A stretch of 64,000 nt of DNA, from positions 62,001-126,000 of IMG/VR virus record IMGVR_UViG_3300044957_000763, one strand, 5' to 3'. Shown piece by piece: positions 1 to 64,000 of this stretch. The translations under genes and the position numbers were made by a program. Position 1 is the first letter of the stretch. Each line of letters opens with the position of its first letter. The notes below the pieces were generated by a model. The model was given only the letters and a program-made list of their open reading frames with translations, was not told the origin of the DNA and searched no databases.

Positions 1-1053
1 GACTGGTTGGCTGGCGATTTTGTAATTCCGTTTGACAATAATGCGGCAGGCAACATATTTATTGAAAATGAATCAGACACAGCAACATTTACTCGTCAAA
101 CCCAATCTTTGAGAGTGCACGCATTGCTTGATGGTGACCCGGTTATCTATTGGAAATCAGGAAATAATGTTGGTATAGAAGTAGACAACTCAGTGTATTT
201 CTACGTTAGAATGCGATTAAATGCATCTGGTTTCAATACCAATGACACGAAACTATACATGGCCTGGTCTCCAGTAAGCAATCCTACGCCAAATGACTTT
301 GTTTTTTCTGAAAGTGTGGATGTAAGCGCAGACGCACACTTTGTTACTTACAAGTTTTCGCCTCCTTGGGTTGGTACTATGCGCTCAATTGCATTGCAGC
401 TACGTGGTGTTTTGCGCGAATCAGACGAGACGGTTTTGGCACTAGAAGACGAAGGCGATTATACATTTGACATTGATTATATTAGTTGCAACACCGACCT
501 TGGAAACAACAACATTACTGATAATTTCACACCTATTCGTATTGGCGTGACAGGCAAGGATGTCAAAGTTTGGGCAGGCAGAAAAAGTACACCAATCATT
601 AATGAAACCGATTTTCTTGGATGGCCTACAGAAAAATCTGAAATCATATTTGGAAAAATCTTGATAACAGAACCACAGTCAACATTTGGCTGGTCGCATA
701 TGCGATTTTACATTGGAGAGTCACAAGCCCCTGTTTTGTATGAGACCAAAGACTTTGATTTGATGTGGAGATTCCCTTCATCTGGCGGGATAACCGCGCT
801 TACCACATATCAAGGTGCGCTATGGGCGTTTGCACAAGGCTATCCTCAATACAATGCTTTTGATAATCCAGATTCGAGAACAGCGCATGCATATTCATAC
901 AATCGCACAGGAGAATACTGGAAGACAGAAAATCCAAATATGCCAAGAGACGAAGTTGTGTATGGATTTGTCAATGTTAGAACAGCGTGTCAATATCAAA
1001 ATTCATTGGTTGTCTGCGCTGATAGAGTGAACATAATTGAAGCCCCTGAATAA
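1..1053 (+). CDS. C-terminal part of a probable virion structural protein (5' partial)
   Basis: Frame 1 is open from base 1 (GAC TGG TTG GCT...) so the true start is upstream of the window; beta-rich, aromatic/acidic composition like the downstream structural genes; ends TAA 1051-1053. Confidence 0.6.
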   Translation, partial: DWLAGDFVIPFDNNAAGNIFIENESDTATFTRQTQSLRVHALLDGDPVIYWKSGNNVGIEVDNSVYFYVRMRLNASGFNTNDTKLYMAWSPVSNPTPNDFVFSESVDVSADAHFVTYKFSPPWVGTMRSIALQLRGVLRESDETVLALEDEGDYTFDIDYISCNTDLGNNNITDNFTPIRIGVTGKDVKVWAGRKSTPIINETDFLGWPTEKSEIIFGKILITEPQSTFGWSHMRFYIGESQAPVLYETKDFDLMWRFPSSGGITALTTYQGALWAFAQGYPQYNAFDNPDSRTAHAYSYNRTGEYWKTENPNMPRDEVVYGFVNVRTACQYQNSLVVCADRVNIIEAPE

Positions 1054-1093
1054 ATGTATAAGTAGACCAGCGAGTTCCAACGCGGAGACAAAT

Positions 1094-2062
1094 ATGACAA
1101 ATTCAAGACCAAACGACGTACAAAAAGCGATTGCCGGCTTAATGCAAGCCGACAGTGTGAGGAAATTTGGGCGTTTTCGTGCTTTGCTATGGCCAGATAT
1201 TGAGGCACGAACTGCAGCCAACGACTTAATGCTAAAAACACCGCCTGAAAATCGAGATAACTCATTCTGGAATCAATATTACGGTTATTGCACGAATGTT
1301 TATGAGACACCAAACGTGGCAATCTTAGACGGTCTTTCTGGCTTACTGAGATGGGGTGCTGGTATCTCAACAACTGTTCAAAAGTTCTCAAACACATATA
1401 CGTTTTTGGGTGTTGGCAATGGATTAGTTATTGGACAACTAGCAGCCGCTTTTACTGCTAATGGTACGGCTAATAGTATCAGTGTTAGGGAAACACCTAG
1501 TAACTATGCACAGAACAACTACAACACATATACCACGACCATTGCGGTTGGTGATGTATTATTGTTTACTGACAGCACTACACCTCCACCATCTACATCA
1601 CCTTGGCCGCCGGAACCTACAAACTTTGAGTACGCCGAGGTGGCAACGGTTTCTGCTGCAAGCGGTAGCCCTCTTGCCAGAACAATTACATTCACAAAAC
1701 CATTGAGATATTCGCGTTCTAGCGGTACGTATGTCGTTATTTCTGGTAGAAACAACGCTGCTGATATGGTGGCCTCTGGATATGGCTCAAGTAAAGCCTA
1801 TCGTGCAGTTGCCGCAAGTTATCCAACGGAAGGACTGATTGACGGATTGCCCACTCTGACATGGCAAGCAGATTACGGTGCATCAGAGGCTCAATTCCAC
1901 TGGACTGAAGCACTTATTGGTAGTGTTGCCGTTCCGCCGGTGAGCGCAGTAAGCACGCTTCCTGCTGGTGGAGTACTGCTTGCTAAAGCCGCTTGGTATC
2001 CAAGTCCTCTCGTTAAGGGTAATACGCTTGCGAGCCAGCAGTATCTGTTCTCGCTAGGATAA
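1094..2062 (+). CDS. Phage virion (tail/baseplate-associated) protein
   Basis: ATG at 1094 is in frame with the track's TTG at 1037. C-terminus KAYRAVAASYP...LTWQADYGASEAQFHWTEALIG...LLAKAAW resembles a recurrent phage tail-associated fold. Confidence 0.55.
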   Translation: MTNSRPNDVQKAIAGLMQADSVRKFGRFRALLWPDIEARTAANDLMLKTPPENRDNSFWNQYYGYCTNVYETPNVAILDGLSGLLRWGAGISTTVQKFSNTYTFLGVGNGLVIGQLAAAFTANGTANSISVRETPSNYAQNNYNTYTTTIAVGDVLLFTDSTTPPPSTSPWPPEPTNFEYAEVATVSAASGSPLARTITFTKPLRYSRSSGTYVVISGRNNAADMVASGYGSSKAYRAVAASYPTEGLIDGLPTLTWQADYGASEAQFHWTEALIGSVAVPPVSAVSTLPAGGVLLAKAAWYPSPLVKGNTLASQQYLFSLG

Positions 2063-2082
2063 TCAGCGATTGGAACTCGCTA

Positions 2083-2098
2083 TTAACCCAAGGGTTAA
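2083..2098. promoter_or_regulatory. Intergenic palindrome TTAACCC-AA-GGGTTAA
   Basis: Perfect 7-bp inverted repeat 18 nt upstream of the ATG at 2117; function unknown. Confidence 0.3.
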
Positions 2099-2116
2099 AT
2101 CCAACGGACAGACACT

Positions 2117-5100
2117 ATGCCTCAAGACGATTACGAACCACAACCAATAGACCCAGGCTCACTACCTGCAAACACTTATGCACATGGTATCTCATATCCG
2201 GTGCATGAGTCAATGTCTGCTGACTCGTCCCCGGCAGACGGGTTGTCTGACAAAAATCTGTCCTCTGACGCATCAAGTTTGTCTATCACACTAAGTGGTA
2301 TAGATGATTTCACATCATTCGAATCTCATAGTCAATCAGTATTGGCACAGTTCGCAGAAACAATGGCTTCTGGTGGAGGAGTCCAAACTCCGCCTGGTTT
2401 CCTTGGAGCAGTTGGGGCAATAGCCAATGCAAGCATTGTAGATGTCACAATAAACCAAATGTATACACCAGGTGGTATTTTACCATCTATCAACATTACA
2501 GATTTTTATGTTTTGGTCAACGGTGTTCTAAGAGGTGTTACATCTGCTACTAGAAGAGGTGCCTCTAGCCATTATGACCTTAGAACCGTTAGACTAACAC
2601 TTAGTAGTCCGGTAAGGTTTGGAGACATTGTTGAAGTAACATACATCAACACGGTTAGTGCTGGCTCTGTTACAGACACTGCTTTGCCAGCAAATTATCT
2701 ATCTTCTTTTTATTTACTCAATGCATTGAATATGACCCCAGGTTATTCATATAGCCTGCTGGAGATACTTGGTGGATTGAGTGACGAACCGTTTAGTCCA
2801 GAAGCGGCTGAAATTAATATTGATGCAAGACTGCTTGAATACCGAAAAGGGTTTCCATACACTACGATTTTATTGGATACAATCGCACCATATGGACAGG
2901 TAATTATCAATGAAGATGCTGCGTCTGGTGGTATTAAAGTACATCTTTTTGAAGCAGTAGATTCAAGTGGGAACGCAATTGCCGGCACAAACTATCTCGA
3001 GAACATTGCAGGAAGGCCGGTAAGAAAGGCTGGCGAATTGGCCGGAGCAGATGACGAGAGTCTTTATGAAATCATAGGTACAGGAAATATACACGCAATT
3101 AGTAAATCGTTGCCAAAGGTAGAATCTAATTATCCAGATGTAAAAGGCGTAAAATATTGCTGTGTTAGTACGGTTCCAAAAGCAGTATTAATTGATGCTA
3201 GAATAAAACCAACAGACCAGTGGTCACCAGTTTTTTATGGTATAGCCAATGATATCACCAAAGAGTACTACACTGTCAATTTTGCCAACGCAGTTAAGAC
3301 AGCGGGTGTTCGTATTCGACATGGAGGAAATGTGTATGCCGCAACTGGTTCTGGAGAACTAACATTTGCAGCTTATGACGATGTAAGTCATGTTGCAAGA
3401 GCGCAAATTTCACATTTTTCAGACTTTAGAGACGCCGCCGACTTCTCTACCGCTAGAGCAGATGGATGGTTTGATTACACAGATGGTATTTCTTTGGTCG
3501 ATTGGGAGCTAGTCAATGTCAATCGTTTGTGGATGCACCAAAGAGGCAAACTTAGTAGTGCGATTAAGTTTACAACATCTATTGGCACTACATTGATGGC
3601 ATTTACAACCACACAGGCATACACTTGGTCAAGCACAAGTGGTATGTCATTGGCCCAAACATTTAGTGGCAATATTCAAGCGATTACAACACATCGCGAT
3701 GATGTTTATGTTGGTCTAAGCGATGGGCGTGTTTATAGAACATCCAATGGTTCATCCTACACACACATCAATCCATCGACATCATTACCAGGAATCACAG
3801 CCCTGCAATCATTTGGCGGCGTGTTGTGGATTGGCACATCTAGAGACGGTGGTGACATATCATATGTTTACTCATATGATGGTACAAGCACAGCCCAGGC
3901 CAAGAACTTTTCTGGCAAATACGTTAGTTGCATGGCGTCAACTTCTAAATATCTATTCGTTGGTCTGAGCGACGATGTTAATACAAACGGAGGTGTTATC
4001 TATCTGTACGATGGCATCGCATGGACTCCTTCTCGAGACACTAGCACTGATAGAGTTGACGCAATGGGATATGGTGCTGGTGTTCTTTGGGCTGGCATGT
4101 CTGGTGGCATAATTCACACATTGTCTTTTGACAATACTGGCACTGCTACACAATGGGATATCCCACCACAGACCAGTGATGCAGAACAATACTACCAAAT
4201 TAAAGCAAGTTCAGACGGCAACTTTGTTTGGTTTGTTACAGATATAGGGTTACAGGTTTATTATGTGCCAGAAAAAACATATTCTTCTATTGAAGGACCA
4301 GCTATTTACAGTGATGGCGTGACTGCGGTCTACACCGAGAGTGACGTTACCAATTACAAAAATACCCAGTATTTACCAGGTGGTTTAGAGCAGGCGACTG
4401 TAACAGAGTCTGTAGTCAACCAAGATGACATCTTGGCGTATGCAGCAACGCTAACTCCATCAATCAACACAACATACCAGAACGCATGTTGGACAGGCTA
4501 CATACGTGCGGATTTTACCGATACATACACTATCTATGCAAATGGAGCAGAGGGTTTCAGGGTGTATATTGGCGGAGAACTTGACGGTGACGATTGGGTA
4601 GGCGGTGAACTGCTTATAGACAACTGGAATGAGCCGGCTATTGGTGAAAAATCTACGACATACGAGTTAATTGCGGGTCAAATGGTTCCAATTAGAGTTG
4701 AGGCCTATAGGTCTACTGGTGATTTTAATATTCACTTTAAGTGGGCAAGCACAAACACAACCAAGACTACGGTACCTGCTGAAAATCTATTTTTGGACAA
4801 TGTTGTTGACTCAAGAGCAACGCTCTATGATGTGTGTGAGTTTAATAACGCATACACTTACGCAGGAAGCGACGGCAGGCTGCATTCTCTTGACACAAGT
4901 CCGATATCATCACGAGTTCGACGTGTGTATGCCAGATTCCAAGATGCGGCAGGAAATATTACCGCATCGACTGTACTTACCAATGACTTCATTCTTGAAG
5001 ATACAGAACGGCGCGGTGATGAAATTGTGTCTAGTGGAAAAATCTATCAAGTCACCACAGACAAACAGATTGTTGCGACGTTTACTCCTCAACAAAACGG

Positions 5101-5842
5101 AGCATTATATGCACCTGACCGACGATTAAGAATTAGTGGGCGATATGAGTCTGTTCCATTCTATGTCGCTGCGTTAACTAGATGGGATATGATTTCATTC
5201 GCAGCAACGCTGGCAGCGGGGACTGAACAGGCCGCCGGCCTTGAGCAAGGTGTAGAAATTAATTTGTACGTTAGGACAGGAGACACTCGAGACGAGTTAT
5301 TGGCAACAGATTGGGGAGAAGCATATACTCGGTCAACAATACCGCCAGAAACAGATTCTGGCTATGTCGATACAGCACTGGTAGATGAGTTTAATCTTGA
5401 ACCAATTGAGCAGAAAAAATGGTTACAGTTCAAACTTGAACTTATTACTGCACAGCAGAATGTGTCTCCGGTTGTGCACGCAGTCACACTAAGTTATTTA
5501 GAAGCAGATGCATCGTATTTCTTTACAACGATGTTTGATACTTCAAACTATAGCGCAACCATACCAGCACCAGAATTCCGCAGGGGTATTTTAACAGCGA
5601 ACAGTCTTCCTAACGGTGGAATCATTAAATATGGATACACAACTAGTGATGAAGAAGGCGCCACGTTTGATTTTGCACAGTATGAAGAGATTACACCAAA
5701 TAGAATCTTTACATTACCAACTATATCATCGAAGATTCGTTTTGGCATTATGATTGTGTCTATAGATTCAATCAATCCAGCCGTAGTTGATGAATTTGGT
5801 GTGATTTTGGATGCCGGCAAAGAAGACATGAACTTTATGTGA
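2117..5842 (+). CDS. 1241-aa virion structural/adhesin-like protein (SwmB-like repeat, Ig-like, beta-propeller, PA14 domain)
   Basis: DFYVLVNG...VRLTLSSPVRFGDIVEVTY (SwmB-like); propeller blades IQAITTHRDDVYVG / ITALQSFGGVLWIGT / VSCMASTSKYLFVG; PA14 signature WTGYIRADFTDTYTIY...GFRVYIGG...LIDNW...GQMVPIRVE...HFKW at about 4480-4790. Confidence 0.7.
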   Translation: MPQDDYEPQPIDPGSLPANTYAHGISYPVHESMSADSSPADGLSDKNLSSDASSLSITLSGIDDFTSFESHSQSVLAQFAETMASGGGVQTPPGFLGAVGAIANASIVDVTINQMYTPGGILPSINITDFYVLVNGVLRGVTSATRRGASSHYDLRTVRLTLSSPVRFGDIVEVTYINTVSAGSVTDTALPANYLSSFYLLNALNMTPGYSYSLLEILGGLSDEPFSPEAAEINIDARLLEYRKGFPYTTILLDTIAPYGQVIINEDAASGGIKVHLFEAVDSSGNAIAGTNYLENIAGRPVRKAGELAGADDESLYEIIGTGNIHAISKSLPKVESNYPDVKGVKYCCVSTVPKAVLIDARIKPTDQWSPVFYGIANDITKEYYTVNFANAVKTAGVRIRHGGNVYAATGSGELTFAAYDDVSHVARAQISHFSDFRDAADFSTARADGWFDYTDGISLVDWELVNVNRLWMHQRGKLSSAIKFTTSIGTTLMAFTTTQAYTWSSTSGMSLAQTFSGNIQAITTHRDDVYVGLSDGRVYRTSNGSSYTHINPSTSLPGITALQSFGGVLWIGTSRDGGDISYVYSYDGTSTAQAKNFSGKYVSCMASTSKYLFVGLSDDVNTNGGVIYLYDGIAWTPSRDTSTDRVDAMGYGAGVLWAGMSGGIIHTLSFDNTGTATQWDIPPQTSDAEQYYQIKASSDGNFVWFVTDIGLQVYYVPEKTYSSIEGPAIYSDGVTAVYTESDVTNYKNTQYLPGGLEQATVTESVVNQDDILAYAATLTPSINTTYQNACWTGYIRADFTDTYTIYANGAEGFRVYIGGELDGDDWVGGELLIDNWNEPAIGEKSTTYELIAGQMVPIRVEAYRSTGDFNIHFKWASTNTTKTTVPAENLFLDNVVDSRATLYDVCEFNNAYTYAGSDGRLHSLDTSPISSRVRRVYARFQDAAGNITASTVLTNDFILEDTERRGDEIVSSGKIYQVTTDKQIVATFTPQQNGALYAPDRRLRISGRYESVPFYVAALTRWDMISFAATLAAGTEQAAGLEQGVEINLYVRTGDTRDELLATDWGEAYTRSTIPPETDSGYVDTALVDEFNLEPIEQKKWLQFKLELITAQQNVSPVVHAVTLSYLEADASYFFTTMFDTSNYSATIPAPEFRRGILTANSLPNGGIIKYGYTTSDEEGATFDFAQYEEITPNRIFTLPTISSKIRFGIMIVSIDSINPAVVDEFGVILDAGKEDMNFM

Positions 5843-5871
5843 TGCGGTCTGTACAAATACTTTAGCTGACC

Positions 5872-8800
5872 ATGCCAAAAATCACTGACATTTACCGATA
5901 CTACACGCTCACTGAGCTTCGCGACGTATGGTACCCAGGGTACGACGAGCGCAATATGGTCACAACTGAAAATCAATTCAGTGCGCTGTATCAATTTGTA
6001 GGCCCAGGCGTGCTAGATGGGTGGGATGTCACAATGATGCCGTCTGCCTTGCGCGGAGATACAATTGGTAGCGAGGAACTTGCTGAGAGAAGTTCATTGA
6101 TTGATGCTGAACCCGGTACGTATTTAGCCAAAGTTTACGAATTACTGGGAAGTCCTTCATTGATGGACGAACTCATCTGGGGGCAAGTTGTCAAGGTTTC
6201 TTCAGGCAGGGGAATTGTTGGAGTTTTCGCTGCTGAAACAGTACAAGATGCCTATTTTAGATTTCAAACACCGGACACAGTGTTTTATGTATGGGCAGAA
6301 TCGGGCTTGTGCCTTGCTTCAGAGGGTAGGTGTCATATTACAGTACCCGAAGACGGGCTTTATGAGCATGATGAACGAGCAACAGCTACATATTTAGCAA
6401 CTGTAGAAGTCACAGAACATGAGTCATATCCTGGTGAGGGATTTGTTCTGAGTGTGACATATGATGAGCGCAGAAAGAAACTACGCAACCTCGAAGGGGC
6501 ACTTCAAGAGGCACTTGATTTAGCATTTTATCGTCATGTTCATCTTGGCGGTTTTGACCACCCAAGCAAAATTCAACTTAGCACATATATAGTACTAGAA
6601 ACCACTGGTCCAGCAGGTTCGACTATTCTCAGCATTGTGGTGCCTAATGAGTATCTTGATAAGTGGAATAATGGTGAATTTGGTATACCAATTGTACGCC
6701 TTGACGACGAAGTTATGTCTGAAGGCGACTACACAATTAACGTGGCATCCAAAAGAATATTTCTAAAGAACAGCCTGCCGGCGGGTTCTGCTGTAACAAT
6801 TGTGATGCCACTGTTTGACCAAATTTCATTAAGAATGCACGAGGATTCCTTGATTACTGACAGTTATCAAGGTTTGAATCCAGGTAGACTTCGACCAATA
6901 TACATTACCGATGGTAGTACAGAAGTAGACGAAAATGGCCAGGAGCACGAGGTTATTTTTACATGGGATGGAGGATTGTATCGAGACGCACAAGTTTTCC
7001 TGGATGAGATACTTGTAGACAGTGACTTATACGAAATCATTCCAGAAGACGGTAGCATCAATTTTGACCCCGCACTTGATGGCAGTATTTACACGTCAGA
7101 GAGTCTTACACTTATATTGACAGAACTTGGTCAAGAGATTGAAAACACTATTTCTGGAGAACGACTTGAGAACCTTGATGCAAGTACAGTCACCAGAGGC
7201 ACACTCGACCCCACGCGCATAAGACAGCTAGACCACGTTGGATTAGTCCGATATCAAGAAATAGCAGAATTGCGACCTACAAAGAGATTATTCCAGCTTG
7301 GTGATGATTATAGGTACTATCCAGAAATTCTTTCATCTCAGTTACAGCATGCAACTGAAGTTTATCATGCATACCCAACAGTAAACATTGATGGAAGTCC
7401 GTATTTGTTAAGTACAAGACGCGGTCTTATGCAAACCTCAGACATATCGTCTGGTATTTTGTTATCAACATGGAACCCGGACAGGGGAAGACCAAAGAAG
7501 ACAATTGACAACTTGTTGCAGGATGGTTCTCAAAAAAATCATTTCAATGAAGTTTATCTCATAACACAACCGGGGCGAAATACGCTTGGCAAACTATATG
7601 TCAGTGAAAATCAGGGCTCAAGCTGGGCGGCCATTAGAATGCCGATTGATGGTGATGTTGTGTCTGGAGCAACTGATTTTTGGGTGTCTACACAAAAGAC
7701 ACAAAGTGAAACCAATAGTGGTATCAAGGTTTTTGAGTATTCAACATTGTACTATTTGGCCACAGACCATGGTGTTTGGACTGCTAGTATACCGGAAGAC
7801 GCGACAAGTAATGATTGGGTATGGAGCAAAGAGGCATATGCTGAAGACTTGGTGTATGCTATTCAAGAAATTTGTACTAAAAACCTCACATATAGCGCAG
7901 ACGGAAGTTCGGTAGAAAGCCAAGACCGAACGGTATATGTCGGCGCCGATGATGGATTTTACATCAATGGCGACCGACTGAATACCGAAAGGGTCAAGGG
8001 TTTCTACTGGATACGAAGCGGAAATGCACAGAATCAGTTGATTTGGTGGACGGATGATGCGGCATATATTTCACATTCTGGCGAACATATTGTTGAGACC
8101 AATCCAGATGGTAGTGGTCAAGACATGTGGATTCACCCCCTTGCCAATGTTGGCACCGTGTTGTTTGAAGTAAAGGTTGCAACCGTTACTGATGTCACAT
8201 TGCCGGCTGTGACATCAGTAGATGGATATACGCTTGGTATTGGCGACAGAGTTCTGTTGAAAAACCAAACAATCACCTCTGAAAACGGAGTTTATGAATT
8301 TGATGGTGCTAACCTTAATCTGGTTGCTGGTTCTCAACTTAACACGGTTCGAGTACAAGTTAACGGTGCTGGAAGCCTCAATGGTTCTGGATGGTTGTGC
8401 AGTGTAGATGGCTCTAATATCACATACAACAATTTGTGGTACAGAATAGCCTATGATATTGGAGCACTGTTCGCTTCAGCGGTTTTACAAGCAGACACAA
8501 GCAATCAGTTTTTTGTTTTTGCTAAACTTGGCAACAGTCGATGTAAAAGCATGGTTTTGACATATGACGATAACGATATTTTAGAAACACCAACGGTCAC
8601 TGTAAAAACATGGTCTAACAATGAGCAAGACTCACCAATCTATGCATGGTCAACATCTGATGGAAGCATTTATACGGGCTCTACTCGAGGTATTTGGAGG
8701 TCAACAGACAGTTGTGAAATATGGAAAAGAAATTCTCAACAATTCACACAATACGACACAATTACAATATACGACACCTCAACACTTGAACGGTTGTCAG

Positions 8801-11800
8801 ACCTAGATTACACAGTTGATGCAGACACTCAAGCAGTTACATTTGTTGATGGACAAACACCATGGGCTTCATATTTATATGAGCGAGTGTACACAGAATA
8901 TTACGTTGACCCATGGAATCCTCTGAAAGCAGATGTAGTTGTGTATATCAATGACAGTGTAGCAGAAATACCATACACACTGTACCCAGACGAGGGTCGA
9001 ATCAGTTTTTCATCAACGTTGAGTTCAGAGGATATTGTAAGGGTGACCATTATCCGTGCTGGGGCATACATATCAAACGTCGGAAGCACTCCGCATGAAG
9101 AACTGTTTAACGCAACGGTTGCTGGACTGACCTCACTGACAAAACTTGCTTATGAATTGGTTGGTAACGCAGTGGCAGGTACTGAAATTATTCTCAAAGA
9201 CCGCACTACTGTCCCAACATCTGCTGTACTATTAGAACTTCGATACCGTTCATTCCAAGAACGTGTAAGTGTAGTTATAGACCCTGACAACAATCGAGTT
9301 TATCTTGCGCATGACAGACAAGGCACCAATACGTTTCCAGCAGATTTCACAGAAGTATATTTGGTGGAAATTACCAATGTACTTGGTATTGAAGACGTAA
9401 TAAGTCAAGCCACTTCCAACCAAACATATCACATGAACTCGCTTATTGGCGTCAACACTATTCAGATGTCAATGACAGCCGAGGAAAAGGATGCTGGTTT
9501 CTACACTAATTTTTCGCGACCACCAGGACCCGGATTCAGTGCTGACCGTGGTCCCAAAAGCGCATTTTTCTTCAACTCATTGGTCGATTCATTTGACCTA
9601 ACTGGTTCATCGTCTAATGTGTGTTCAAAACTTGAACCTTCAGAACTTGACGCTCCATATAATCCTAGAAGCATCTACGTATTGTATGGAGTCAATCAAA
9701 CAGGCGAGGGCATGCGAGTTGGAACTGACAAAGGTGTTTGGATTTATGAAGACGCCAGATGGAAGAAGGAGTCATCTCTTAACGAATCCAATAGAGTGTA
9801 CTTCATTAAGAGTCGAGAAAGCACACTTACAATCGGTGCCAATAATGGTCTGTGGCAAAGAATAGGCGGAGAGTGGACTGCAAATCCATTGTATCCACAA
9901 AACATATTCGCACATGATAGCGGCGATTGGTTTGGTGGCACATTTGAAGCATTTGGTAAAAGCGATGGGTTGGCTTTTGTATGGACTGTTGGTGAGAATG
10001 CTTTCACATCAGACCCATTTATGCCGGTGGCAGAAACCAAAGTTTATGGTCTGTGGAAAAACAAATTCATACGCATCAAGGAAAATGGTGAACAACAAGA
10101 AATTGATGCACTGTATTTGTGTACAGAAAACGGTTTGTTTGGTGTAACTAACGGTGCGGCCACAGGAACTTATTCTGCATTCTTAGTCGGTCGTGAAATG
10201 TTTGGTGACAATCCACTTGAAATTTCGTACACCAATGCAGATGGTAATACGATTCAAGTCCCTGTGAAAATTTATCGTATTTTTAGAGGACTGCCTAGAC
10301 CAACATGTGATGGCAGCACTGCGAAACAACCAGTACCAATTCATATCTTAACAAACAATGGTGTTTACAAGGTTAGGAATTGGAGATGGTGTGACCCGTC
10401 TGATGCTGGTAGTTTGGATTTTTATGTTGAAAGTCATAACCTGGCAGGAATTACCTGTAATTGCTACGCACTAACAACACGCGCCTGCGCCGATGGTGTC
10501 GAACCATTGAGCAAGATTTTTGTTGGTACAGATTATGGTGTGTACCGTTCTTATAATGACGGTGCTGCATATGAGCGATGCGAAAGGATAAATAACGACA
10601 ATATAGCAGTTTACGATTTGGTATTCGATGGTCAATGTCTGATTGCAGCCACAGAAAGCGGTATTTTCTACTCAGATGATGATGGCGATACTTGGCACAG
10701 ACCAGACCCTGATAATGTCAATGCCTGTTTGCAAATTAGACCAACGGTTTCAACATCAGAAGAATTTGATGGACAATACATAGCGCAAACATTCAAACCG
10801 GTTACTGGTCAAACACATGTAATAAAAGTGGCTGCGTATTTGTCTGTAGAGTATCCAGAAACACATGATAACCCATCGGCATTGCTTGACAACTATCTGA
10901 GATTCACAATATGGTCAACTGATGTTAATGGTGTGCCTGACACTCTTCTTGACATCGCAAACGTTGATATTGTTGCATCAGACGTGCTCTATCCAAATTT
11001 CTGGTCTGCTGAATTTACATTTACACTGCCAAATCACACCAGTACATATGCTTTGGTGGCCGAAGAGGTGCCAGACCCAGGCGCCGGGGGGACTAAGGTC
11101 TTCAGGTGGCACAAAACAACACTGGACAATCCATATACTGACGGTAAGGCATTTAAGTATGACGGTGCGTGGTCAACTATTGATGGTTACGATGGCGGTG
11201 CTGCTGATTTGTTCTTCAGGGTGCACTTTGACCCAGAACCGGAAGCCACAGAGACTGTTGTTGATGTGGATTTATCAGAAGGAGAGGGCTATGGTTTTAT
11301 TGCAACTGACAACAACGCACTAACAACAGATTTCAAAATTGCGGCCGCTTGGGTTATTGATGACTCACAAAGTATGGACTGGGGAGACCCAGATGATGAT
11401 TTGGGTGATGGCTCACGAGGCGATGCACTAACATCTTTAATGAACGAAATATGGAGAAGAACCAAGTACATAAATATTGACTCAGACACATACTATCCAT
11501 CTTGGGGCTCTGTGTATACATTTGGGACAAGCATTATTGACAGAACAGATGGATACACAAATAATCCAGACCAGTTGGCTGTTTATCTTGGTGGTTTGTT
11601 TGAGAGAGGTAACAAATCAACACTAAATGAAGCCGCGCAACTTGCCACAACTACAATGTTCCCCCAGGCTATCATAGAGTCTATTTTGGAGTCTGATGAT
11701 TGGAGTATTTTAGTTGGCGAAGTTGTAGAGTATCTGAATGACCCTAGTAAACAATTGTTGCGACTTGATGACATAGTAGAATGGTTTGAATCACAGCCAG

Positions 11801-14007
11801 TTGGAACTCGTTCTGATTGGCCATACAATGACCCGGACCCAGAAGTCAGAATCAATACAATCAAAGACTATGAAGATGTCTCGGAGTATGTAATAACTCG
11901 ATGGGCAAATACCTTTGTGCCAATTATTTTTGTTATTGGCGACGGCGATGATACCGGTAGCCAAACTGCTGAAAATGTAGCATTGAGTGCTGTTGCTGGC
12001 TGGCCGGTTCACGGCACCAAAATTGTAGCACTGGGCACAGAAACATCACAAAGGCAAACCGACCTGAAAACCATGGGTGATGAGTCAGGTGGTATCTATG
12101 CAACTATCAAACGAGGCACATCCGGTGGAGACTGGGGTTTAGTCGAAAACACCCTAATGCACACTGGTGACAATTCTGTCTTTGTAAGCAGTTGGACAAA
12201 GTCGATTGATTTTGATGAATCTACATGGATTCGAAATGTTGAGGCTGGATTTAGCGCAGACCCAGGTTCAAGTTGCTCAATTCAATATCGTTTTACGCAA
12301 AACAGGGTTGATTGGTCTTCTTGGATTACACTTGAAAGCGGTGTCGCCGCAACTGTAGATTGTTTGGTTTATGGTTTGGAATTTACGGTATCAATGTCTG
12401 ATGGATGGGATGAATTCAATGACACACCAATCCGTCCTCAAGTCAATAGTATTACGTATACAGAAGTTACACCAGGAAGAAAATATCTAGTTACTGAGGC
12501 ACAGGATATTGATGGTATGTTGTTTGAATATTTACTGTCACCTATAATAGACATCCCAAGAACATCATCAATTACATGGGGTATTGTTCGCGGCAATTCT
12601 ACTGATTTTGCTGATTTTGAAACCGTGCGCACTAACCGCAAGGGCTGTCTTCCAAATAGACAACAAAGCATTCAATTTAGTGACGAAATTGTGCGCGAAT
12701 TGCTCAATACATCAACAGTTAATAATATCGCATACCAAGTCTTAGATGAAAACGGAGAACCAACCAATTGGTTGCCAGATGATACAATCAAAGTATACAT
12801 CGGTGGCATAGAAGTGCGACTAGACCCTGAAAACCCATATTACACTTATGATTATGCATTGGGCATCGTGTATTTTAGAGACGAGCAGCCTGCCGGAACA
12901 CAGGTAAGAGTAACTATCATTACTCCTCAAAAACTGTATGTATACGACGGGGAACCAACAACCACAACTGACAATCGTGTATATCGTGCTGTAAATGGTC
13001 GGTGGCCATATGACGCAACAGTGGTTGTGTTGGTGAATGGCAATATTATGCGCGGTGGTTACTGGATTTCTCCAGAAGAAGGTCTGGTTGTTTTCTTAAA
13101 AGAGCGCGAAGTGTCTGATATTGTCACAGTGTATATTCAGCACGCAGGAGTGTTTAGGGTTGGTTGTGAGATACTGGATTATAACAACACCGATGTCATT
13201 GTTGACAAACTTGGCGTGCATTACCTTCATTATGCCAATGTCAATGTTGAACGCTTCGGGTTATATTACACTCAAAGAGCCAATCGTAGTATTATCTTTA
13301 GTTATCAAAACCCAGACCCGCCGCAAATCACAGAAGGCACGTTGATAATTGCGCCTGATGACGACGCTACAGCATACACAAGACTTACCATAGAGTATCA
13401 ATATTCGTCTCCAAGCGATGCCAAGGAAAGAAAAACCACTACGAGTTGGTGGCGATATCGACCAGGAGAAAACACTGGTATTTATAGTGAGGTCGACGAC
13501 AATGATTTCGTTCGAATTTCAGCAATCAATGGTTTTGTAGGAGGTGAAGACTATGATAACCGAACTGTGCAAAGATTAATTGATATAGGCACACTTGATT
13601 TATTTAAGGACGGCGATAGGTGGTACGTAAAAGTCACACCACATGATGGGTTTAGTTATGGAGACGAGGTGGATTCATTACCTTCAATTATGCTTGGTGA
13701 TAACTCACCACCATGGGTGACTGATGCAAATGTATCTTCTCCGCAGAAGACCACGATTGATGGCAAATACTATGTGCCTGCAGGTGCAACTGTAACTGCA
13801 CAATATGTATTTGAAGACATTGATGGTACTAATGACGAAAGCACTGTTACATGGTACAACAAAGATTCAGAAGAATCGCTATATGTGGGTGCTAATTTGC
13901 CAACCGAGCTAGTTGTGTCGGGTCAAGTTTTATCATTCATAGTTTTGCCATATGATGGACAAAACTATGGAACAAGTGTTAGAAGCGACGAGGTAACTGT
14001 TCTCTAG
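5872..14007 (+). CDS. 2711-aa giant virion structural protein (BNR/propeller repeats, VWA domain, C-terminal Ig-like repeats)
   Basis: BNR-type motifs (VSENQGSSW, RSYNDGAAYE, YSDDDGDTW); phage motif VDGYTLGIGDRVLLKNQTITSENGVY; VWA with VIDDSQS...STLNEA...IFVIGDG; two C-terminal repeats ending VKVTPHDGFSYG and FIVLPYDGQNYG. Confidence 0.7.
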   Translation: MPKITDIYRYYTLTELRDVWYPGYDERNMVTTENQFSALYQFVGPGVLDGWDVTMMPSALRGDTIGSEELAERSSLIDAEPGTYLAKVYELLGSPSLMDELIWGQVVKVSSGRGIVGVFAAETVQDAYFRFQTPDTVFYVWAESGLCLASEGRCHITVPEDGLYEHDERATATYLATVEVTEHESYPGEGFVLSVTYDERRKKLRNLEGALQEALDLAFYRHVHLGGFDHPSKIQLSTYIVLETTGPAGSTILSIVVPNEYLDKWNNGEFGIPIVRLDDEVMSEGDYTINVASKRIFLKNSLPAGSAVTIVMPLFDQISLRMHEDSLITDSYQGLNPGRLRPIYITDGSTEVDENGQEHEVIFTWDGGLYRDAQVFLDEILVDSDLYEIIPEDGSINFDPALDGSIYTSESLTLILTELGQEIENTISGERLENLDASTVTRGTLDPTRIRQLDHVGLVRYQEIAELRPTKRLFQLGDDYRYYPEILSSQLQHATEVYHAYPTVNIDGSPYLLSTRRGLMQTSDISSGILLSTWNPDRGRPKKTIDNLLQDGSQKNHFNEVYLITQPGRNTLGKLYVSENQGSSWAAIRMPIDGDVVSGATDFWVSTQKTQSETNSGIKVFEYSTLYYLATDHGVWTASIPEDATSNDWVWSKEAYAEDLVYAIQEICTKNLTYSADGSSVESQDRTVYVGADDGFYINGDRLNTERVKGFYWIRSGNAQNQLIWWTDDAAYISHSGEHIVETNPDGSGQDMWIHPLANVGTVLFEVKVATVTDVTLPAVTSVDGYTLGIGDRVLLKNQTITSENGVYEFDGANLNLVAGSQLNTVRVQVNGAGSLNGSGWLCSVDGSNITYNNLWYRIAYDIGALFASAVLQADTSNQFFVFAKLGNSRCKSMVLTYDDNDILETPTVTVKTWSNNEQDSPIYAWSTSDGSIYTGSTRGIWRSTDSCEIWKRNSQQFTQYDTITIYDTSTLERLSDLDYTVDADTQAVTFVDGQTPWASYLYERVYTEYYVDPWNPLKADVVVYINDSVAEIPYTLYPDEGRISFSSTLSSEDIVRVTIIRAGAYISNVGSTPHEELFNATVAGLTSLTKLAYELVGNAVAGTEIILKDRTTVPTSAVLLELRYRSFQERVSVVIDPDNNRVYLAHDRQGTNTFPADFTEVYLVEITNVLGIEDVISQATSNQTYHMNSLIGVNTIQMSMTAEEKDAGFYTNFSRPPGPGFSADRGPKSAFFFNSLVDSFDLTGSSSNVCSKLEPSELDAPYNPRSIYVLYGVNQTGEGMRVGTDKGVWIYEDARWKKESSLNESNRVYFIKSRESTLTIGANNGLWQRIGGEWTANPLYPQNIFAHDSGDWFGGTFEAFGKSDGLAFVWTVGENAFTSDPFMPVAETKVYGLWKNKFIRIKENGEQQEIDALYLCTENGLFGVTNGAATGTYSAFLVGREMFGDNPLEISYTNADGNTIQVPVKIYRIFRGLPRPTCDGSTAKQPVPIHILTNNGVYKVRNWRWCDPSDAGSLDFYVESHNLAGITCNCYALTTRACADGVEPLSKIFVGTDYGVYRSYNDGAAYERCERINNDNIAVYDLVFDGQCLIAATESGIFYSDDDGDTWHRPDPDNVNACLQIRPTVSTSEEFDGQYIAQTFKPVTGQTHVIKVAAYLSVEYPETHDNPSALLDNYLRFTIWSTDVNGVPDTLLDIANVDIVASDVLYPNFWSAEFTFTLPNHTSTYALVAEEVPDPGAGGTKVFRWHKTTLDNPYTDGKAFKYDGAWSTIDGYDGGAADLFFRVHFDPEPEATETVVDVDLSEGEGYGFIATDNNALTTDFKIAAAWVIDDSQSMDWGDPDDDLGDGSRGDALTSLMNEIWRRTKYINIDSDTYYPSWGSVYTFGTSIIDRTDGYTNNPDQLAVYLGGLFERGNKSTLNEAAQLATTTMFPQAIIESILESDDWSILVGEVVEYLNDPSKQLLRLDDIVEWFESQPVGTRSDWPYNDPDPEVRINTIKDYEDVSEYVITRWANTFVPIIFVIGDGDDTGSQTAENVALSAVAGWPVHGTKIVALGTETSQRQTDLKTMGDESGGIYATIKRGTSGGDWGLVENTLMHTGDNSVFVSSWTKSIDFDESTWIRNVEAGFSADPGSSCSIQYRFTQNRVDWSSWITLESGVAATVDCLVYGLEFTVSMSDGWDEFNDTPIRPQVNSITYTEVTPGRKYLVTEAQDIDGMLFEYLLSPIIDIPRTSSITWGIVRGNSTDFADFETVRTNRKGCLPNRQQSIQFSDEIVRELLNTSTVNNIAYQVLDENGEPTNWLPDDTIKVYIGGIEVRLDPENPYYTYDYALGIVYFRDEQPAGTQVRVTIITPQKLYVYDGEPTTTTDNRVYRAVNGRWPYDATVVVLVNGNIMRGGYWISPEEGLVVFLKEREVSDIVTVYIQHAGVFRVGCEILDYNNTDVIVDKLGVHYLHYANVNVERFGLYYTQRANRSIIFSYQNPDPPQITEGTLIIAPDDDATAYTRLTIEYQYSSPSDAKERKTTTSWWRYRPGENTGIYSEVDDNDFVRISAINGFVGGEDYDNRTVQRLIDIGTLDLFKDGDRWYVKVTPHDGFSYGDEVDSLPSIMLGDNSPPWVTDANVSSPQKTTIDGKYYVPAGATVTAQYVFEDIDGTNDESTVTWYNKDSEESLYVGANLPTELVVSGQVLSFIVLPYDGQNYGTSVRSDEVTVL

Positions 14008-14034
14008 TAATCGAATACACGATATGAGGCACAT

Positions 14035-14958
14035 ATGTTAATTGATTTTCTAACACCAGAAGACATGTATCCAGAAATTATGGCGATGTCTATTGAAAAA
14101 GCCCAAAACTGGGGGCTTTTTATGTCGCATATTTCCGAAGCACAGAAACACACAAAAGGGGAGGGCATACTTGTGGCAGTATTGGATACTGGTGTTGCAT
14201 CCCATCCATGTTTAGATGGCGCAATTTTTGGTGATAAAGTCAACTTTACAGATTCACAAACTATTTTAGACCAGCAAGGTCATGGAACACACGTAGCCGG
14301 AATTATTGCCGCCAAAGAAATTAATGACAATGGTGTTATTGGAGTTGCACCAGAAGCACGAATCATGTCCGTAAAAGTCTTGAATGATTCTGCGCGTGGT
14401 AATTATGGTTGGATTGAACAAGGTATTCATCACGCAATTTCCAATGGTGCGGATATTATCAATCTGAGCCTGGGTTCACCACAGCCACCGCCTCCAAGTT
14501 TGTACGCGGCAATTCAAGAAGCTGCCAATAAAGGGATTATTGTGGTGGCGGCGGCCGGTAATGATGCGGCTGCAGTAAATTACCCCGCAAGATACGACGA
14601 AGTTATTGGGGTTGCTGCCGTAGACCAACAGGGGAATATGGCAAATTTTTCGTCACATGACACCGCAATTGATGTTAGTGCACCCGGTGTGGGTATTTAC
14701 TCCACCAGCTTAAACAATGGATATGCTGTATTAAATGGAACAAGTCAAGCGGCCCCGTTTGTGTCTGGTGTATGTGCTCTACTGCTTTCATACAGCCGTA
14801 ATACTGCCGGGGTTGAGCCAATTAAAGGGTATTTGAAGATGCTCGAGGCTCTTGATTCAGTATGCGACCCTAAGGGTCGCGCAGGGCACATCGGCAGGGA
14901 TGGAGATGTAGGCTTTGGTATCCCAGATTTTGCCAACGTAAATTGGAAACAACAATGA
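14035..14958 (+). CDS. Subtilisin-like S8 serine peptidase
   Basis: Catalytic triad motifs VAVLDTG, HGTHVAG and GTSQAAP, oxyanion AAGND; GAGG SD upstream; no signal peptide. Confidence 0.93.
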   Translation: MLIDFLTPEDMYPEIMAMSIEKAQNWGLFMSHISEAQKHTKGEGILVAVLDTGVASHPCLDGAIFGDKVNFTDSQTILDQQGHGTHVAGIIAAKEINDNGVIGVAPEARIMSVKVLNDSARGNYGWIEQGIHHAISNGADIINLSLGSPQPPPPSLYAAIQEAANKGIIVVAAAGNDAAAVNYPARYDEVIGVAAVDQQGNMANFSSHDTAIDVSAPGVGIYSTSLNNGYAVLNGTSQAAPFVSGVCALLLSYSRNTAGVEPIKGYLKMLEALDSVCDPKGRAGHIGRDGDVGFGIPDFANVNWKQQ

Positions 14959-15005
14959 ACTTTGGCACCTGCAGCATAATTCATGGTAACATGGTAGTCA
15001 AGTAA

Positions 15006-15569
15006 ATGAAGGTGTCTCAGCTACAAAAATGGACTAAATTAATTGCATACACTATCTCAGTATCTGTAATCTCGGCACTTGTTTGGCTAAATTTGTTTTC
15101 GCAGTTTTTACTGGTTACAGTAACTGGAAATTCTATGGAACCAACTTACAAAAATGGTTCTTGGCACTTGGCCAACAAAAAAAGCAGACAACTACAACGT
15201 GATGACGTAATTGTGTTCAAAATCAAAAACGAAACATACATCAAACGAATTGTTGCGTTACCCAACGATGAAATTCCAGTATGCTATGGAATAGATGAAG
15301 GTCAACTTTATGCTTCTATTGTTAAAATGGAGATTGTATGGATGGGATACCCACATGAATGGATACAAATTCCATTGGACTACATATGGGTAGAGGGGGA
15401 CGCTAAAAACAACATGAGTACCGGTTCTGGATATATTGGTCTAGTTCATGTAAAAGATATCATAGGAGTGATGAATTACACAGAACCCCCAGAGGTATTT
15501 TGGTATAAGTCGGTCGTAAACCAAAGACGTGTTAAAACTCCTGAAAGATTCAAAAAGAAACATGCTTAG
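15006..15569 (+). CDS. Signal peptidase I family (S26) peptidase
   Basis: N-terminal hydrophobic helix, then GNSMEPT (catalytic Ser), YIKRIVALP (catalytic Lys) and WVEGD box. Confidence 0.88.
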   Translation: MKVSQLQKWTKLIAYTISVSVISALVWLNLFSQFLLVTVTGNSMEPTYKNGSWHLANKKSRQLQRDDVIVFKIKNETYIKRIVALPNDEIPVCYGIDEGQLYASIVKMEIVWMGYPHEWIQIPLDYIWVEGDAKNNMSTGSGYIGLVHVKDIIGVMNYTEPPEVFWYKSVVNQRRVKTPERFKKKHA

Positions 15570-16227
15570 AACCAACAGATATGCACAATACAAGACTGAA
15601 GACCCAATGCGCAAAGTTATTCGTATTGGTCAAAGAGCATCATGTACTGTATCTGTTGTGACGCCTAAAGAATATGCAACTGGTAGCGGATTTCATGTTG
15701 GGCACGGTCTAATTGTTACAGCGGCTCATGTAGTAGGAGAGCAATCTCCTACTACATCAATTAATGTTACCTTTGATGGCATATCTATGTACCCGGCACA
15801 ATTTGTGTCTTCTAATCCAGAATTAGACATAGCTATTGTGCACTTACCAAAAATCAAAGAACACATCGGAAAGATAGAATTCGGAGACAGCAATGTGGTC
15901 GAACGCGGAGATATGATAGCAGTCATTGCGTCTCCAGAAGGATTTCACGACACAAGTACAGTTGGTAGGGTTACAAACATTCACCAGTCGCCAGAGATAA
16001 ATGAGGATTCTCCAGCGTGGAATGACTTAATTCTCATTGATATTGACCTCTTGCCTGGTTCGAGTGGCGGAATGGTGTTAAATCAAGATGGCAAGTTGAT
16101 TGGCATGGTTCTGGGTATACTAGACAGAACCGGACAAACACCGTTGTTAGTTGGATTGAATAGTGTTCAGCCAAGCAACAAACTAGTATCTATTGTGGCT
16201 GATGCCATACACTATATGTCGCGATAA
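15562..16227 (+). CDS. Trypsin-like (S1, HtrA-type catalytic domain) serine protease without PDZ
   Basis: GSGF, LIVTAAHVV, DIAIV and PGSSGG motifs; ATG 15562 chosen (15607 is an alternative). Confidence 0.88.
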   Translation: MLRTNRYAQYKTEDPMRKVIRIGQRASCTVSVVTPKEYATGSGFHVGHGLIVTAAHVVGEQSPTTSINVTFDGISMYPAQFVSSNPELDIAIVHLPKIKEHIGKIEFGDSNVVERGDMIAVIASPEGFHDTSTVGRVTNIHQSPEINEDSPAWNDLILIDIDLLPGSSGGMVLNQDGKLIGMVLGILDRTGQTPLLVGLNSVQPSNKLVSIVADAIHYMSR

Positions 16228-16230
16228 TGG

Positions 16231-16236
16231 TATTAT
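16231..16236 (+). promoter_or_regulatory. Extended -10-like element (TGG-TATTAT) 6 nt before the dnaJ ATG
   Basis: TATTAT-atcatt-ATG with no SD; same geometry recurs at five other genes. Confidence 0.45.
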
Positions 16237-16242
16237 ATCATT

Positions 16243-17307
16243 ATGAGTGGACAAACAAAATCTCCATATGAGACACTTGGGGTAAGCAATACGGCTTCGG
16301 CCAAGGAAATCCAGTCTGCATATCGTAAACTGGCGAGAGAATACCACCCAGACGTTAATCCAAGCCCCGATGCAGAAAATAAGTTCAAAGAAATTGCGAA
16401 CGCATATGCGCTATTAAGTGACCCGGAAAAAAGAAGAGATTTTGACAACGGCGTAATTGATGCCAAAGGAGAACCAGTATATTCTCATTCTGGCAGACAC
16501 GAATGGGGCGGCGGGAGTCCATTCGATTTTATGAACGGATTTGGATTTAACTTTCAGCCACAAGTTAGGAATTCAAATGTTGTAGTGCATTATGAGGTTA
16601 ATGCGTCAAAGTTGTTTTCAGAACATGACGCACATATTAAGTATCAAAAGGTGTCTTCGTGTCTGGAGTGTTCTGGAAGTGGCGGTACTGGCAATACAAC
16701 AATATGCAACGAATGTCAGGGTGTTGGACATAAGACACACGTCCGAAGGGCAGGCAACATGGTCATACAAGAGCGAGGTGTGTGTGATAAATGCAAGGGT
16801 AGAGGACAAACCTACGATTCTAATTGCAAATCATGTGATGGAATTGGACTCAAGACCTCAAATGAAGAAATATTTCTCAAAATACCTGCTAATTGCGCAT
16901 TCGGGAGTATGATTGTTTCAGAACAAGGTCATCAAGAAACATTATCGGCTCCGGCGGGTGATTTGGTAATTGTAATGGTGCCCATAAGCAAATATTGTAA
17001 ATTTGATGGATACACAGCTAACTATGAGTTACTTGTAGACCCTATAAGGGCGATGCTTGGATGCAAGGTAAAAGCCAATGGATTGAAGCCAGAAGAGGAA
17101 TTGATAATAGATATTCCTAAGATGACAGAACCGAACACTCGTATCGTATTAAAACACAAAGGTTTGTCCGATATGAATGGTAAACGACATGATGCAAATA
17201 TCGTAATTGTGTATAAGATGCCTGTCAACCTGACGGATGCGCAAGAAGCAGCGCTGAATGCATATTTGTCACCCAACGATAGTGCACCGGAGAAACAAAC
17301 AAAATGA
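16243..17307 (+). CDS. dnaJ: Class A DnaJ (Hsp40) co-chaperone
   Basis: J-domain with HPD, short G/F region, four CxxCxGxG zinc motifs (CLECSGSG, CNECQGVG, CDKCKGRG, CKSCDGIG), C-terminal GDL domain. Confidence 0.95.
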   Translation: MSGQTKSPYETLGVSNTASAKEIQSAYRKLAREYHPDVNPSPDAENKFKEIANAYALLSDPEKRRDFDNGVIDAKGEPVYSHSGRHEWGGGSPFDFMNGFGFNFQPQVRNSNVVVHYEVNASKLFSEHDAHIKYQKVSSCLECSGSGGTGNTTICNECQGVGHKTHVRRAGNMVIQERGVCDKCKGRGQTYDSNCKSCDGIGLKTSNEEIFLKIPANCAFGSMIVSEQGHQETLSAPAGDLVIVMVPISKYCKFDGYTANYELLVDPIRAMLGCKVKANGLKPEEELIIDIPKMTEPNTRIVLKHKGLSDMNGKRHDANIVIVYKMPVNLTDAQEAALNAYLSPNDSAPEKQTK

Positions 17308-17489
17308 GCATGAAAAGAACAATACCAGGTGGGCGAGTGGAATCTATTTACACTCAGTCTAAGAATGGCAAAGAGGTAATTGCAACTACTGTTACACCAG
17401 TAGATACAGAGGAAGAAGTAGCAATTACTGAAGAAACAGAAACACCAGAAACAGCCGTCGAAGAAGAACCTGAATCTAAAGAGCAATGA
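17304..17489 (+). CDS. Small acidic hypothetical protein
   Basis: 61 aa, ATGA-coupled to both neighbours, Glu/Thr-rich tail. Confidence 0.55.
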   Translation: MSMKRTIPGGRVESIYTQSKNGKEVIATTVTPVDTEEEVAITEETETPETAVEEEPESKEQ

Positions 17490-17941
17490 GCGAATGGTCT
17501 GAAGTAGCCAGGCAATATATCTCATTGGCGGCACCGTACATTGTGCCACCAATTGCGTTGTTGTTTGCCACATTCTTGTTCAAATTTATTCTAGCTAATC
17601 GAAAGACTCGACAATATGCCAAAATGTTGATGAATGTATTGCAGGGTCAACTCGAAGCATCTATTGGTGCTGAAAAAAGCAAACAAGTACTGGAGCTGTG
17701 GAATGATATTGTCAAAGAAACAGAACAAAACGCCAACAGCAAGTCCAAAACATATAGCGAAAAGTATTTCGTCACGAGGATGAAAAATGAAGTTGCTTTG
17801 AGTGAAGACGAGGAACGCGAAATATCCAAAATACTTGCAACAATGAGAAGACGCAGGGGCAAGGATGGAGAGGTTGGTGCGGCGAGCGATGACGAAGACA
17901 ACTACAAACTTCCGGTTTTACCATGTCTATGTGAACTATAG
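17486..17941 (+). CDS. Hypothetical membrane-anchored protein
   Basis: 151 aa, one hydrophobic segment YIVPPIALLFATFLFKFIL, coupled start. Confidence 0.6.
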   Translation: MSEWSEVARQYISLAAPYIVPPIALLFATFLFKFILANRKTRQYAKMLMNVLQGQLEASIGAEKSKQVLELWNDIVKETEQNANSKSKTYSEKYFVTRMKNEVALSEDEEREISKILATMRRRRGKDGEVGAASDDEDNYKLPVLPCLCEL

Positions 17942-17974
17942 GATGCGATAATATAATAAGGCACAGCCTGGATT

Positions 17975-20662
17975 ATGGTTCGTATAGTCATAGATAACGC
18001 AGTATCAAACATACTTGGAAATTTTCATACTGACTACGAAGTCTCTAATGAAATTAGAGAAGAACTTCGTAATGCCTTGGCGTATCAAGTTAGTGGTGCC
18101 GAATGGTCTGAAAAGTACAAAGATGGCACCTGGGACGGAAAGATTTCTCTATACAACAAAAGAGAGAAAAGTTTTCCAACCGGATTGTTATTTAGGGTCA
18201 AACAAGTACTACAAGACAGACATGTTGAGTTTGTGGTAGAGAACAAGCGCGAGAAACCAGAAACAAACAAACTTGTAACAACTGCGTTTCAAGAATACAA
18301 AAGAGCCCTGCGGCCTTATCAAGAGTTAGTTGTTGAAGCCGCTAAGGCTCGTGGTCGAGGTGTGTTATCAGTCGCCACTGGCGGCGGAAAAGCCCTGTGT
18401 GTCAATACCCCAATCCTAACCGCAAATCGAGGATGGGTCACCATGGGTGAAATCGAAACGGGAGATATTGTATTTGACGATAATGGAAATACGACTCGTG
18501 TCTTATGCGCTCATTCAGTTTTGTTTAACCAAACATGTTATGATATTGAGTTTTCTGACGGTAGCACAATCACTGCCGATGCTGAACATCTGTGGAGTGT
18601 AAAAGTCACCTCTGGATACAGTAACAAATCTCAAATGATTACACTAACAACTCAGCAAATGCTCAATGATATGCTCAATGAAGGCAGTAGCACTTGGAGA
18701 ACCAAAAAGCGAAAGGGAAGAACTGAAAAACGTTCAATGTTTTATATCGAGAGACCAAGTGTGATTTCATATCCTTCAATTGATGCAAAATTAGAGCTAG
18801 ACCCATATTTGCTCGGTTGCTGGCTTGGTGGTGGCGGTACCAAATCTGGCATATTCAGTACTTCCGAGGATTATTTTATAGATGTATTTGCTAAACATGG
18901 ATTCATTCTTAGGCATGTGAGCAAATATGACTATTACGTCAAGGGCATGCGACAAAAATTGCGCGCAATAGGTGTTTGGGACAATAAACATGTACCTGAG
19001 CAATATCTACGAGGCGATATCACAACAAGACAACATGTTTTAGCAGGAATTATAGACACAGACGGTCACATCGACTCTCGTGGTCGAATAGAAATCACAT
19101 TATGCAACGAAAGGCTTGCCAAAGATGTGGTTGAATTATGTAGAGGTCTTGGTGCCCAGGTGAATGCTAAGAAATCAGATGCAAAACTAAACAAAATAAT
19201 TGTTGGAAGTAGATGGAGGATAAAGATTTCACCAAATAACAATATCATGTGTTTGCTCCCTAGAAAATATGAAAAAATAAATTACAAACGAAGAAAAACT
19301 ATCGGTCGCGTGTATGTTAAATCAATCAACGAACGTAGTTCAACTCCGGTGAGATGTATTACTGTTGATTCCGCGAGTAGGCTATATCTTACAGGCGAAA
19401 CACTGATTCCAACACACAATACTATGATTTCTGCCGAACTGATAGCACAGCTTAAAGCATTGCCAGTCGTATTTATTGTGCCATCAAAGACCTTGATGCA
19501 CCAAACCAGAAAAGAGTTTCACAAATACCTTAGAGTCAACGGAGAAAAGACCAAAATAGGTATTGCCGGCGACAGTATTTGCGACCTAAACCCAGATGGA
19601 GTCAACATTCTTACGTGGCAAACAGCCCTGCAAGCATTTGACGAGAAATACACATCCAAAGGAGATAAGGTGGTGTATGATGAGTTCACTGGATTACAAG
19701 TACGCAAAACCAAAGCACAACTCATTGATGATGTGAATGATGCCACCAGAAAACTCAAACAAGCCGAAGAGAGCAAAGGTGATACCAAAGCAGCAAAGGC
19801 TGCACTTAAAAAAGCACAAACACGACTCAAAAATCGAGAACAACAACTCATCAACAAGAGCCAAATTAAGCAACTCATCAGAGACACTCCTGTTTTCATT
19901 GTAGACGAAGCACACACGGCTGCAATTGTCATTCAGCGACTTGGAGAACACGCGGGCAAATCGTATTACCGCTTTGGTGTCACTGCCACAGCATGGAGGG
20001 AGGACAATCAAGAGATACGCATTGAGGGCACATTTGGGCGCATTCTCATTAACATTCGCCCTAGTGACTTGATTAGAGACGGATGGTTGGTAAGACCGTA
20101 TATATTCATGGTCAAAATCAAGCATATCGAAACACACTCAGACTATAACGATGCGTATTTGAAACATGTTGTGAATTGTTGGGAGAGAAACTATCGAATT
20201 AAGCAATTTGCTGAAGGACTTTTTGCGGCCGGAAGAAAAGTTCTCATACTTGTAGAAAGACTTGAGCACGGAGAAATTCTAGAACAAATGGTTTACAATT
20301 CGGTTTTTGTGCCAGGCAAAGACGATGGTAGCGGAAATGAAACCATTACAGAAGATGTAGAAAACTACAGATTGGAAATGCTTGCACGATGTGGTCGTGG
20401 TGAGCACATTTTGATTGCTACACAATGGGCCAATGTCGGTGTTGATGAACCTGCTATTGATTCATTGATACTTGCGGGGTCTAATCGGTCTTCTGTTACC
20501 ACATTTCAACAGGTTGGAAGAATCCTAAGACCGGCAGAAGGTAAAGAAAACGCTATTGTTATTGATTTTTCAGACGAACAAGATGATTTACATGACCACT
20601 CTCTCAAAAGGAAGAGAGCCTACGCACTTGAACCTGAATTCAAAGTATACAGAGTTCAATAA
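17975..20662 (+). CDS. SF2 DNA helicase (UvsW-like), intein-containing
   Basis: N-terminal EKYKDGTWDGKISLY; LRPYQ Q-motif; Walker A VATGGGK|T split by an intein; IVDEAH; GVTATA; QQVGRILR. About 552 aa after splicing. Confidence 0.9.
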   Translation: MVRIVIDNAVSNILGNFHTDYEVSNEIREELRNALAYQVSGAEWSEKYKDGTWDGKISLYNKREKSFPTGLLFRVKQVLQDRHVEFVVENKREKPETNKLVTTAFQEYKRALRPYQELVVEAAKARGRGVLSVATGGGKALCVNTPILTANRGWVTMGEIETGDIVFDDNGNTTRVLCAHSVLFNQTCYDIEFSDGSTITADAEHLWSVKVTSGYSNKSQMITLTTQQMLNDMLNEGSSTWRTKKRKGRTEKRSMFYIERPSVISYPSIDAKLELDPYLLGCWLGGGGTKSGIFSTSEDYFIDVFAKHGFILRHVSKYDYYVKGMRQKLRAIGVWDNKHVPEQYLRGDITTRQHVLAGIIDTDGHIDSRGRIEITLCNERLAKDVVELCRGLGAQVNAKKSDAKLNKIIVGSRWRIKISPNNNIMCLLPRKYEKINYKRRKTIGRVYVKSINERSSTPVRCITVDSASRLYLTGETLIPTHNTMISAELIAQLKALPVVFIVPSKTLMHQTRKEFHKYLRVNGEKTKIGIAGDSICDLNPDGVNILTWQTALQAFDEKYTSKGDKVVYDEFTGLQVRKTKAQLIDDVNDATRKLKQAEESKGDTKAAKAALKKAQTRLKNREQQLINKSQIKQLIRDTPVFIVDEAHTAAIVIQRLGEHAGKSYYRFGVTATAWREDNQEIRIEGTFGRILINIRPSDLIRDGWLVRPYIFMVKIKHIETHSDYNDAYLKHVVNCWERNYRIKQFAEGLFAAGRKVLILVERLEHGEILEQMVYNSVFVPGKDDGSGNETITEDVENYRLEMLARCGRGEHILIATQWANVGVDEPAIDSLILAGSNRSSVTTFQQVGRILRPAEGKENAIVIDFSDEQDDLHDHSLKRKRAYALEPEFKVYRVQ
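18392..19420 (+). mobile_element. Class 3 intein (343 aa) with LAGLIDADG homing-endonuclease domain
   Basis: Starts Ala (ALCVNTPI), block B TADAEHLW, block F VRCITVD, block G IPTHN followed by Thr+1; HEN motifs LLGCWLGGG and LAGIIDTDG. Confidence 0.92.
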
Positions 20663-20708
20663 GGTGTAAACTTGCTTTTTGTAGAAGTTGATTATAGGTC
20701 TGGTCATT

Positions 20709-21041
20709 ATGCGAAGTCACAAAATCTCTGGTATGCCGCGAAAGTGTCTCAATCGCAATTGCGATGGGTTGTTCACAAAAGGTTCTCATCTCGGTTATAT
20801 GATGCAGTCAGAAATCGAAGTTTATGCTGTATTGCGATGTCCAACATGCCTTGACACATTTGTAATAAGTCAGCCCATGTCTATGGCGCATGAATACTAC
20901 AATAAGTTGCCAAAGACAGTAAAAGAAGCGGTTAAAGAAGGTGAACCTATTACAGTGGAAGAAATGCGCAACTTCCGTAAAAAATTATCTAAGCCAGAGA
21001 GCCTCAGGAATCTACTTGATACCGATAACAATTTAGAGTAG
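20709..21041 (+). CDS. Hypothetical zinc-ribbon protein
   Basis: CLNRNC and CPTC pairs; first ATG at 20709 (20733 possible). Confidence 0.6.
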   Translation: MRSHKISGMPRKCLNRNCDGLFTKGSHLGYMMQSEIEVYAVLRCPTCLDTFVISQPMSMAHEYYNKLPKTVKEAVKEGEPITVEEMRNFRKKLSKPESLRNLLDTDNNLE

Positions 21042-21090
21042 ATTGGCATAATTAACATAGCTGGTTGAATTCAAACAGTATAAATTCACT

Positions 21091-22815
21091 ATGAGTAAAA
21101 AAATCAAAGCTCTAGGAATCGACCTTGGCACCACTAACAGTGTTGCAGCATATTTAAGGGAAGATGGTTCCATAGAAATCATACCAAATGCCGAAGGTGA
21201 AAGACTGACACCTTCGGTCTTTGCGGTATGGGACAACGACGAAGTTATCGTTGGTAAGCTGGCACACGATGGTGAGTCCATGAATGCCCATAGTACCGTA
21301 AGGTCTATCAAGCGACATATGGGCACTAATTATCGCGTTGAAGTTCAAGGCAAGAAGTATAGCCCAGAGCAAATTAGCGCGGCTATTTTGTCCAAAATCA
21401 AAAATGACGCCGAAGCATATCTTGGATACAAGGTCGATAAAGCTGTTATTACTGTGCCAGCATATTTCAACAGTGATGAGCGCCAAAGTACAAAAACCGC
21501 TGGTGAAATCGCTGGATTTGAGGTACTTCGTGTTATCAATGAACCAACAGCGGCAGCATTGGCCTATGGGCTCGACAAAAAAGAAGGTCAGACAGTTGTG
21601 GTTTACGACCTAGGTGGAGGTACTTTTGATATTACAGTGCTGCAACTAAGCGGTGACGGCATGTTTAATGTCAAATCCACAAGTGGAGACACACATCTAG
21701 GTGGTGATGATTTTGACCAGGTCATTATGGATTACTGCAGAAATCAATGGCATGATTATGTGGCCAATAATGACTCAGAGACCGCTTTGCGAACTGCTGC
21801 TGAATCCGCCAAGAAGGTTCTGACATCTACACAACAAGCCAAAATAGCAATTCACGGACTGCCAGTGGTAACTCTAACAAGAGATGTCTTCAATCATTTA
21901 ATTGAACCAATTGTCATGAAAACCAAGTCTTGTTTAGAATTAGCACTTAGGGACGCAGGCTTAAATGCTTCTAAAATTGACGAGGTTGTCTTTGTGGGTG
22001 GTTCTACGCGCATACCCCTTGTTGCATCCATGGTCGAACAATGGACTGGCAAAAAGCCAAATAAGAGCGTGAATCCAGACGAGGCTGTTGCTGTTGGCGC
22101 AGCTAGACAAGCCGCTATACTATCTGGCCAGACTGCACCAGATATTCTTTTGGTTGACGTCATACCATTAACTTTGGGAATTGAGACCGCAAGTGGTGTT
22201 ATGGACAGGATGATAAATCGCAACACGACCATTCCAACAGAAGCCTCAAAAATGTTCACAACTACTGAAGACAACCAAAGTTCAGTAGCAATCAAAGTTT
22301 ATCAAGGTGAACGACTAAAGGCCGATGGCAATAAACTCCTGGGTCAATTCAAACTAGAGGGGATTCCAGAAAAACCCAGAGGTGTTCCTGAAATTGAAGT
22401 TAGTTTCCATGTTGATGCTAACGGAATCCTAAGCGTTAAGGCCAAAGAACTTGTAAGCCAAATCGCGCAAAAGGTTGTACTTACTGGAAGTTCAAGTTTG
22501 ACATCTGAAGAAGTTGAACAAATGATGAGTGACGCCGAGAGCTCTCGAGCAGATGACGAAAAATACTTTGTACTAGCTGCGGCCCAAGATAAGATTCGAG
22601 GAAGAATACATCAGATAGAGTCACTTAGACGTGATGCATGGAGTGTACTAAGTACAAGCACAAAAGAAGAAATTGATGATGCGTTTCAGTCGTTAACAGA
22701 TGCCCAAGAAGACAAAAACATTAAGTTGCTTGAGTCTCTTGATGAATCATGTCAAGAAATTATGGTCAAGGCCAATAAAGAATTGTCTGAATTTGCTTCG
22801 AAGTTGATTAGATGA
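21091..22815 (+). CDS. dnaK: Hsp70/DnaK chaperone
   Basis: [45 protein letters not shown], linker [21 protein letters not shown]. Confidence 0.96.
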
Positions 22816-23471
22816 GAATTACACCAGTAGAAGCGCACGCAAATGATACAAAACTTCGCGAACAATATGGCGATATTTTGTGTGGCATAGACGAAGTTGG
22901 ACGAGGCTCCTGGGCCGGGCCATTAGTGGTTGGGGCTGTAGTATTACCAAAAGATGTCATCATACCCAAGCTAACAGACAGCAAACAAATCTCAGCACAA
23001 TTAAGGGACTCTCTTGCAGAGCAAATCAAAGAAGTCGCCCTGGCGTGGACTGTTTTTCAGATTGAAGCGAACTCTATTGACAGAAAGGGACTTACTTGGG
23101 CAAACGCAATTGCCTCATACGAAGCAGGCAAGATAATCCAGCAAATAATTAATGTTGACTTGTTCGTCTTAGACCAAATGCCTGAATGTGACCTTGAACC
23201 GCACATTATGATGGCAAAGGCAGACTCTCTATCACATGTAGTTGCTGCTGCTTCAATCATAGCCAAGACATACAGAGATAATCTAATGAATGAACTCGGA
23301 GAGCAATATCCAGAATATCATCTCGATGCTCACAAGGGTTATGTATCACCATTGCATAAAATTGCTGTTAGGCAATACGGAAAAGTTCGGGGATTACATC
23401 GGTTCTCGTATAAGGTAGATGGAATCAATCCAGATGCTGGAAGAAGTGACTTACTGAGGCGCAAACAATGA
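22812..23471 (+). CDS. rnhB: Ribonuclease HII
   Basis: CGIDEVGRGSWAGP, DSK, KADSLSHVVAAASIIAK, HKGY. Confidence 0.93.
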   Translation: MRITPVEAHANDTKLREQYGDILCGIDEVGRGSWAGPLVVGAVVLPKDVIIPKLTDSKQISAQLRDSLAEQIKEVALAWTVFQIEANSIDRKGLTWANAIASYEAGKIIQQIINVDLFVLDQMPECDLEPHIMMAKADSLSHVVAAASIIAKTYRDNLMNELGEQYPEYHLDAHKGYVSPLHKIAVRQYGKVRGLHRFSYKVDGINPDAGRSDLLRRKQ

Positions 23472-23968
23472 AATACATTAACTTGAATTCCGAAGAAATG
23501 ATTTCAAAACTAAGGTCTGTGGATGAGCTTAAGGTCATAGGTATTACAGGATTCAAAATTATTGTATCACCACAGACTGATGAAGTAGGTCTGGTTTTTG
23601 TAGCCAACAACAACGAATATGTCATACCACTAAATCATCTTGAGTCAATAACAGCGTCATACCATGTAAACGGATTCGCCAAACACTCACACATTCCAGA
23701 CATTTATGCGACATACATTCATCTAACAAAAAGTTTAGGATTCACACTAACACATGCGATTCTTGAGTCAAAACATGGTGATGTGATGTATGGAAGATTA
23801 GTATGGAAAGACAGTGAAGGCAAGCTGTTTACTCAAATTGTCACACCTGGTGATGTATTTATTTTTTCAAACACATTCGGAGTCACACCAGGTGTGGTTA
23901 TAGCGTTGTTAGAAGATATGTGCACCTTAGACGAGTGGCCATATCACTATGATGTTGACGAGTGGTAG
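23468..23968 (+). CDS. Bifunctional-nuclease (BFN/DUF151)-like protein
   Basis: YVIPLNHLES...IPDIY...SLGFTLTHAILESKHGDVMYGRLVW...VTPGD follows the DUF151 pattern but is divergent. Confidence 0.6.
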   Translation: MKYINLNSEEMISKLRSVDELKVIGITGFKIIVSPQTDEVGLVFVANNNEYVIPLNHLESITASYHVNGFAKHSHIPDIYATYIHLTKSLGFTLTHAILESKHGDVMYGRLVWKDSEGKLFTQIVTPGDVFIFSNTFGVTPGVVIALLEDMCTLDEWPYHYDVDEW

Positions 23969-23969
23969 A

Positions 23970-25001
23970 TTATTTAACCCAGCAGAAGAACTCAAACTCA
24001 GCGGTAAGCAGCCCTGTGCTAACATTGAAAGATGACGACTTGACTACACTTTTGCTCAAGTCGACAACTTCTTTAGCGCCATCCCAGAACAAACTTTCCC
24101 ATTCGGTTGTGTCTGGGTTGTAGATGTTCAAACAGAATGTACTAGGCACACAAACTGACTGCCCTGGTAACTGAAGTGTGATATCTGAACCTGCGTTTTC
24201 TCCATAAGAAAGGTTCAAAGATTCGTCACCCTCTTGCCATGCATAGGCCTGGTCATAATCATCAAAATCGTAATCACCTGTCAGGTCTTCTAGTAAAACA
24301 GCGGCGGTACCTGAACCAGAGATAGTAACACCAGATACACCTATGAACGGAAATTGCGTACCCCAGTTACGTGCCAAATCTTGAACATCATTACCAGGGT
24401 CACAGTCTGTAGTGCCACCAAGGAAGAAATGTTCGACAGTTTGTACTTGAACCTGTAGCTGTGCATTCATGACATACATGTAATATCCAGCAAGATTTAC
24501 TCTAAAATCATAAAAACGAGCCACACGAGTTGGACACCCGGCATGTGATGGGTCTAGCTGATAAGACGGTACGTTATTTCCTGCACCACCGAACCCCGGA
24601 GGTACATCTGCAAAGACTTCAAAGACCGGTGGTTGATTCGGGTCGCCGTCGCTGATTAGTCCAAGACTAACACTCGTTTGATTTTCGTTGATAGAAATGC
24701 TTGCATTTTGAATAAGTGGTAGCGTAGCATTCACTGGGTCAAGCGCATTTGTGATTTGCTCCAAGAGCAATGCTCTGCCGTCTATAGCAGAACCTGGGCC
24801 TACTAGAATAGGCATTGTTAGGTCAATTTTTTCATGAGCACCGCCTATGTCTAAAACTCTAGCCTTAGGTGTACCTTGAATATATGTTTTTGCCTGAACA
24901 TCCATCGACCGGGTGCGCTTTGCTGTTTCGGCCAAAACAAAGCGGTCACCACCGATTCGTAATGTCTTGAATACTCCCAAGAGTTCGTTTCTAATAGGCA
25001 T
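23970..25001 (-). CDS. Putative tail tube-like structural protein (paralog 1)
   Basis: Shares K-x-YIQG-x-P...D-x-G...I-x-x-x-x-x-P motif with the adjacent ORF; beta-rich; AGGA SD. Confidence 0.45.
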   Translation of the reverse strand: MPIRNELLGVFKTLRIGGDRFVLAETAKRTRSMDVQAKTYIQGTPKARVLDIGGAHEKIDLTMPILVGPGSAIDGRALLLEQITNALDPVNATLPLIQNASISINENQTSVSLGLISDGDPNQPPVFEVFADVPPGFGGAGNNVPSYQLDPSHAGCPTRVARFYDFRVNLAGYYMYVMNAQLQVQVQTVEHFFLGGTTDCDPGNDVQDLARNWGTQFPFIGVSGVTISGSGTAAVLLEDLTGDYDFDDYDQAYAWQEGDESLNLSYGENAGSDITLQLPGQSVCVPSTFCLNIYNPDTTEWESLFWDGAKEVVDLSKSVVKSSSFNVSTGLLTAEFEFFCWVK

Positions 25002-25099
25002 TTTATCTTCCTGGCTTACAAGGTATACATTTTAATTCTTGGGTTGAACATCATGTACCTACTACAGATTTAGGTCATTAAGATAGACAGCCCTACTTT

Positions 25100-26104
25100 T
25101 TACGAGAAAAAGAATAATTCGGTTGGGTTGTTCTTGTGACTTGGTTTAACAATGCCCATGAAATCTGTTTTGCGTCGCAGTACGCCTGCTATCAACGGCA
25201 CTGTTGACACTTTGTACAGTGGAATTCTGAATAGAGCCCTTGCTGGACCAAATTGAAATGTTAGGTCTTCGTCCTGAATCCAGCCAGCATGCATGTGTGT
25301 CTCGGTGTCTCCGCCTAGTCTAAGCACTTCTTCAAATGTGCCGCCCCATCGAGTTTCTTCAACCCCTAAAATCAATGGTTGCTCTGGCATAAAAGCCCAA
25401 TCACTTGGCTGATTTGGACTTATCCCTGGCGCGGTCGCTGCTCGATTGTTGATGTGACACGGAGGAATAAACACAGGAGCGACAATCTTGTTTCGGACGT
25501 ACACCTCAAAAGAAACAACGTTTCTCATTGCACTTGAGACACGAGAGCAATCACAATCTTGTAAGGACAATTGTCGACCTAGAAGGAAGCTACTTGGTGG
25601 TGCCACCAAGTCTGCCGGTTCACGCTCGTTAATCATTCCAGTAAAGGTAGCTGATAAGGTGACGCCAGAATCTGGTGACATTTTGATTGTAAGTGATTCA
25701 ATGACCATGCAATTAAGCGACAGAAGTTCGTTATCTTCGTCTCCGCCATTGTCTTTATCGGCCGCTATACCTCCGTATGACAGTACATGATTGGTGTCAA
25801 TTATTGATGACGCATTTGGATTGTGTGCAATCTGCAGTAATCTTTGGGCTGCGGCTTCTAATGCTCCGTCTCTGTCTACACGCAGTGGAAGTGTAATGTT
25901 GCCTTTTATCACCTTCTTGCCCATATCAACAATAGATGAGTTAGGCCCGCCTTGAATGTAGTTTTTAAGGTCTACTTCGTGCTCATAGTTGATGTCACAC
26001 GAATTGACAATCGTGTAGTATCCATCAACACGTATTCCGCGCACCAAAATACCTGTGGCAATTTGGCCAGCGTCATATACTCCTGGGGTGTCACGGTAAA
26101 TCAT
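25100..26104 (-). CDS. Putative tail tube-like structural protein (paralog 2)
   Basis: KNYIQGGPNSSIVDMGKKVIKGNITLPL; IESLTIKMSPDSGVTLSATFTG is tube-like. Confidence 0.45.
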   Translation of the reverse strand: MIYRDTPGVYDAGQIATGILVRGIRVDGYYTIVNSCDINYEHEVDLKNYIQGGPNSSIVDMGKKVIKGNITLPLRVDRDGALEAAAQRLLQIAHNPNASSIIDTNHVLSYGGIAADKDNGGDEDNELLSLNCMVIESLTIKMSPDSGVTLSATFTGMINEREPADLVAPPSSFLLGRQLSLQDCDCSRVSSAMRNVVSFEVYVRNKIVAPVFIPPCHINNRAATAPGISPNQPSDWAFMPEQPLILGVEETRWGGTFEEVLRLGGDTETHMHAGWIQDEDLTFQFGPARALFRIPLYKVSTVPLIAGVLRRKTDFMGIVKPSHKNNPTELFFFS

Positions 26105-26147
26105 CGTCTATGGTGTTTATTTCGACCACAGAACGCTGTTCACCTTA

Positions 26148-28547
26148 TCATGTTGTGCTAACGGCTATAAGTTCATCGCCTTTATCTGGTGGCACCTTGA
26201 GCAATGGCTTGATTGATTCTCGAATCTCTGAAGGATTAAGCATTACGCTCGAGCCATCTTTCGTACTACAAACAAGTGCGGTGTTGTCAGCAATAGGTAT
26301 CGCTGCAATAACTAATCCTGTTCGGTCAAACTTAACGTTGTCAATCGTGTTCTTGCCTACGGCTTGACGACCCGAATAACACCTGAATTTAGATATTGGC
26401 AATTTTTGAACGTATCCTAATGATGCAACGAACATGATGTGGCCGTTGAAATCATTGTGGACAACCACTGACTGTGCTATTTTATCGTTGGTTGCGAGCT
26501 TGATGGCCCTAACACCGTTGGAGTTTCTACCCTGAATAGGGACAGAAGACAATGGATAGCAAACACCCTTGCCCATTTCTGTAGCGACAAGCAATTCGCC
26601 ATTATCAACACAAGGATGTGCGCTGATTAACCTTGAACCATCATTAATTTTCATGATATTGATTCCGGTTCGCTTCTTTGACTCAAACTCTGTTCCTTTG
26701 ATGCGCTTGACATGACCATCTTTTGTTGTAAGCACAAACATTTTCTTGACAGCAGATTCGAGTTCATATATGCCAATAACACTTTCGTCTGGACGACAAC
26801 CAATGAGTTGAGCGATGTGGGTGCCTTTGCCCTTTCCACTGTATGGTATATCATGACCTTGTTTGCAGTAGGCTGTTCCTGTGTCGGTCACAAACACAAT
26901 AGTGTTCAGTGTATTTGTCTCTACGTATTGAGAGCCTTGGTCAAACGAACCGTTTCTGCGAACATATCCATCAAGATTGATACTTACTACGATATCTTCC
27001 CGCTTAATTAGGTCTTGTGCCGAAACAGTTTCAGCATCGTCTCCGATTTGCGTTCGGCGGTCGTCACCATACTTCTCAACAAAATCATCTAATTGCTTAA
27101 GAACAGCATCCCGCATTGCGGATTTGGAAGACAGTAGTTTCTCGAGTTTTGAGGCACGTTTTTCAGCCTGGTCTTTTTGCTCAAGTAACTGATTGACTTC
27201 GAGTTTAGTTAGCTTCTTAAGGCTAATTTCAAGCACTGCTATTGCCTGCTCGTCGGTTTTGACGTATTTACACGCAATCAACCGCTCTTTTGCATCTGTA
27301 GGTGATTCAGAATCAAGAATCAAATCAACAACCTCTCGAATCTTTGAACATATGTTCACAAGACCTTCGAGAATATGGATGCGTTTGGTGAGTTTATCGA
27401 GTTCTGCTTCACTGCGCCTCTTGAGAATAGAAACTCGGTGATTGTAATAAGACATCGCCAGGTCAATGATTGAAACATTTTCACTGGCGCGCCCATTGAC
27501 AATGGCTGTTTGATTCACTGAGAATGTGTTGCGCAAACACGTATTTCGCAGAAGTGTCCTTATTACCAATTGCTCATCTGCTGTTTTAGACAGTGTGAAC
27601 ACAATCTTGATAACTTTGGCACCGTCTTTTCGGTGACTGAGTTCTTTAAGGTCTGTGACTCCATCGAGTTTTTTGTTTTGCACTAAATCCGCAACTTGTT
27701 GTGCTAATTTATCTGGTGAAGAGCCATACGGGAGTTCGTTGACGGTGATTGTCTTGTTGCCTTTGGAATCTGCACCAGTTTCCCATATTCCATCTATCGT
27801 GATGGTTCCTCGACCAGTGTTGTAATACTGACGTGTTGAACTTTGTCCGCGAATAACGCCACCAGTTGGGAAGTCAGGGCCTGGCATAAGTTCTAATAGT
27901 CGGTCAACAGTTACATCTTTGTTTGTGACACACTCTCGAATCACCGATGCGACTTCGCGTAAATTATGTGGTGCGAAATTACACGCGATACTTACTGCAA
28001 TACCAGAACCACCGTTACACAGAAGATTAGGAAACAGTCCCGGTAGAATAACTGGTTCGAAATCAGTTTCAGTATAGTTTGGCTGAAAATCTACCGCATC
28101 TGCGCTAACATCATCTACTACAGCGATTCCATATGGACTCAAACGAGCCTCTGTGTATCGCATCGCCGCTGCATCAAGACCGTCGACAGTGCCGAAATTT
28201 CCTTGACCGTGAATTAGCGGATACCTTAAAACCCAGTCTTGCACAAGACGAGTAAGAGTGGGGTAAATGACTGACTCACCATGTGGGTGCAAGTCGCCGC
28301 TAGTTTGTCCACAGACTTTGGCGCACTTGCAGTATTTACTACCGTCATCAAGTCCAAGCCTGTACATGGAATACAACAATCGACGTTGGGCCGGCTTGAG
28401 TCCGTCTTTAGAGTTCGGGATAGCACGTTGAAGAATTGCGTGTGTTGAGTATCGGACATATGAGTTGTCCAAAACTCTTGGCAATGACTGTTCTTCAATG
28501 TCACCGAAATACTCGATATTGACTGCGTCTTTTCTTTTTCTAGCCAA
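26148..28547 (-). CDS. gyrA: Type IIA topoisomerase subunit A (GyrA/ParC family)
   Basis: DGLKPAQRR, HPHGES, AAAMRYTEARL (catalytic Tyr), GPDFPTGG, six-bladed CTD; TTG start overlapping the gyrB stop. Confidence 0.95.
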   Translation of the reverse strand: MARKRKDAVNIEYFGDIEEQSLPRVLDNSYVRYSTHAILQRAIPNSKDGLKPAQRRLLYSMYRLGLDDGSKYCKCAKVCGQTSGDLHPHGESVIYPTLTRLVQDWVLRYPLIHGQGNFGTVDGLDAAAMRYTEARLSPYGIAVVDDVSADAVDFQPNYTETDFEPVILPGLFPNLLCNGGSGIAVSIACNFAPHNLREVASVIRECVTNKDVTVDRLLELMPGPDFPTGGVIRGQSSTRQYYNTGRGTITIDGIWETGADSKGNKTITVNELPYGSSPDKLAQQVADLVQNKKLDGVTDLKELSHRKDGAKVIKIVFTLSKTADEQLVIRTLLRNTCLRNTFSVNQTAIVNGRASENVSIIDLAMSYYNHRVSILKRRSEAELDKLTKRIHILEGLVNICSKIREVVDLILDSESPTDAKERLIACKYVKTDEQAIAVLEISLKKLTKLEVNQLLEQKDQAEKRASKLEKLLSSKSAMRDAVLKQLDDFVEKYGDDRRTQIGDDAETVSAQDLIKREDIVVSINLDGYVRRNGSFDQGSQYVETNTLNTIVFVTDTGTAYCKQGHDIPYSGKGKGTHIAQLIGCRPDESVIGIYELESAVKKMFVLTTKDGHVKRIKGTEFESKKRTGINIMKINDGSRLISAHPCVDNGELLVATEMGKGVCYPLSSVPIQGRNSNGVRAIKLATNDKIAQSVVVHNDFNGHIMFVASLGYVQKLPISKFRCYSGRQAVGKNTIDNVKFDRTGLVIAAIPIADNTALVCSTKDGSSVMLNPSEIRESIKPLLKVPPDKGDELIAVSTT

Positions 28548-30462
28548 CTTCTACACCCTCACCGCTTCTCTCAAGCAAGTATTCCTTTCTGGCAGACACT
28601 GACTTACCCATGAATGTTGATAATACTCGTTCGGCGTCAGCAGCATCTGGTACGCTAATGCGAATCAGTTTTCTGGTGGCATAGTCCATTGTGGTTTCTG
28701 CCAATTCGTGTGAGTTCATTTCTCCAAGACCTTTGAACCTTGTAATTCTTGGGCTCTTAAGTTTATCTACAATCTTCCTAAGCTCGTCATCATTCCAGCA
28801 ATAGTGTTTGACACCTTTGGAGTCCTCGACTTTGTAAAGTGGTGGAACGGCCAAATACAGATGACCATATGATACCAGAGGTTTCATGTATCGGTAGAAG
28901 AAAGCCAATAAAAGTGTTTCAATATGACCACCGTCAACATCGGCGTCAGTCATAATGATAATTCGTTCATATCTTCGGTCTTCAAGTCTAAAAGCCTCTT
29001 TGCCAGGTATTTCTACTCCAGAACCAATTGCAAGTACTAAACTCTTGACTTCTTCGTTTTTTAGTATACTTGCAAGGTCGTTTTTTTCTGCGTTCATGAT
29101 TTTACCACGCAATGGCAGAATTGCTTGAGTTTGTGGGTCTCGGCCATCAATAGCTGAACCAGCGGCCGAATCACCCTCTACGACAAACAACTCACTGTTG
29201 TGCCGGCTATCAACATTGCAGTCTTTGAGTTTGCCAGGAAGTCTAGTGCTTTTTGCAAAGGCACCTTTGCGCTTGATAAGGTCGGATTCTCGCTTTGCTG
29301 CTTCGCGGGCTTTTTGTGCTAACTGTGCTCGTTCAACGATTCTCTTGAGGAACTGAGGGTCTCTTTGAAAATAATCACTAAGTTGCTCTGATACAACAGA
29401 AAGAACCGAAGACTCGGCCTCTGAAGAACCTAACCTTCCCTTTGTTTGTCCTTCAAATTGTGGTTGTCGCAATCGGACAGTAAGAACCAGTACCAATCCA
29501 TCTCTGATATCATCGCTTTGTAAGCTATCTTTAATAAGGCCGCCTTTTTTGGCCGCAGTATTAACAGCAGATGTTAGCGCACGTTTGAACCCTGAGATAT
29601 GCGTACCACCTTCTGGTGTATGAATATTGTTGGCATATGAATGCAGGCTTTCATCGTCGTCCGAACGATACTGCATGCCAAATTTTACAGTTACTGCACC
29701 ACTTTTACCTTCAATAACAAGTGGTTGCTCTGGGTAAAGTCCTGTAGAATCACCGATAAAATCTGACAACATATCAATGATTCCACCGTCTGACAGGAAC
29801 GTATATTGTTTGTCATTTGGCTCATCATTAAATGTTACTTTCAAACCTGGATTAAGGTGTGCAATTTCTCGCAGTCTTCGAACTATAATGTTTGAATCAT
29901 AGTGCTTAACCGACTTAAAAATACCTTTGTCCGGTGTGAATGTGATTTTGGTTCCAGATTTTCCTGCACTGCCAATTTTCTCAACCTTAGTCGAAGGCTT
30001 ACCTTTTGAATAAGTTTGTTTATAGCTCCCAACTGCTCCTGCTGATTTGTCGACTCGATTTACCACAACCTCGAAATATTCAGATAGTGCGTTTACACAC
30101 GACACACCAACACCGTGCAAGCCACCAGATTCCTGATATGCTTCATCGTGACCAAATTTACCACCGGCATGTAACACGGTCATAACAACTTCAAGCGTAG
30201 ACCTACCGTCAGATGGGTGATTATCTACCGGAATCCCTCGACCATCGTCTTCAATAGACACAGTGAATCCGTCTTTGAATAAAACAACGTTGATGTTCGA
30301 GCAAAACCCTTGCATTGCTTCGTCTACGGAATTGTCTAGAACCTCACCTATTAAGTGATGCATTCCTCGCTCTCCGTCATCACCAACGTACATGCCAGGT
30401 CGCAACCTAACGGCATCCATCGGTTCTAAAACCGTGATTGATTGTGTACTGTACTTGGACAT
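28540..30462 (-). CDS. gyrB: Type IIA topoisomerase subunit B (GyrB/ParE family)
   Basis: RPGMYVG, DNSVDEA, DDGRGIP, GGLHGVGVSCVNALS, EGDSAAG, PLRGKI, IMTDADVDG, RFKGLGEMN. Confidence 0.96.
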   Translation of the reverse strand: MSKYSTQSITVLEPMDAVRLRPGMYVGDDGERGMHHLIGEVLDNSVDEAMQGFCSNINVVLFKDGFTVSIEDDGRGIPVDNHPSDGRSTLEVVMTVLHAGGKFGHDEAYQESGGLHGVGVSCVNALSEYFEVVVNRVDKSAGAVGSYKQTYSKGKPSTKVEKIGSAGKSGTKITFTPDKGIFKSVKHYDSNIIVRRLREIAHLNPGLKVTFNDEPNDKQYTFLSDGGIIDMLSDFIGDSTGLYPEQPLVIEGKSGAVTVKFGMQYRSDDDESLHSYANNIHTPEGGTHISGFKRALTSAVNTAAKKGGLIKDSLQSDDIRDGLVLVLTVRLRQPQFEGQTKGRLGSSEAESSVLSVVSEQLSDYFQRDPQFLKRIVERAQLAQKAREAAKRESDLIKRKGAFAKSTRLPGKLKDCNVDSRHNSELFVVEGDSAAGSAIDGRDPQTQAILPLRGKIMNAEKNDLASILKNEEVKSLVLAIGSGVEIPGKEAFRLEDRRYERIIIMTDADVDGGHIETLLLAFFYRYMKPLVSYGHLYLAVPPLYKVEDSKGVKHYCWNDDELRKIVDKLKSPRITRFKGLGEMNSHELAETTMDYATRKLIRISVPDAADAERVLSTFMGKSVSARKEYLLERSGEGVEVG

Positions 30463-30511
30463 AGGCTGATTAACCTATTATGACACATTTGAATCGAACT
30501 AGTCAAGTGTG

Positions 30512-31165
30512 TTATCGAGTTCGAACGATTGATGAAATTATTGAATCAATTTCATCAGCAACATCATATGCGCCTGTTGAATCCGCCAACTCTGAATATC
30601 GTCGCATTAACGCAATTGTATTCGCCATTGGTGGCGGCATGCCGCCAGGAGGGGCACTAGCAGGTGCCTTGGCTTTCACTGCGCCTAGTATCAAACCAGA
30701 TAAGATTTCAGAAAGTTCATCAAGTGTTGTGATGTCTTCAATGGTTTTTCCAAAAGGAAGTCGCTTCCAGCGACTATCTTCAGTGGCATTGAATTCAGCT
30801 TCTTGCTTTTCAGGCGTAGCCTTGGTCGATTTTGATGTTCGATTTCCTGTTTTTGACTCAACATCATCGCCCATTTCGGTACCACCGTATGCTTTCCATA
30901 CTTCGAGTGCTAGTTCTTCGGCGTCTCGAGCGGCATTACCGTCTACAACTGTGCCAATGTCATAATCATACAGGATTTTTGACACAGAATCGAGCGGGCC
31001 GACCAGTTGTTGTCTGGGGGCAGATGATGGTGGTGCGCCTGGAGGGGGCGGCATACCTGGTATTCCGCCCATTGGCGGAGGAGGTGGCATACCAATTGGT
31101 GGAGGTGGTATTGCGCCGGCGGGTGGCGCTGCTGACAAGGGAGGTGTTTGTGCAAAACGCCTCAT
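30512..31165 (-). CDS. Proline-rich hypothetical protein
   Basis: N-terminal PPPP/GM repeats, GAGG SD upstream, C-terminal amphipathic helix. Confidence 0.7.
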   Translation of the reverse strand: MRRFAQTPPLSAAPPAGAIPPPPIGMPPPPPMGGIPGMPPPPGAPPSSAPRQQLVGPLDSVSKILYDYDIGTVVDGNAARDAEELALEVWKAYGGTEMGDDVESKTGNRTSKSTKATPEKQEAEFNATEDSRWKRLPFGKTIEDITTLDELSEILSGLILGAVKAKAPASAPPGGMPPPMANTIALMRRYSELADSTGAYDVADEIDSIISSIVRTR

Positions 31166-31168
31166 GTT

Positions 31169-31636
31169 TTACCTCGATTGTGAATCTGTTCGATGTCGAC
31201 CGCGACCAGGCTTAAAGAAATATCTATCTGGGTGTGCCTCTTCGCCATCAGCAAAAGTAGCAACATCGTCCATGGTGTAACCATTTGGGTCTTGGTAGTC
31301 TGAGTTTCCAAAAAACACGTCCAAGTCGTCTTCGTTAATAATGTCAAATCCTGTTTCTGGCAAATTCCTGCCGGCTGAGCGAACAATTTGTTCTGCGGTT
31401 AATCCGCGGCCGTCTATGAAATATGGTGTATCAATGTCACTCCAGTCGCGCAAGTGGCCAATAGCCTGCAGCATTGCATCCATCATCTGACTTTCAATAG
31501 CATATGTAGACGCTTGTCTTTCCATGCTGTCAAACAAAGATGAAGCATAGGCAACAATCTGCGCTTGTTCGCCCTCATCGTAATAAGGAGCAACTTCAAG
31601 CAACATTTCATGTAATTTTGCTTCTATGTTTGACAT
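31169..31636 (-). CDS. Acidic hypothetical protein
   Basis: 155 aa, AGGA SD, stop 3 nt before the next start. Confidence 0.65.
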   Translation of the reverse strand: MSNIEAKLHEMLLEVAPYYDEGEQAQIVAYASSLFDSMERQASTYAIESQMMDAMLQAIGHLRDWSDIDTPYFIDGRGLTAEQIVRSAGRNLPETGFDIINEDDLDVFFGNSDYQDPNGYTMDDVATFADGEEAHPDRYFFKPGRGRHRTDSQSR

Positions 31637-31656
31637 TTAATCTTTCCTGCAGTGAT

Positions 31657-31671
31657 TTAGAGTCACTCTAA
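31657..31671. promoter_or_regulatory. Intergenic palindrome TTAGAGT-C-ACTCTAA
   Basis: 7-bp perfect inverted repeat 20 nt upstream of the minus-strand start at 31636. Confidence 0.3.
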
Positions 31672-31731
31672 TCCATTCATTAAACATTGATTGACAACAT
31701 TCCTTTATGTAAGCGAATTATCTGTACCTTC

Positions 31732-34700
31732 TTACACTCGAAACGTTGCTTTTAATTGTAAGTTTCCAAGTTGATATGGTCCCTCTCCTGTTGGCGGTTT
31801 AACTGCGATAGCTAGTTTCTTTGACGAACCAATCAGTCTTGGGTTTACATAGGCAATTCCGAGGTCAATAGCATCATCTTGAGTTGTTGGTAGATTTGCC
31901 CAGGTATCTGGGTTTTGTAACAAAGTGCTGCCAAATGCATCAGCATATGTAGACGAAGCGTCATCTATACTCAAGCCGTCTGGATTGTTCCACTCTTCGT
32001 CTTCGAGTGTATCTGTTTTGAGTCTCCAAAGACTTGGTTCTCCTTCTGGAGAATATCGCGTGTATACTACATAATCTCCATCTGGTGTATATGTTGGTCT
32101 CGTGCACTCAGAAGTATTTTGTGTGAGTCGTGTCTCTGTGTTAGTAGCCAACTCATATGAATACAACTGATATTCACCAGTCCTATCATTCGCATAGACA
32201 ACTATCGTTCCAGTCGGGTTCAGGCATGGATACCTACAATTACCTTCAACACTAACAACCACTTCGTGACCAGTGGCATCAGGTGTCACTTTCCATATCT
32301 CATAATCACCTGCGCCTACTTTTCTTGAGTAGTACACATGCGTTCCACTTGGATTCCATACTGGTTCTATTGAATTAGATGTATTAGGGTCTGTTAAAAA
32401 CATTTTTCCTGTACCGTCATTGTCCATTATCGCCACCCCGTAATTCAAGAATGACGTGGCACCAAATGAAAACCCGTAAACAATATCAAGATAAATGATT
32501 GAATCATCATTTGTTTGATAAACAATTCTTGCATTGTTATCCACAGGTTCCCAAGATGGCTGAGAACTTTGAATTAGTAAGCCATAGTGATTTGTCAATA
32601 AACTCAGCACTGAACTGGAATTAAGTTTGTAAATATTGACTCCGCCATTGCCCTGGCTAACATACGCCAGCTCTGTTCCGTTTTTGCTCCATGATGGCTG
32701 ATATGCATTTGCGTATGAACTTTCCGCAATAGTATTGTTGTCAGCACCTGTGGCTGCTATTTTGTAAATTTCATACTGACCATCAATATTGGAATCAAAA
32801 ACGATTTTTGCATCTGATTCGCCGTAATATGCGCTGCCGCATTCACCACTGTTCCACAGCAAATATGGTGCAAAAACTGTTCCAAGAGGTGTGTTTCGTG
32901 TATATATGTTTCGATAATTGTCTTCGCCTGCTACTAAAACGATTTTATTACCGTCGCTTCTCCAATCTGCTTGATAAACATTCAAGCCATTAGCATCAAC
33001 TTTGGTCTCTGTACCACCACCGATGGGCACATAATACAATTCCCATTTACCAGAACGATTACTAGTGAACATGACCTGAGTGTTGTCTGGAGAAATAGCC
33101 GGATAATCATTGTCACCAGTGGTGGACAATTGTGTCTGATTTGTGCCATCGTCATTCATTATCCAAATTTGTGGACTGCCTGTTCTAGTACTAACAAATG
33201 CAATTTTAGTACCGTCTTGGCTCCAGGCCGGGTGATAATCTTCTCCAGTATTAGTTGTTAATCGTGTAACAGCTCCGCCTGATGTAGCGCGTTTGTAAAT
33301 GTCAAGATTAGAATTTGTTCCACGGTCACTGGCAAACACCATGTATGAACCTGCGGTGTTCATATATGGGTGTTTGTCATTGTATGAGTTCGACATTACT
33401 TGAGACTCAGTACCAGCTAAATTCACTGAGTAAATCTGATGATTACCATTTCGGTCTGAACCAAAAACAATGTCATTTGTGTTTCTGTTGTATCGAGGGT
33501 CTGTGTCCTGAGAATATGTTTCTGTAAGTTCAATCTCGTCAGTACCATCAATATTTCTCCATACAAGTATGTTGCTTGCGGTGAGTTCTTTGGTGTACAT
33601 AACCCTACCGGCTACTGGGTCTACCCTAGGCCATTTTCCTGGAAAACTAACAGCAGAAACATCTCCGGTCTCCTTTGCCTCAACTCTGTAAATCTCACCG
33701 TTGCCATTTTGAGAGATGGCTTCAAATACGATTTCCTCGTCATTTGGAGTAAAAGAGGGACTACGATTTCCAAGTGGTGTAATCGCAGTGACTACCTGCA
33801 CCATGTTGGTGCCATCTGAGTCACACATCCAAACTTCGCCAGAGCGAATAAATGTGATTTTAGTCGCATCATTAGACCACCTTGCCTGGCCGTCCTCGGC
33901 TGTTGTTGATAGACTCGTATTTCCAGTACCATCTGGATTGATAAACCCAAAACCGGCCTGAGCATTGTTTGTCAAGGTTGTGTACAGAATTTTGTCATTG
34001 GTGCCCCAGTCAGGAAAAGCTGATGATGCACGCAATAAAGTTCTATCCCATGGAACTAACGTGCTGGCTGTGTAAATCCCATACGATGAATTAAACACGT
34101 CTAAAAAGCGCGACTGAATGACTATCTCTGATGAATCGGGACTTAAAGAGGCAAATCTATCATTGTATCCGAGACTTGTAATTCTAACTGCGTCATCATG
34201 CCCTGTAATTGAATACAATCCACTAACGTAATAGTTACTATCTTGACCAGAAAAATAGGTTATATCGTCATCTACGTTGTGCCCTGCTACTGGAGATGTA
34301 AGATATGTGTTTATTGTAATATTGCCTCCAGGACCAGTACCATCTGTTACGAAAATACCACCGTTATCTCCTAGAACTTTGCGACAGTACACTACCTTAA
34401 TTCCATCAGAACACCATCGTGCACCAATTTCTTCAGTTGTTGGTTCATTATCTGTGTTTGCTGATATAAAGCGAGCCATTGACGAACCGTTGACCTTGAT
34501 AGTGTGCAATCTATGAACTCCAGGATACGCCTCGTCTGTATACAACAATTCTGGCGAAGTGCTGCGCCAACTAATGTAGCTTTTATCAGTATCAGTGTCT
34601 GTCAGTTTGGTTAGCTTTTGTGTACTAATTGTGTAAAGAAATATCTGCGGTTTAAGAGGATGGTTTCCAGTTCCTCCTGGCATAATAATCGCAATGCGTT

Positions 34701-37158
34701 TTCTGTCTGGGTTATAACAAGCATATTCTGCCGGAATAGGTAAGTCAGTATCAGTGGTCAACTCAGTGGGAGTGCTTGAATTCAATTCATACAAGCGACC
34801 GCCATATGTAAACAATTGTCTTAATCCGTCTGCAGAAACATCTTGTAATACTGTGGTTTCAAAGTTCGTAGTATACTGAGTGGTAACCGTAGACGATGTC
34901 GGATTGTAATAGCATATAGCTGTGTTAAACCCTGGCACACTACGTTCAAAATACACTCTATTTAGACTTGCACAATAAATAGCTCTTTTATCTGAAACAA
35001 TTGCCTCGAGTGTTGCTGCTGTTTTGTTACTTCCGTCAAATGAACACAACAACAGTTTTTCTCTACCGATAGTGGAAGTTCTGTTAAATACAATTTGAGA
35101 ACCGTCATAAGACCATGAGCCGCCGTATAAACAATCGACAGTGTCTACTGATTGTGTTTCACCACCCAGCGGGTCTACATACTTAAGACTTCTTCTACCA
35201 AGTTCTGAAGCTGAATCATACACAATGGTCGTACCATCAGGGTCCCATGACAAATAGAATTCAGAATTGCTGTTGTACGTGATTCTATCAAGGTTAGTCC
35301 CAGTGGCTATATCTACACTATATATCTCGAAATTATCTTTGTTAAATGCAACTCGTGTTCCATCTGGTGACCATGCGATTGGTGACGATACTATATTGTT
35401 GCCAACAGCGACTTGAGATGAACCATCGGCGTTCATTACATACAATTTGAAATCATTACCAACTCTATTTGATGCAAAAGCAATTTTTGTACCGTCTGGA
35501 GAAACTGTTGGCCAAATGTTTACTCCAGAAGAGGTCAGTACTGTTTGGTTGGTGCCATCAGTGTGCATTGAGTAAATCTGATGTGCACCGCTTTGGTCGC
35601 TCATATAAATAATGCGTTCACTTACTGGATTGGCCGCATATTTCCAACTTGGAAAAGTACAATCAAATGCATTGTTAATCAATCGTGTTTGACCTGTTCC
35701 ATCTGAGTTGATTTTGTAAATCTGATAGTTCCCATCTTTGTTGGTAGAAAATGCAAGTTTTGAACTGTCTACATTCCATGTTGGTTGCCAACTGACTCCA
35801 GTGTTAGATGTGACAGGTGTTGCTATTCCGATGTTGAGGTCTGAACCAGTTTGGTAAATATTGATATTTCCATCACCACGGTCGCTGCAAAATGCAAAAA
35901 GCTCTCCGGTTCTATCGAATGCAGGGCAAAAACTTTCTGGACTGTTTTCTGTCAGTCTGTTAATTGGTATACCAGTAGACAAACAAGTCATAACAACCCT
36001 ATACTTGCTTCTTATCGAATCATAAATAATTCTCGTTCCATTGTGATTGCCCTGCGGAGAACCATCGTCATAAGCAGAATACGTGATGCGATTAAGGGAT
36101 GTGCCATCACTATTGATTGTGTAGATGTGTTTTGTTGCATTTGCACGTCCAGAAAACACAATGGATGTGCTTGACAACCAGGATGACTCTATGGCATCGC
36201 GGCCAGTTTGAGTTACCCTGGATATACCAGAACCATCGTCATTAATCGTATATATGTCGTAACTTCCTGTTCTGTTTGATGAAAATGCGATTACGTTGGA
36301 TGACGGGTTGTAAGCAGGGTCAATATTGGAAAATCCAGTAGCATCAACGTTAGTAGTACCTGTGCCATTTGATTGAATGTAGTAAATCTGCTCTACATCA
36401 TCCCTGGTACTAACAAAGCAAATTCTGGTGCCGTCGTAATTCCAACATGGTGAATAATCATCACCATCGTAAATAGAAGATGTGCGATTCGTTAGTCTTG
36501 TAAGACCTGTGCCATCAGACTTTATAGTATAAAGTTGCCATCCCGTATGCGCGTCTGAAGCAAACACGATTTTGTTAAAACTAGGGTTTAGAGGATTGGT
36601 AACCTTACACCAATGTGGGTCAATAGCATTATAAGAAGGTTCGGTTAGCGGAATTGCGCCAGTGCCATCGGCGTTAGCGCGATAGATTTGCTTTTTTCCG
36701 GCGCGGTCTGATACAAAAACAATCTGAGTACCGTCATAGTTATAGCTACCACTGTAGCTATCTAATGAGTGTGCAGTGAGTTGTAGTATTTCATTGTTTT
36801 CTTCTCCAGATGAAAAAATGTTTGACTCATTAGCATTGTGTGTCCCCAATGAATATGCGATTCTATACGCATCTACAATGGTTGATTTAATTTCATATCC
36901 AAGCGCAGTTAAGTCAACCCTGGGTGTTACAGTACCATCTTCGTTGATAAGGTCTACACTACTCGGGTCGCACCATACCTGAATAGATTTTGCTGGCGCG
37001 CCGGCAAATCTTAAGCTGACAATTGATTTCACATCCGTATCGTCATCGCCATACGTTCCAGCCTTGTAAGTACCCATATTAAGTACCGACAAGCCATCAT
37101 CTGTTACAATGTAACCAGGACCTGGATAATGTTTGCGCCAACGATAAGAGAATGCCAT
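31732..37158 (-). CDS. 1808-aa TolB/PD40-like multi-beta-propeller protein
   Basis: Dozens of repeats of the form P-x-W/F-S-x-D-G-x-x-I-x-F-x-S-x-R-x-G...IY-x-x-N-x-DG...RLT; non-repeat N- and C-termini; no signal peptide. Confidence 0.9.
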   Translation of the reverse strand: MAFSYRWRKHYPGPGYIVTDDGLSVLNMGTYKAGTYGDDDTDVKSIVSLRFAGAPAKSIQVWCDPSSVDLINEDGTVTPRVDLTALGYEIKSTIVDAYRIAYSLGTHNANESNIFSSGEENNEILQLTAHSLDSYSGSYNYDGTQIVFVSDRAGKKQIYRANADGTGAIPLTEPSYNAIDPHWCKVTNPLNPSFNKIVFASDAHTGWQLYTIKSDGTGLTRLTNRTSSIYDGDDYSPCWNYDGTRICFVSTRDDVEQIYYIQSNGTGTTNVDATGFSNIDPAYNPSSNVIAFSSNRTGSYDIYTINDDGSGISRVTQTGRDAIESSWLSSTSIVFSGRANATKHIYTINSDGTSLNRITYSAYDDGSPQGNHNGTRIIYDSIRSKYRVVMTCLSTGIPINRLTENSPESFCPAFDRTGELFAFCSDRGDGNINIYQTGSDLNIGIATPVTSNTGVSWQPTWNVDSSKLAFSTNKDGNYQIYKINSDGTGQTRLINNAFDCTFPSWKYAANPVSERIIYMSDQSGAHQIYSMHTDGTNQTVLTSSGVNIWPTVSPDGTKIAFASNRVGNDFKLYVMNADGSSQVAVGNNIVSSPIAWSPDGTRVAFNKDNFEIYSVDIATGTNLDRITYNSNSEFYLSWDPDGTTIVYDSASELGRRSLKYVDPLGGETQSVDTVDCLYGGSWSYDGSQIVFNRTSTIGREKLLLCSFDGSNKTAATLEAIVSDKRAIYCASLNRVYFERSVPGFNTAICYYNPTSSTVTTQYTTNFETTVLQDVSADGLRQLFTYGGRLYELNSSTPTELTTDTDLPIPAEYACYNPDRKRIAIIMPGGTGNHPLKPQIFLYTISTQKLTKLTDTDTDKSYISWRSTSPELLYTDEAYPGVHRLHTIKVNGSSMARFISANTDNEPTTEEIGARWCSDGIKVVYCRKVLGDNGGIFVTDGTGPGGNITINTYLTSPVAGHNVDDDITYFSGQDSNYYVSGLYSITGHDDAVRITSLGYNDRFASLSPDSSEIVIQSRFLDVFNSSYGIYTASTLVPWDRTLLRASSAFPDWGTNDKILYTTLTNNAQAGFGFINPDGTGNTSLSTTAEDGQARWSNDATKITFIRSGEVWMCDSDGTNMVQVVTAITPLGNRSPSFTPNDEEIVFEAISQNGNGEIYRVEAKETGDVSAVSFPGKWPRVDPVAGRVMYTKELTASNILVWRNIDGTDEIELTETYSQDTDPRYNRNTNDIVFGSDRNGNHQIYSVNLAGTESQVMSNSYNDKHPYMNTAGSYMVFASDRGTNSNLDIYKRATSGGAVTRLTTNTGEDYHPAWSQDGTKIAFVSTRTGSPQIWIMNDDGTNQTQLSTTGDNDYPAISPDNTQVMFTSNRSGKWELYYVPIGGGTETKVDANGLNVYQADWRSDGNKIVLVAGEDNYRNIYTRNTPLGTVFAPYLLWNSGECGSAYYGESDAKIVFDSNIDGQYEIYKIAATGADNNTIAESSYANAYQPSWSKNGTELAYVSQGNGGVNIYKLNSSSVLSLLTNHYGLLIQSSQPSWEPVDNNARIVYQTNDDSIIYLDIVYGFSFGATSFLNYGVAIMDNDGTGKMFLTDPNTSNSIEPVWNPSGTHVYYSRKVGAGDYEIWKVTPDATGHEVVVSVEGNCRYPCLNPTGTIVVYANDRTGEYQLYSYELATNTETRLTQNTSECTRPTYTPDGDYVVYTRYSPEGEPSLWRLKTDTLEDEEWNNPDGLSIDDASSTYADAFGSTLLQNPDTWANLPTTQDDAIDLGIAYVNPRLIGSSKKLAIAVKPPTGEGPYQLGNLQLKATFRV

Positions 37159-37164
37159 AAAACC

Positions 37165-37194
37165 TAAACCCCTTAGAAGAGTCCAAGGGGTTTA
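37165..37194. promoter_or_regulatory. Intergenic hairpin TAAACCCCTT-N10-AAGGGGTTTA
   Basis: 10-bp perfect stem between the phoH stop and the propeller-gene start, immediately upstream of the latter's ATG; could be a terminator or translational element. Confidence 0.4.
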
Positions 37195-37203
37195 TACATT
37201 GAG

Positions 37204-38595
37204 TTAATGTGCTTCCGGTCGACCAAATATAGCAGATGCGGCGGCTGCCAACGGCGAACGCTCTACCTTGGTCAATTTGACAACAGCGGCCATGTTGCTC
37301 TTTTTGGAGCCAATAGCGGCATGAGATAGACCATTTGAACGATTGTCCAAGAATGGATTTTCTACCTGCGATGGGTCTCCTAGAAGTATGATTTTAGAAT
37401 CTCTTCCGCAGCGTTCGACAACCATTCGTGCCACACGCGGACTGACGTTCTGCAATTCATCTACTATGACTACACTATTTGCAATTGAGCGACCTTGAAT
37501 ATACGCAAGTGCTTCAACTTCAATGATACCTTCGTCTACCATCTGTTCAAATGTTTCGCCTGCTGCGCGACGACGACTGTTAATGAGTTGTTGCACGTTG
37601 TCCTTCATAGGGCCAAGCCAAGCACTAAGTTTTTCGTATTTATCTCCTGGTAATGCACCAATATCTACGCCGCCGACTGGAATATTGGGTTTGATAACTA
37701 CAATCCTGTCGTATGCGCCGTCATTAACTTTTTGCAGTGCTACAGAGAGGCTTAGAATAGTTTTGCCTGTTCCGGCAGGACCTATCAAAACAACCAATGG
37801 AATATCTTCTGCTGCTAATGCCTCCATTGCGAATCTTTGCTCAATATTATGAGGTTTGATTCCCATGAATTCTGGTTTTTGTCCGTGTTTATCTCGGAAT
37901 ACACGAATTTCGTTGTCTCTAAACCAACATGGACAAACTTGTTCACTAAACTTGAACATGACAAATTCGTTGGAATTAAGTTTTGCAATTTGTTCTTGCA
38001 ATTGACTCGTCAACTGCTCTGTTTTAACCACTTCGCCGCTGCCGTACAAATTATTCCAGTCTTCAATGTTATCCAATTCAATGTGAACAACACCATCATA
38101 GATTTCATCTTCAAGCAAATCACTTCGATAGTTTTCTGCCGTACATCCCATTGACTGTGCCCTAACACGTAGCCCTGTGTCTTTTGACACAATTGCAACT
38201 TTTTTGTGACTTTGGGCTTTAAGCATCAAACATGTTTGAATGATAGCATTATCACTGTTAACGCGGACAATTGCAGGCATTTCTCCGCGTTGCACTGGTG
38301 CTTCTGGGTTGTAAATGAATAATCTTCCATTGTGCTCATTAATCACAACTCCTTTTGAAACTAAATCCTCCAAGTTTAGTTTGTCAAGGTGCCTGAAGAC
38401 TTCACGTGCAGCCCAACCAGTAGGGTCTCGACGTGTCTTGAGTTCATCAAGGTCGTCTATTACTGCGAGTGGTAAGTAGATGTCATTGTTCTTGAATTTG
38501 AATAATGCTGATGGGTCATGTATTAAAACGCAAGTATCAACGACGTAGGAGTGTTTAACCAAAGGATTCCTCTTTGTATTTTTTGTGCTTGCCAC
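37204..38595 (-). CDS. phoH: PIN-PhoH (PhoH2/YlaK-type) ATPase
   Basis: N-terminal PIN YVVDTCVLIHDP...NSDN...VSKDTGLR; PhoH GPAGTGKT, YIQGRSI, VDELQN, LGDPSQ; GTG start. Confidence 0.92.
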   Translation of the reverse strand: MASTKNTKRNPLVKHSYVVDTCVLIHDPSALFKFKNNDIYLPLAVIDDLDELKTRRDPTGWAAREVFRHLDKLNLEDLVSKGVVINEHNGRLFIYNPEAPVQRGEMPAIVRVNSDNAIIQTCLMLKAQSHKKVAIVSKDTGLRVRAQSMGCTAENYRSDLLEDEIYDGVVHIELDNIEDWNNLYGSGEVVKTEQLTSQLQEQIAKLNSNEFVMFKFSEQVCPCWFRDNEIRVFRDKHGQKPEFMGIKPHNIEQRFAMEALAAEDIPLVVLIGPAGTGKTILSLSVALQKVNDGAYDRIVVIKPNIPVGGVDIGALPGDKYEKLSAWLGPMKDNVQQLINSRRRAAGETFEQMVDEGIIEVEALAYIQGRSIANSVVIVDELQNVSPRVARMVVERCGRDSKIILLGDPSQVENPFLDNRSNGLSHAAIGSKKSNMAAVVKLTKVERSPLAAAASAIFGRPEAH

Positions 38596-38616
38596 AAATA
38601 CATTTTATTGGTAAAG

Positions 38617-39618
38617 TCATTCACCCACCTGCTCTTTATTGATACGTTGTAAAAAGTCAGAAGCATGCGGGTCGTATTTTACCTGTGGTGTTTTTCGACG
38701 TAAAATTGCTCTCAGTCTTTCAGCTTCTACTTCTTTCATAGTTTTGGTGTCTAGCCAGTTTAGTGCGCCGGCTTGACGGTCTTTCTCCTGTTGTCGTTGT
38801 TGTAACGAGCCATCTCTCAAATCACGCAATGCGTTTTTTACTCCATCTCCAGATACAAAATCTTGAGCGGTATGTAGTGTAGTAGTCTCAAGCAAATCAT
38901 AGTCAACATACATCGCTTTTTGTAACCTGCCTTGCATTACAATGGTTCTGTCTCCAACTTGATACACTTCTTCTTCTGACTTAAAGAAATATGGACATGC
39001 TCGAGGAAAACAAATGTAAATCTTAAATGGAAGAGCATGTCCAATATCACTGCCTGCTGTGAGTCTTCTTACATCATCTTCATCTGGAACCAATGACACT
39101 GCTATTTTAACACCCATATCAGGTACTGCAAAATCCCACTCGTAGTTATGTTGTGGTAGTTCTGGATAGAACGCGGGTGCAATTCCAAGTTCATTTTTTC
39201 GTTCTGAAAGTGCAACAAAAAGACCATACCCTACAGAGTCAGCCGTTGTACCAGGTCTATAGTATCCGAGGTCGTCCCAGTCAATTTCGTATCTCTTACC
39301 ATCAATCTCAATAGAACGAGACTTGTCGGCGCCGCCCGAATCATAGTAACGACGTGCAATTGGGTCGGAAAGGATTGTGTGAGAACGAATTGCTAACTTA
39401 AACAACTCTTCTGCGTTTTCTAGACCTGGGTTATAATCAGGATGATATTTTCGACAGGCGTTTTGGTATGCTCTGTCAAGGATATCAGCTAATACTCTTC
39501 TGTCAGCGGGTGTAGTGCCACTTGGCACGCTTTCGCGAACAAGCCCAAGGACATCGTAATAATCTACAGAGAAGTCTACTAGTTTTTTCGCGTCCATTCT
39601 TTTTGTTGTTGACGACAT
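38617..39618 (-). CDS. J-domain protein with unknown C-terminal region (class C)
   Basis: DYYDVLG...AYQNACRKYHPDYNPG...FKLAIRSHTILSDPIARRYYD. Confidence 0.85.
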   Translation of the reverse strand: MSSTTKRMDAKKLVDFSVDYYDVLGLVRESVPSGTTPADRRVLADILDRAYQNACRKYHPDYNPGLENAEELFKLAIRSHTILSDPIARRYYDSGGADKSRSIEIDGKRYEIDWDDLGYYRPGTTADSVGYGLFVALSERKNELGIAPAFYPELPQHNYEWDFAVPDMGVKIAVSLVPDEDDVRRLTAGSDIGHALPFKIYICFPRACPYFFKSEEEVYQVGDRTIVMQGRLQKAMYVDYDLLETTTLHTAQDFVSGDGVKNALRDLRDGSLQQRQQEKDRQAGALNWLDTKTMKEVEAERLRAILRRKTPQVKYDPHASDFLQRINKEQVGE

Positions 39619-39676
39619 GTGTAAAGTTGTACAGGACTAAGACAAGGTTTATAGTAAGCGAAAATCTAAAAAATCA

Positions 39677-40216
39677 ATGATGTGGTACAAGTTGGCCCAA
39701 TCAATAGAAGAGGATAAAAACACATTTGACCGCCAGACTCTTGATATGACTGGTGGTGTAAGTTCGCGCAAAACTCCCGATGACACTTTACCAGCAATGC
39801 CGGAAATTCAAGAGCCTAATTTAGTACCAGAAATCATTGAAGAAAAACCACAAATTGAAGAAGTCACAGAAATAAATGATGAACAAGGTGATGAGGTCAA
39901 TATTGAAGACACGTTTACAGACTATACACCCCCTAGTTCATCAGAAGAAGACCAAATAGAACAAGTCCAGGATATGTACCGCGCAGAAGATTTGTCTGCG
40001 ATACTAGAGAGTGCTGGAGTTGAATATCCAATGCACGAATCATGCCGATGTAGAATTCAATTTCGACCTGATGACAGTGCTGATGATTTACTAGTCCCAA
40101 GATGGGAAGTTAGCTCTGGTGCATGTAACTATTGCTTGGATGCACAAAGAATGTTTAATCAATATGTTGAGCAGTCGGGCGTTCGTGTACAGGCACCGAA
40201 TAATGTAAACGCTTAG
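39677..40216 (+). CDS. Acidic hypothetical protein with Cys/His motif
   Basis: MMWYKLAQ N-terminus; YPMHESCRC and ACNYC. Confidence 0.65.
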   Translation: MMWYKLAQSIEEDKNTFDRQTLDMTGGVSSRKTPDDTLPAMPEIQEPNLVPEIIEEKPQIEEVTEINDEQGDEVNIEDTFTDYTPPSSSEEDQIEQVQDMYRAEDLSAILESAGVEYPMHESCRCRIQFRPDDSADDLLVPRWEVSSGACNYCLDAQRMFNQYVEQSGVRVQAPNNVNA

Positions 40217-40733
40217 CCTTGTGTATTGGTGATAATACATTGGGTTTAATTTTGATGTCTTTAATTTTTGCTGTTATACCACTGTTCCACTGGTATTTTT
40301 CAGCCAATAGAAAGGCATGTTTAACCAAATCAGTGCCCTGAAGATTCATAACGATAGATTGATGGATGTATTCGTTCCACCATTGCTCTGCATCGTGTTG
40401 TGGTGCGACCATCATCAACACTTGCTCTGCAACACTTAAGGTGTTACTATACGGTGCTGTCAAATCATATAAGACACCATCATACATTAACACATCAACT
40501 GAACCATAAAATTGATGAACATATCCCTCTTCGTCAACTAGATACATTGCATTTGGATTGCAATTGTTAGGGTCTTTGTCCCACGAACACATGATGATTG
40601 CCCCAGACCAAATATCAATATTTGACATGGGAACACATTTCACATCGCCAATTCCAGCCAAGCTGATGATAGTAGGTTTTATGGCCCTTAGTTTAACAGA
40701 GTTTATAGCAAGTGCACCATATGTTTGATACAT
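40155..40733 (-). CDS. Hypothetical protein
   Basis: 192 aa, globular composition, start coupled to the upstream stop. Confidence 0.55.
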   Translation of the reverse strand: MYQTYGALAINSVKLRAIKPTIISLAGIGDVKCVPMSNIDIWSGAIIMCSWDKDPNNCNPNAMYLVDEEGYVHQFYGSVDVLMYDGVLYDLTAPYSNTLSVAEQVLMMVAPQHDAEQWWNEYIHQSIVMNLQGTDLVKHAFLLAEKYQWNSGITAKIKDIKIKPNVLSPIHKAKRLHYSVPVHERPTAQHID

Positions 40734-40735
40734 CG

Positions 40736-41353
40736 TTATGCGTCTCCAAATCTATTAGCCCAAATTGTGTGCACTGTCTTGGTTGAGTCGCCAGGAACCA
40801 AATACATACTCGGTGTCATCCACGCAAGTGCCCATTTTTGCTCGTAGGATGTTCGTAGAGCGCGTTCTACTGGTGTACACGGGGTTCCGTGCCTCGTTTG
40901 ATGAGGTGCGCGTTTTCTGGCTTTTTCGCGCTTGTTTAATATATGGCTGGAAATCTTTGGAGAACCAATGGTGATTAAGTGTATTGAGTCATCATATAAA
41001 GACCGACCATATGGTGTGAATCTTGATTCTTCATATACGATTTTTCCAGAACCAAAACTTGACTCAACTACTGCTTCGATATCTTGTAGTATGGTATTTT
41101 TAGAGTTGATATCATAGATATACCCACTGATATACGATTTTGCCCTACTGTGTGTCTTTTGAGCTATTTGCAATGGGTGTGAGAGCAATAAGGTTTCGAG
41201 TAGCCCTTCGGCTTCTTCTCGGCGGATTTCATCTGGAACAAATACTCTTGGAACATGTGATGCACCAGATAGATAGGCATGAATATAGACCAGTGATTCG
41301 CATTTAGATTTTGAACCAACTGCATTGTCTATCAGTGCAATCAGATTGTTCAT
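40736..41353 (-). CDS. Hypothetical protein
   Basis: 205 aa, tandem with neighbours. Confidence 0.55.
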   Translation of the reverse strand: MNNLIALIDNAVGSKSKCESLVYIHAYLSGASHVPRVFVPDEIRREEAEGLLETLLLSHPLQIAQKTHSRAKSYISGYIYDINSKNTILQDIEAVVESSFGSGKIVYEESRFTPYGRSLYDDSIHLITIGSPKISSHILNKREKARKRAPHQTRHGTPCTPVERALRTSYEQKWALAWMTPSMYLVPGDSTKTVHTIWANRFGDA

Positions 41354-41359
41354 TGCACT

Positions 41360-41620
41360 TTACCATTTGATTTTGGATATGCTTGCTTCAACAATGGGTT
41401 TAAGACTGATATCCGGTGAGTTCAATGCAGCCTTTGTGATTGAACCATGTTCTCGTTCAATCTCTTTCATCACTCGTTTTACACCAAGTGTGACATCTTG
41501 CTCTCTGGGTTTGTTTAATGAGTGTTTCAACAAAAGGTCACGCACAAGACTGGTCGCAAGACTTTCCATAACCTTGCGTGTCGTATCTTCCATTGTTGAA
41601 ACACTTAAACGATACCACAT
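41360..41620 (-). CDS. Small hypothetical protein
   Basis: 86 aa, helical, N-terminus MWYRLS. Confidence 0.55.
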   Translation of the reverse strand: MWYRLSVSTMEDTTRKVMESLATSLVRDLLLKHSLNKPREQDVTLGVKRVMKEIEREHGSITKAALNSPDISLKPIVEASISKIKW

Positions 41621-41624
41621 GTTC

Positions 41625-42020
41625 TTACTTGTTGAGTGCTGGGTCTTCGTTGCTTACGTATGCTACATTTTGACTCGGAACTACAATGACAGTTGTTCCG
41701 GCTTTACCTGTTTCCAGTGACACATTCACTTTGACTGTGTACAGCTTTGAATCAACTAATAGATTCCCACGAAACGGACCTAATCGGTCGTTCTTTCCGT
41801 CTGGTTGGTATGTTTGAATACACCAATGCCCAAATCCCTCATCTCTTATTGAATTATCCATAATCTCTTTCTCTTTTGTTTGACCGACATGTAATTCATT
41901 CATGTCTTGGTGGTTTATTATTAAACTTCGCATATGCAACCTGCATTGCCCATTGCTTTCAACCATATTGTACGGATTTATTTCATGGCTTTTATCACTA
42001 AAATAACAACAGAACCACAA
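41625..42020 (-). CDS. Small hypothetical protein (start uncertain)
   Basis: C-terminal half looks protein-like; true start probably an internal ATG. Confidence 0.4.
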   Translation of the reverse strand: MWFCCYFSDKSHEINPYNMVESNGQCRLHMRSLIINHQDMNELHVGQTKEKEIMDNSIRDEGFGHWCIQTYQPDGKNDRLGPFRGNLLVDSKLYTVKVNVSLETGKAGTTVIVVPSQNVAYVSNEDPALNK

Positions 42021-42153
42021 GGATTTTAGAAACTAATCTTAATCATTTTAACTAAGAAAGATATACATGCCTAAGTAGGGTGACAAACATGCGACAAAAT
42101 TCTAGATGAGACATTCTGAAGGTTTTGAACTCAAAGATGCGATAATCATGTAT

Positions 42154-44394
42154 ATGGCCGATTCTGTGTTGACGATAAATGGTGAGGTCTCATCTATACG
42201 TAGATTTGACAGTGGGTGGTGCATTGCAAGCATTGTTCCAAAATCAGATGACGACAAGTCACTAACGATAGACGCGGTTACAATTGTTGGCACGATGCCT
42301 GGTGTCACAGAGGGCATGAATATCGCTGTTACAGCTAAGAAATCCGTGCATGAGAAGTATGGAACTCAATACAAAGTGGTTGACCTTTTATCGTGTGGTT
42401 ATTCAACCCTAGATGGCTTGAAGCGATACTTGGCCGGTGACGATTTTCCAGATGTAGGCGATGTCACGGCAACACTTATTGTTAATCATTTTGGCGAGAA
42501 TGTGGTTGAAATTCTAGATGCAGACCCAGAGCGCGTGTTTGAAGTCAAGGGGGCAAACTCAAATCGACTCAAGCGTGTCGCTGAGTTATGGGTAAAAGCG
42601 CGTAATAATCAACGCGGTTCTCTTGAACTAATAAAACTTGGACTGACATCATTACTTGCGCATCGTGTAATTAAGCACTTTGACAATGAAAACATATTGG
42701 ATGTCCTGAAATCTAATCCATATCGACTGACAGAAGTTCGCGGAATCGGATTTACTCGCGCAGATGAGGTTGCTTTGAGATGCAATATATTGACAGATTC
42801 CCCAAGAAGAATTGAAGCAGCCATCAAATACACGCTAGATGAATATGGTGTTCAAGGCCACTGTTATATGAATACCAATCGTTTAATAGCATCGGTTTGT
42901 GATTTGCTCACAGTAGAATCGAGTCAGGTTGGCACCTGTATTAACACACTCAGAAAAAGTGGTGACATTGTCATTGACGGCGCGTCAACATATTCGTCCG
43001 AGATGTACAATGCCGAGGTTGAAGTCGCGGGTGAATTGATAAAGATGATTCAGTACCCCCATGGCACAACACATTACGACAATTACGAACAGGTTGAAAG
43101 TGACTTGGAAGATTTTTCTGATTTTGATTCATCAATCAAACTAGATGGACTCCAGTTACAGGCGATTATGACCGCACTGAATGAGCGAGTTTGCGTTATT
43201 ACTGGCGGTCCGGGAACTGGAAAGACCACTATTACTCGAGCACTAGTGTCTTTACTAGACAAACACGGGTATAGCTATGAATTGTGTTCACCAACTGGCC
43301 GCGCGGCTAAGCGATTGTCAGAATCATCTGGCAAACAAGCCAGAACAATTCATCGTTTGTTGTCGTGGCAACCGAGTACAAGTACGTTTATGTACAACGC
43401 ATCATTGCCATTGACCACAAACTTTGTTTTGGTTGATGAGTTCTCTATGGTGGATTTACGTTTGTTCAGAGATTTGCTTCGAGCTTTAGAGACAAGTGCT
43501 AGAATTGTGATAATAGGAGATAAAGACCAGTTACCGTCTGTTGGAGCAGGCAACGTCCTGCATGACATTATTGATTCTGGTGTTGTTCCAGTAGTGCGCT
43601 TGAACAAAGTGTTTCGGCAAGAGACAGGAAATACAATTGTTGATGTGGCTCACTCTATTGTCGGTGGTGAAATCCCAGAATTGCCAACACCCAAGGATTC
43701 TAAAGGCAAAAATTGCATGATGGTCAACATCGGTGATGACGCATCAAAAATGCAAAGTTTTATTCTGCAACTTATCACTAAAGAAATCCCCAAATTGACC
43801 GATGACTCCGGCGCTAATTTGAAGGCCAAAGACGTTCAGATTTTGACCCCAAGACGAACTGGTAAATATTCTGTTGATGAGATGAATCCGTGGATGCAAG
43901 ACGCTGTCAACCCTGAAAAACCAGGCGTAGACCAAATTAAAGATGGGCACAGGGTGCTACGTGTTGGTGATAGGGTTATGCAAATAAGGAACAACTATGC
44001 GCTTGGTGACTCAGGTGTGTTTAACGGAGACATTGGATATATTGTCTCGAGTTCTATGACAGCAGACGGACCATTGGTTGGAGTTAGATACCCAGATATC
44101 ATGCATCCGGTAGAGTATGACGATGAGACACTTGACCAAATTCAGCACGCATGGGTTTCAACAGTTCATAAATCCCAAGGCTCTGAGATTCCAGTTGTTA
44201 TTTTTGTACTCCAGAGTTGCCATGGTATCATGCTGCAACGTAACTTGCTCTACACCGGTGTTACAAGAGCTAAAAGGATTTGTTTAATTATGGGAGAACA
44301 CAATGCCCTAGTTACTGCAATTAACAATGACAAGGTCATTAATCGAAACACGGGTTTGTCGAGTAGACTACAAGAGATGACTGGTGTTGACTAA
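42154..44394 (+). CDS. recD2: RecD2-like SF1B DNA helicase
   Basis: OB-like N-terminus (HEKYGTQY), HhH NPYRLTEVRGIGF, ITGGPGTGKTT, SPTGRAAKRL, TIHRLL, VDEFSM, GDKDQLPSVGAG, TVHKSQGSE, LLYTGVTRAK. ATG 42154 preferred over the track's 42106. Confidence 0.93.
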   Translation: MADSVLTINGEVSSIRRFDSGWCIASIVPKSDDDKSLTIDAVTIVGTMPGVTEGMNIAVTAKKSVHEKYGTQYKVVDLLSCGYSTLDGLKRYLAGDDFPDVGDVTATLIVNHFGENVVEILDADPERVFEVKGANSNRLKRVAELWVKARNNQRGSLELIKLGLTSLLAHRVIKHFDNENILDVLKSNPYRLTEVRGIGFTRADEVALRCNILTDSPRRIEAAIKYTLDEYGVQGHCYMNTNRLIASVCDLLTVESSQVGTCINTLRKSGDIVIDGASTYSSEMYNAEVEVAGELIKMIQYPHGTTHYDNYEQVESDLEDFSDFDSSIKLDGLQLQAIMTALNERVCVITGGPGTGKTTITRALVSLLDKHGYSYELCSPTGRAAKRLSESSGKQARTIHRLLSWQPSTSTFMYNASLPLTTNFVLVDEFSMVDLRLFRDLLRALETSARIVIIGDKDQLPSVGAGNVLHDIIDSGVVPVVRLNKVFRQETGNTIVDVAHSIVGGEIPELPTPKDSKGKNCMMVNIGDDASKMQSFILQLITKEIPKLTDDSGANLKAKDVQILTPRRTGKYSVDEMNPWMQDAVNPEKPGVDQIKDGHRVLRVGDRVMQIRNNYALGDSGVFNGDIGYIVSSSMTADGPLVGVRYPDIMHPVEYDDETLDQIQHAWVSTVHKSQGSEIPVVIFVLQSCHGIMLQRNLLYTGVTRAKRICLIMGEHNALVTAINNDKVINRNTGLSSRLQEMTGVD

Positions 44395-45992
44395 TTCGAG
44401 TACACATTCGGGTCGACGCCTGGTACTTCTTTATAGTTTGGTTCCTGTTTTTTTGTTTGCATTTGCTTCGGCAAAGAGTTATTGATTTTCACCAAGAAAC
44501 TATGGATGATATTTGTGGCCACTTGTACTTCTGGGTATATTTTTGTCTTGTTTTTGTTGTTTTTGTAATCGAATTCTCTTGCTAACACCTTAATTTCAGC
44601 CATTGTTTCTCTCATTTTTTCTGCTTGGTTATCAATAGCAGCCTTGGGTCCACCTATTGCATGTATAGCCACTGCACGCTCAGCATGTGGCGCCAACAAG
44701 GGGGCGAATAATGAACCCCATTTATTGGGGTTCCACTTACTTGGGTTTGTGGCTATGTTTTTAATACCAAGTCCAACAGACTCTTTCACCCTATCTGTGT
44801 CTATCTTGGATAGTAATGATTTGTCTTGTGGCTCTGACACACCCAGGGCCTCGGTGTCATTTTGTTTTGTATCTTCTTTGGTTTTGGTTTGGGAAAACAC
44901 AGAGCGGTATCTTTTGCGTAATTCATCCGGGGTACCATTATAGAAACTCTTAGGGTCATACGCTAAACCTTTGAATCTATTTGGTAGCGTCTTTCTTAGG
45001 TCATCAACTGCTTCTCTAAGTTTTTCGGTTGTAAAAGTGACATTTTTGTCTTTAGTATTTTCAGCAATTTCAACTATAATAAGGGCTATATCATAAAGGT
45101 CATCGCATTGTTGCTTGACCTTTTCTGGTATTGTAGCTTTTAGATATTGACTTCTTTCCCACTCTTGGTTGATATACGATAGCGGGAAGCCCCAGACACC
45201 GCCGCCGGTGAATAATGTGGCCAATCCGGTGATTGCTGTTCGCCCGAGCGTTTTCCCAATTTGGTCTGGGTCCCATAGGCTGTCTCCGCGAACAGCAGCA
45301 TATTGCTCTAGACCATACAGGTATCCAAATGTGTTTTGAACTGACAGTTCGACCGCATCGCTTTTGAATTTTCTTGCAGGTTGATATGAACTCACAATGG
45401 TATGATTATTCATAATGGTGGAATCTCCCTGTTTGTTGAGGTGTAAGTTAGACGAGGCCAAGATTTGCATTGGTTGCGGTAGGTCATTAAGAGAAATTGC
45501 TGATTGGTCAACCATGTCTGATGTTGTGAAGTTGTCTGTGGTTGAAACAGCCAAACAAAGAATTGCCAATCTTGATATCCATATCTTGCCCCAGGGTGAA
45601 AGCACCAGCCAGGCATAGGATGTGTTGACATCTTCAACACCAGTTATTTGTATCCATTGGCCACCAAGGGAACTAAATTCTGACCCAAGAATTTCTTTGA
45701 CCTTGCTGTTGTTTAGAGAGGCGTAAAAGTCTTCTGCGTACTTGAGCTGGTTGAGCTTGGTTAATAGCTTGTGTCTGCCGACTAACAAGCGGTGGGTGAA
45801 TATGTCAATGCCATTAAATGTCCCAGATTCATCCACAAAATTAAAAGCAAACCACTTACGATGCTGGTTCTCGTTTGCCTCTTCGACAATGAAGTTTACC
45901 CCGCCGCGTGTGTGCGACCTGACAATACGCCCCATGTACAATGGTTTGTGGAATATCATCCAGTCGGTTATGGATTGCAGATTTGGAGCCAT
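44391..45992 (-). CDS. Hypothetical protein (533 aa), possibly two modules; contains an antisense gene
   Basis: ATG 45992 has a GAGG SD (AAAGAGGTAT-ATG); the frame is open to 44391; an internal ATG at 45413 is an alternative start. Confidence 0.5.
   Translation of the reverse strand: MAPNLQSITDWMIFHKPLYMGRIVRSHTRGGVNFIVEEANENQHRKWFAFNFVDESGTFNGIDIFTHRLLVGRHKLLTKLNQLKYAEDFYASLNNSKVKEILGSEFSSLGGQWIQITGVEDVNTSYAWLVLSPWGKIWISRLAILCLAVSTTDNFTTSDMVDQSAISLNDLPQPMQILASSNLHLNKQGDSTIMNNHTIVSSYQPARKFKSDAVELSVQNTFGYLYGLEQYAAVRGDSLWDPDQIGKTLGRTAITGLATLFTGGGVWGFPLSYINQEWERSQYLKATIPEKVKQQCDDLYDIALIIVEIAENTKDKNVTFTTEKLREAVDDLRKTLPNRFKGLAYDPKSFYNGTPDELRKRYRSVFSQTKTKEDTKQNDTEALGVSEPQDKSLLSKIDTDRVKESVGLGIKNIATNPSKWNPNKWGSLFAPLLAPHAERAVAIHAIGGPKAAIDNQAEKMRETMAEIKVLAREFDYKNNKNKTKIYPEVQVATNIIHSFLVKINNSLPKQMQTKKQEPNYKEVPGVDPNVYSN
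45415..45618 (+). CDS. DUF1289-like small Cys-rich protein
   Basis: SPCLLRCKLDEAKICIGCGRSLREIADWSTMSDVVK matches the family pattern SPC...C...C-x-GC-x-R-x-x-x-EI-x-x-W. Confidence 0.75.
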   Translation: MVESPCLLRCKLDEAKICIGCGRSLREIADWSTMSDVVKLSVVETAKQRIANLDIHILPQGESTSQA

Positions 45993-46056
45993 ATACCTCT
46001 TTGTACGGAATTGGTTGTGAACTTTCCTGTGAATATAGGTTTGACAGTGTCGTGAT

Positions 46057-47922
46057 ATGAATAGAAATACTATGAGCGTACATTCAAAGAAAGAATCTGA
46101 AGACATGTATGGTGGCATGTTTGGTGATTTGCCGACATTGGCGTCAGATGATACTGGCGAAATCAACTCATTTGCAAGTGATGTAATTAATCGAGAAGTT
46201 AGCGCAAACAGGTTTACAGACTTATTTTCTGCCTTGAGCAGAAAGATAGGTGATGGCTGGACAGCCATTCGTCACATAGGCGACCACGATGCCAAAGATG
46301 TGGCTACACGTTGGCGGCAAGAAAAATATCTTAATGAAGCGATAGACCCGCTCAACACTGGCAAACGGAATTTTAATTTAACAAATCCTCAAATATTTAG
46401 ACAATTTATTGCGGATATAGACGCTCAAGCCCAACAAATTGTTACAAAAGCCATCGAAAAACAACGCAGGGCTCCAGAAATTGCAATTTTGGATGCAGAA
46501 AAAGCACTTCAAAATGCTAAAGCATATCAAAAACAGGCAGAACTTGATAAAGCTGCCGCCGAAGTTGCGCACAATGCATTGCAAAATTCTACAGATATGG
46601 CAGCAAAAAACGCAGCAAAAGCAGAATTTGACCGAGCCAGTGCTGCACTAACAGTTTATGAAAGTCGACTCAGAGCCGCTAATGATAATTTTGTACAAAC
46701 ACGCCTGAAGAACCATACTCCAGAAGCAAGAGACGCAGCCAACGCAAGGGCGGATGAAATGGAGAAACATCGTGGTGATTACGCCCAAGCGATTCAAAAC
46801 AAAATCAAATCCGCTCTCAATAAGCCAGGAGGAGTGGAACTGGGTGCAAATGATTTCAAAATCAGTGTGAACGACTCGGTTACAGTCCCTGGCAAAAAAA
46901 GGCAGTTGCCAGCTATTGAAGTTGAAACCATCAAACTAGACAAGGCAAAGTACAACAATGTCATTGATACCATAAAGAATGAAAAAAACGAGATAGCCAA
47001 GGCAAGAGGTGAAGTACAAACACGTATCGACGCACGACCTCCCAAGAAGGGAGACACTAAGGTTGTTGATGGCAAGAAGTGGTATTTCAATGGAAAACTA
47101 TGGCTTCTTGTCGGCGGCGCAGCCGCAGCACTGGCTTATAAGGATGAAATACAAGGTGCATACGAAAGTTATAAGAACAATAATCAAGATGTTAATGTTG
47201 GTTCTAAAACCACAGGCCAAGAATCCGATGACAAAAGTTCAGATTTGTCAAGTGGATATGACCCGTATAAATCGCATGAGACATCTCCAGAGGATATGAA
47301 CAAATGGGCTCCAGGAGGTTCGTATCCAAACACTCAACCATCAAAATCCTACGAGGAAGACCCATGGGACAAGTTCAAGACCAAGTCTCCTGCTCAACAA
47401 CGTAAGTTTGAGTCTGGCTCTGATGACGACAGCGGTTGGTGGAATGCGCCAGGTGTTTCCAAGCCTAAATATGATGATATGGGGTATGTCGGTGGTTCAG
47501 ATGAGTCATGGGCTCGCACTGCATTAAAATCAGGTCCCAATGCAGGCGAACTAGATGATTCCGAACTTGCTGATTATGGGGCAGACCAATTGATTGCCGC
47601 ACAAAACTTCTTGTCGTACTATGGTCTTGGTACTGAAAAACAACCAGGCATACAAATCATCAATTCGTTATTAATGGGAAGTTTTGACGGTAAATCATTT
47701 GAAGAATACAAAAACACACATTCTGAAGCTGAAGTCCGCGATGCAATGAAGAGGTTTGGGCAAGGGTTGAGTATGTTTAATGCGCAAATGGGTAGCTTGG
47801 CCAAAAACCTAGAGTCTTTTTATCAAGAGCAACAAAGACGAATTGAGTCTGAGACACTTAAACCGAAATCAAATGAGCAACCAAACGAGCAATCAAATGA
47901 GCAATCAGAACGAACTCAATAG
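46057..47922 (+). CDS. 621-aa hypothetical coiled-coil protein with one hydrophobic segment
   Basis: Ala/Lys/Gln-rich helical N-half, LWLLVGGAAAALAY segment, acidic low-complexity C-half. Confidence 0.7.
   Translation: MNRNTMSVHSKKESEDMYGGMFGDLPTLASDDTGEINSFASDVINREVSANRFTDLFSALSRKIGDGWTAIRHIGDHDAKDVATRWRQEKYLNEAIDPLNTGKRNFNLTNPQIFRQFIADIDAQAQQIVTKAIEKQRRAPEIAILDAEKALQNAKAYQKQAELDKAAAEVAHNALQNSTDMAAKNAAKAEFDRASAALTVYESRLRAANDNFVQTRLKNHTPEARDAANARADEMEKHRGDYAQAIQNKIKSALNKPGGVELGANDFKISVNDSVTVPGKKRQLPAIEVETIKLDKAKYNNVIDTIKNEKNEIAKARGEVQTRIDARPPKKGDTKVVDGKKWYFNGKLWLLVGGAAAALAYKDEIQGAYESYKNNNQDVNVGSKTTGQESDDKSSDLSSGYDPYKSHETSPEDMNKWAPGGSYPNTQPSKSYEEDPWDKFKTKSPAQQRKFESGSDDDSGWWNAPGVSKPKYDDMGYVGGSDESWARTALKSGPNAGELDDSELADYGADQLIAAQNFLSYYGLGTEKQPGIQIINSLLMGSFDGKSFEEYKNTHSEAEVRDAMKRFGQGLSMFNAQMGSLAKNLESFYQEQQRRIESETLKPKSNEQPNEQSNEQSERTQ
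47869..47904 (+). repeat. Three tandem 12-nt repeats
   Basis: TCAAATGAGCAA / CCAAACGAGCAA / TCAAATGAGCAA in the overlap of two genes. Confidence 0.8.
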
Positions 47923-48439
47923 GGCATTATATGATGTCATTAGAAGTTTGCGCGATAGCGGTATGACTCGCGAGGCGTCGCAAGTGATTGCCGCCGCTGA
48001 ACGCATTGCTGCGGCTGGTCCAGAACTATTGAATTCCAACCATATCACACAAGTTGGTCGCAGTGAACTTGGTCTTCGTGGTGGCCAGCAAACCAAGTTC
48101 TGGGAAGTATTTGGCCCTGTTCTTGGGTGGTTTAGACCAACTACGGGTCCGGCAAGAGGTGTCCCAGTGCCACAAATTATGCCAGGAGAGTCAATAGCGA
48201 ACTTCAGGCGAAGGTGCTATCAATGGTTACAACAATACGCACAGATTTCTGGGCAACAAGAGTTGATGACAAGTATGAGGAATTTGTTCTCTATGATTCA
48301 GCAACCAGCTACTATGAAACAACTTGAGGAAACCAATCGAAAAATCTACGATGAATTTGGTCGACAGTATGCTGAGGCCCAAGCAAAGGCCAAACAACGT
48401 GATAAGAAACCAACTCCGAAAACGCAAACAGTGACATAA
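47897..48439 (+). CDS. Hypothetical helical protein
   Basis: ATG 47897 (or 47873), in frame with the track ORF 47843. Confidence 0.6.
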   Translation: MSNQNELNRALYDVIRSLRDSGMTREASQVIAAAERIAAAGPELLNSNHITQVGRSELGLRGGQQTKFWEVFGPVLGWFRPTTGPARGVPVPQIMPGESIANFRRRCYQWLQQYAQISGQQELMTSMRNLFSMIQQPATMKQLEETNRKIYDEFGRQYAEAQAKAKQRDKKPTPKTQTVT

Positions 48440-48445
48440 TACTTT

Positions 48446-49399
48446 GTGCCGCCTAGAAAACCCAAGACACAAATAGCTGTGATTCAGCATATTTCCAATG
48501 CTTGTTCGTGTCCGTTCTACACTTCGAACAAGAGTGGTAAAGGTTTCTGCTTCATCAAGAATGCGATGACGTTAGACGAAGCCACAGGTTTTGTCTCAGA
48601 AAGCCGTGATTTAACACCAGAAGACTGGGCAGAAGACTGCGGTGGTTCGTGGGACTATTGTAGTGTATTGCCGTTGTTGTATGATTATGACGAGGGTGAT
48701 GTTGACCCCAATGCTCGAGATGTGGCTGATACATATAATCCATTTGAAGACGAAGGTGAAGACGAACCAGAAGCTCGTCCGTTAACTTCATTTACACCAC
48801 CGGCAATTGCTGAAAAACAAGCCGAAGAACGTGCTGAATTAGAACAAGAAAGTTATTCTGCTGGCAGTCTTGAATATGCCTCTGATGCAACGTTCTCTAT
48901 GCACCAGGTGCCAGACCCGTACAAGGTCAAATGTGATGCTATATTGGTTCCGGTAAACAACTTGTTGGAACCCATGGACCTTATGCTTATGAGGCACGCC
49001 GGTGCATATTTTGACTCAGCAAGCACCTCTTATCACGGACCAATTGTGACAGGAGAGATATATCCAGTCAAGTCGCCATATCCAAGTATTAGTGCGCGAA
49101 ATGTGGTGTACAGAGGTGTTGTTGCCGGTGTGCAATCCATCAACGTTGTTGAAATCGAAGATGCTGTGAGGAAAACACTATACCACGCCGAAGGTAATGG
49201 GGTCAATACGTTGGCAATGATGCCAATGGATTATGGTGGATATGACATAGAACTTACTGCTCAAGCACAAATTTCAACCATTCATGAGTTCTTAGTCACT
49301 GTTGAAACCAAGAACTTAAAGCACATTGTAATTCTGATTCCAGATGATACCACAATGGATGTGTTTGAAGACTATCAAAAGAGAATTTTTGATAATTAG
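48446..49399 (+). CDS. Cys-cluster plus degenerate macrodomain protein
   Basis: N-terminal CSCPFY...FCF...CGGSWDYC; acidic linker; C-terminal KCDAILVPVN...GEIYPV...IEDAVRKTL...NTLAMMPMDYG...LKHIVILI macro-like fold. Confidence 0.65.
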   Translation: MPPRKPKTQIAVIQHISNACSCPFYTSNKSGKGFCFIKNAMTLDEATGFVSESRDLTPEDWAEDCGGSWDYCSVLPLLYDYDEGDVDPNARDVADTYNPFEDEGEDEPEARPLTSFTPPAIAEKQAEERAELEQESYSAGSLEYASDATFSMHQVPDPYKVKCDAILVPVNNLLEPMDLMLMRHAGAYFDSASTSYHGPIVTGEIYPVKSPYPSISARNVVYRGVVAGVQSINVVEIEDAVRKTLYHAEGNGVNTLAMMPMDYGGYDIELTAQAQISTIHEFLVTVETKNLKHIVILIPDDTTMDVFEDYQKRIFDN

Positions 49400-49421
49400 T
49401 TGTAGGTTGTAATATCACTGC

Positions 49422-49778
49422 GTGCGAAAAAAGCCAGTGGAGCCAATCATGCCAATAAAAGACCTAAACACCGCCAGCGCACTTGTAAGAGGCTTAGTTG
49501 ATGCCATTCAGTGCCCAGCATTTGTTACTAGTCAAAGTAATGGGCTGGTGGCTTGCAATAAAGCAGCAAAAAGCATCAAAGGCAAAGACTTGTCAATGGT
49601 TCAGATGTCTGATGGTCAAGTTGTTGATATCAGTGGTAAGCAATACAAGGTCATTAGTAAAAAACTCAACCATAAAACAGATTGTATTTTATTCGAGTTA
49701 CACGATGTCACTGACCCGACAGAAAGACTGAAGTTCGCCGGGGCAGTACTTGACAAGGCATTGAGCGGGGCGTTTTAA
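49422..49778 (+). CDS. Stand-alone PAS-like small protein
   Basis: LVDAIQCPAFVTSQSNGLVACNKAA resembles a PAS N-terminus; ends ELHDVTD. Confidence 0.45.
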   Translation: MRKKPVEPIMPIKDLNTASALVRGLVDAIQCPAFVTSQSNGLVACNKAAKSIKGKDLSMVQMSDGQVVDISGKQYKVISKKLNHKTDCILFELHDVTDPTERLKFAGAVLDKALSGAF

Positions 49779-49780
49779 TT

Positions 49781-50356
49781 GTGTTTTCATCTGGTGAACA
49801 CAATAGCTCTGAAGAAAAGATTAATCAATTATCAGAGCAGGTTAAGCTACAAGTTGGTGCCTATGAGGCGATGGCCGAGGTTTACGAGAAGTACTCTCTA
49901 GCCCTTGCACGCATTATGGAGCTGCTCAGGCAACTTCATGACGGTGTCCGAAATAATGACGCCAATATTGAACAGCATTTTGCCGAAATAGTTACGTGTG
50001 TTACTGTAGTTGGCGAAAGCATCAAACACGCCGAAGAAGCAATTCGCCTAGACCACTCTGTTTTTTCTCAAAGATTTAATGAGTTTGTAGTTGTTTTGGA
50101 CAAAATCTTAAACAAAGTAGAGAGCACTGATAATGATATTGCTGCTTTGAGAAAATCAGCTCAAGAGTTTTACGAATCTATTAACCAAACATCATATTCA
50201 ACGCTGACTATGGTAAAAGATTTACACACACAAAGTCAAAAATCTTTAGATTTTTGGAAGCGCTGGAGAATTTGGCTATATGCTTTCATTGGGGTAATTG
50301 GTATTTTGGAGTTCCTCATGCAGTTCGGCATTCTGAAGTTAACCTGGTTCAAGTAA
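49781..50356 (+). CDS. Coiled-coil protein with C-terminal transmembrane helix
   Basis: Heptad-rich body; WKRWRIWLYAFIGVIGILEFLM tail. Confidence 0.65.
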   Translation: MFSSGEHNSSEEKINQLSEQVKLQVGAYEAMAEVYEKYSLALARIMELLRQLHDGVRNNDANIEQHFAEIVTCVTVVGESIKHAEEAIRLDHSVFSQRFNEFVVVLDKILNKVESTDNDIAALRKSAQEFYESINQTSYSTLTMVKDLHTQSQKSLDFWKRWRIWLYAFIGVIGILEFLMQFGILKLTWFK

Positions 50357-50359
50357 AGT

Positions 50360-50368
50360 TGGTATAAT
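50360..50368 (+). promoter_or_regulatory. Extended -10 promoter TGG-TATAAT
   Basis: Perfect TGnTATAAT, 6 nt before GTG 50375, no SD. Confidence 0.6.
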
Positions 50369-50374
50369 GCCTCT

Positions 50375-51067
50375 GTGAACCAAGAACTAGAATACGTCAG
50401 GGGCAGGACTGTGTATGCCGTGCGCTCTGGTTCGTACATGTACGGGCTAAATCATGACAATAGCGACGAAGACTCCCTCGGCGTGTTTGTTGACACACCG
50501 AATCGCACACTTGGTTTTTCCCCATACAAGACCATTAAAAACCCAGAATCAGACGAGACTTACAAGACTTTGCATGATTATGCAAAGCACCTGGCCAATG
50601 GTTCTTCTTTTTGGGTTGAAACACTGTTCGCACCAGAATCTTGCATTATTACCCAGCATCCTGCGTTTGATTGCTTCATCCTTCATCGAAATGCGTTTTT
50701 GACCAAGGCTTTGATTTCAAAATCACTTGGATTTATCGAAGCAATGACACGATTAAAACTGAGTGATGATACACCTAATATCTACAAACAACTATCACAC
50801 GCTGTCAGAGTTGGGTATATGATTGAGCGATGGCTTGACACGGGTATTTTTGAGGTGCAAATATCAGAGCATCGAGACGAACTAATGGATATTAAGTTTG
50901 CCAGGTCTTCAATTCAATTAGCGCACGACAAAGCTAAAAAGATGCATGAATCCATTGATGCACAATTACAGAAGTGTGGTCTGCCAGAAGATATCGGCAA
51001 TGAATTACTGAACGAGATAGTCACAGAGGCAACATTTGCTTATTGGACACATATGGGTGAGATGTAA
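50375..51067 (+). CDS. Pol-beta superfamily nucleotidyltransferase (PF10127/RlaP-like)
   Basis: AVRSGSYMYGLNHDNSDEDSLGVFV (GS...DxD) and KQLSHAVRV...WLDTG helical domain. Confidence 0.8.
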   Translation: MNQELEYVRGRTVYAVRSGSYMYGLNHDNSDEDSLGVFVDTPNRTLGFSPYKTIKNPESDETYKTLHDYAKHLANGSSFWVETLFAPESCIITQHPAFDCFILHRNAFLTKALISKSLGFIEAMTRLKLSDDTPNIYKQLSHAVRVGYMIERWLDTGIFEVQISEHRDELMDIKFARSSIQLAHDKAKKMHESIDAQLQKCGLPEDIGNELLNEIVTEATFAYWTHMGEM

Positions 51068-51378
51068 TGCCAGGTGTTATTCAAGAACTAAGTGATGTAA
51101 TGCGCGTTTGGCCTCATCAAGTCACTCCAGACAGTAGTGAGTATGACGCTGTTGTATTTGAGTATACAAAGGGAAATTGTTGGGATGTTGTTAGGTGGAT
51201 GGTTAATATCCGACAAGAATATGGACTGTCGGTTGTTTGTTGCTTTAATACCAACTGGGGTCTCGCCGGCACTAGCCTGCATTGCGTGGTGGATTCATTT
51301 GGCCCGCATTGGTTTAATAGCACTCATGAACTGGTGCAGGGTCTAAAGAACATGGTGGCAGGAAATGACTCGCTCTAA
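51067..51378 (+). CDS. Hypothetical protein
   Basis: 103 aa, TAATG-coupled. Confidence 0.5.
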   Translation: MPGVIQELSDVMRVWPHQVTPDSSEYDAVVFEYTKGNCWDVVRWMVNIRQEYGLSVVCCFNTNWGLAGTSLHCVVDSFGPHWFNSTHELVQGLKNMVAGNDSL

Positions 51379-51658
51379 ATGTCATGTTTGCGGCTCGACT
51401 TTTAATGTGCAAAAGCATGAGATGAGGTATTTGGGTAACGGGGACATTAAATCAGCACAGTTTGAGCATCCGGTTTCATATCCAGACTGGCAGGCACACA
51501 TTATGCTTACTTGTCCAATACACCGCCTGCCAAGAATGCCAGACAGTTGCTTGATTGATTTAGAGAGATTCATTGCTATAGAAAAACGCACCGCAATGAT
51601 TGATGAGCAGATTGAGACTGATTATTTAGAATCAGATTCCGAGGATATCATCGAGTAA
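51365..51658 (+). CDS. Small Cys/His hypothetical protein
   Basis: CHVC and CPIH motifs. Confidence 0.55.
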   Translation: MTRSKCHVCGSTFNVQKHEMRYLGNGDIKSAQFEHPVSYPDWQAHIMLTCPIHRLPRMPDSCLIDLERFIAIEKRTAMIDEQIETDYLESDSEDIIE

Positions 51659-51934
51659 TTGGTCGATGACTTTATTGGCAATTCTGTCATTGCCCATTTC
51701 GTAAAGATTTTCAGCAGTTTGAAGCCTGTTGTCAATGGGATTGTTTTGTATCCATGCACTTTGTGCTTGTATTAGCGGACAATCATTTGAGTTATTCATA
51801 AAGCAACGCGAATTGGAAACCCATGCTACTTCTGACATATTGAACTGTTTATTACACCCTGGACAAGTCCTGGTAAGCGATAACTTTGAAGTTTTCGCTT
51901 GGTTTTGGGGCTTCATATATTGTTTGATGTCCAC
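51632..51934 (-). CDS. Small hypothetical protein
   Basis: CPGC motif, C-terminal amphipathic helix. Confidence 0.5.
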   Translation of the reverse strand: MDIKQYMKPQNQAKTSKLSLTRTCPGCNKQFNMSEVAWVSNSRCFMNNSNDCPLIQAQSAWIQNNPIDNRLQTAENLYEMGNDRIANKVIDQLLDDILGI

Positions 51935-51969
51935 AATAAGTCTTTATAAAGCTGCGCACATCGTACCTA

Positions 51970-52003
51970 CAAAAAACAAGGCACTGCATTGCAGTGCCTT
52001 GTT
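51970..52003 (-). terminator. Rho-independent terminator
   Basis: 13-bp perfect stem AACAAGGCACTGC-ATT-GCAGTGCCTTGTT followed by a U-tract on the minus strand, 41 nt after the stop at 52045. Confidence 0.8.
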
Positions 52004-52044
52004 GTAAGGACGAACCCGTTGTGCCTCGAACACAGATGGGATTG

Positions 52045-52491
52045 TTACCAGCCCCGGTTGAAGTCCGAAGGCATCTGAGGCGTAACACCAACAGGAGCCT
52101 GGGCACCACTGGCACCAACAGCAGTGTTAATGTCGGCCTGAATGTTCTGAATCTCTCGTGCCAATGACAAGGCTCGAGTTGTGAGATAGTGAAGTTTCAA
52201 TCCAAAATGTGCTGCGATGTAGGCTTGTTCAGTCGCTGTGATGTTAGCGTTGGTTGTAACACCAACACCAGTTGGGTCTGCGATGTTATACGTACCGATG
52301 AATTGATTCTTAACTTGAAAAAGTTCAACCAATAGCAGATTAAGTGCTGTAGCAACATCGTCGTATGTTTTGGTTGGGTCGGTAATGTCTGGCTCGCCGT
52401 TGGCACCTACTGGGTTTACCATTTCGCGCAAGTCAGTAAGGTTGTTGACCGTTGTTGAAGGGCCGTTCAAATTACTAGGATATGTTGGCAT
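52045..52491 (-). CDS. Hypothetical (possibly virion) protein
   Basis: 148 aa, GGAG SD, followed by its own terminator. Confidence 0.7.
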   Translation of the reverse strand: MPTYPSNLNGPSTTVNNLTDLREMVNPVGANGEPDITDPTKTYDDVATALNLLLVELFQVKNQFIGTYNIADPTGVGVTTNANITATEQAYIAAHFGLKLHYLTTRALSLAREIQNIQADINTAVGASGAQAPVGVTPQMPSDFNRGW

Positions 52492-52564
52492 TGTGTTCTC
52501 CGTGTTTTTGGGCCGTCGAGGCGTCCCTGCATTGTTTTTCTACACCAATATTCTCAACACCTAC

Positions 52565-52572
52565 TATTTATA
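52565..52572 (-). promoter_or_regulatory. TATAAATA (T4-late-like) element
   Basis: Intergenic, 73 nt upstream of the 52491 start on the minus strand; single intergenic instance. Confidence 0.3.
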
Positions 52573-52608
52573 AGACTTTTTTCCATATCGTATCAGTATA
52601 AGTTTCTC

Positions 52609-54468
52609 GTGGCTGATGAATTTCTTCAAATAAAAGCTGTAGGGCGCGGGTTGAGGCTTAATGAATCTGGTGTTTTGTTAGTAGATTTGTCTCGTGACCT
52701 GTCTTGGTCTGGTCAGCACGTGTTTACTGAACCCGTGCAGTTTTCCGGTTCACAGCGATATCAAATTGAACAAATTGTTGACAATAATGCCGCACTTGGC
52801 GCGGTATATTGGCACAACGGTCTTGCTATTCAAAAAGCTGTTCCAAGCGGTCCTTATAAGGTGTTGTTATTTGATGGTTCTAGGGTTTCTTGGAGCACAC
52901 CTGCAATTAGCCATGTGACCGGAGTGCTATCAGTAGATAACGGTGGCACCGGACTATCTAGGATTAATCGAGGGGCGATTCTCTTCGCGGCCGACAACAA
53001 TTACATCGCTGGATTACCAGCCGGTGCGCATGGCCAGGCACTGATAATACAAAATGGGTTACCTTCGTGGGGGTTTGTTGGCAATATTCGTGGAGATACG
53101 TCGACTGGATTTGTTCCAATGTCGGCGTCAGTTAATTATTTATCCGACAGTCCGATATTTGTGACCGGAGACACAGTTGAATTAACTGGCACTCTTAAAG
53201 TGGGTGCGAATTTAGTTTTTAACTCCAATACAAATCACACTTCTATTGGAACGAATGATGTCAGCATTATTCTCAAAAAGACAGGCGCATTTGAAATTGG
53301 TTCAACAAAGTTCAATACCCGAGGTGTGATGACAGCCGGCGGAATCCAGGCAGATTTGATTCAAGGGTTGATTCCTGTGTCTAAGGGCGGAACTGGTCTT
53401 AATGCGCTTGCTCCAGGAGACCTTTTGTATGCTAACGAATCAGGAAGTTTATCTCGACTAGCGGCCCCAAATGGAGCAGGATGGGTTATTGGCACCAATA
53501 CCAACGGTATGCCTGTATGGGTTGATATTGCATCTGTAAAGATAGAAGGTGGTTATCGACGTGTTAAGCTAGAAACTGATGGTACTACGTTGTTTTTTGT
53601 CAATGACAACAAGGAGCGTATAGCACTTATTGGAGCAGGCCGCCAATCAACACCATCCGTAACACCAGTCCATCTTGGTGGAACAGGTGATGATTTATCA
53701 GGCGTAACCAAACGCGGTGCAATTCTCACCGGCCGAAGCAGAGACGCCTGGACTGCGATTCAACCCGGCCCAGCAGGTCATATTTTGTCTTCTAGTGGCA
53801 CTAATGAGATACCACATTGGATAGAACCACCTCTGATAATCAGTGCAGGACTTGGCATCAAGATAATCAACAAAGAAGTTTCTATTGATACTAGTACTGA
53901 AATATCATGGATTGCCAATCATAGTTTTGAATCTTTGAGGTCTAAAGCGATTGAAGCTGATTCGATTTGCCTAAAGACATTGAACAATCTTGAATCACCA
54001 AAAGTGGGTGCGCTATGGACAGACGGTGACGATGTGTATTTGCAAACCCGCAGAGGTAAAAAGGCACTGATTAATTTTGGAGAAGAGCTAAACACAAAAC
54101 ATATTGTGGTGTTGTCAATAGCACAAGCATTGAATCTTTCAGACATCGCGCTTCAAGCAAGTAAATTAGCAGGTAGTGCCATTGTTGTGCCTTTTTCTGT
54201 AGTTAATCCCAGCAGCATAACCAGATGGAAACTTAAACGAATAGACGTTTTACCGTTCGGATTGTCTGAACCAATTAGATTGCAGGTAAACAGAAACGGA
54301 CAGGAAATTCTTGAAAATTACATTAATGTGCACAATACACAGGTTGGATGCATTAACTTTACTGAATCAATCTTGACATCTGGCGATGTGCTCTGCCTGA
54401 GCGCTGTTGTTGACGGAATAAACGGTTTGCTAAATGCAACAGCACTGTTGGAGGAATATCATGGCTGA
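52609..54468 (+). CDS. Tail fibre/collar-like protein
   Basis: Repeated V-x-x-GGTG motifs (VDNGGTG, VSKGGTG, VHLGGTG) with GDLLYA and G-x-VL...NG-x-P-x-W units typical of phage fibres; GTG start. Confidence 0.7.
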   Translation: MADEFLQIKAVGRGLRLNESGVLLVDLSRDLSWSGQHVFTEPVQFSGSQRYQIEQIVDNNAALGAVYWHNGLAIQKAVPSGPYKVLLFDGSRVSWSTPAISHVTGVLSVDNGGTGLSRINRGAILFAADNNYIAGLPAGAHGQALIIQNGLPSWGFVGNIRGDTSTGFVPMSASVNYLSDSPIFVTGDTVELTGTLKVGANLVFNSNTNHTSIGTNDVSIILKKTGAFEIGSTKFNTRGVMTAGGIQADLIQGLIPVSKGGTGLNALAPGDLLYANESGSLSRLAAPNGAGWVIGTNTNGMPVWVDIASVKIEGGYRRVKLETDGTTLFFVNDNKERIALIGAGRQSTPSVTPVHLGGTGDDLSGVTKRGAILTGRSRDAWTAIQPGPAGHILSSSGTNEIPHWIEPPLIISAGLGIKIINKEVSIDTSTEISWIANHSFESLRSKAIEADSICLKTLNNLESPKVGALWTDGDDVYLQTRRGKKALINFGEELNTKHIVVLSIAQALNLSDIALQASKLAGSAIVVPFSVVNPSSITRWKLKRIDVLPFGLSEPIRLQVNRNGQEILENYINVHNTQVGCINFTESILTSGDVLCLSAVVDGINGLLNATALLEEYHG

Positions 54469-56941
54469 TGGATTTTATATCGTACCGCCAAGAAAGGTTC
54501 CGGGTCTTGAGGTCGGTGCCAATTATGTTCGCTCTCTTAATAGCTTGTCTGGCGATTTGCTACTGGCAGTAGAATCACCATTAGACCTGAGTGTAGTTGA
54601 CAATACGCTTACACTGTCTGTTACTCCAAATTATTATGTTAGGCGCTCTGGAGACACGATTACAGGTAACCTTGAGTTTCTTCCGTCTTCTCCTGGCCCA
54701 TATGGACTCAGGCTTCTTGCTACAAGTTTACAACCAACAGATAACGCAATTGGTGCGTTGTATTATGATACAGGACTTGGTGTTCTTCGTATTTACACCG
54801 CGATTGGATGGCAAGACGTTGCTCAAATTGGCGCATTAACTTTAGCCCAAGCCAATACGCTGTTTCTTAAACTGGATGCAAGTAACGACCCAATGTCTGG
54901 CGACCTTGACATGGGCACGGGTATTTTTCGGTTGGCTAATCGCGCCAGTAATCCAGTTACTGGTCATCTTGGAGACCTTTATTACAATACAGTTTCTGGC
55001 ACGACTAAGCTATATAATGGCTCATGGGTGGATATTGGTTCTGGCGGAGTATCTATTTCAGCCGGAACTGGAATCACATTGACCCCAGACCCAATTATTA
55101 GCACTGGTTCAGTGGCTTTGAATTTGGCCGCAAATCTGACATGGACTGGCAATCACACATTCAATAATGCGATTGTGTTCGCACCAGCTCAAACGTTTTT
55201 GATTTCCGGCTTGACCACACCATCTGAGGCGAACGGTGATATTATTCGCAGAGCATCCGGTTCGTGGCAAAGATATGGTATTGGTTCTGCTGGTCAGGTT
55301 TTGACTGTGTCGTCTGGCTTGCCAGTATGGGCAGACCCTGCCTCGGGCACTACGCTGGATATTGGTACTCCAGACGACAGCACATACACAGATGGATTTT
55401 TTGAAGACTGGACTCCAACAACTGACATTAGCGACGCTTTTGATGATGTAAACGAATTGCTTATTGATATTGTTCCAGCACAAGGGAGCGACCTTGGCGG
55501 TACAACTTTAACCCAGACCATTATACCATCAATGTATAGTGCGGTTTTGTCGAGTGGTTTAACTTCTTCAGACTGGTATCAGGGTGGAAAGGTCGCCGGT
55601 GATACTATTTCCACATATTGTGTTGGTAGTGCGTTTACTTTAGATTCTGCAAGTCCTGCAGACACATATCATCTTGGGTGGAAAGGCAAGCCTTCTTCGT
55701 TTGGAACAATACATCATGTTTTGTATTCCGCAGGTTCGTCTTCGAACAATGCTTCGTATAATTTGACAACAAATATCAACGGAAGTTCTGGAACGATTAA
55801 CATTGTAATCACCACCTACAACAGCATTTGGAGAATAGCGAGTACAACTATTACCTATACCCATTCTGCTGATGGATATAAAGGACACACACTTAATCAT
55901 ACTGTTGGTGGTGAAACGCTTAAACGAGAGTATTGGCGCGATACTTATAGTTCTTCTAATCCAAATCCATCTTTCTCAACTGGAGCAGGGGTTGCAGATG
56001 TTACCCCGGTAGATAAGTGGGTATCTGGAATTATTTACTATGACCTGAATAGCACACTGAATGCCAGTTTTGTCGCGGCGTCTGGTATTTTCAATCGTTG
56101 TTATCATCCATCACAGGTTGCCAGAGTGGCATGTACTGGTTCTAACAATATCAATTTGTTGCCGTCACCAACGCCTACATACACTGATACTTATGACAGA
56201 GTTAGTACTCCAGTATTGGTTACGCTGAATGTATCGAATCAGGCGACACCACCGCCCATTACTACGAGAAATCTAACTGTGACCTTGTATAAACCAACAG
56301 GCAACACGGCAAGCAGCAGTGTCACTTTGGCAAGACCGGTGAATACATATCCATCTAACTACAGCACAACCACGATTGAGTATTTTTATGATGAAGGTTA
56401 CAGATTACGAGCACACCCATCTACAAGCGCTTTTGGTTCGTATTCGTCATCATTGGCGTTCGATACTGTTGGTAACTATGCACAAGTGAGAAATGGTCAA
56501 TTAAGCTATCCGGTTGTGGCTGATTATCAGAACAATCCATCTCCATACAACTATACGCCATCATTTACTGGAAACAGAGAATATGAAAGATATTTCTACA
56601 AAACTTCTGCGTCAACAGGCACATTAACGTTTACCGGATTTACTGTAACAAATATTGCATCTTGGAATACTGGCAATCTCAATATGCTCATTTATCTCGA
56701 GAATGATGCTAAGTGGTTTGACCTTGGTGTGGATGTCGGGGCAGACCCTGGTACCAGAGATGGCAGTACGCGAGCATTGGCGTATGGCGCAAAAAATACA
56801 GGTAGTTCTGGTAGCACTCTAAACTGGTCGATTGGCACTTTTACTACAGGACCCTCTGGTTCTGGAAATGATGCCAAGTTTAGACTTGTAATTACATTCA
56901 GAAACTCCACATACACTATAAATAGCATTACGAGTACATAA
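54461..56941 (+). CDS. Tail fibre-like virion protein
   Basis: ATG 54461 with GGAGG SD; GALYYDT...IYTAIGW, GTGITLTP and GSAGQVLTVSSGLPVW motifs; Ser/Thr-rich. Confidence 0.7.
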   Translation: MADGFYIVPPRKVPGLEVGANYVRSLNSLSGDLLLAVESPLDLSVVDNTLTLSVTPNYYVRRSGDTITGNLEFLPSSPGPYGLRLLATSLQPTDNAIGALYYDTGLGVLRIYTAIGWQDVAQIGALTLAQANTLFLKLDASNDPMSGDLDMGTGIFRLANRASNPVTGHLGDLYYNTVSGTTKLYNGSWVDIGSGGVSISAGTGITLTPDPIISTGSVALNLAANLTWTGNHTFNNAIVFAPAQTFLISGLTTPSEANGDIIRRASGSWQRYGIGSAGQVLTVSSGLPVWADPASGTTLDIGTPDDSTYTDGFFEDWTPTTDISDAFDDVNELLIDIVPAQGSDLGGTTLTQTIIPSMYSAVLSSGLTSSDWYQGGKVAGDTISTYCVGSAFTLDSASPADTYHLGWKGKPSSFGTIHHVLYSAGSSSNNASYNLTTNINGSSGTINIVITTYNSIWRIASTTITYTHSADGYKGHTLNHTVGGETLKREYWRDTYSSSNPNPSFSTGAGVADVTPVDKWVSGIIYYDLNSTLNASFVAASGIFNRCYHPSQVARVACTGSNNINLLPSPTPTYTDTYDRVSTPVLVTLNVSNQATPPPITTRNLTVTLYKPTGNTASSSVTLARPVNTYPSNYSTTTIEYFYDEGYRLRAHPSTSAFGSYSSSLAFDTVGNYAQVRNGQLSYPVVADYQNNPSPYNYTPSFTGNREYERYFYKTSASTGTLTFTGFTVTNIASWNTGNLNMLIYLENDAKWFDLGVDVGADPGTRDGSTRALAYGAKNTGSSGSTLNWSIGTFTTGPSGSGNDAKFRLVITFRNSTYTINSITST

Positions 56942-56943
56942 CA

Positions 56944-59900
56944 ATGCCCTGGAACAAGACAGACCGTTCATTTAAGACGCTTATCAACAAACGAGTCACA
57001 GACTCGGATGCTAAGTTTTACTTCAATGAAAAAGGTGATTTCACAATCAACACTCACCAGCTTGAGTTGTGGGTTGATGCTATCCCAGGCACTGCCCCAG
57101 GAGCAACAACAGACATTGTTGAGTACTACAACACACTCACTCTTGTAGAGGACACAAGCGTACCGACGAAACAAACATGGTTCGCCACTTCTAATTCCAG
57201 CACCGTGCCGGCGCAAACAGATGAAACATCCAGGCTGAAAAACTGGGTTTCTGACAAGTATGGTTCAACGTATGAAATCGTTCTATATGACACTTCTAAT
57301 GTGCAGATTCCTCCATCTGATGGTTGTGGCTGGTTCTTTGATTATCAGACTGGTATTCTGACATTTACTTCAACTACAACCACTACGGGTGGTGGTGGTT
57401 CTCTTTCGTCTCGAGCCCCATTCAAAATCAAAGGTTACCGATATGTCGGTCGCACAGGTGTTGATGGCAATATTATCAAGAATGAAGTTCGGGTTGCCAC
57501 AACTCCAGCGACTTCTTTTGCTGGATGGTCATATGCATCAGAACTCATTGACACTGGTATTACAAGTGCATCATTGTCAATTGATGGCATATCACTCAAC
57601 ACAACCGAAGGACTAACCGGTGATAGAATTCTCATTAAGAACTGGAGCACGTTGTCCAACAATGGCATATACTATGTTGAACGCGCCGGCGATGGTGCGT
57701 CTGATACGTGGCGATTTAGGCGAGCACCAGATTTCAATGACACGCAGGATGTGTTCCCAGGCACGATGGTGTTTGTGCGTAGTGGAACTGTTAATGCGCG
57801 CACTGTATGGTCGATGTCTAATGCATCATTCACCACACTCGACGCCGTTGGTGTAACTGGTGAAATCACTTTTGCGCAGTTTATTACCGCCACTACCAGA
57901 TGGAGCGCACTAACTGCGCCAGATGCCAATTTGTCATTGGCTATGTCTACGTATACAACTACGTTCAACTGGCCAACCGGTACTGGTTCTAACAATTTAC
58001 TTTCTTTGACCACAGATGCTTCTGCAAACGGCACTGGTGTATTGTTGAATATTGCTACTGGTGCATCATCAACTGTTGTGCCATTCCGAGTGCGTAGAGA
58101 CACTACAGATTATCTGACAGTTAACGCCACTGGTGGCGTTTTGATTGGTAACTTGACTTCTGGTCGGGTAACCTATGCTGGTACATCTGGATTGCTGCAA
58201 GACTCAGCAAATCTGACGTTTAATGGAAATAGGCTGTCACTTCCGACAACTGGCAGTTCTGGTGGACTCCTTATTGGTGGTGACGCTAATCTTTATCGAA
58301 GTGCATCTGATGTACTTGCTACAGATGACCATTTTAATTTAGCTGCCTTAAATAGCGAAATCAGGCTAACAAACAATTCTGCTGGTTCTGGTGGATTGTT
58401 ATTCAACAGTAATATGCGCATGAGTGCTCATATTAATGAGGGGTTTTTGTTTTCGCCAGATACTTATGCACAAACGTCTGGTGAAAGACCAGGACTGTTC
58501 ATTTCTGTAAATTGCGCCCCGGCATCGACGTCTTCGGCTTTATATTATGGAATTAAAAATGATACTTATTTCAATGATGATTCAGGCACCAATTTCACTG
58601 GTGAAATTGCTGGGTCATTTAACTACACAAGTATTTTGTCCAATAATATCGGCAGCCACACATTGAATCGCGCTATATCTGTTTATGGGCAGGTGTCTTA
58701 TTTTGACCTTAATGGCGGTAGCGGCGCCATTTTATCCAATGCTATTGCTGGTTATTTTTTGGTTAATGATTCATTTTCAGGTGCACGAATTACGAATGCT
58801 ACTGGTGTGTATATAGCATTAGGTGACACTTCGTATAGTGCCAATGGTCAGTCTCGTTATGGACTATATATTTCCGGGATGCCAGACCCGGGTTCATATA
58901 CAGGAACCACTACTGCTGCAATTTATCTAGCTGGAGGAATTGGTTCACGCAATGGAATATGGTTTGGGTCAGATACAAACCTTTATCTAAGCGCCTCTAA
59001 TACCCTGAAAACAGATGACTCCTTCGTGGTTGGAGCAAATCTTAGTGTTTTGAATGCCGGAACTTTTTCACTTTATGAAAGTGGAAGTGTTAACTTCTCT
59101 AGTTTTGCGGCCGGAACACAAGCGAACGACCTTAGATACACTCTTCCAACATCTCAGCCAATAGCCAACCAGATACTATCTGCCACTTCGGTTTCTGGTA
59201 CCGGACCATATGATATAACTCTTGGCTGGACGACACCAGCAACCTCTGGTCTTACCATTGGCGACGGAATTACTGGTTCTACTGTTGGTAGCGTATTATT
59301 TGTTGGTGCCGGTTCAACACTTGCTCAAGATAATGCAAATCTGTTCTGGGATGACACTAATAACACCCTTGGCATCGGCACTACAAGAACTGGCGCAATT
59401 TCAGGGACTAATCCAAGTGTCAGGATTAAAGGAACGGGAACCACCTCTGGAACCTCTTCGTTTGAAGTTCAAGATTCTACTGGAAATACGATTGTATTTG
59501 CACGAAATGACCGCCGAGTTGGTGTTGGGACAAACGCACCAGCCGCAGCGCTTCAAGTTAATTCAGCCGATAACCCAGTTGGGATTTTCTCATTCAATGA
59601 TTTCACAGTTGTAGCAATTGATAATATCTCGCCAGTACATTCTGCAGGAGGTAATGTTGGAGCGAAAATCACTGGCATTGGTGATGAAAATGGCGGATTA
59701 GAACTTTATGGAGATATTGGACTATCGCTAAACACAGCCGATAGTGGTACTGTTTCAATATGGAACGACAGCGCCCTTAGAGCAGAATTTACAAATTCTT
59801 CTCTGCTATTGTATCCTTATGGAACGTCTGCTGGAAATACATACGAAATAATCTTTTATGAGTTGAGCACCAACGGAAGCAACACTTTATCATTTAAGGC

Positions 59901-61407
59901 ACCAGACTCAATAGGCACTACAATCACCCATGTTCTACCTAGTGATGTGCCAGCAACTGGAGAGGTACTTAAGGTTGCAAACTATTCTGCTGGTGTTGCA
60001 ACTCTTGAATGGGCTGCCGATGCTACCGCAAGCGGAATGACGGTTGGCGGTACAGTTTCTGGCGGCACAACAGGAAGTGTTTTGTTTGTTGGCACCGGGC
60101 CTGTGTTGGCGCAAGACAATGCTAACTTTTTCTGGGATGACGCCAATAATTATATGGGTGTTGGAACCTCAACACCTGCGGCAAGGCTGAATGTTTCTGG
60201 TGCCCAGTCTTCTGCCGCATGGGGAGCGTCTGGAATTCTGTTTAGGGTAAATGGTGTCACTCTTACCGACACCACCTCTAGTGGAACAATAACTAACGTT
60301 GTTGGGTCGAGCATCGCCGCCACCACGTTTGCTGCATCTAACTCTACAACATATACACATGCGGCAACTCTGTATATGACCGGATTGCCAGCGGCTGGAA
60401 CAAACGTAGCAATCACGAATGCATATACGTTATGGGTGAACAATGGTGCTGTAAGATTTGATGATTATGTTGGCATTGGCACAGCACCAACATCTTCTAG
60501 ACTTACCATTGGTGGTGGATTATCGGCATCGGCATGGGGAACCACTGGTTTAGGACTCCGGGTCGTTGGAGGAACCTTTACAGATACTTCGTCTTCCGGG
60601 ACTGTTGCTAGTGTTGTTTCTAACAGTTTTGGTCAACCAACATTTGCTGCATCTAACTCTACAACATTTACTAATGCGGCAACTCTGTATATTGGGAACG
60701 CTCCAACAGCGGGAACAAATGTTACTATTACAAACACATTTTCGATGTGGGTCAATTCAGGCATATCAAGATTTGATGATGGTATTCAAGCCAGAAACCT
60801 TACATCTGGACGGGTTACTTACGCTGGTACCAGTGGCTTACTTCAAGACTCCGCAAACATGACATTTGATGGCAATAGGTTGTCATTAGCCACAACGGGT
60901 GTTTCTGGTGGATTACTTATTGGTGGTGACGCTAACCTTTATCGAAGTGCCGCTGATACACTAAGAACAGATGATTCATTAGTTGTGGGTGTCAACCTAA
61001 CAGTTAGTTCTTTAACATCAACTAGGGTTACATTTGCCAGCACAGGTGGATTACTTGCAGATTCTTCTGCATTTACATTCAATAGTGGTACTGGTCAACT
61101 TGCTTTATCTACCACGGGTTCCTCCGCCGGCATCTTGATTGGTGGAGACGCTAATCTTTATCGTTCCGCGTCTAACATACTCAAAACAGATGATGCTTTT
61201 GAAGCAGTATCATTCAATAAGCTCGCGATTACTGCGCCGGCAACATCAGCAACACTTACAATTGCCGATGGAGCAACATTGACTGTCAGTGCTTCTGCAA
61301 CGATTCAAAACGGCAATCATTCCAACACAAACACTGGAGACGAAACTGTCACAACAATTCATAATAAAGTAGGATATACAAATTCATTCCTACTAATGGG
61401 AGCATAA
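56944..61407 (+). CDS. 1487-aa modular tail fibre protein
   Basis: IDGISL...GDRILIKN...NGIY motif, GIGT/GVGT fibre repeats, repeated GRVTYAGTSGLLQDSAN and GGDANLYRSA modules. Confidence 0.8.
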   Translation: MPWNKTDRSFKTLINKRVTDSDAKFYFNEKGDFTINTHQLELWVDAIPGTAPGATTDIVEYYNTLTLVEDTSVPTKQTWFATSNSSTVPAQTDETSRLKNWVSDKYGSTYEIVLYDTSNVQIPPSDGCGWFFDYQTGILTFTSTTTTTGGGGSLSSRAPFKIKGYRYVGRTGVDGNIIKNEVRVATTPATSFAGWSYASELIDTGITSASLSIDGISLNTTEGLTGDRILIKNWSTLSNNGIYYVERAGDGASDTWRFRRAPDFNDTQDVFPGTMVFVRSGTVNARTVWSMSNASFTTLDAVGVTGEITFAQFITATTRWSALTAPDANLSLAMSTYTTTFNWPTGTGSNNLLSLTTDASANGTGVLLNIATGASSTVVPFRVRRDTTDYLTVNATGGVLIGNLTSGRVTYAGTSGLLQDSANLTFNGNRLSLPTTGSSGGLLIGGDANLYRSASDVLATDDHFNLAALNSEIRLTNNSAGSGGLLFNSNMRMSAHINEGFLFSPDTYAQTSGERPGLFISVNCAPASTSSALYYGIKNDTYFNDDSGTNFTGEIAGSFNYTSILSNNIGSHTLNRAISVYGQVSYFDLNGGSGAILSNAIAGYFLVNDSFSGARITNATGVYIALGDTSYSANGQSRYGLYISGMPDPGSYTGTTTAAIYLAGGIGSRNGIWFGSDTNLYLSASNTLKTDDSFVVGANLSVLNAGTFSLYESGSVNFSSFAAGTQANDLRYTLPTSQPIANQILSATSVSGTGPYDITLGWTTPATSGLTIGDGITGSTVGSVLFVGAGSTLAQDNANLFWDDTNNTLGIGTTRTGAISGTNPSVRIKGTGTTSGTSSFEVQDSTGNTIVFARNDRRVGVGTNAPAAALQVNSADNPVGIFSFNDFTVVAIDNISPVHSAGGNVGAKITGIGDENGGLELYGDIGLSLNTADSGTVSIWNDSALRAEFTNSSLLLYPYGTSAGNTYEIIFYELSTNGSNTLSFKAPDSIGTTITHVLPSDVPATGEVLKVANYSAGVATLEWAADATASGMTVGGTVSGGTTGSVLFVGTGPVLAQDNANFFWDDANNYMGVGTSTPAARLNVSGAQSSAAWGASGILFRVNGVTLTDTTSSGTITNVVGSSIAATTFAASNSTTYTHAATLYMTGLPAAGTNVAITNAYTLWVNNGAVRFDDYVGIGTAPTSSRLTIGGGLSASAWGTTGLGLRVVGGTFTDTSSSGTVASVVSNSFGQPTFAASNSTTFTNAATLYIGNAPTAGTNVTITNTFSMWVNSGISRFDDGIQARNLTSGRVTYAGTSGLLQDSANMTFDGNRLSLATTGVSGGLLIGGDANLYRSAADTLRTDDSLVVGVNLTVSSLTSTRVTFASTGGLLADSSAFTFNSGTGQLALSTTGSSAGILIGGDANLYRSASNILKTDDAFEAVSFNKLAITAPATSATLTIADGATLTVSASATIQNGNHSNTNTGDETVTTIHNKVGYTNSFLLMGA
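58105..58163 (+). repeat. 59-nt perfect direct repeat, copy 1 (copy 2 at 62690-62748)
   Basis: ACAGATTATCTGACAGTTAACGCCACTGGTGGCGTTTTGATTGGTAACTTGACTTCTGG is identical in both fibre genes. Confidence 0.9.
60841..60885 (+). repeat. 45-nt perfect direct repeat, copy 1 (copy 2 at 62780-62824)
   Basis: CTTCAAGACTCCGCAAACATGACATTTGATGGCAATAGGTTGTCA is identical; near-identity continues to about 60985/62925. Confidence 0.9.
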
Positions 61408-61408
61408 T

Positions 61409-61738
61409 ATGCCAAACGTAATCAAGGTTCTAGGTCAACAAAACCCATTAGCTGCAACGCTAACAACACTGTATACAGTTCCTGGCTCAACATCTACAGT
61501 TACATCTACGATTGTAGTGTGTAATCGTAGCGCCACTGCAACCAGTTTCAGAATTGCTATTAGACCAGGTGGTGCAACTATCAGCAATGAGCATTACATA
61601 TATTACGATGTCCCAATCGCCGGCAATGACACATTTACTGCAACAATTGGTATGACACTTGCCACAACCGATGTTGTTTCTGTATATGCTACATTGGCAA
61701 CTCTTAGTTTTAATCTTTTTGGTCAGGAGAGCAGTTAA
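61409..61738 (+). CDS. Small virion/tail-fibre-associated protein
   Basis: TTLYTVPGSTSTVTSTIVVCN...FRIAIRP...NLFGQE, a common phage small beta-sandwich. Confidence 0.7.
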   Translation: MPNVIKVLGQQNPLAATLTTLYTVPGSTSTVTSTIVVCNRSATATSFRIAIRPGGATISNEHYIYYDVPIAGNDTFTATIGMTLATTDVVSVYATLATLSFNLFGQESS

Positions 61739-61741
61739 TAC

Positions 61742-64000
61742 ATGTCTCAAGGTAATACTAGTAAGAATTTTGCATTTCAAAGATGGGATGGTTTATATCA
61801 TCCTGCTAAAAATCTGTCTTTGAATATGTCAACTTTTACTACGACACACACTTGGGCCACTGGTACATCAACAAACAATCTACTCACACTTACCACAGAT
61901 GCGTCTGCAAATGGCACAGGGGCACTTCTTTTTGTTGGCACTGGCAACTCATCTACGGTTGTGCCACTTTTGGTAAAATCTGGAGCGACCACAGCACTAA
62001 CTGTCAATGCTTCTGCTCAGGTTTTGGTTAATTCTTTGACATCTGGTCGAGTAACCTATGCTGGCACAAATGGCTTGTTGCAAGACTCAGCGAATATGAC
62101 ATTTGATGGTAACAGGCTGTCTCTTGCTACCACAGGAAATACAGGCGGGTTACTCATTGGAGGGGACGCTAATCTCTACAGAAATGCAGCTAACGAGCTT
62201 GCCACAGATGACACTCTGAATGTCGGAGTGGCGTTGAATGTTATAAGCAATATCACAACGTCCGGTGGATATTTAATAAGCGGCGAAGGCGGTGGCGGTT
62301 TAACTGGTGCTGTTCAACTGCTTGGCGACACATCTGGAGTCGTTACAATTAGACCTCAAGACACCGCTGGTACTTATAATTTCAACTTACCAACTACTGC
62401 TGGTACCTCTGGACATGTTTTGACTTCTGGAGGTGGCGGCTTCACCGCCATGACCTGGACTGACCCAGCTTCGCTTGGTGTTCGATGGAACTCGATTGCT
62501 AATCCAAATGGCAACCAATCCCTTACCATGTCTACTCATACGACGACCTGGAACTGGGCAACTGGTACGTCAACCAATAACTTATTTTCTTTGACAACTG
62601 ACGCCTCTGCCAATGGCACAGGGGTGTTGCTTAACGTTGCAACGGGTGCATCATCAACTGTTGTTCCATTCAGAGTACGCAGAGATACCACAGATTATCT
62701 GACAGTTAACGCCACTGGTGGCGTTTTGATTGGTAACTTGACTTCTGGCCGTGTTACCTATGCTGGTACCAGTGGTTTGCTTCAAGACTCCGCAAACATG
62801 ACATTTGATGGCAATAGGTTGTCACTAGTAACAACAGGTAGTTCTGGTGGATTGTTAATTGGTGGTGACGCTAACCTTTATCGAAGTGCTGCTGATACAC
62901 TAAGAACAGATGATTCATTAGTTGTTTCAACTAATTTGACAGTAAGCACAATGACCATTGGTAGCATACTTTTTGCTGGAACCTCGGGACTTGTAAGTCA
63001 AGATAACACAAATCTGTTCTGGGATGACACTAATAACACGTTTGGTATCGGGGCCACGCGAACTGGCGCGATTTCTAGTACCAATCCAAGTGCAAGAATT
63101 GTTGGAACAGGGGCCACCTCTGCGACATCTTCTTTTGAGGTTCAAACCAATGCGGCAGCTACCATCCTTTTTGTAAGAAATGATAGCAGAATAGGCATTG
63201 GAACAAACTCACCATCATTTGACTTGTCGCTTGGTGGAGCAGTAGCGCGGACAATTGGTGTAAACCGTCGCGGTACTGGTACTGGTCACAATCTTACAGT
63301 TCAAGCCGGGGGTGCTCAGGTGGGAGGAACTGATTTGAGTGGCGGAACACTTATATTAAGCTCCGGCATATCCACAGGGTTGGGTCCTGGTTATGTTGAT
63401 ATTTATGCCATAAACACCTACGGGCTTACAAGTGGCACCACAGACCGCAACGCTGTTTTTCACGCTCGCTTTGGTGAAGGAAAATTCGGCATAGGCACAA
63501 GCACGCTCACCTATGATATCACTCTTGCATCAATCATTAGCGAAGCCCCGTATACATATGTGATTGGCGTACAGACCGCTACTGCTAATAATGGTCACAG
63601 TTTGAATCTTCAGGCCGGTAATGTTACAACCACGGCAGATTTGAATGGTGGAAATCTTATACTAACTGCTGGAAACAGCACTGGTAGCGGTTCGTCAAGT
63701 ATCAGTTTTTACACAGCAACTGCTGGCGGTAGCGGCACAACGGTCAGAACATCAAGTCTTAAGATGACACTGACCGGAGCAGGCCAATTACAAATCTCAA
63801 CAACAGGCAGTTCCGCTGGCATTCTCATCGGTGGAGACGCTCTTCTTTACCGCTCAGCCGCAGACACTCTTCGAACACCTGATTCTCTCGTTATTGATAC
63901 AAACCTAACTGTTTCTGGCACCGCTTCTATTGGTGCCGTCGGCGGCACAACTGGAACAATCAATCTCCTTGGTTCAACGTCTGGAACAGTAAGCGTACTT
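61742..64000 (+). CDS. Modular tail fibre protein (3' partial; absent from the ORF track)
   Basis: ATG 61742 (MSQGNTSKNFAFQRWDG...). The stretches I translated (5' part and 62222-64000) contain no stop, giving 753 codons to the window end; it shares modules with 56944-61407. Confidence 0.85.
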   Translation, partial: MSQGNTSKNFAFQRWDGLYHPAKNLSLNMSTFTTTHTWATGTSTNNLLTLTTDASANGTGALLFVGTGNSSTVVPLLVKSGATTALTVNASAQVLVNSLTSGRVTYAGTNGLLQDSANMTFDGNRLSLATTGNTGGLLIGGDANLYRNAANELATDDTLNVGVALNVISNITTSGGYLISGEGGGGLTGAVQLLGDTSGVVTIRPQDTAGTYNFNLPTTAGTSGHVLTSGGGGFTAMTWTDPASLGVRWNSIANPNGNQSLTMSTHTTTWNWATGTSTNNLFSLTTDASANGTGVLLNVATGASSTVVPFRVRRDTTDYLTVNATGGVLIGNLTSGRVTYAGTSGLLQDSANMTFDGNRLSLVTTGSSGGLLIGGDANLYRSAADTLRTDDSLVVSTNLTVSTMTIGSILFAGTSGLVSQDNTNLFWDDTNNTFGIGATRTGAISSTNPSARIVGTGATSATSSFEVQTNAAATILFVRNDSRIGIGTNSPSFDLSLGGAVARTIGVNRRGTGTGHNLTVQAGGAQVGGTDLSGGTLILSSGISTGLGPGYVDIYAINTYGLTSGTTDRNAVFHARFGEGKFGIGTSTLTYDITLASIISEAPYTYVIGVQTATANNGHSLNLQAGNVTTTADLNGGNLILTAGNSTGSGSSSISFYTATAGGSGTTVRTSSLKMTLTGAGQLQISTTGSSAGILIGGDALLYRSAADTLRTPDSLVIDTNLTVSGTASIGAVGGTTGTINLLGSTSGTVSVL

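What the first reader, a model, noticed from the sequence alone, without database searches (positions are those of the whole stretch)
31732..37158. 1808-aa TolB/PD40 poly-propeller protein in a phage
Seen: about 1600 aa of near-continuous TolB-type blades (roughly 35 blades at about 45 aa each, so perhaps 5-6 propellers), no signal peptide, no catalytic peptidase domain, bracketed by short non-repeat termini. Known: TolB has one propeller that binds Pal, and colicins and some phages exploit Tol-Pal. Inference: either a multivalent virion adhesin anchored by its paired termini or a Tol-Pal mimic or decoy.
Basis: partly seen in the sequence, partly recalled or inferred. Interest (0 to 1): 0.62.

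Follow-up and report, generated by a model that had tools for sequence, protein, structure and literature searches.

The report
Six-propeller loop in split phage anchor
A 479-kb lake-water phage encodes a 1808-residue protein in which six TolB-type beta-propellers sit inside one loop of a small, conserved phage domain. Related phages carry the same domain bare or with other inserts, so it looks like a plug-in display scaffold, probably on the virion, and not a Tol-Pal mimic.

Summary
Window 31732-37158 (minus strand) is one intact ORF of 1808 aa. It has about 35-36 PD40/TolB-type blades in six propellers, no signal peptide, no membrane segment and no peptidase domain.

The new result concerns the "short non-repeat termini". 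They are two halves of one roughly 165-aa domain.
- Profiles built only from the giants' termini both hit stand-alone phage proteins of 158-186 aa, where the two halves are contiguous.
- A two-chain model pairs the termini (ipSAE 0.66, best control 0.01).
- Every family member inspected sits in the same genomic slot: DnaJ, PIN-PhoH, X, small ORFs, GyrB, GyrA.
- X carries no insert, 2-7 repeat modules of the head-decoration/tail-fibre type, or about 1600-1700 aa of PD40 propellers.

The protein is therefore a loop-insertion variant of an undescribed huge-phage family. A virion-displayed, multivalent binding protein is the most likely function, but this is inferred, not shown. The Tol-Pal mimic idea has little support. 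The one homolog labelled bacterial lies in a phage-derived ~532-kb segment of a 1.36-Mb contig.

The parts
31732..37158 (-). Whole ORF, 1808 aa plus stop (P0001)
36859..37158 (-). N half of the split anchor domain (residues 1-100)
   Evidence: The profile of residues 1-122 hits the N-terminal ~100 residues of small, mid-size and giant family members. Interface residues in the pairing model are 1-12, 24-73 and 83-97. Modelled alone, pLDDT is below 45.
36784..36858 (-). Conserved N-side linker (residues 101-125)
   Evidence: Length is 24-25 residues in all 10 full-length homologs.
35971..36783 (-). Propeller 1 (residues ~126-396), six blades, TolB-like
   Evidence: Blades start at 126, 170, 218, 267, 311 and 354. 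VIA against TolB: Z 27.1, rmsd 2.5 A, 242 aligned, model residues 143-397.
35023..35970 (-). Propeller 2 (residues ~397-712), seven blades
   Evidence: VIA against the seven-bladed S9 carboxypeptidase propeller: Z 29.7, rmsd 2.7 A, 294 aligned. WDR5 and RbBP5 give Z about 27-28. Strand pattern.
34189..35022 (-). Propeller 3 (residues ~713-990), about six degenerate blades
   Evidence: Strand pattern. VIA against the teneurin six-bladed propeller: Z 19.4, rmsd 2.7 A, 236 aligned, model 19-287 = residues 718-986. Few blades reach the PD40 profile.
33538..34188 (-). Propeller 4 (residues ~991-1207), about five degenerate blades
   Evidence: Twenty strands in five sets of four. Extent is inferred from strand counting only.
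32716..33537 (-). Propeller 5 (residues ~1208-1481), six blades, the most TolB-like
   Evidence: VIA against E. coli TolB 3iax_A: Z 31.0, rmsd 2.0 A, 250 aligned, 19% identity. Best PDB sequence matches fall in 1270-1422.
32017..32715 (-). Propeller 6 (residues ~1482-1714), five to six blades with a long hairpin insert near 1540-1580
   Evidence: Extent is inferred from strand counting only.
31927..32016 (-). Conserved C-side linker (residues 1715-1744)
   Evidence: 28-30 residues in all 10 homologs.
31735..31926 (-). C half of the split anchor domain (residues 1745-1808)
   Evidence: The profile of the giants' C-termini hits the C-terminal ends of the small and mid-size family members. Interface residues run from 1742 to 1808. 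Modelled alone, pLDDT is below 45.
37165..37198 (-). TGTATAA box (37198-37192) and 13-bp hairpin (37194-37165), lying between the PhoH stop codon and the ATG
   Evidence: A box plus strong hairpin recurs before the orthologous gene in 5 of 6 loci, with different stem sequences. It is not a genome-wide motif.
37204..38595 (-). Upstream neighbour: PIN-PhoH ATPase. A conserved flank of the slot.
28540..30462 (-). Downstream flank: GyrB-like topoisomerase II subunit, followed by the GyrA-like subunit at 26148-28547

Best explanation
**Architecture (shown).** The gene encodes a member of an undescribed family of huge-phage proteins built on a beta-rich anchor domain of about 165 aa. One loop of that domain tolerates large insertions. 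Here the loop, between about residue 100 and residue 1745, holds two conserved linkers and six PD40/TolB-type propellers.

**Closed loop (inferred).** The N-terminal ~100 and C-terminal ~65 residues come back together to rebuild the anchor. That would leave the propeller array as a closed loop hanging from one small domain.

**Function (inferred).** The anchor docks the protein on the phage particle, on head or tail. The propellers then act as a large multivalent binding surface for ligands on host cells or particles in lake water. This would parallel the repeat modules that orthologs carry in the same loop.
For: **Split domain**
- An HMM of residues 1-122, run against 1.84 billion proteins, finds 18 proteins. 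They include stand-alone proteins of 158-186 aa.
- An HMM built only from the giants' last 100 residues hits the C-terminal end of the members carried into, except the probably truncated P0132. In the small proteins this lies directly after the N part.
- The loop between the halves already varies in length among the small proteins.

**Pairing model**
- The model supports binding but does not show it: score 0.66, best of 3 controls 0.01.
- The mark was reached by 58 of 80 solved complexes and 2 of 110 mismatched pairs. These counts hold only roughly, because my own alignments were used.
- The runs agree in at least 62% of contacts and the partner's pLDDT is at least 56.
- Antiparallel strand pairs: N47-51 with C-piece 69-74, N59-63 with 95-98, N88-93 with 74-79.
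- Each terminus modelled without the other is disordered.

**Orthology by position**
- The 169-, 437-, 887-, 991-, 1776-, 1790-, 1821- and 1909-aa forms all lie in the slot DnaJ, PIN-PhoH, X, small ORFs, GyrB, GyrA.

**Virion-type inserts in orthologs**
- The 991-aa form matches phrog_2647 'head decoration' at E 5.7e-74 in 7 stretches. It also matches tail-fibre and virion-structural PHROGs.
- The same module type occurs in this phage's other giant proteins.

**Retention and composition**
- The propeller array is old and kept whole. Every propeller keeps its length within about 20 residues (most within about 5) in 10 homologs down to 32% identity, and internal identity between propellers is only 20-33%.
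- PD40 carriers P0001-P0010 form one clade on the anchor tree, with support 97/91.
- There is no signal peptide or membrane segment. The protein is acidic and rich in Ser, Thr, Asn and Gly.
- From general knowledge: PD40 arrays in bacteria are mostly extracytoplasmic, and Ig-like modules in phages are found on virion proteins.
Against: - No virion proteomics, microscopy or binding data exist, and no cultured relative was found.
- The gene lies co-directionally among replication and chaperone genes, not beside recognisable structural genes. The only nearby structural hint is a sub-threshold tail-tube match five genes away.
- Conservation is spread evenly along the protein, with no hypervariable tip of the kind receptor-binding proteins often show.
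- The anchor has no detectable relative among solved structures, Pfam or PHROGs. Its docking role is therefore inferred only from the pattern of inserts.
- Intramolecular pairing cannot be told from head-to-tail pairing between molecules.
- The Ig-like fold of the orthologs' inserts was not tested.
Confidence: 0.5

Rival explanations
1. It is an intracellular scaffold. The protein stays in the infected cell and uses its propellers as a protein- or peptide-binding hub. It would work with its conserved neighbours: the J-domain protein, PIN-PhoH, gyrase and DnaK.
For: - Gene order with DnaJ, PhoH, GyrB/GyrA, RNase HII and DnaK is strictly conserved across relatives down to 32% identity.
- There is no export signal.
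- Conservation along the protein is even.
- From general knowledge: the propellers of tricorn and S9 peptidases are cytoplasmic substrate gates.
Against: - Orthologs in the same slot have no insert, or have repeat modules of the virion-decoration type. The insert is therefore an exchangeable accessory, not a fixed partner of the neighbouring enzymes.
- Gene order in huge phages is a weak guide to function.
- There is no catalytic domain to gate.
Confidence: 0.2
2. It is a packaged and ejected protein. It would be carried inside the head or tail and released into the host envelope or cytoplasm at infection, where the propellers bind envelope or defence components.
For: - The protein is large, acidic and has no signal peptide, and huge phages commonly package large proteins (and general knowledge).
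- A prohead-protease-like gene lies in the window at 14035-14958.
Against: - No processing sites were examined.
- A rigid loop of six propellers is a poor candidate for passage through a tail channel (inference).
- The orthologs' inserts resemble surface modules.
Confidence: 0.1
3. It is a Tol-Pal mimic or decoy. The TolB-like propellers would bind Pal, TolA or colicin-like TolB boxes and disturb the host Tol-Pal system.
For: - Propellers 1 and 5 superpose on TolB (Z 27-31, rmsd 2.0-2.5 A).
- TolB propellers are the best PDB sequence matches.
Against: - There is no signal peptide, so the protein has no route to the periplasm.
- There is no TolB N-terminal domain.
- Identity to TolB is only 15-20% in the structure alignments.
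- Two of the six propellers are degenerate and one is seven-bladed.
- Orthologs replace the propellers with nothing or with unrelated modules.
- PD40 arrays are common in unrelated extracellular bacterial proteins.
Confidence: 0.03
4. It is a head-to-tail polymer. The N half of one molecule pairs with the C half of the next, giving filaments or rings of propeller arrays rather than closed monomers.
For: The pairing model was run with two separate chains, so it cannot tell the two cases apart.
Against: In the small homologs the two halves belong to one chain. Intramolecular complementation is therefore the simpler reading.
Confidence: 0.1

Closest known systems
TolB (Tol-Pal system, TIGR02800), propeller domain
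   Same: The blades are PD40-type and the propellers are six-bladed. P5 superposes at Z 31.0, rmsd 2.0 A over 250 residues, and P1 at Z 27.1. TolB propellers are the best solved sequence relatives.
   Different: It has no signal peptide, no TolB N-terminal domain and no tol-pal operon context. It has six propellers instead of one, and identity is 15-20% in the structure alignments. It is encoded by a phage.
Phage surface proteins that display repeat modules from a small particle-binding domain, such as T4 Hoc (comparison from general knowledge)
   Same: A small conserved domain is combined with a variable array of binding modules. Orthologs carry 2-7 repeat modules that match PHROG head-decoration, tail-fibre and virion-structural families.
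   Different: The modules are inserted within a loop of the anchor rather than appended to it. Here they are propellers, not Ig-like domains. The anchor shows no sequence relation to any named decoration protein. Presence in virions is untested.
Multi-propeller giant proteins of other large phages (Agrobacterium phage Atu_ph07, Bacillus phage G gp425/gp427, PhiPA3 gp360) and bacterial extracellular PD40 arrays
   Same: They share tandem beta-propellers in very large proteins, with Foldseek E values of 1e-9 to 1e-16 for these phage entries. Bacterial PD40 arrays of 1000-3000 aa share 22-40% identity over parts.
   Different: The resemblance is in fold only. None has the split anchor: the N-terminal profile finds only this family. 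The bacterial proteins carry export-type companion domains such as PKD, FN3, CarboxypepD_reg and S8 peptidase.
Tricorn protease and S9 peptidases (DPP-IV, prolyl oligopeptidase), N-terminal propellers
   Same: These proteins also use PD40 six- and seven-bladed propellers, paired in tandem in tricorn. P2 matches the S9 carboxypeptidase propeller at Z 29.7. Precomputed Tricorn_N and Tricorn_2nd hits are recorded on homologs.
   Different: There is no catalytic domain of any kind.

Membership tests
PD40 / WD40-like beta-propeller repeat (PF07676) | Repeated ~40-aa PD40 blades that reach the Pfam gathering score | tested here: met
   E 1.6e-78, 257.7 bits against a cut-off of 20.9. 29 blades by self-HMM.
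TolB (TIGR02800 / Tol-Pal system) | Six-bladed PD40 propeller with the TolB fold | tested here: met
   P5 against 3iax_A: Z 31.0, rmsd 2.0 A, 250 aligned. P1: Z 27.1.
TolB (TIGR02800 / Tol-Pal system) | N-terminal alpha/beta TolB domain (PF04052) preceding a single propeller | tested here: not met
   No TolB_N hit in Pfam. The best-scoring TIGR02800 stretch covers only profile positions 184-357, the propeller part; the other stretches' profile ranges are not listed. There are six propellers.
TolB (TIGR02800 / Tol-Pal system) | Sec signal peptide and periplasmic location | tested here: not met
   The N-terminus is polar. The highest hydropathy window in the first 40 residues is 1.16, and there is no membrane segment.
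TolB (TIGR02800 / Tol-Pal system) | Gene lies in a tol-pal operon | tested here: not met
   The neighbours are the J-domain protein, PIN-PhoH, two small ORFs, GyrB and GyrA in a phage genome.
TolB (TIGR02800 / Tol-Pal system) | Conserved Pal- and TolA-contact residues | not tested
   The residue lists were not available from a tool. Overall identity is 15-20% in the structure alignments.
Tricorn / S9 peptidases | Catalytic peptidase domain after the propellers | tested here: not met
   Only the propeller-region families DPPIV_N and Peptidase_S9_N match, and no catalytic family does.
Split-anchor family of huge phages (undescribed; defined here) | N-half and C-half profiles both match, at the two ends of the protein | tested here: met
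   24 members of 158-1914 aa, small, mid-size and giant. Contiguous in proteins of 158-186 aa.
Split-anchor family of huge phages (undescribed; defined here) | Conserved slot between PIN-PhoH and GyrB | tested here: met
   The window plus nine contigs from other samples.
Split-anchor family of huge phages (undescribed; defined here) | The two halves fold into one domain | tested here: met
   Model only: score 0.66, best of 3 controls 0.01. The mark was reached by 58 of 80 solved complexes and 2 of 110 mismatched pairs. At least 62% of contacts are shared and the partner's pLDDT is at least 56. The Atlas model of a small member has pTM 0.67.
Phage decoration or fibre proteins that display binding modules | Present on the virion surface, with the anchor binding a capsid or tail protein | not testable with these tools
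   No cultured relative and no proteomics.
Phage decoration or fibre proteins that display binding modules | Carries Ig-like or other adhesion modules | tested here: inconclusive
   Orthologs match head-decoration, tail-fibre and virion-structural PHROG modules, but their fold was not tested. This protein carries propellers instead.

The most novel reading that the evidence does not exclude
A conserved ~165-aa domain of a widespread group of uncultured huge phages acts as a plug-in display scaffold. A single loop has accepted nothing, arrays of decoration-type modules, or a ~1600-aa array of six propellers (I know of no larger single-loop domain insertion). This would give a closed ring or horseshoe of propellers on the virion that serves as a broad-specificity adhesin.
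Probability: 0.35. Interest if true: 0.7.

Novelty: new variant of a known kind. Interest (0 to 1): 0.55.

Why it matters
**If the reading is right**
- It gives a natural example of extreme domain insertion: about 1600 residues and six folded propellers inside one loop of a small domain.
- It identifies a previously unnamed core gene of a group of freshwater huge phages.
- It identifies that gene's variable part as a likely determinant of what the particle sticks to.
- A scaffold that tolerates such different inserts could be useful for phage display.
- It also warns annotators that 'TolB' or 'Tol biopolymer transport system component' labels on such phage genes reflect blade type only.

**If the intracellular rival is right**
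- The family would instead be a new phage-encoded hub beside the gyrase and chaperone genes.

Tried and rejected
**Searches that found nothing useful**
- The scan of viral contigs with peptide patterns found no relative.
- tblastn against 50,697 phage records gave only weak blade matches, such as Thermus phage Tsatsa. It gave nothing for the small ortholog or for the two conserved downstream ORFs.
- Pfam, PHROGs and NCBIfam on the termini, the small orthologs and the neighbours orf155 and orf217 gave no family.
- A PDB sequence search with the small-protein profile gave only chance-level rows.
- Literature searches for PD40, TolB or propeller proteins in huge or jumbo phages found no description.

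**Leads examined and dropped**
- The Atlas feature search on the C-terminus scored 0.77, below the useful range.
- The Atlas structure search with a small member gave viral hypothetical clusters and TM 0.5-0.57 to TasA/camelysin-like and DUF285 surface proteins. This is a fold-level lead only.
- P0124 (a T9SS protein with an LtfC-like domain) and P0126 (RCC1) appeared in the N-terminal profile search. hhalign gives P0124 only 17% probability over 38 columns, and P0126's hits are weak repeated stretches. Both are treated as chance or motif matches.
- orf155 and orf217 are not paralogs of the anchor.
- The TGTATAA box plus hairpin was tested as a genome-wide promoter or regulon signal. The box is not enriched and hairpins after it are at background level.

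**Other negative results**
- Laying four lake-water runs on the gene showed no variants or indels, so it gave no copy-number information.
- The junction of the 1.36-Mb contig has no integrase among seven ORFs. The contig's two phage ends are only 70% identical over 218 nt. Neither lysogeny nor a clean circular wrap could be shown.
- Pfam sheath and tail-tube searches of the whole phage gave nothing above cut-off.

**Process notes**
Full report
**1. The observation**

Window 31732-37158 (minus strand) is a single ATG-initiated ORF of 1808 codons without internal stops. The window is bases 62001-126000 of a 478,840-bp virus record with direct terminal repeats, rated complete. Its neighbours include phage-type topoisomerase II subunits, PIN-PhoH, a J-domain protein, DnaK, RecD-like and DnaB-like helicases and a protease. 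The phage setting is therefore sound.

Pfam PD40 matches at E 1.6e-78. NCBIfam's TolB propeller model scores 515 bits, with its best stretch on the propeller part of the profile. TolB propellers are the best sequence relatives among solved structures. A blade HMM trained on the protein itself finds 29 blades, strong in 126-700 and 1210-1712 and weak between.

Two AlphaFold2 models cover residues 1-1200 and 700-1808. Each used an alignment of ten full-length homologs, and mean pLDDT is 70 and 76. They show continuous four-stranded blades through the weak region as well.

Structure alignment delimits four propellers:

| Propeller | Residues | Best match | Z | rmsd (A) | Aligned |
|---|---|---|---|---|---|
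| P1 | 143-397 | TolB | 27.1 | 2.5 | 242 |
| P2 | 397-712 | seven-bladed S9 peptidase propeller | 29.7 | 2.7 | 294 |
| P3 | 718-987 | six-bladed teneurin propeller | 19.4 | 2.7 | 236 |
| P5 | 1227-1481 | E. coli TolB (19% identity) | 31.0 | 2.0 | 250 |

P4 (~991-1207, about five blades) and P6 (~1482-1714, five to six blades) rest on strand counting only.

There is no signal peptide or membrane segment; the protein is acidic (206 Asp+Glu against 130 Lys+Arg) and rich in Ser, Thr, Asn and Gly. No peptidase domain is present. The gene is identical in contigs of four lake-water metagenome runs, one of which may be the source sample. The repeats are therefore not an assembly artefact.

**2. Relatives and context**

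A word search finds nine full-length homologs of 1776-1821 aa, at 90% down to 32% identity and 99-100% coverage. Bacterial PD40 proteins follow with only partial coverage. These carry export-type companion domains.

One homolog, P0008 (60% identity), is labelled 'Armatimonadetes bacterium' and sits on a 1.36-Mb contig. It does not, for two reasons:
- Its neighbourhood is gene-for-gene syntenic with the window.
- Sampling the contig shows that its first ~532 kb is filled with homologs of genes from all over the 479-kb phage, at GC 0.53-0.555. The rest has GC 0.60-0.62 and is bacterial.

Two further homologs, P0009 and P0010, lie in the same gene order.

Across the ten homologs, every propeller and both linkers keep their lengths within about 20 residues at most (most within about 5). 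P1 and P2 are the best conserved and P3 and P4 the least. Propellers within one protein are only 20-33% identical to each other. The array is therefore old and retained as a whole. It is not a recently amplified or rapidly reshuffled repeat. It evolves somewhat faster than most neighbouring genes, at 60% against about 61-83% identity in the closest comparison.

**3. The termini are two halves of one domain**

Modelled without each other, residues 1-135 and 1724-1808 are disordered, with pLDDT mostly below 45. Yet both are well conserved.

Family scans and a word search restricted to the N-terminus left them open. I therefore ran the exhaustive profile search with residues 1-122. It returns 18 proteins:
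- The giants, including two PD40 forms of about 1910 aa.
- Stand-alone proteins of 158-186 aa (plus one of 127 aa, probably truncated).
- Forms of 433-437, 887 and 991 aa.

A second profile, built only from the giants' last 100 residues, then hits the C-terminal end of the small and mid-size members carried forward. In the small proteins this lies directly after the N part. In the alignment of small proteins, the joint between the halves is a loop of variable length.

Independently, a two-chain model of residues 1-135 with 1709-1808 supports pairing:
- The model supports binding but does not show it: score 0.66, best of 3 controls 0.01.
- The mark was reached by 58 of 80 solved complexes and 2 of 110 mismatched pairs. 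These counts hold only roughly, because my own alignments were used.
- The runs agree in at least 62% of their contacts and the partner's pLDDT is at least 56.
- There are 323-368 contacts, arranged as antiparallel strand pairs.

The Atlas's own model of a small member has pTM 0.67. Its nearest structural neighbours are viral hypothetical proteins of 140-156 aa.

The protein is thus a ~165-aa domain with about 1640 residues inserted in one loop. Whether the halves pair within one chain or between chains cannot be decided by the model. The single-chain homologs favour pairing within one chain.

**4. One slot, many inserts**

Every family member whose contig I inspected lies in the same place: RecD-like helicase, a few small ORFs, a J-domain protein, PIN-PhoH, X, two or three small ORFs, GyrB-like, GyrA-like.

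| Form of X | Insert |
|---|---|
| 169 aa | none |
| 437 aa | two repeat modules |
| 887 and 991 aa | five to seven repeat modules |
| 1776-1909 aa | PD40 propellers |

The repeat modules match PHROG families annotated head decoration, tail fibre protein and virion structural protein. The 991-aa form matches phrog_2647 at E 5.7e-74 in 7 stretches. Their fold was not tested. The same module type occurs in this phage's other giant proteins.

I built a tree from the anchor halves with the inserts removed; the rows were N part plus C part, joined in a script. It puts P0001-P0010 in one clade (97/91). All insert-free and repeat-module forms except one long branch fall in another clade (95/95). The two ~1910-aa PD40 forms are unresolved. 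This fits one or a few acquisitions of the propeller array.

**5. What it most likely does**

Shown:
- The architecture.
- The family.
- The positional orthology.
- The exchangeability of the insert.

Inferred:
- The anchor fixes the protein to the particle and the insert is a displayed binding module.

The reasons for this inference are:
- The alternative inserts are of the kind found on virion proteins.
- PD40 arrays in bacteria are mostly extracytoplasmic.
- A phage protein without an export signal reaches the outside only on the particle or at lysis.

Against it stand four points:
- There is no virion evidence at all.
- The gene lies among replication and chaperone genes.
- Conservation is even, without a variable tip.
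- The anchor has no named relative.

I put the virion-display reading at about 0.5. An intracellular hub working with its neighbours is at about 0.2, a packaged and ejected protein at about 0.1, and a Tol-Pal mimic at about 0.03. The head-to-tail polymer reading (about 0.1) concerns the assembly state only and is not exclusive of the functional readings. The Tol-Pal idea fails on four counts: localisation, the missing TolB N-terminal domain, low identity, and orthologs that do without propellers.

**6. Comparison with what is known**

- **TolB:** the protein works like TolB only in having TolB-fold propellers. It is not a TolB, because three defining features were tested and not met.
- **Display proteins such as T4 Hoc (from general knowledge):** it resembles them in logic. 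It differs in that the modules are inserted within the anchor rather than appended, and are propellers.
- **Other large phages:** some have multi-propeller giants, a fold-level match only, but none of these has the split anchor.

Papers searched gave no description of this family.

**7. Verdict**

The standard bacterial genetic code was used throughout.

Noticed in passing
G001:C5 (loci L002, L007-L029), contig JAFDWS010000002.1 of GCA_018268375.1: A 1,363,254-bp contig of an 'Armatimonadetes bacterium' MAG consists of about 532 kb of huge-phage sequence followed by bacterial DNA. The phage part has GC 0.53-0.555 and carries homologs of genes from all over the 479-kb phage, in a permuted order. 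The bacterial part has GC 0.60-0.62 and starts with DinB, GH116 and a zeta-toxin-like kinase. The GC step is at about 532,000. No integrase was found among seven junction ORFs. The contig's first 218 nt match 531,104-531,317 at only 70%. It is either a prophage of about 0.5 Mb or a chimeric join; this is unresolved.
   Followed up: partly
window 37165-37198 (-); L002:9863-9925, L005:880-938, L030:9938-10003, L032:7937-8003: A TGTATAA-like box and a perfect 12-13-bp hairpin lie between the PhoH stop codon and the start of gene X. They recur in five of six loci. The stem sequences differ while pairing is kept (z-scores -4 to -5.5). In L003 a weaker hairpin (z -1.3) precedes the box. In the window the hairpin ends 6 nt before the ATG and holds the likely ribosome-binding site. 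The element is not a genome-wide motif. It could be a terminator, an attenuator or a 5' stabiliser.
   Followed up: partly
window 23970-25001 (-) and 25100-26104 (-): Two ORFs of 343 and 334 aa just after GyrA are the best conserved genes of the block, at 83% and 76% identity to the 60%-identity relative. They have no family. The 334-aa one gives a sub-threshold Phage_tube_2 match (25.3 bits, cut-off 27) in 2 of 5 orthologs. They may be structural genes in the same co-directional cluster.
   Followed up: partly
window 2117-5842 (+), 5872-14007 (+), 56944-61407 (+), 61742-64000 (+, runs on): The window holds further giant proteins of 1241, 2711, 1487 and about 2150 aa. The 1241-aa one has a PA14 domain. 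The 2711-aa one has a weak Sortilin/BNR-type match and a phrog_2647-type module. The last two share repeated segments with each other. They are likely the phage's other surface or fibre proteins.
   Followed up: no
G001:C5 about 504,000-520,000 (loci L014, L027): The related phage segment carries an array of 22 tRNA genes. One has anticodon CTA, which ARAGORN calls tRNA-Pyl, so it would read amber codons. The 64-kb window itself has no tRNA gene, and the gene studied needs no recoding.
   Followed up: no
L002:9920-10000: The deposited start of homolog P0008 appears to be 27 codons too short. tblastn extends the match 81 nt upstream, which restores the conserved N-terminal strand of the anchor.
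   Followed up: partly
window 21091-23471 (+), 38617-39618 (-): The phage encodes its own DnaK (574 aa), a J-domain protein and RNase HII near the locus. DnaK homologs at 41-52% identity occur in other huge phages, including the LR7565xx records and Lak.
   Followed up: no
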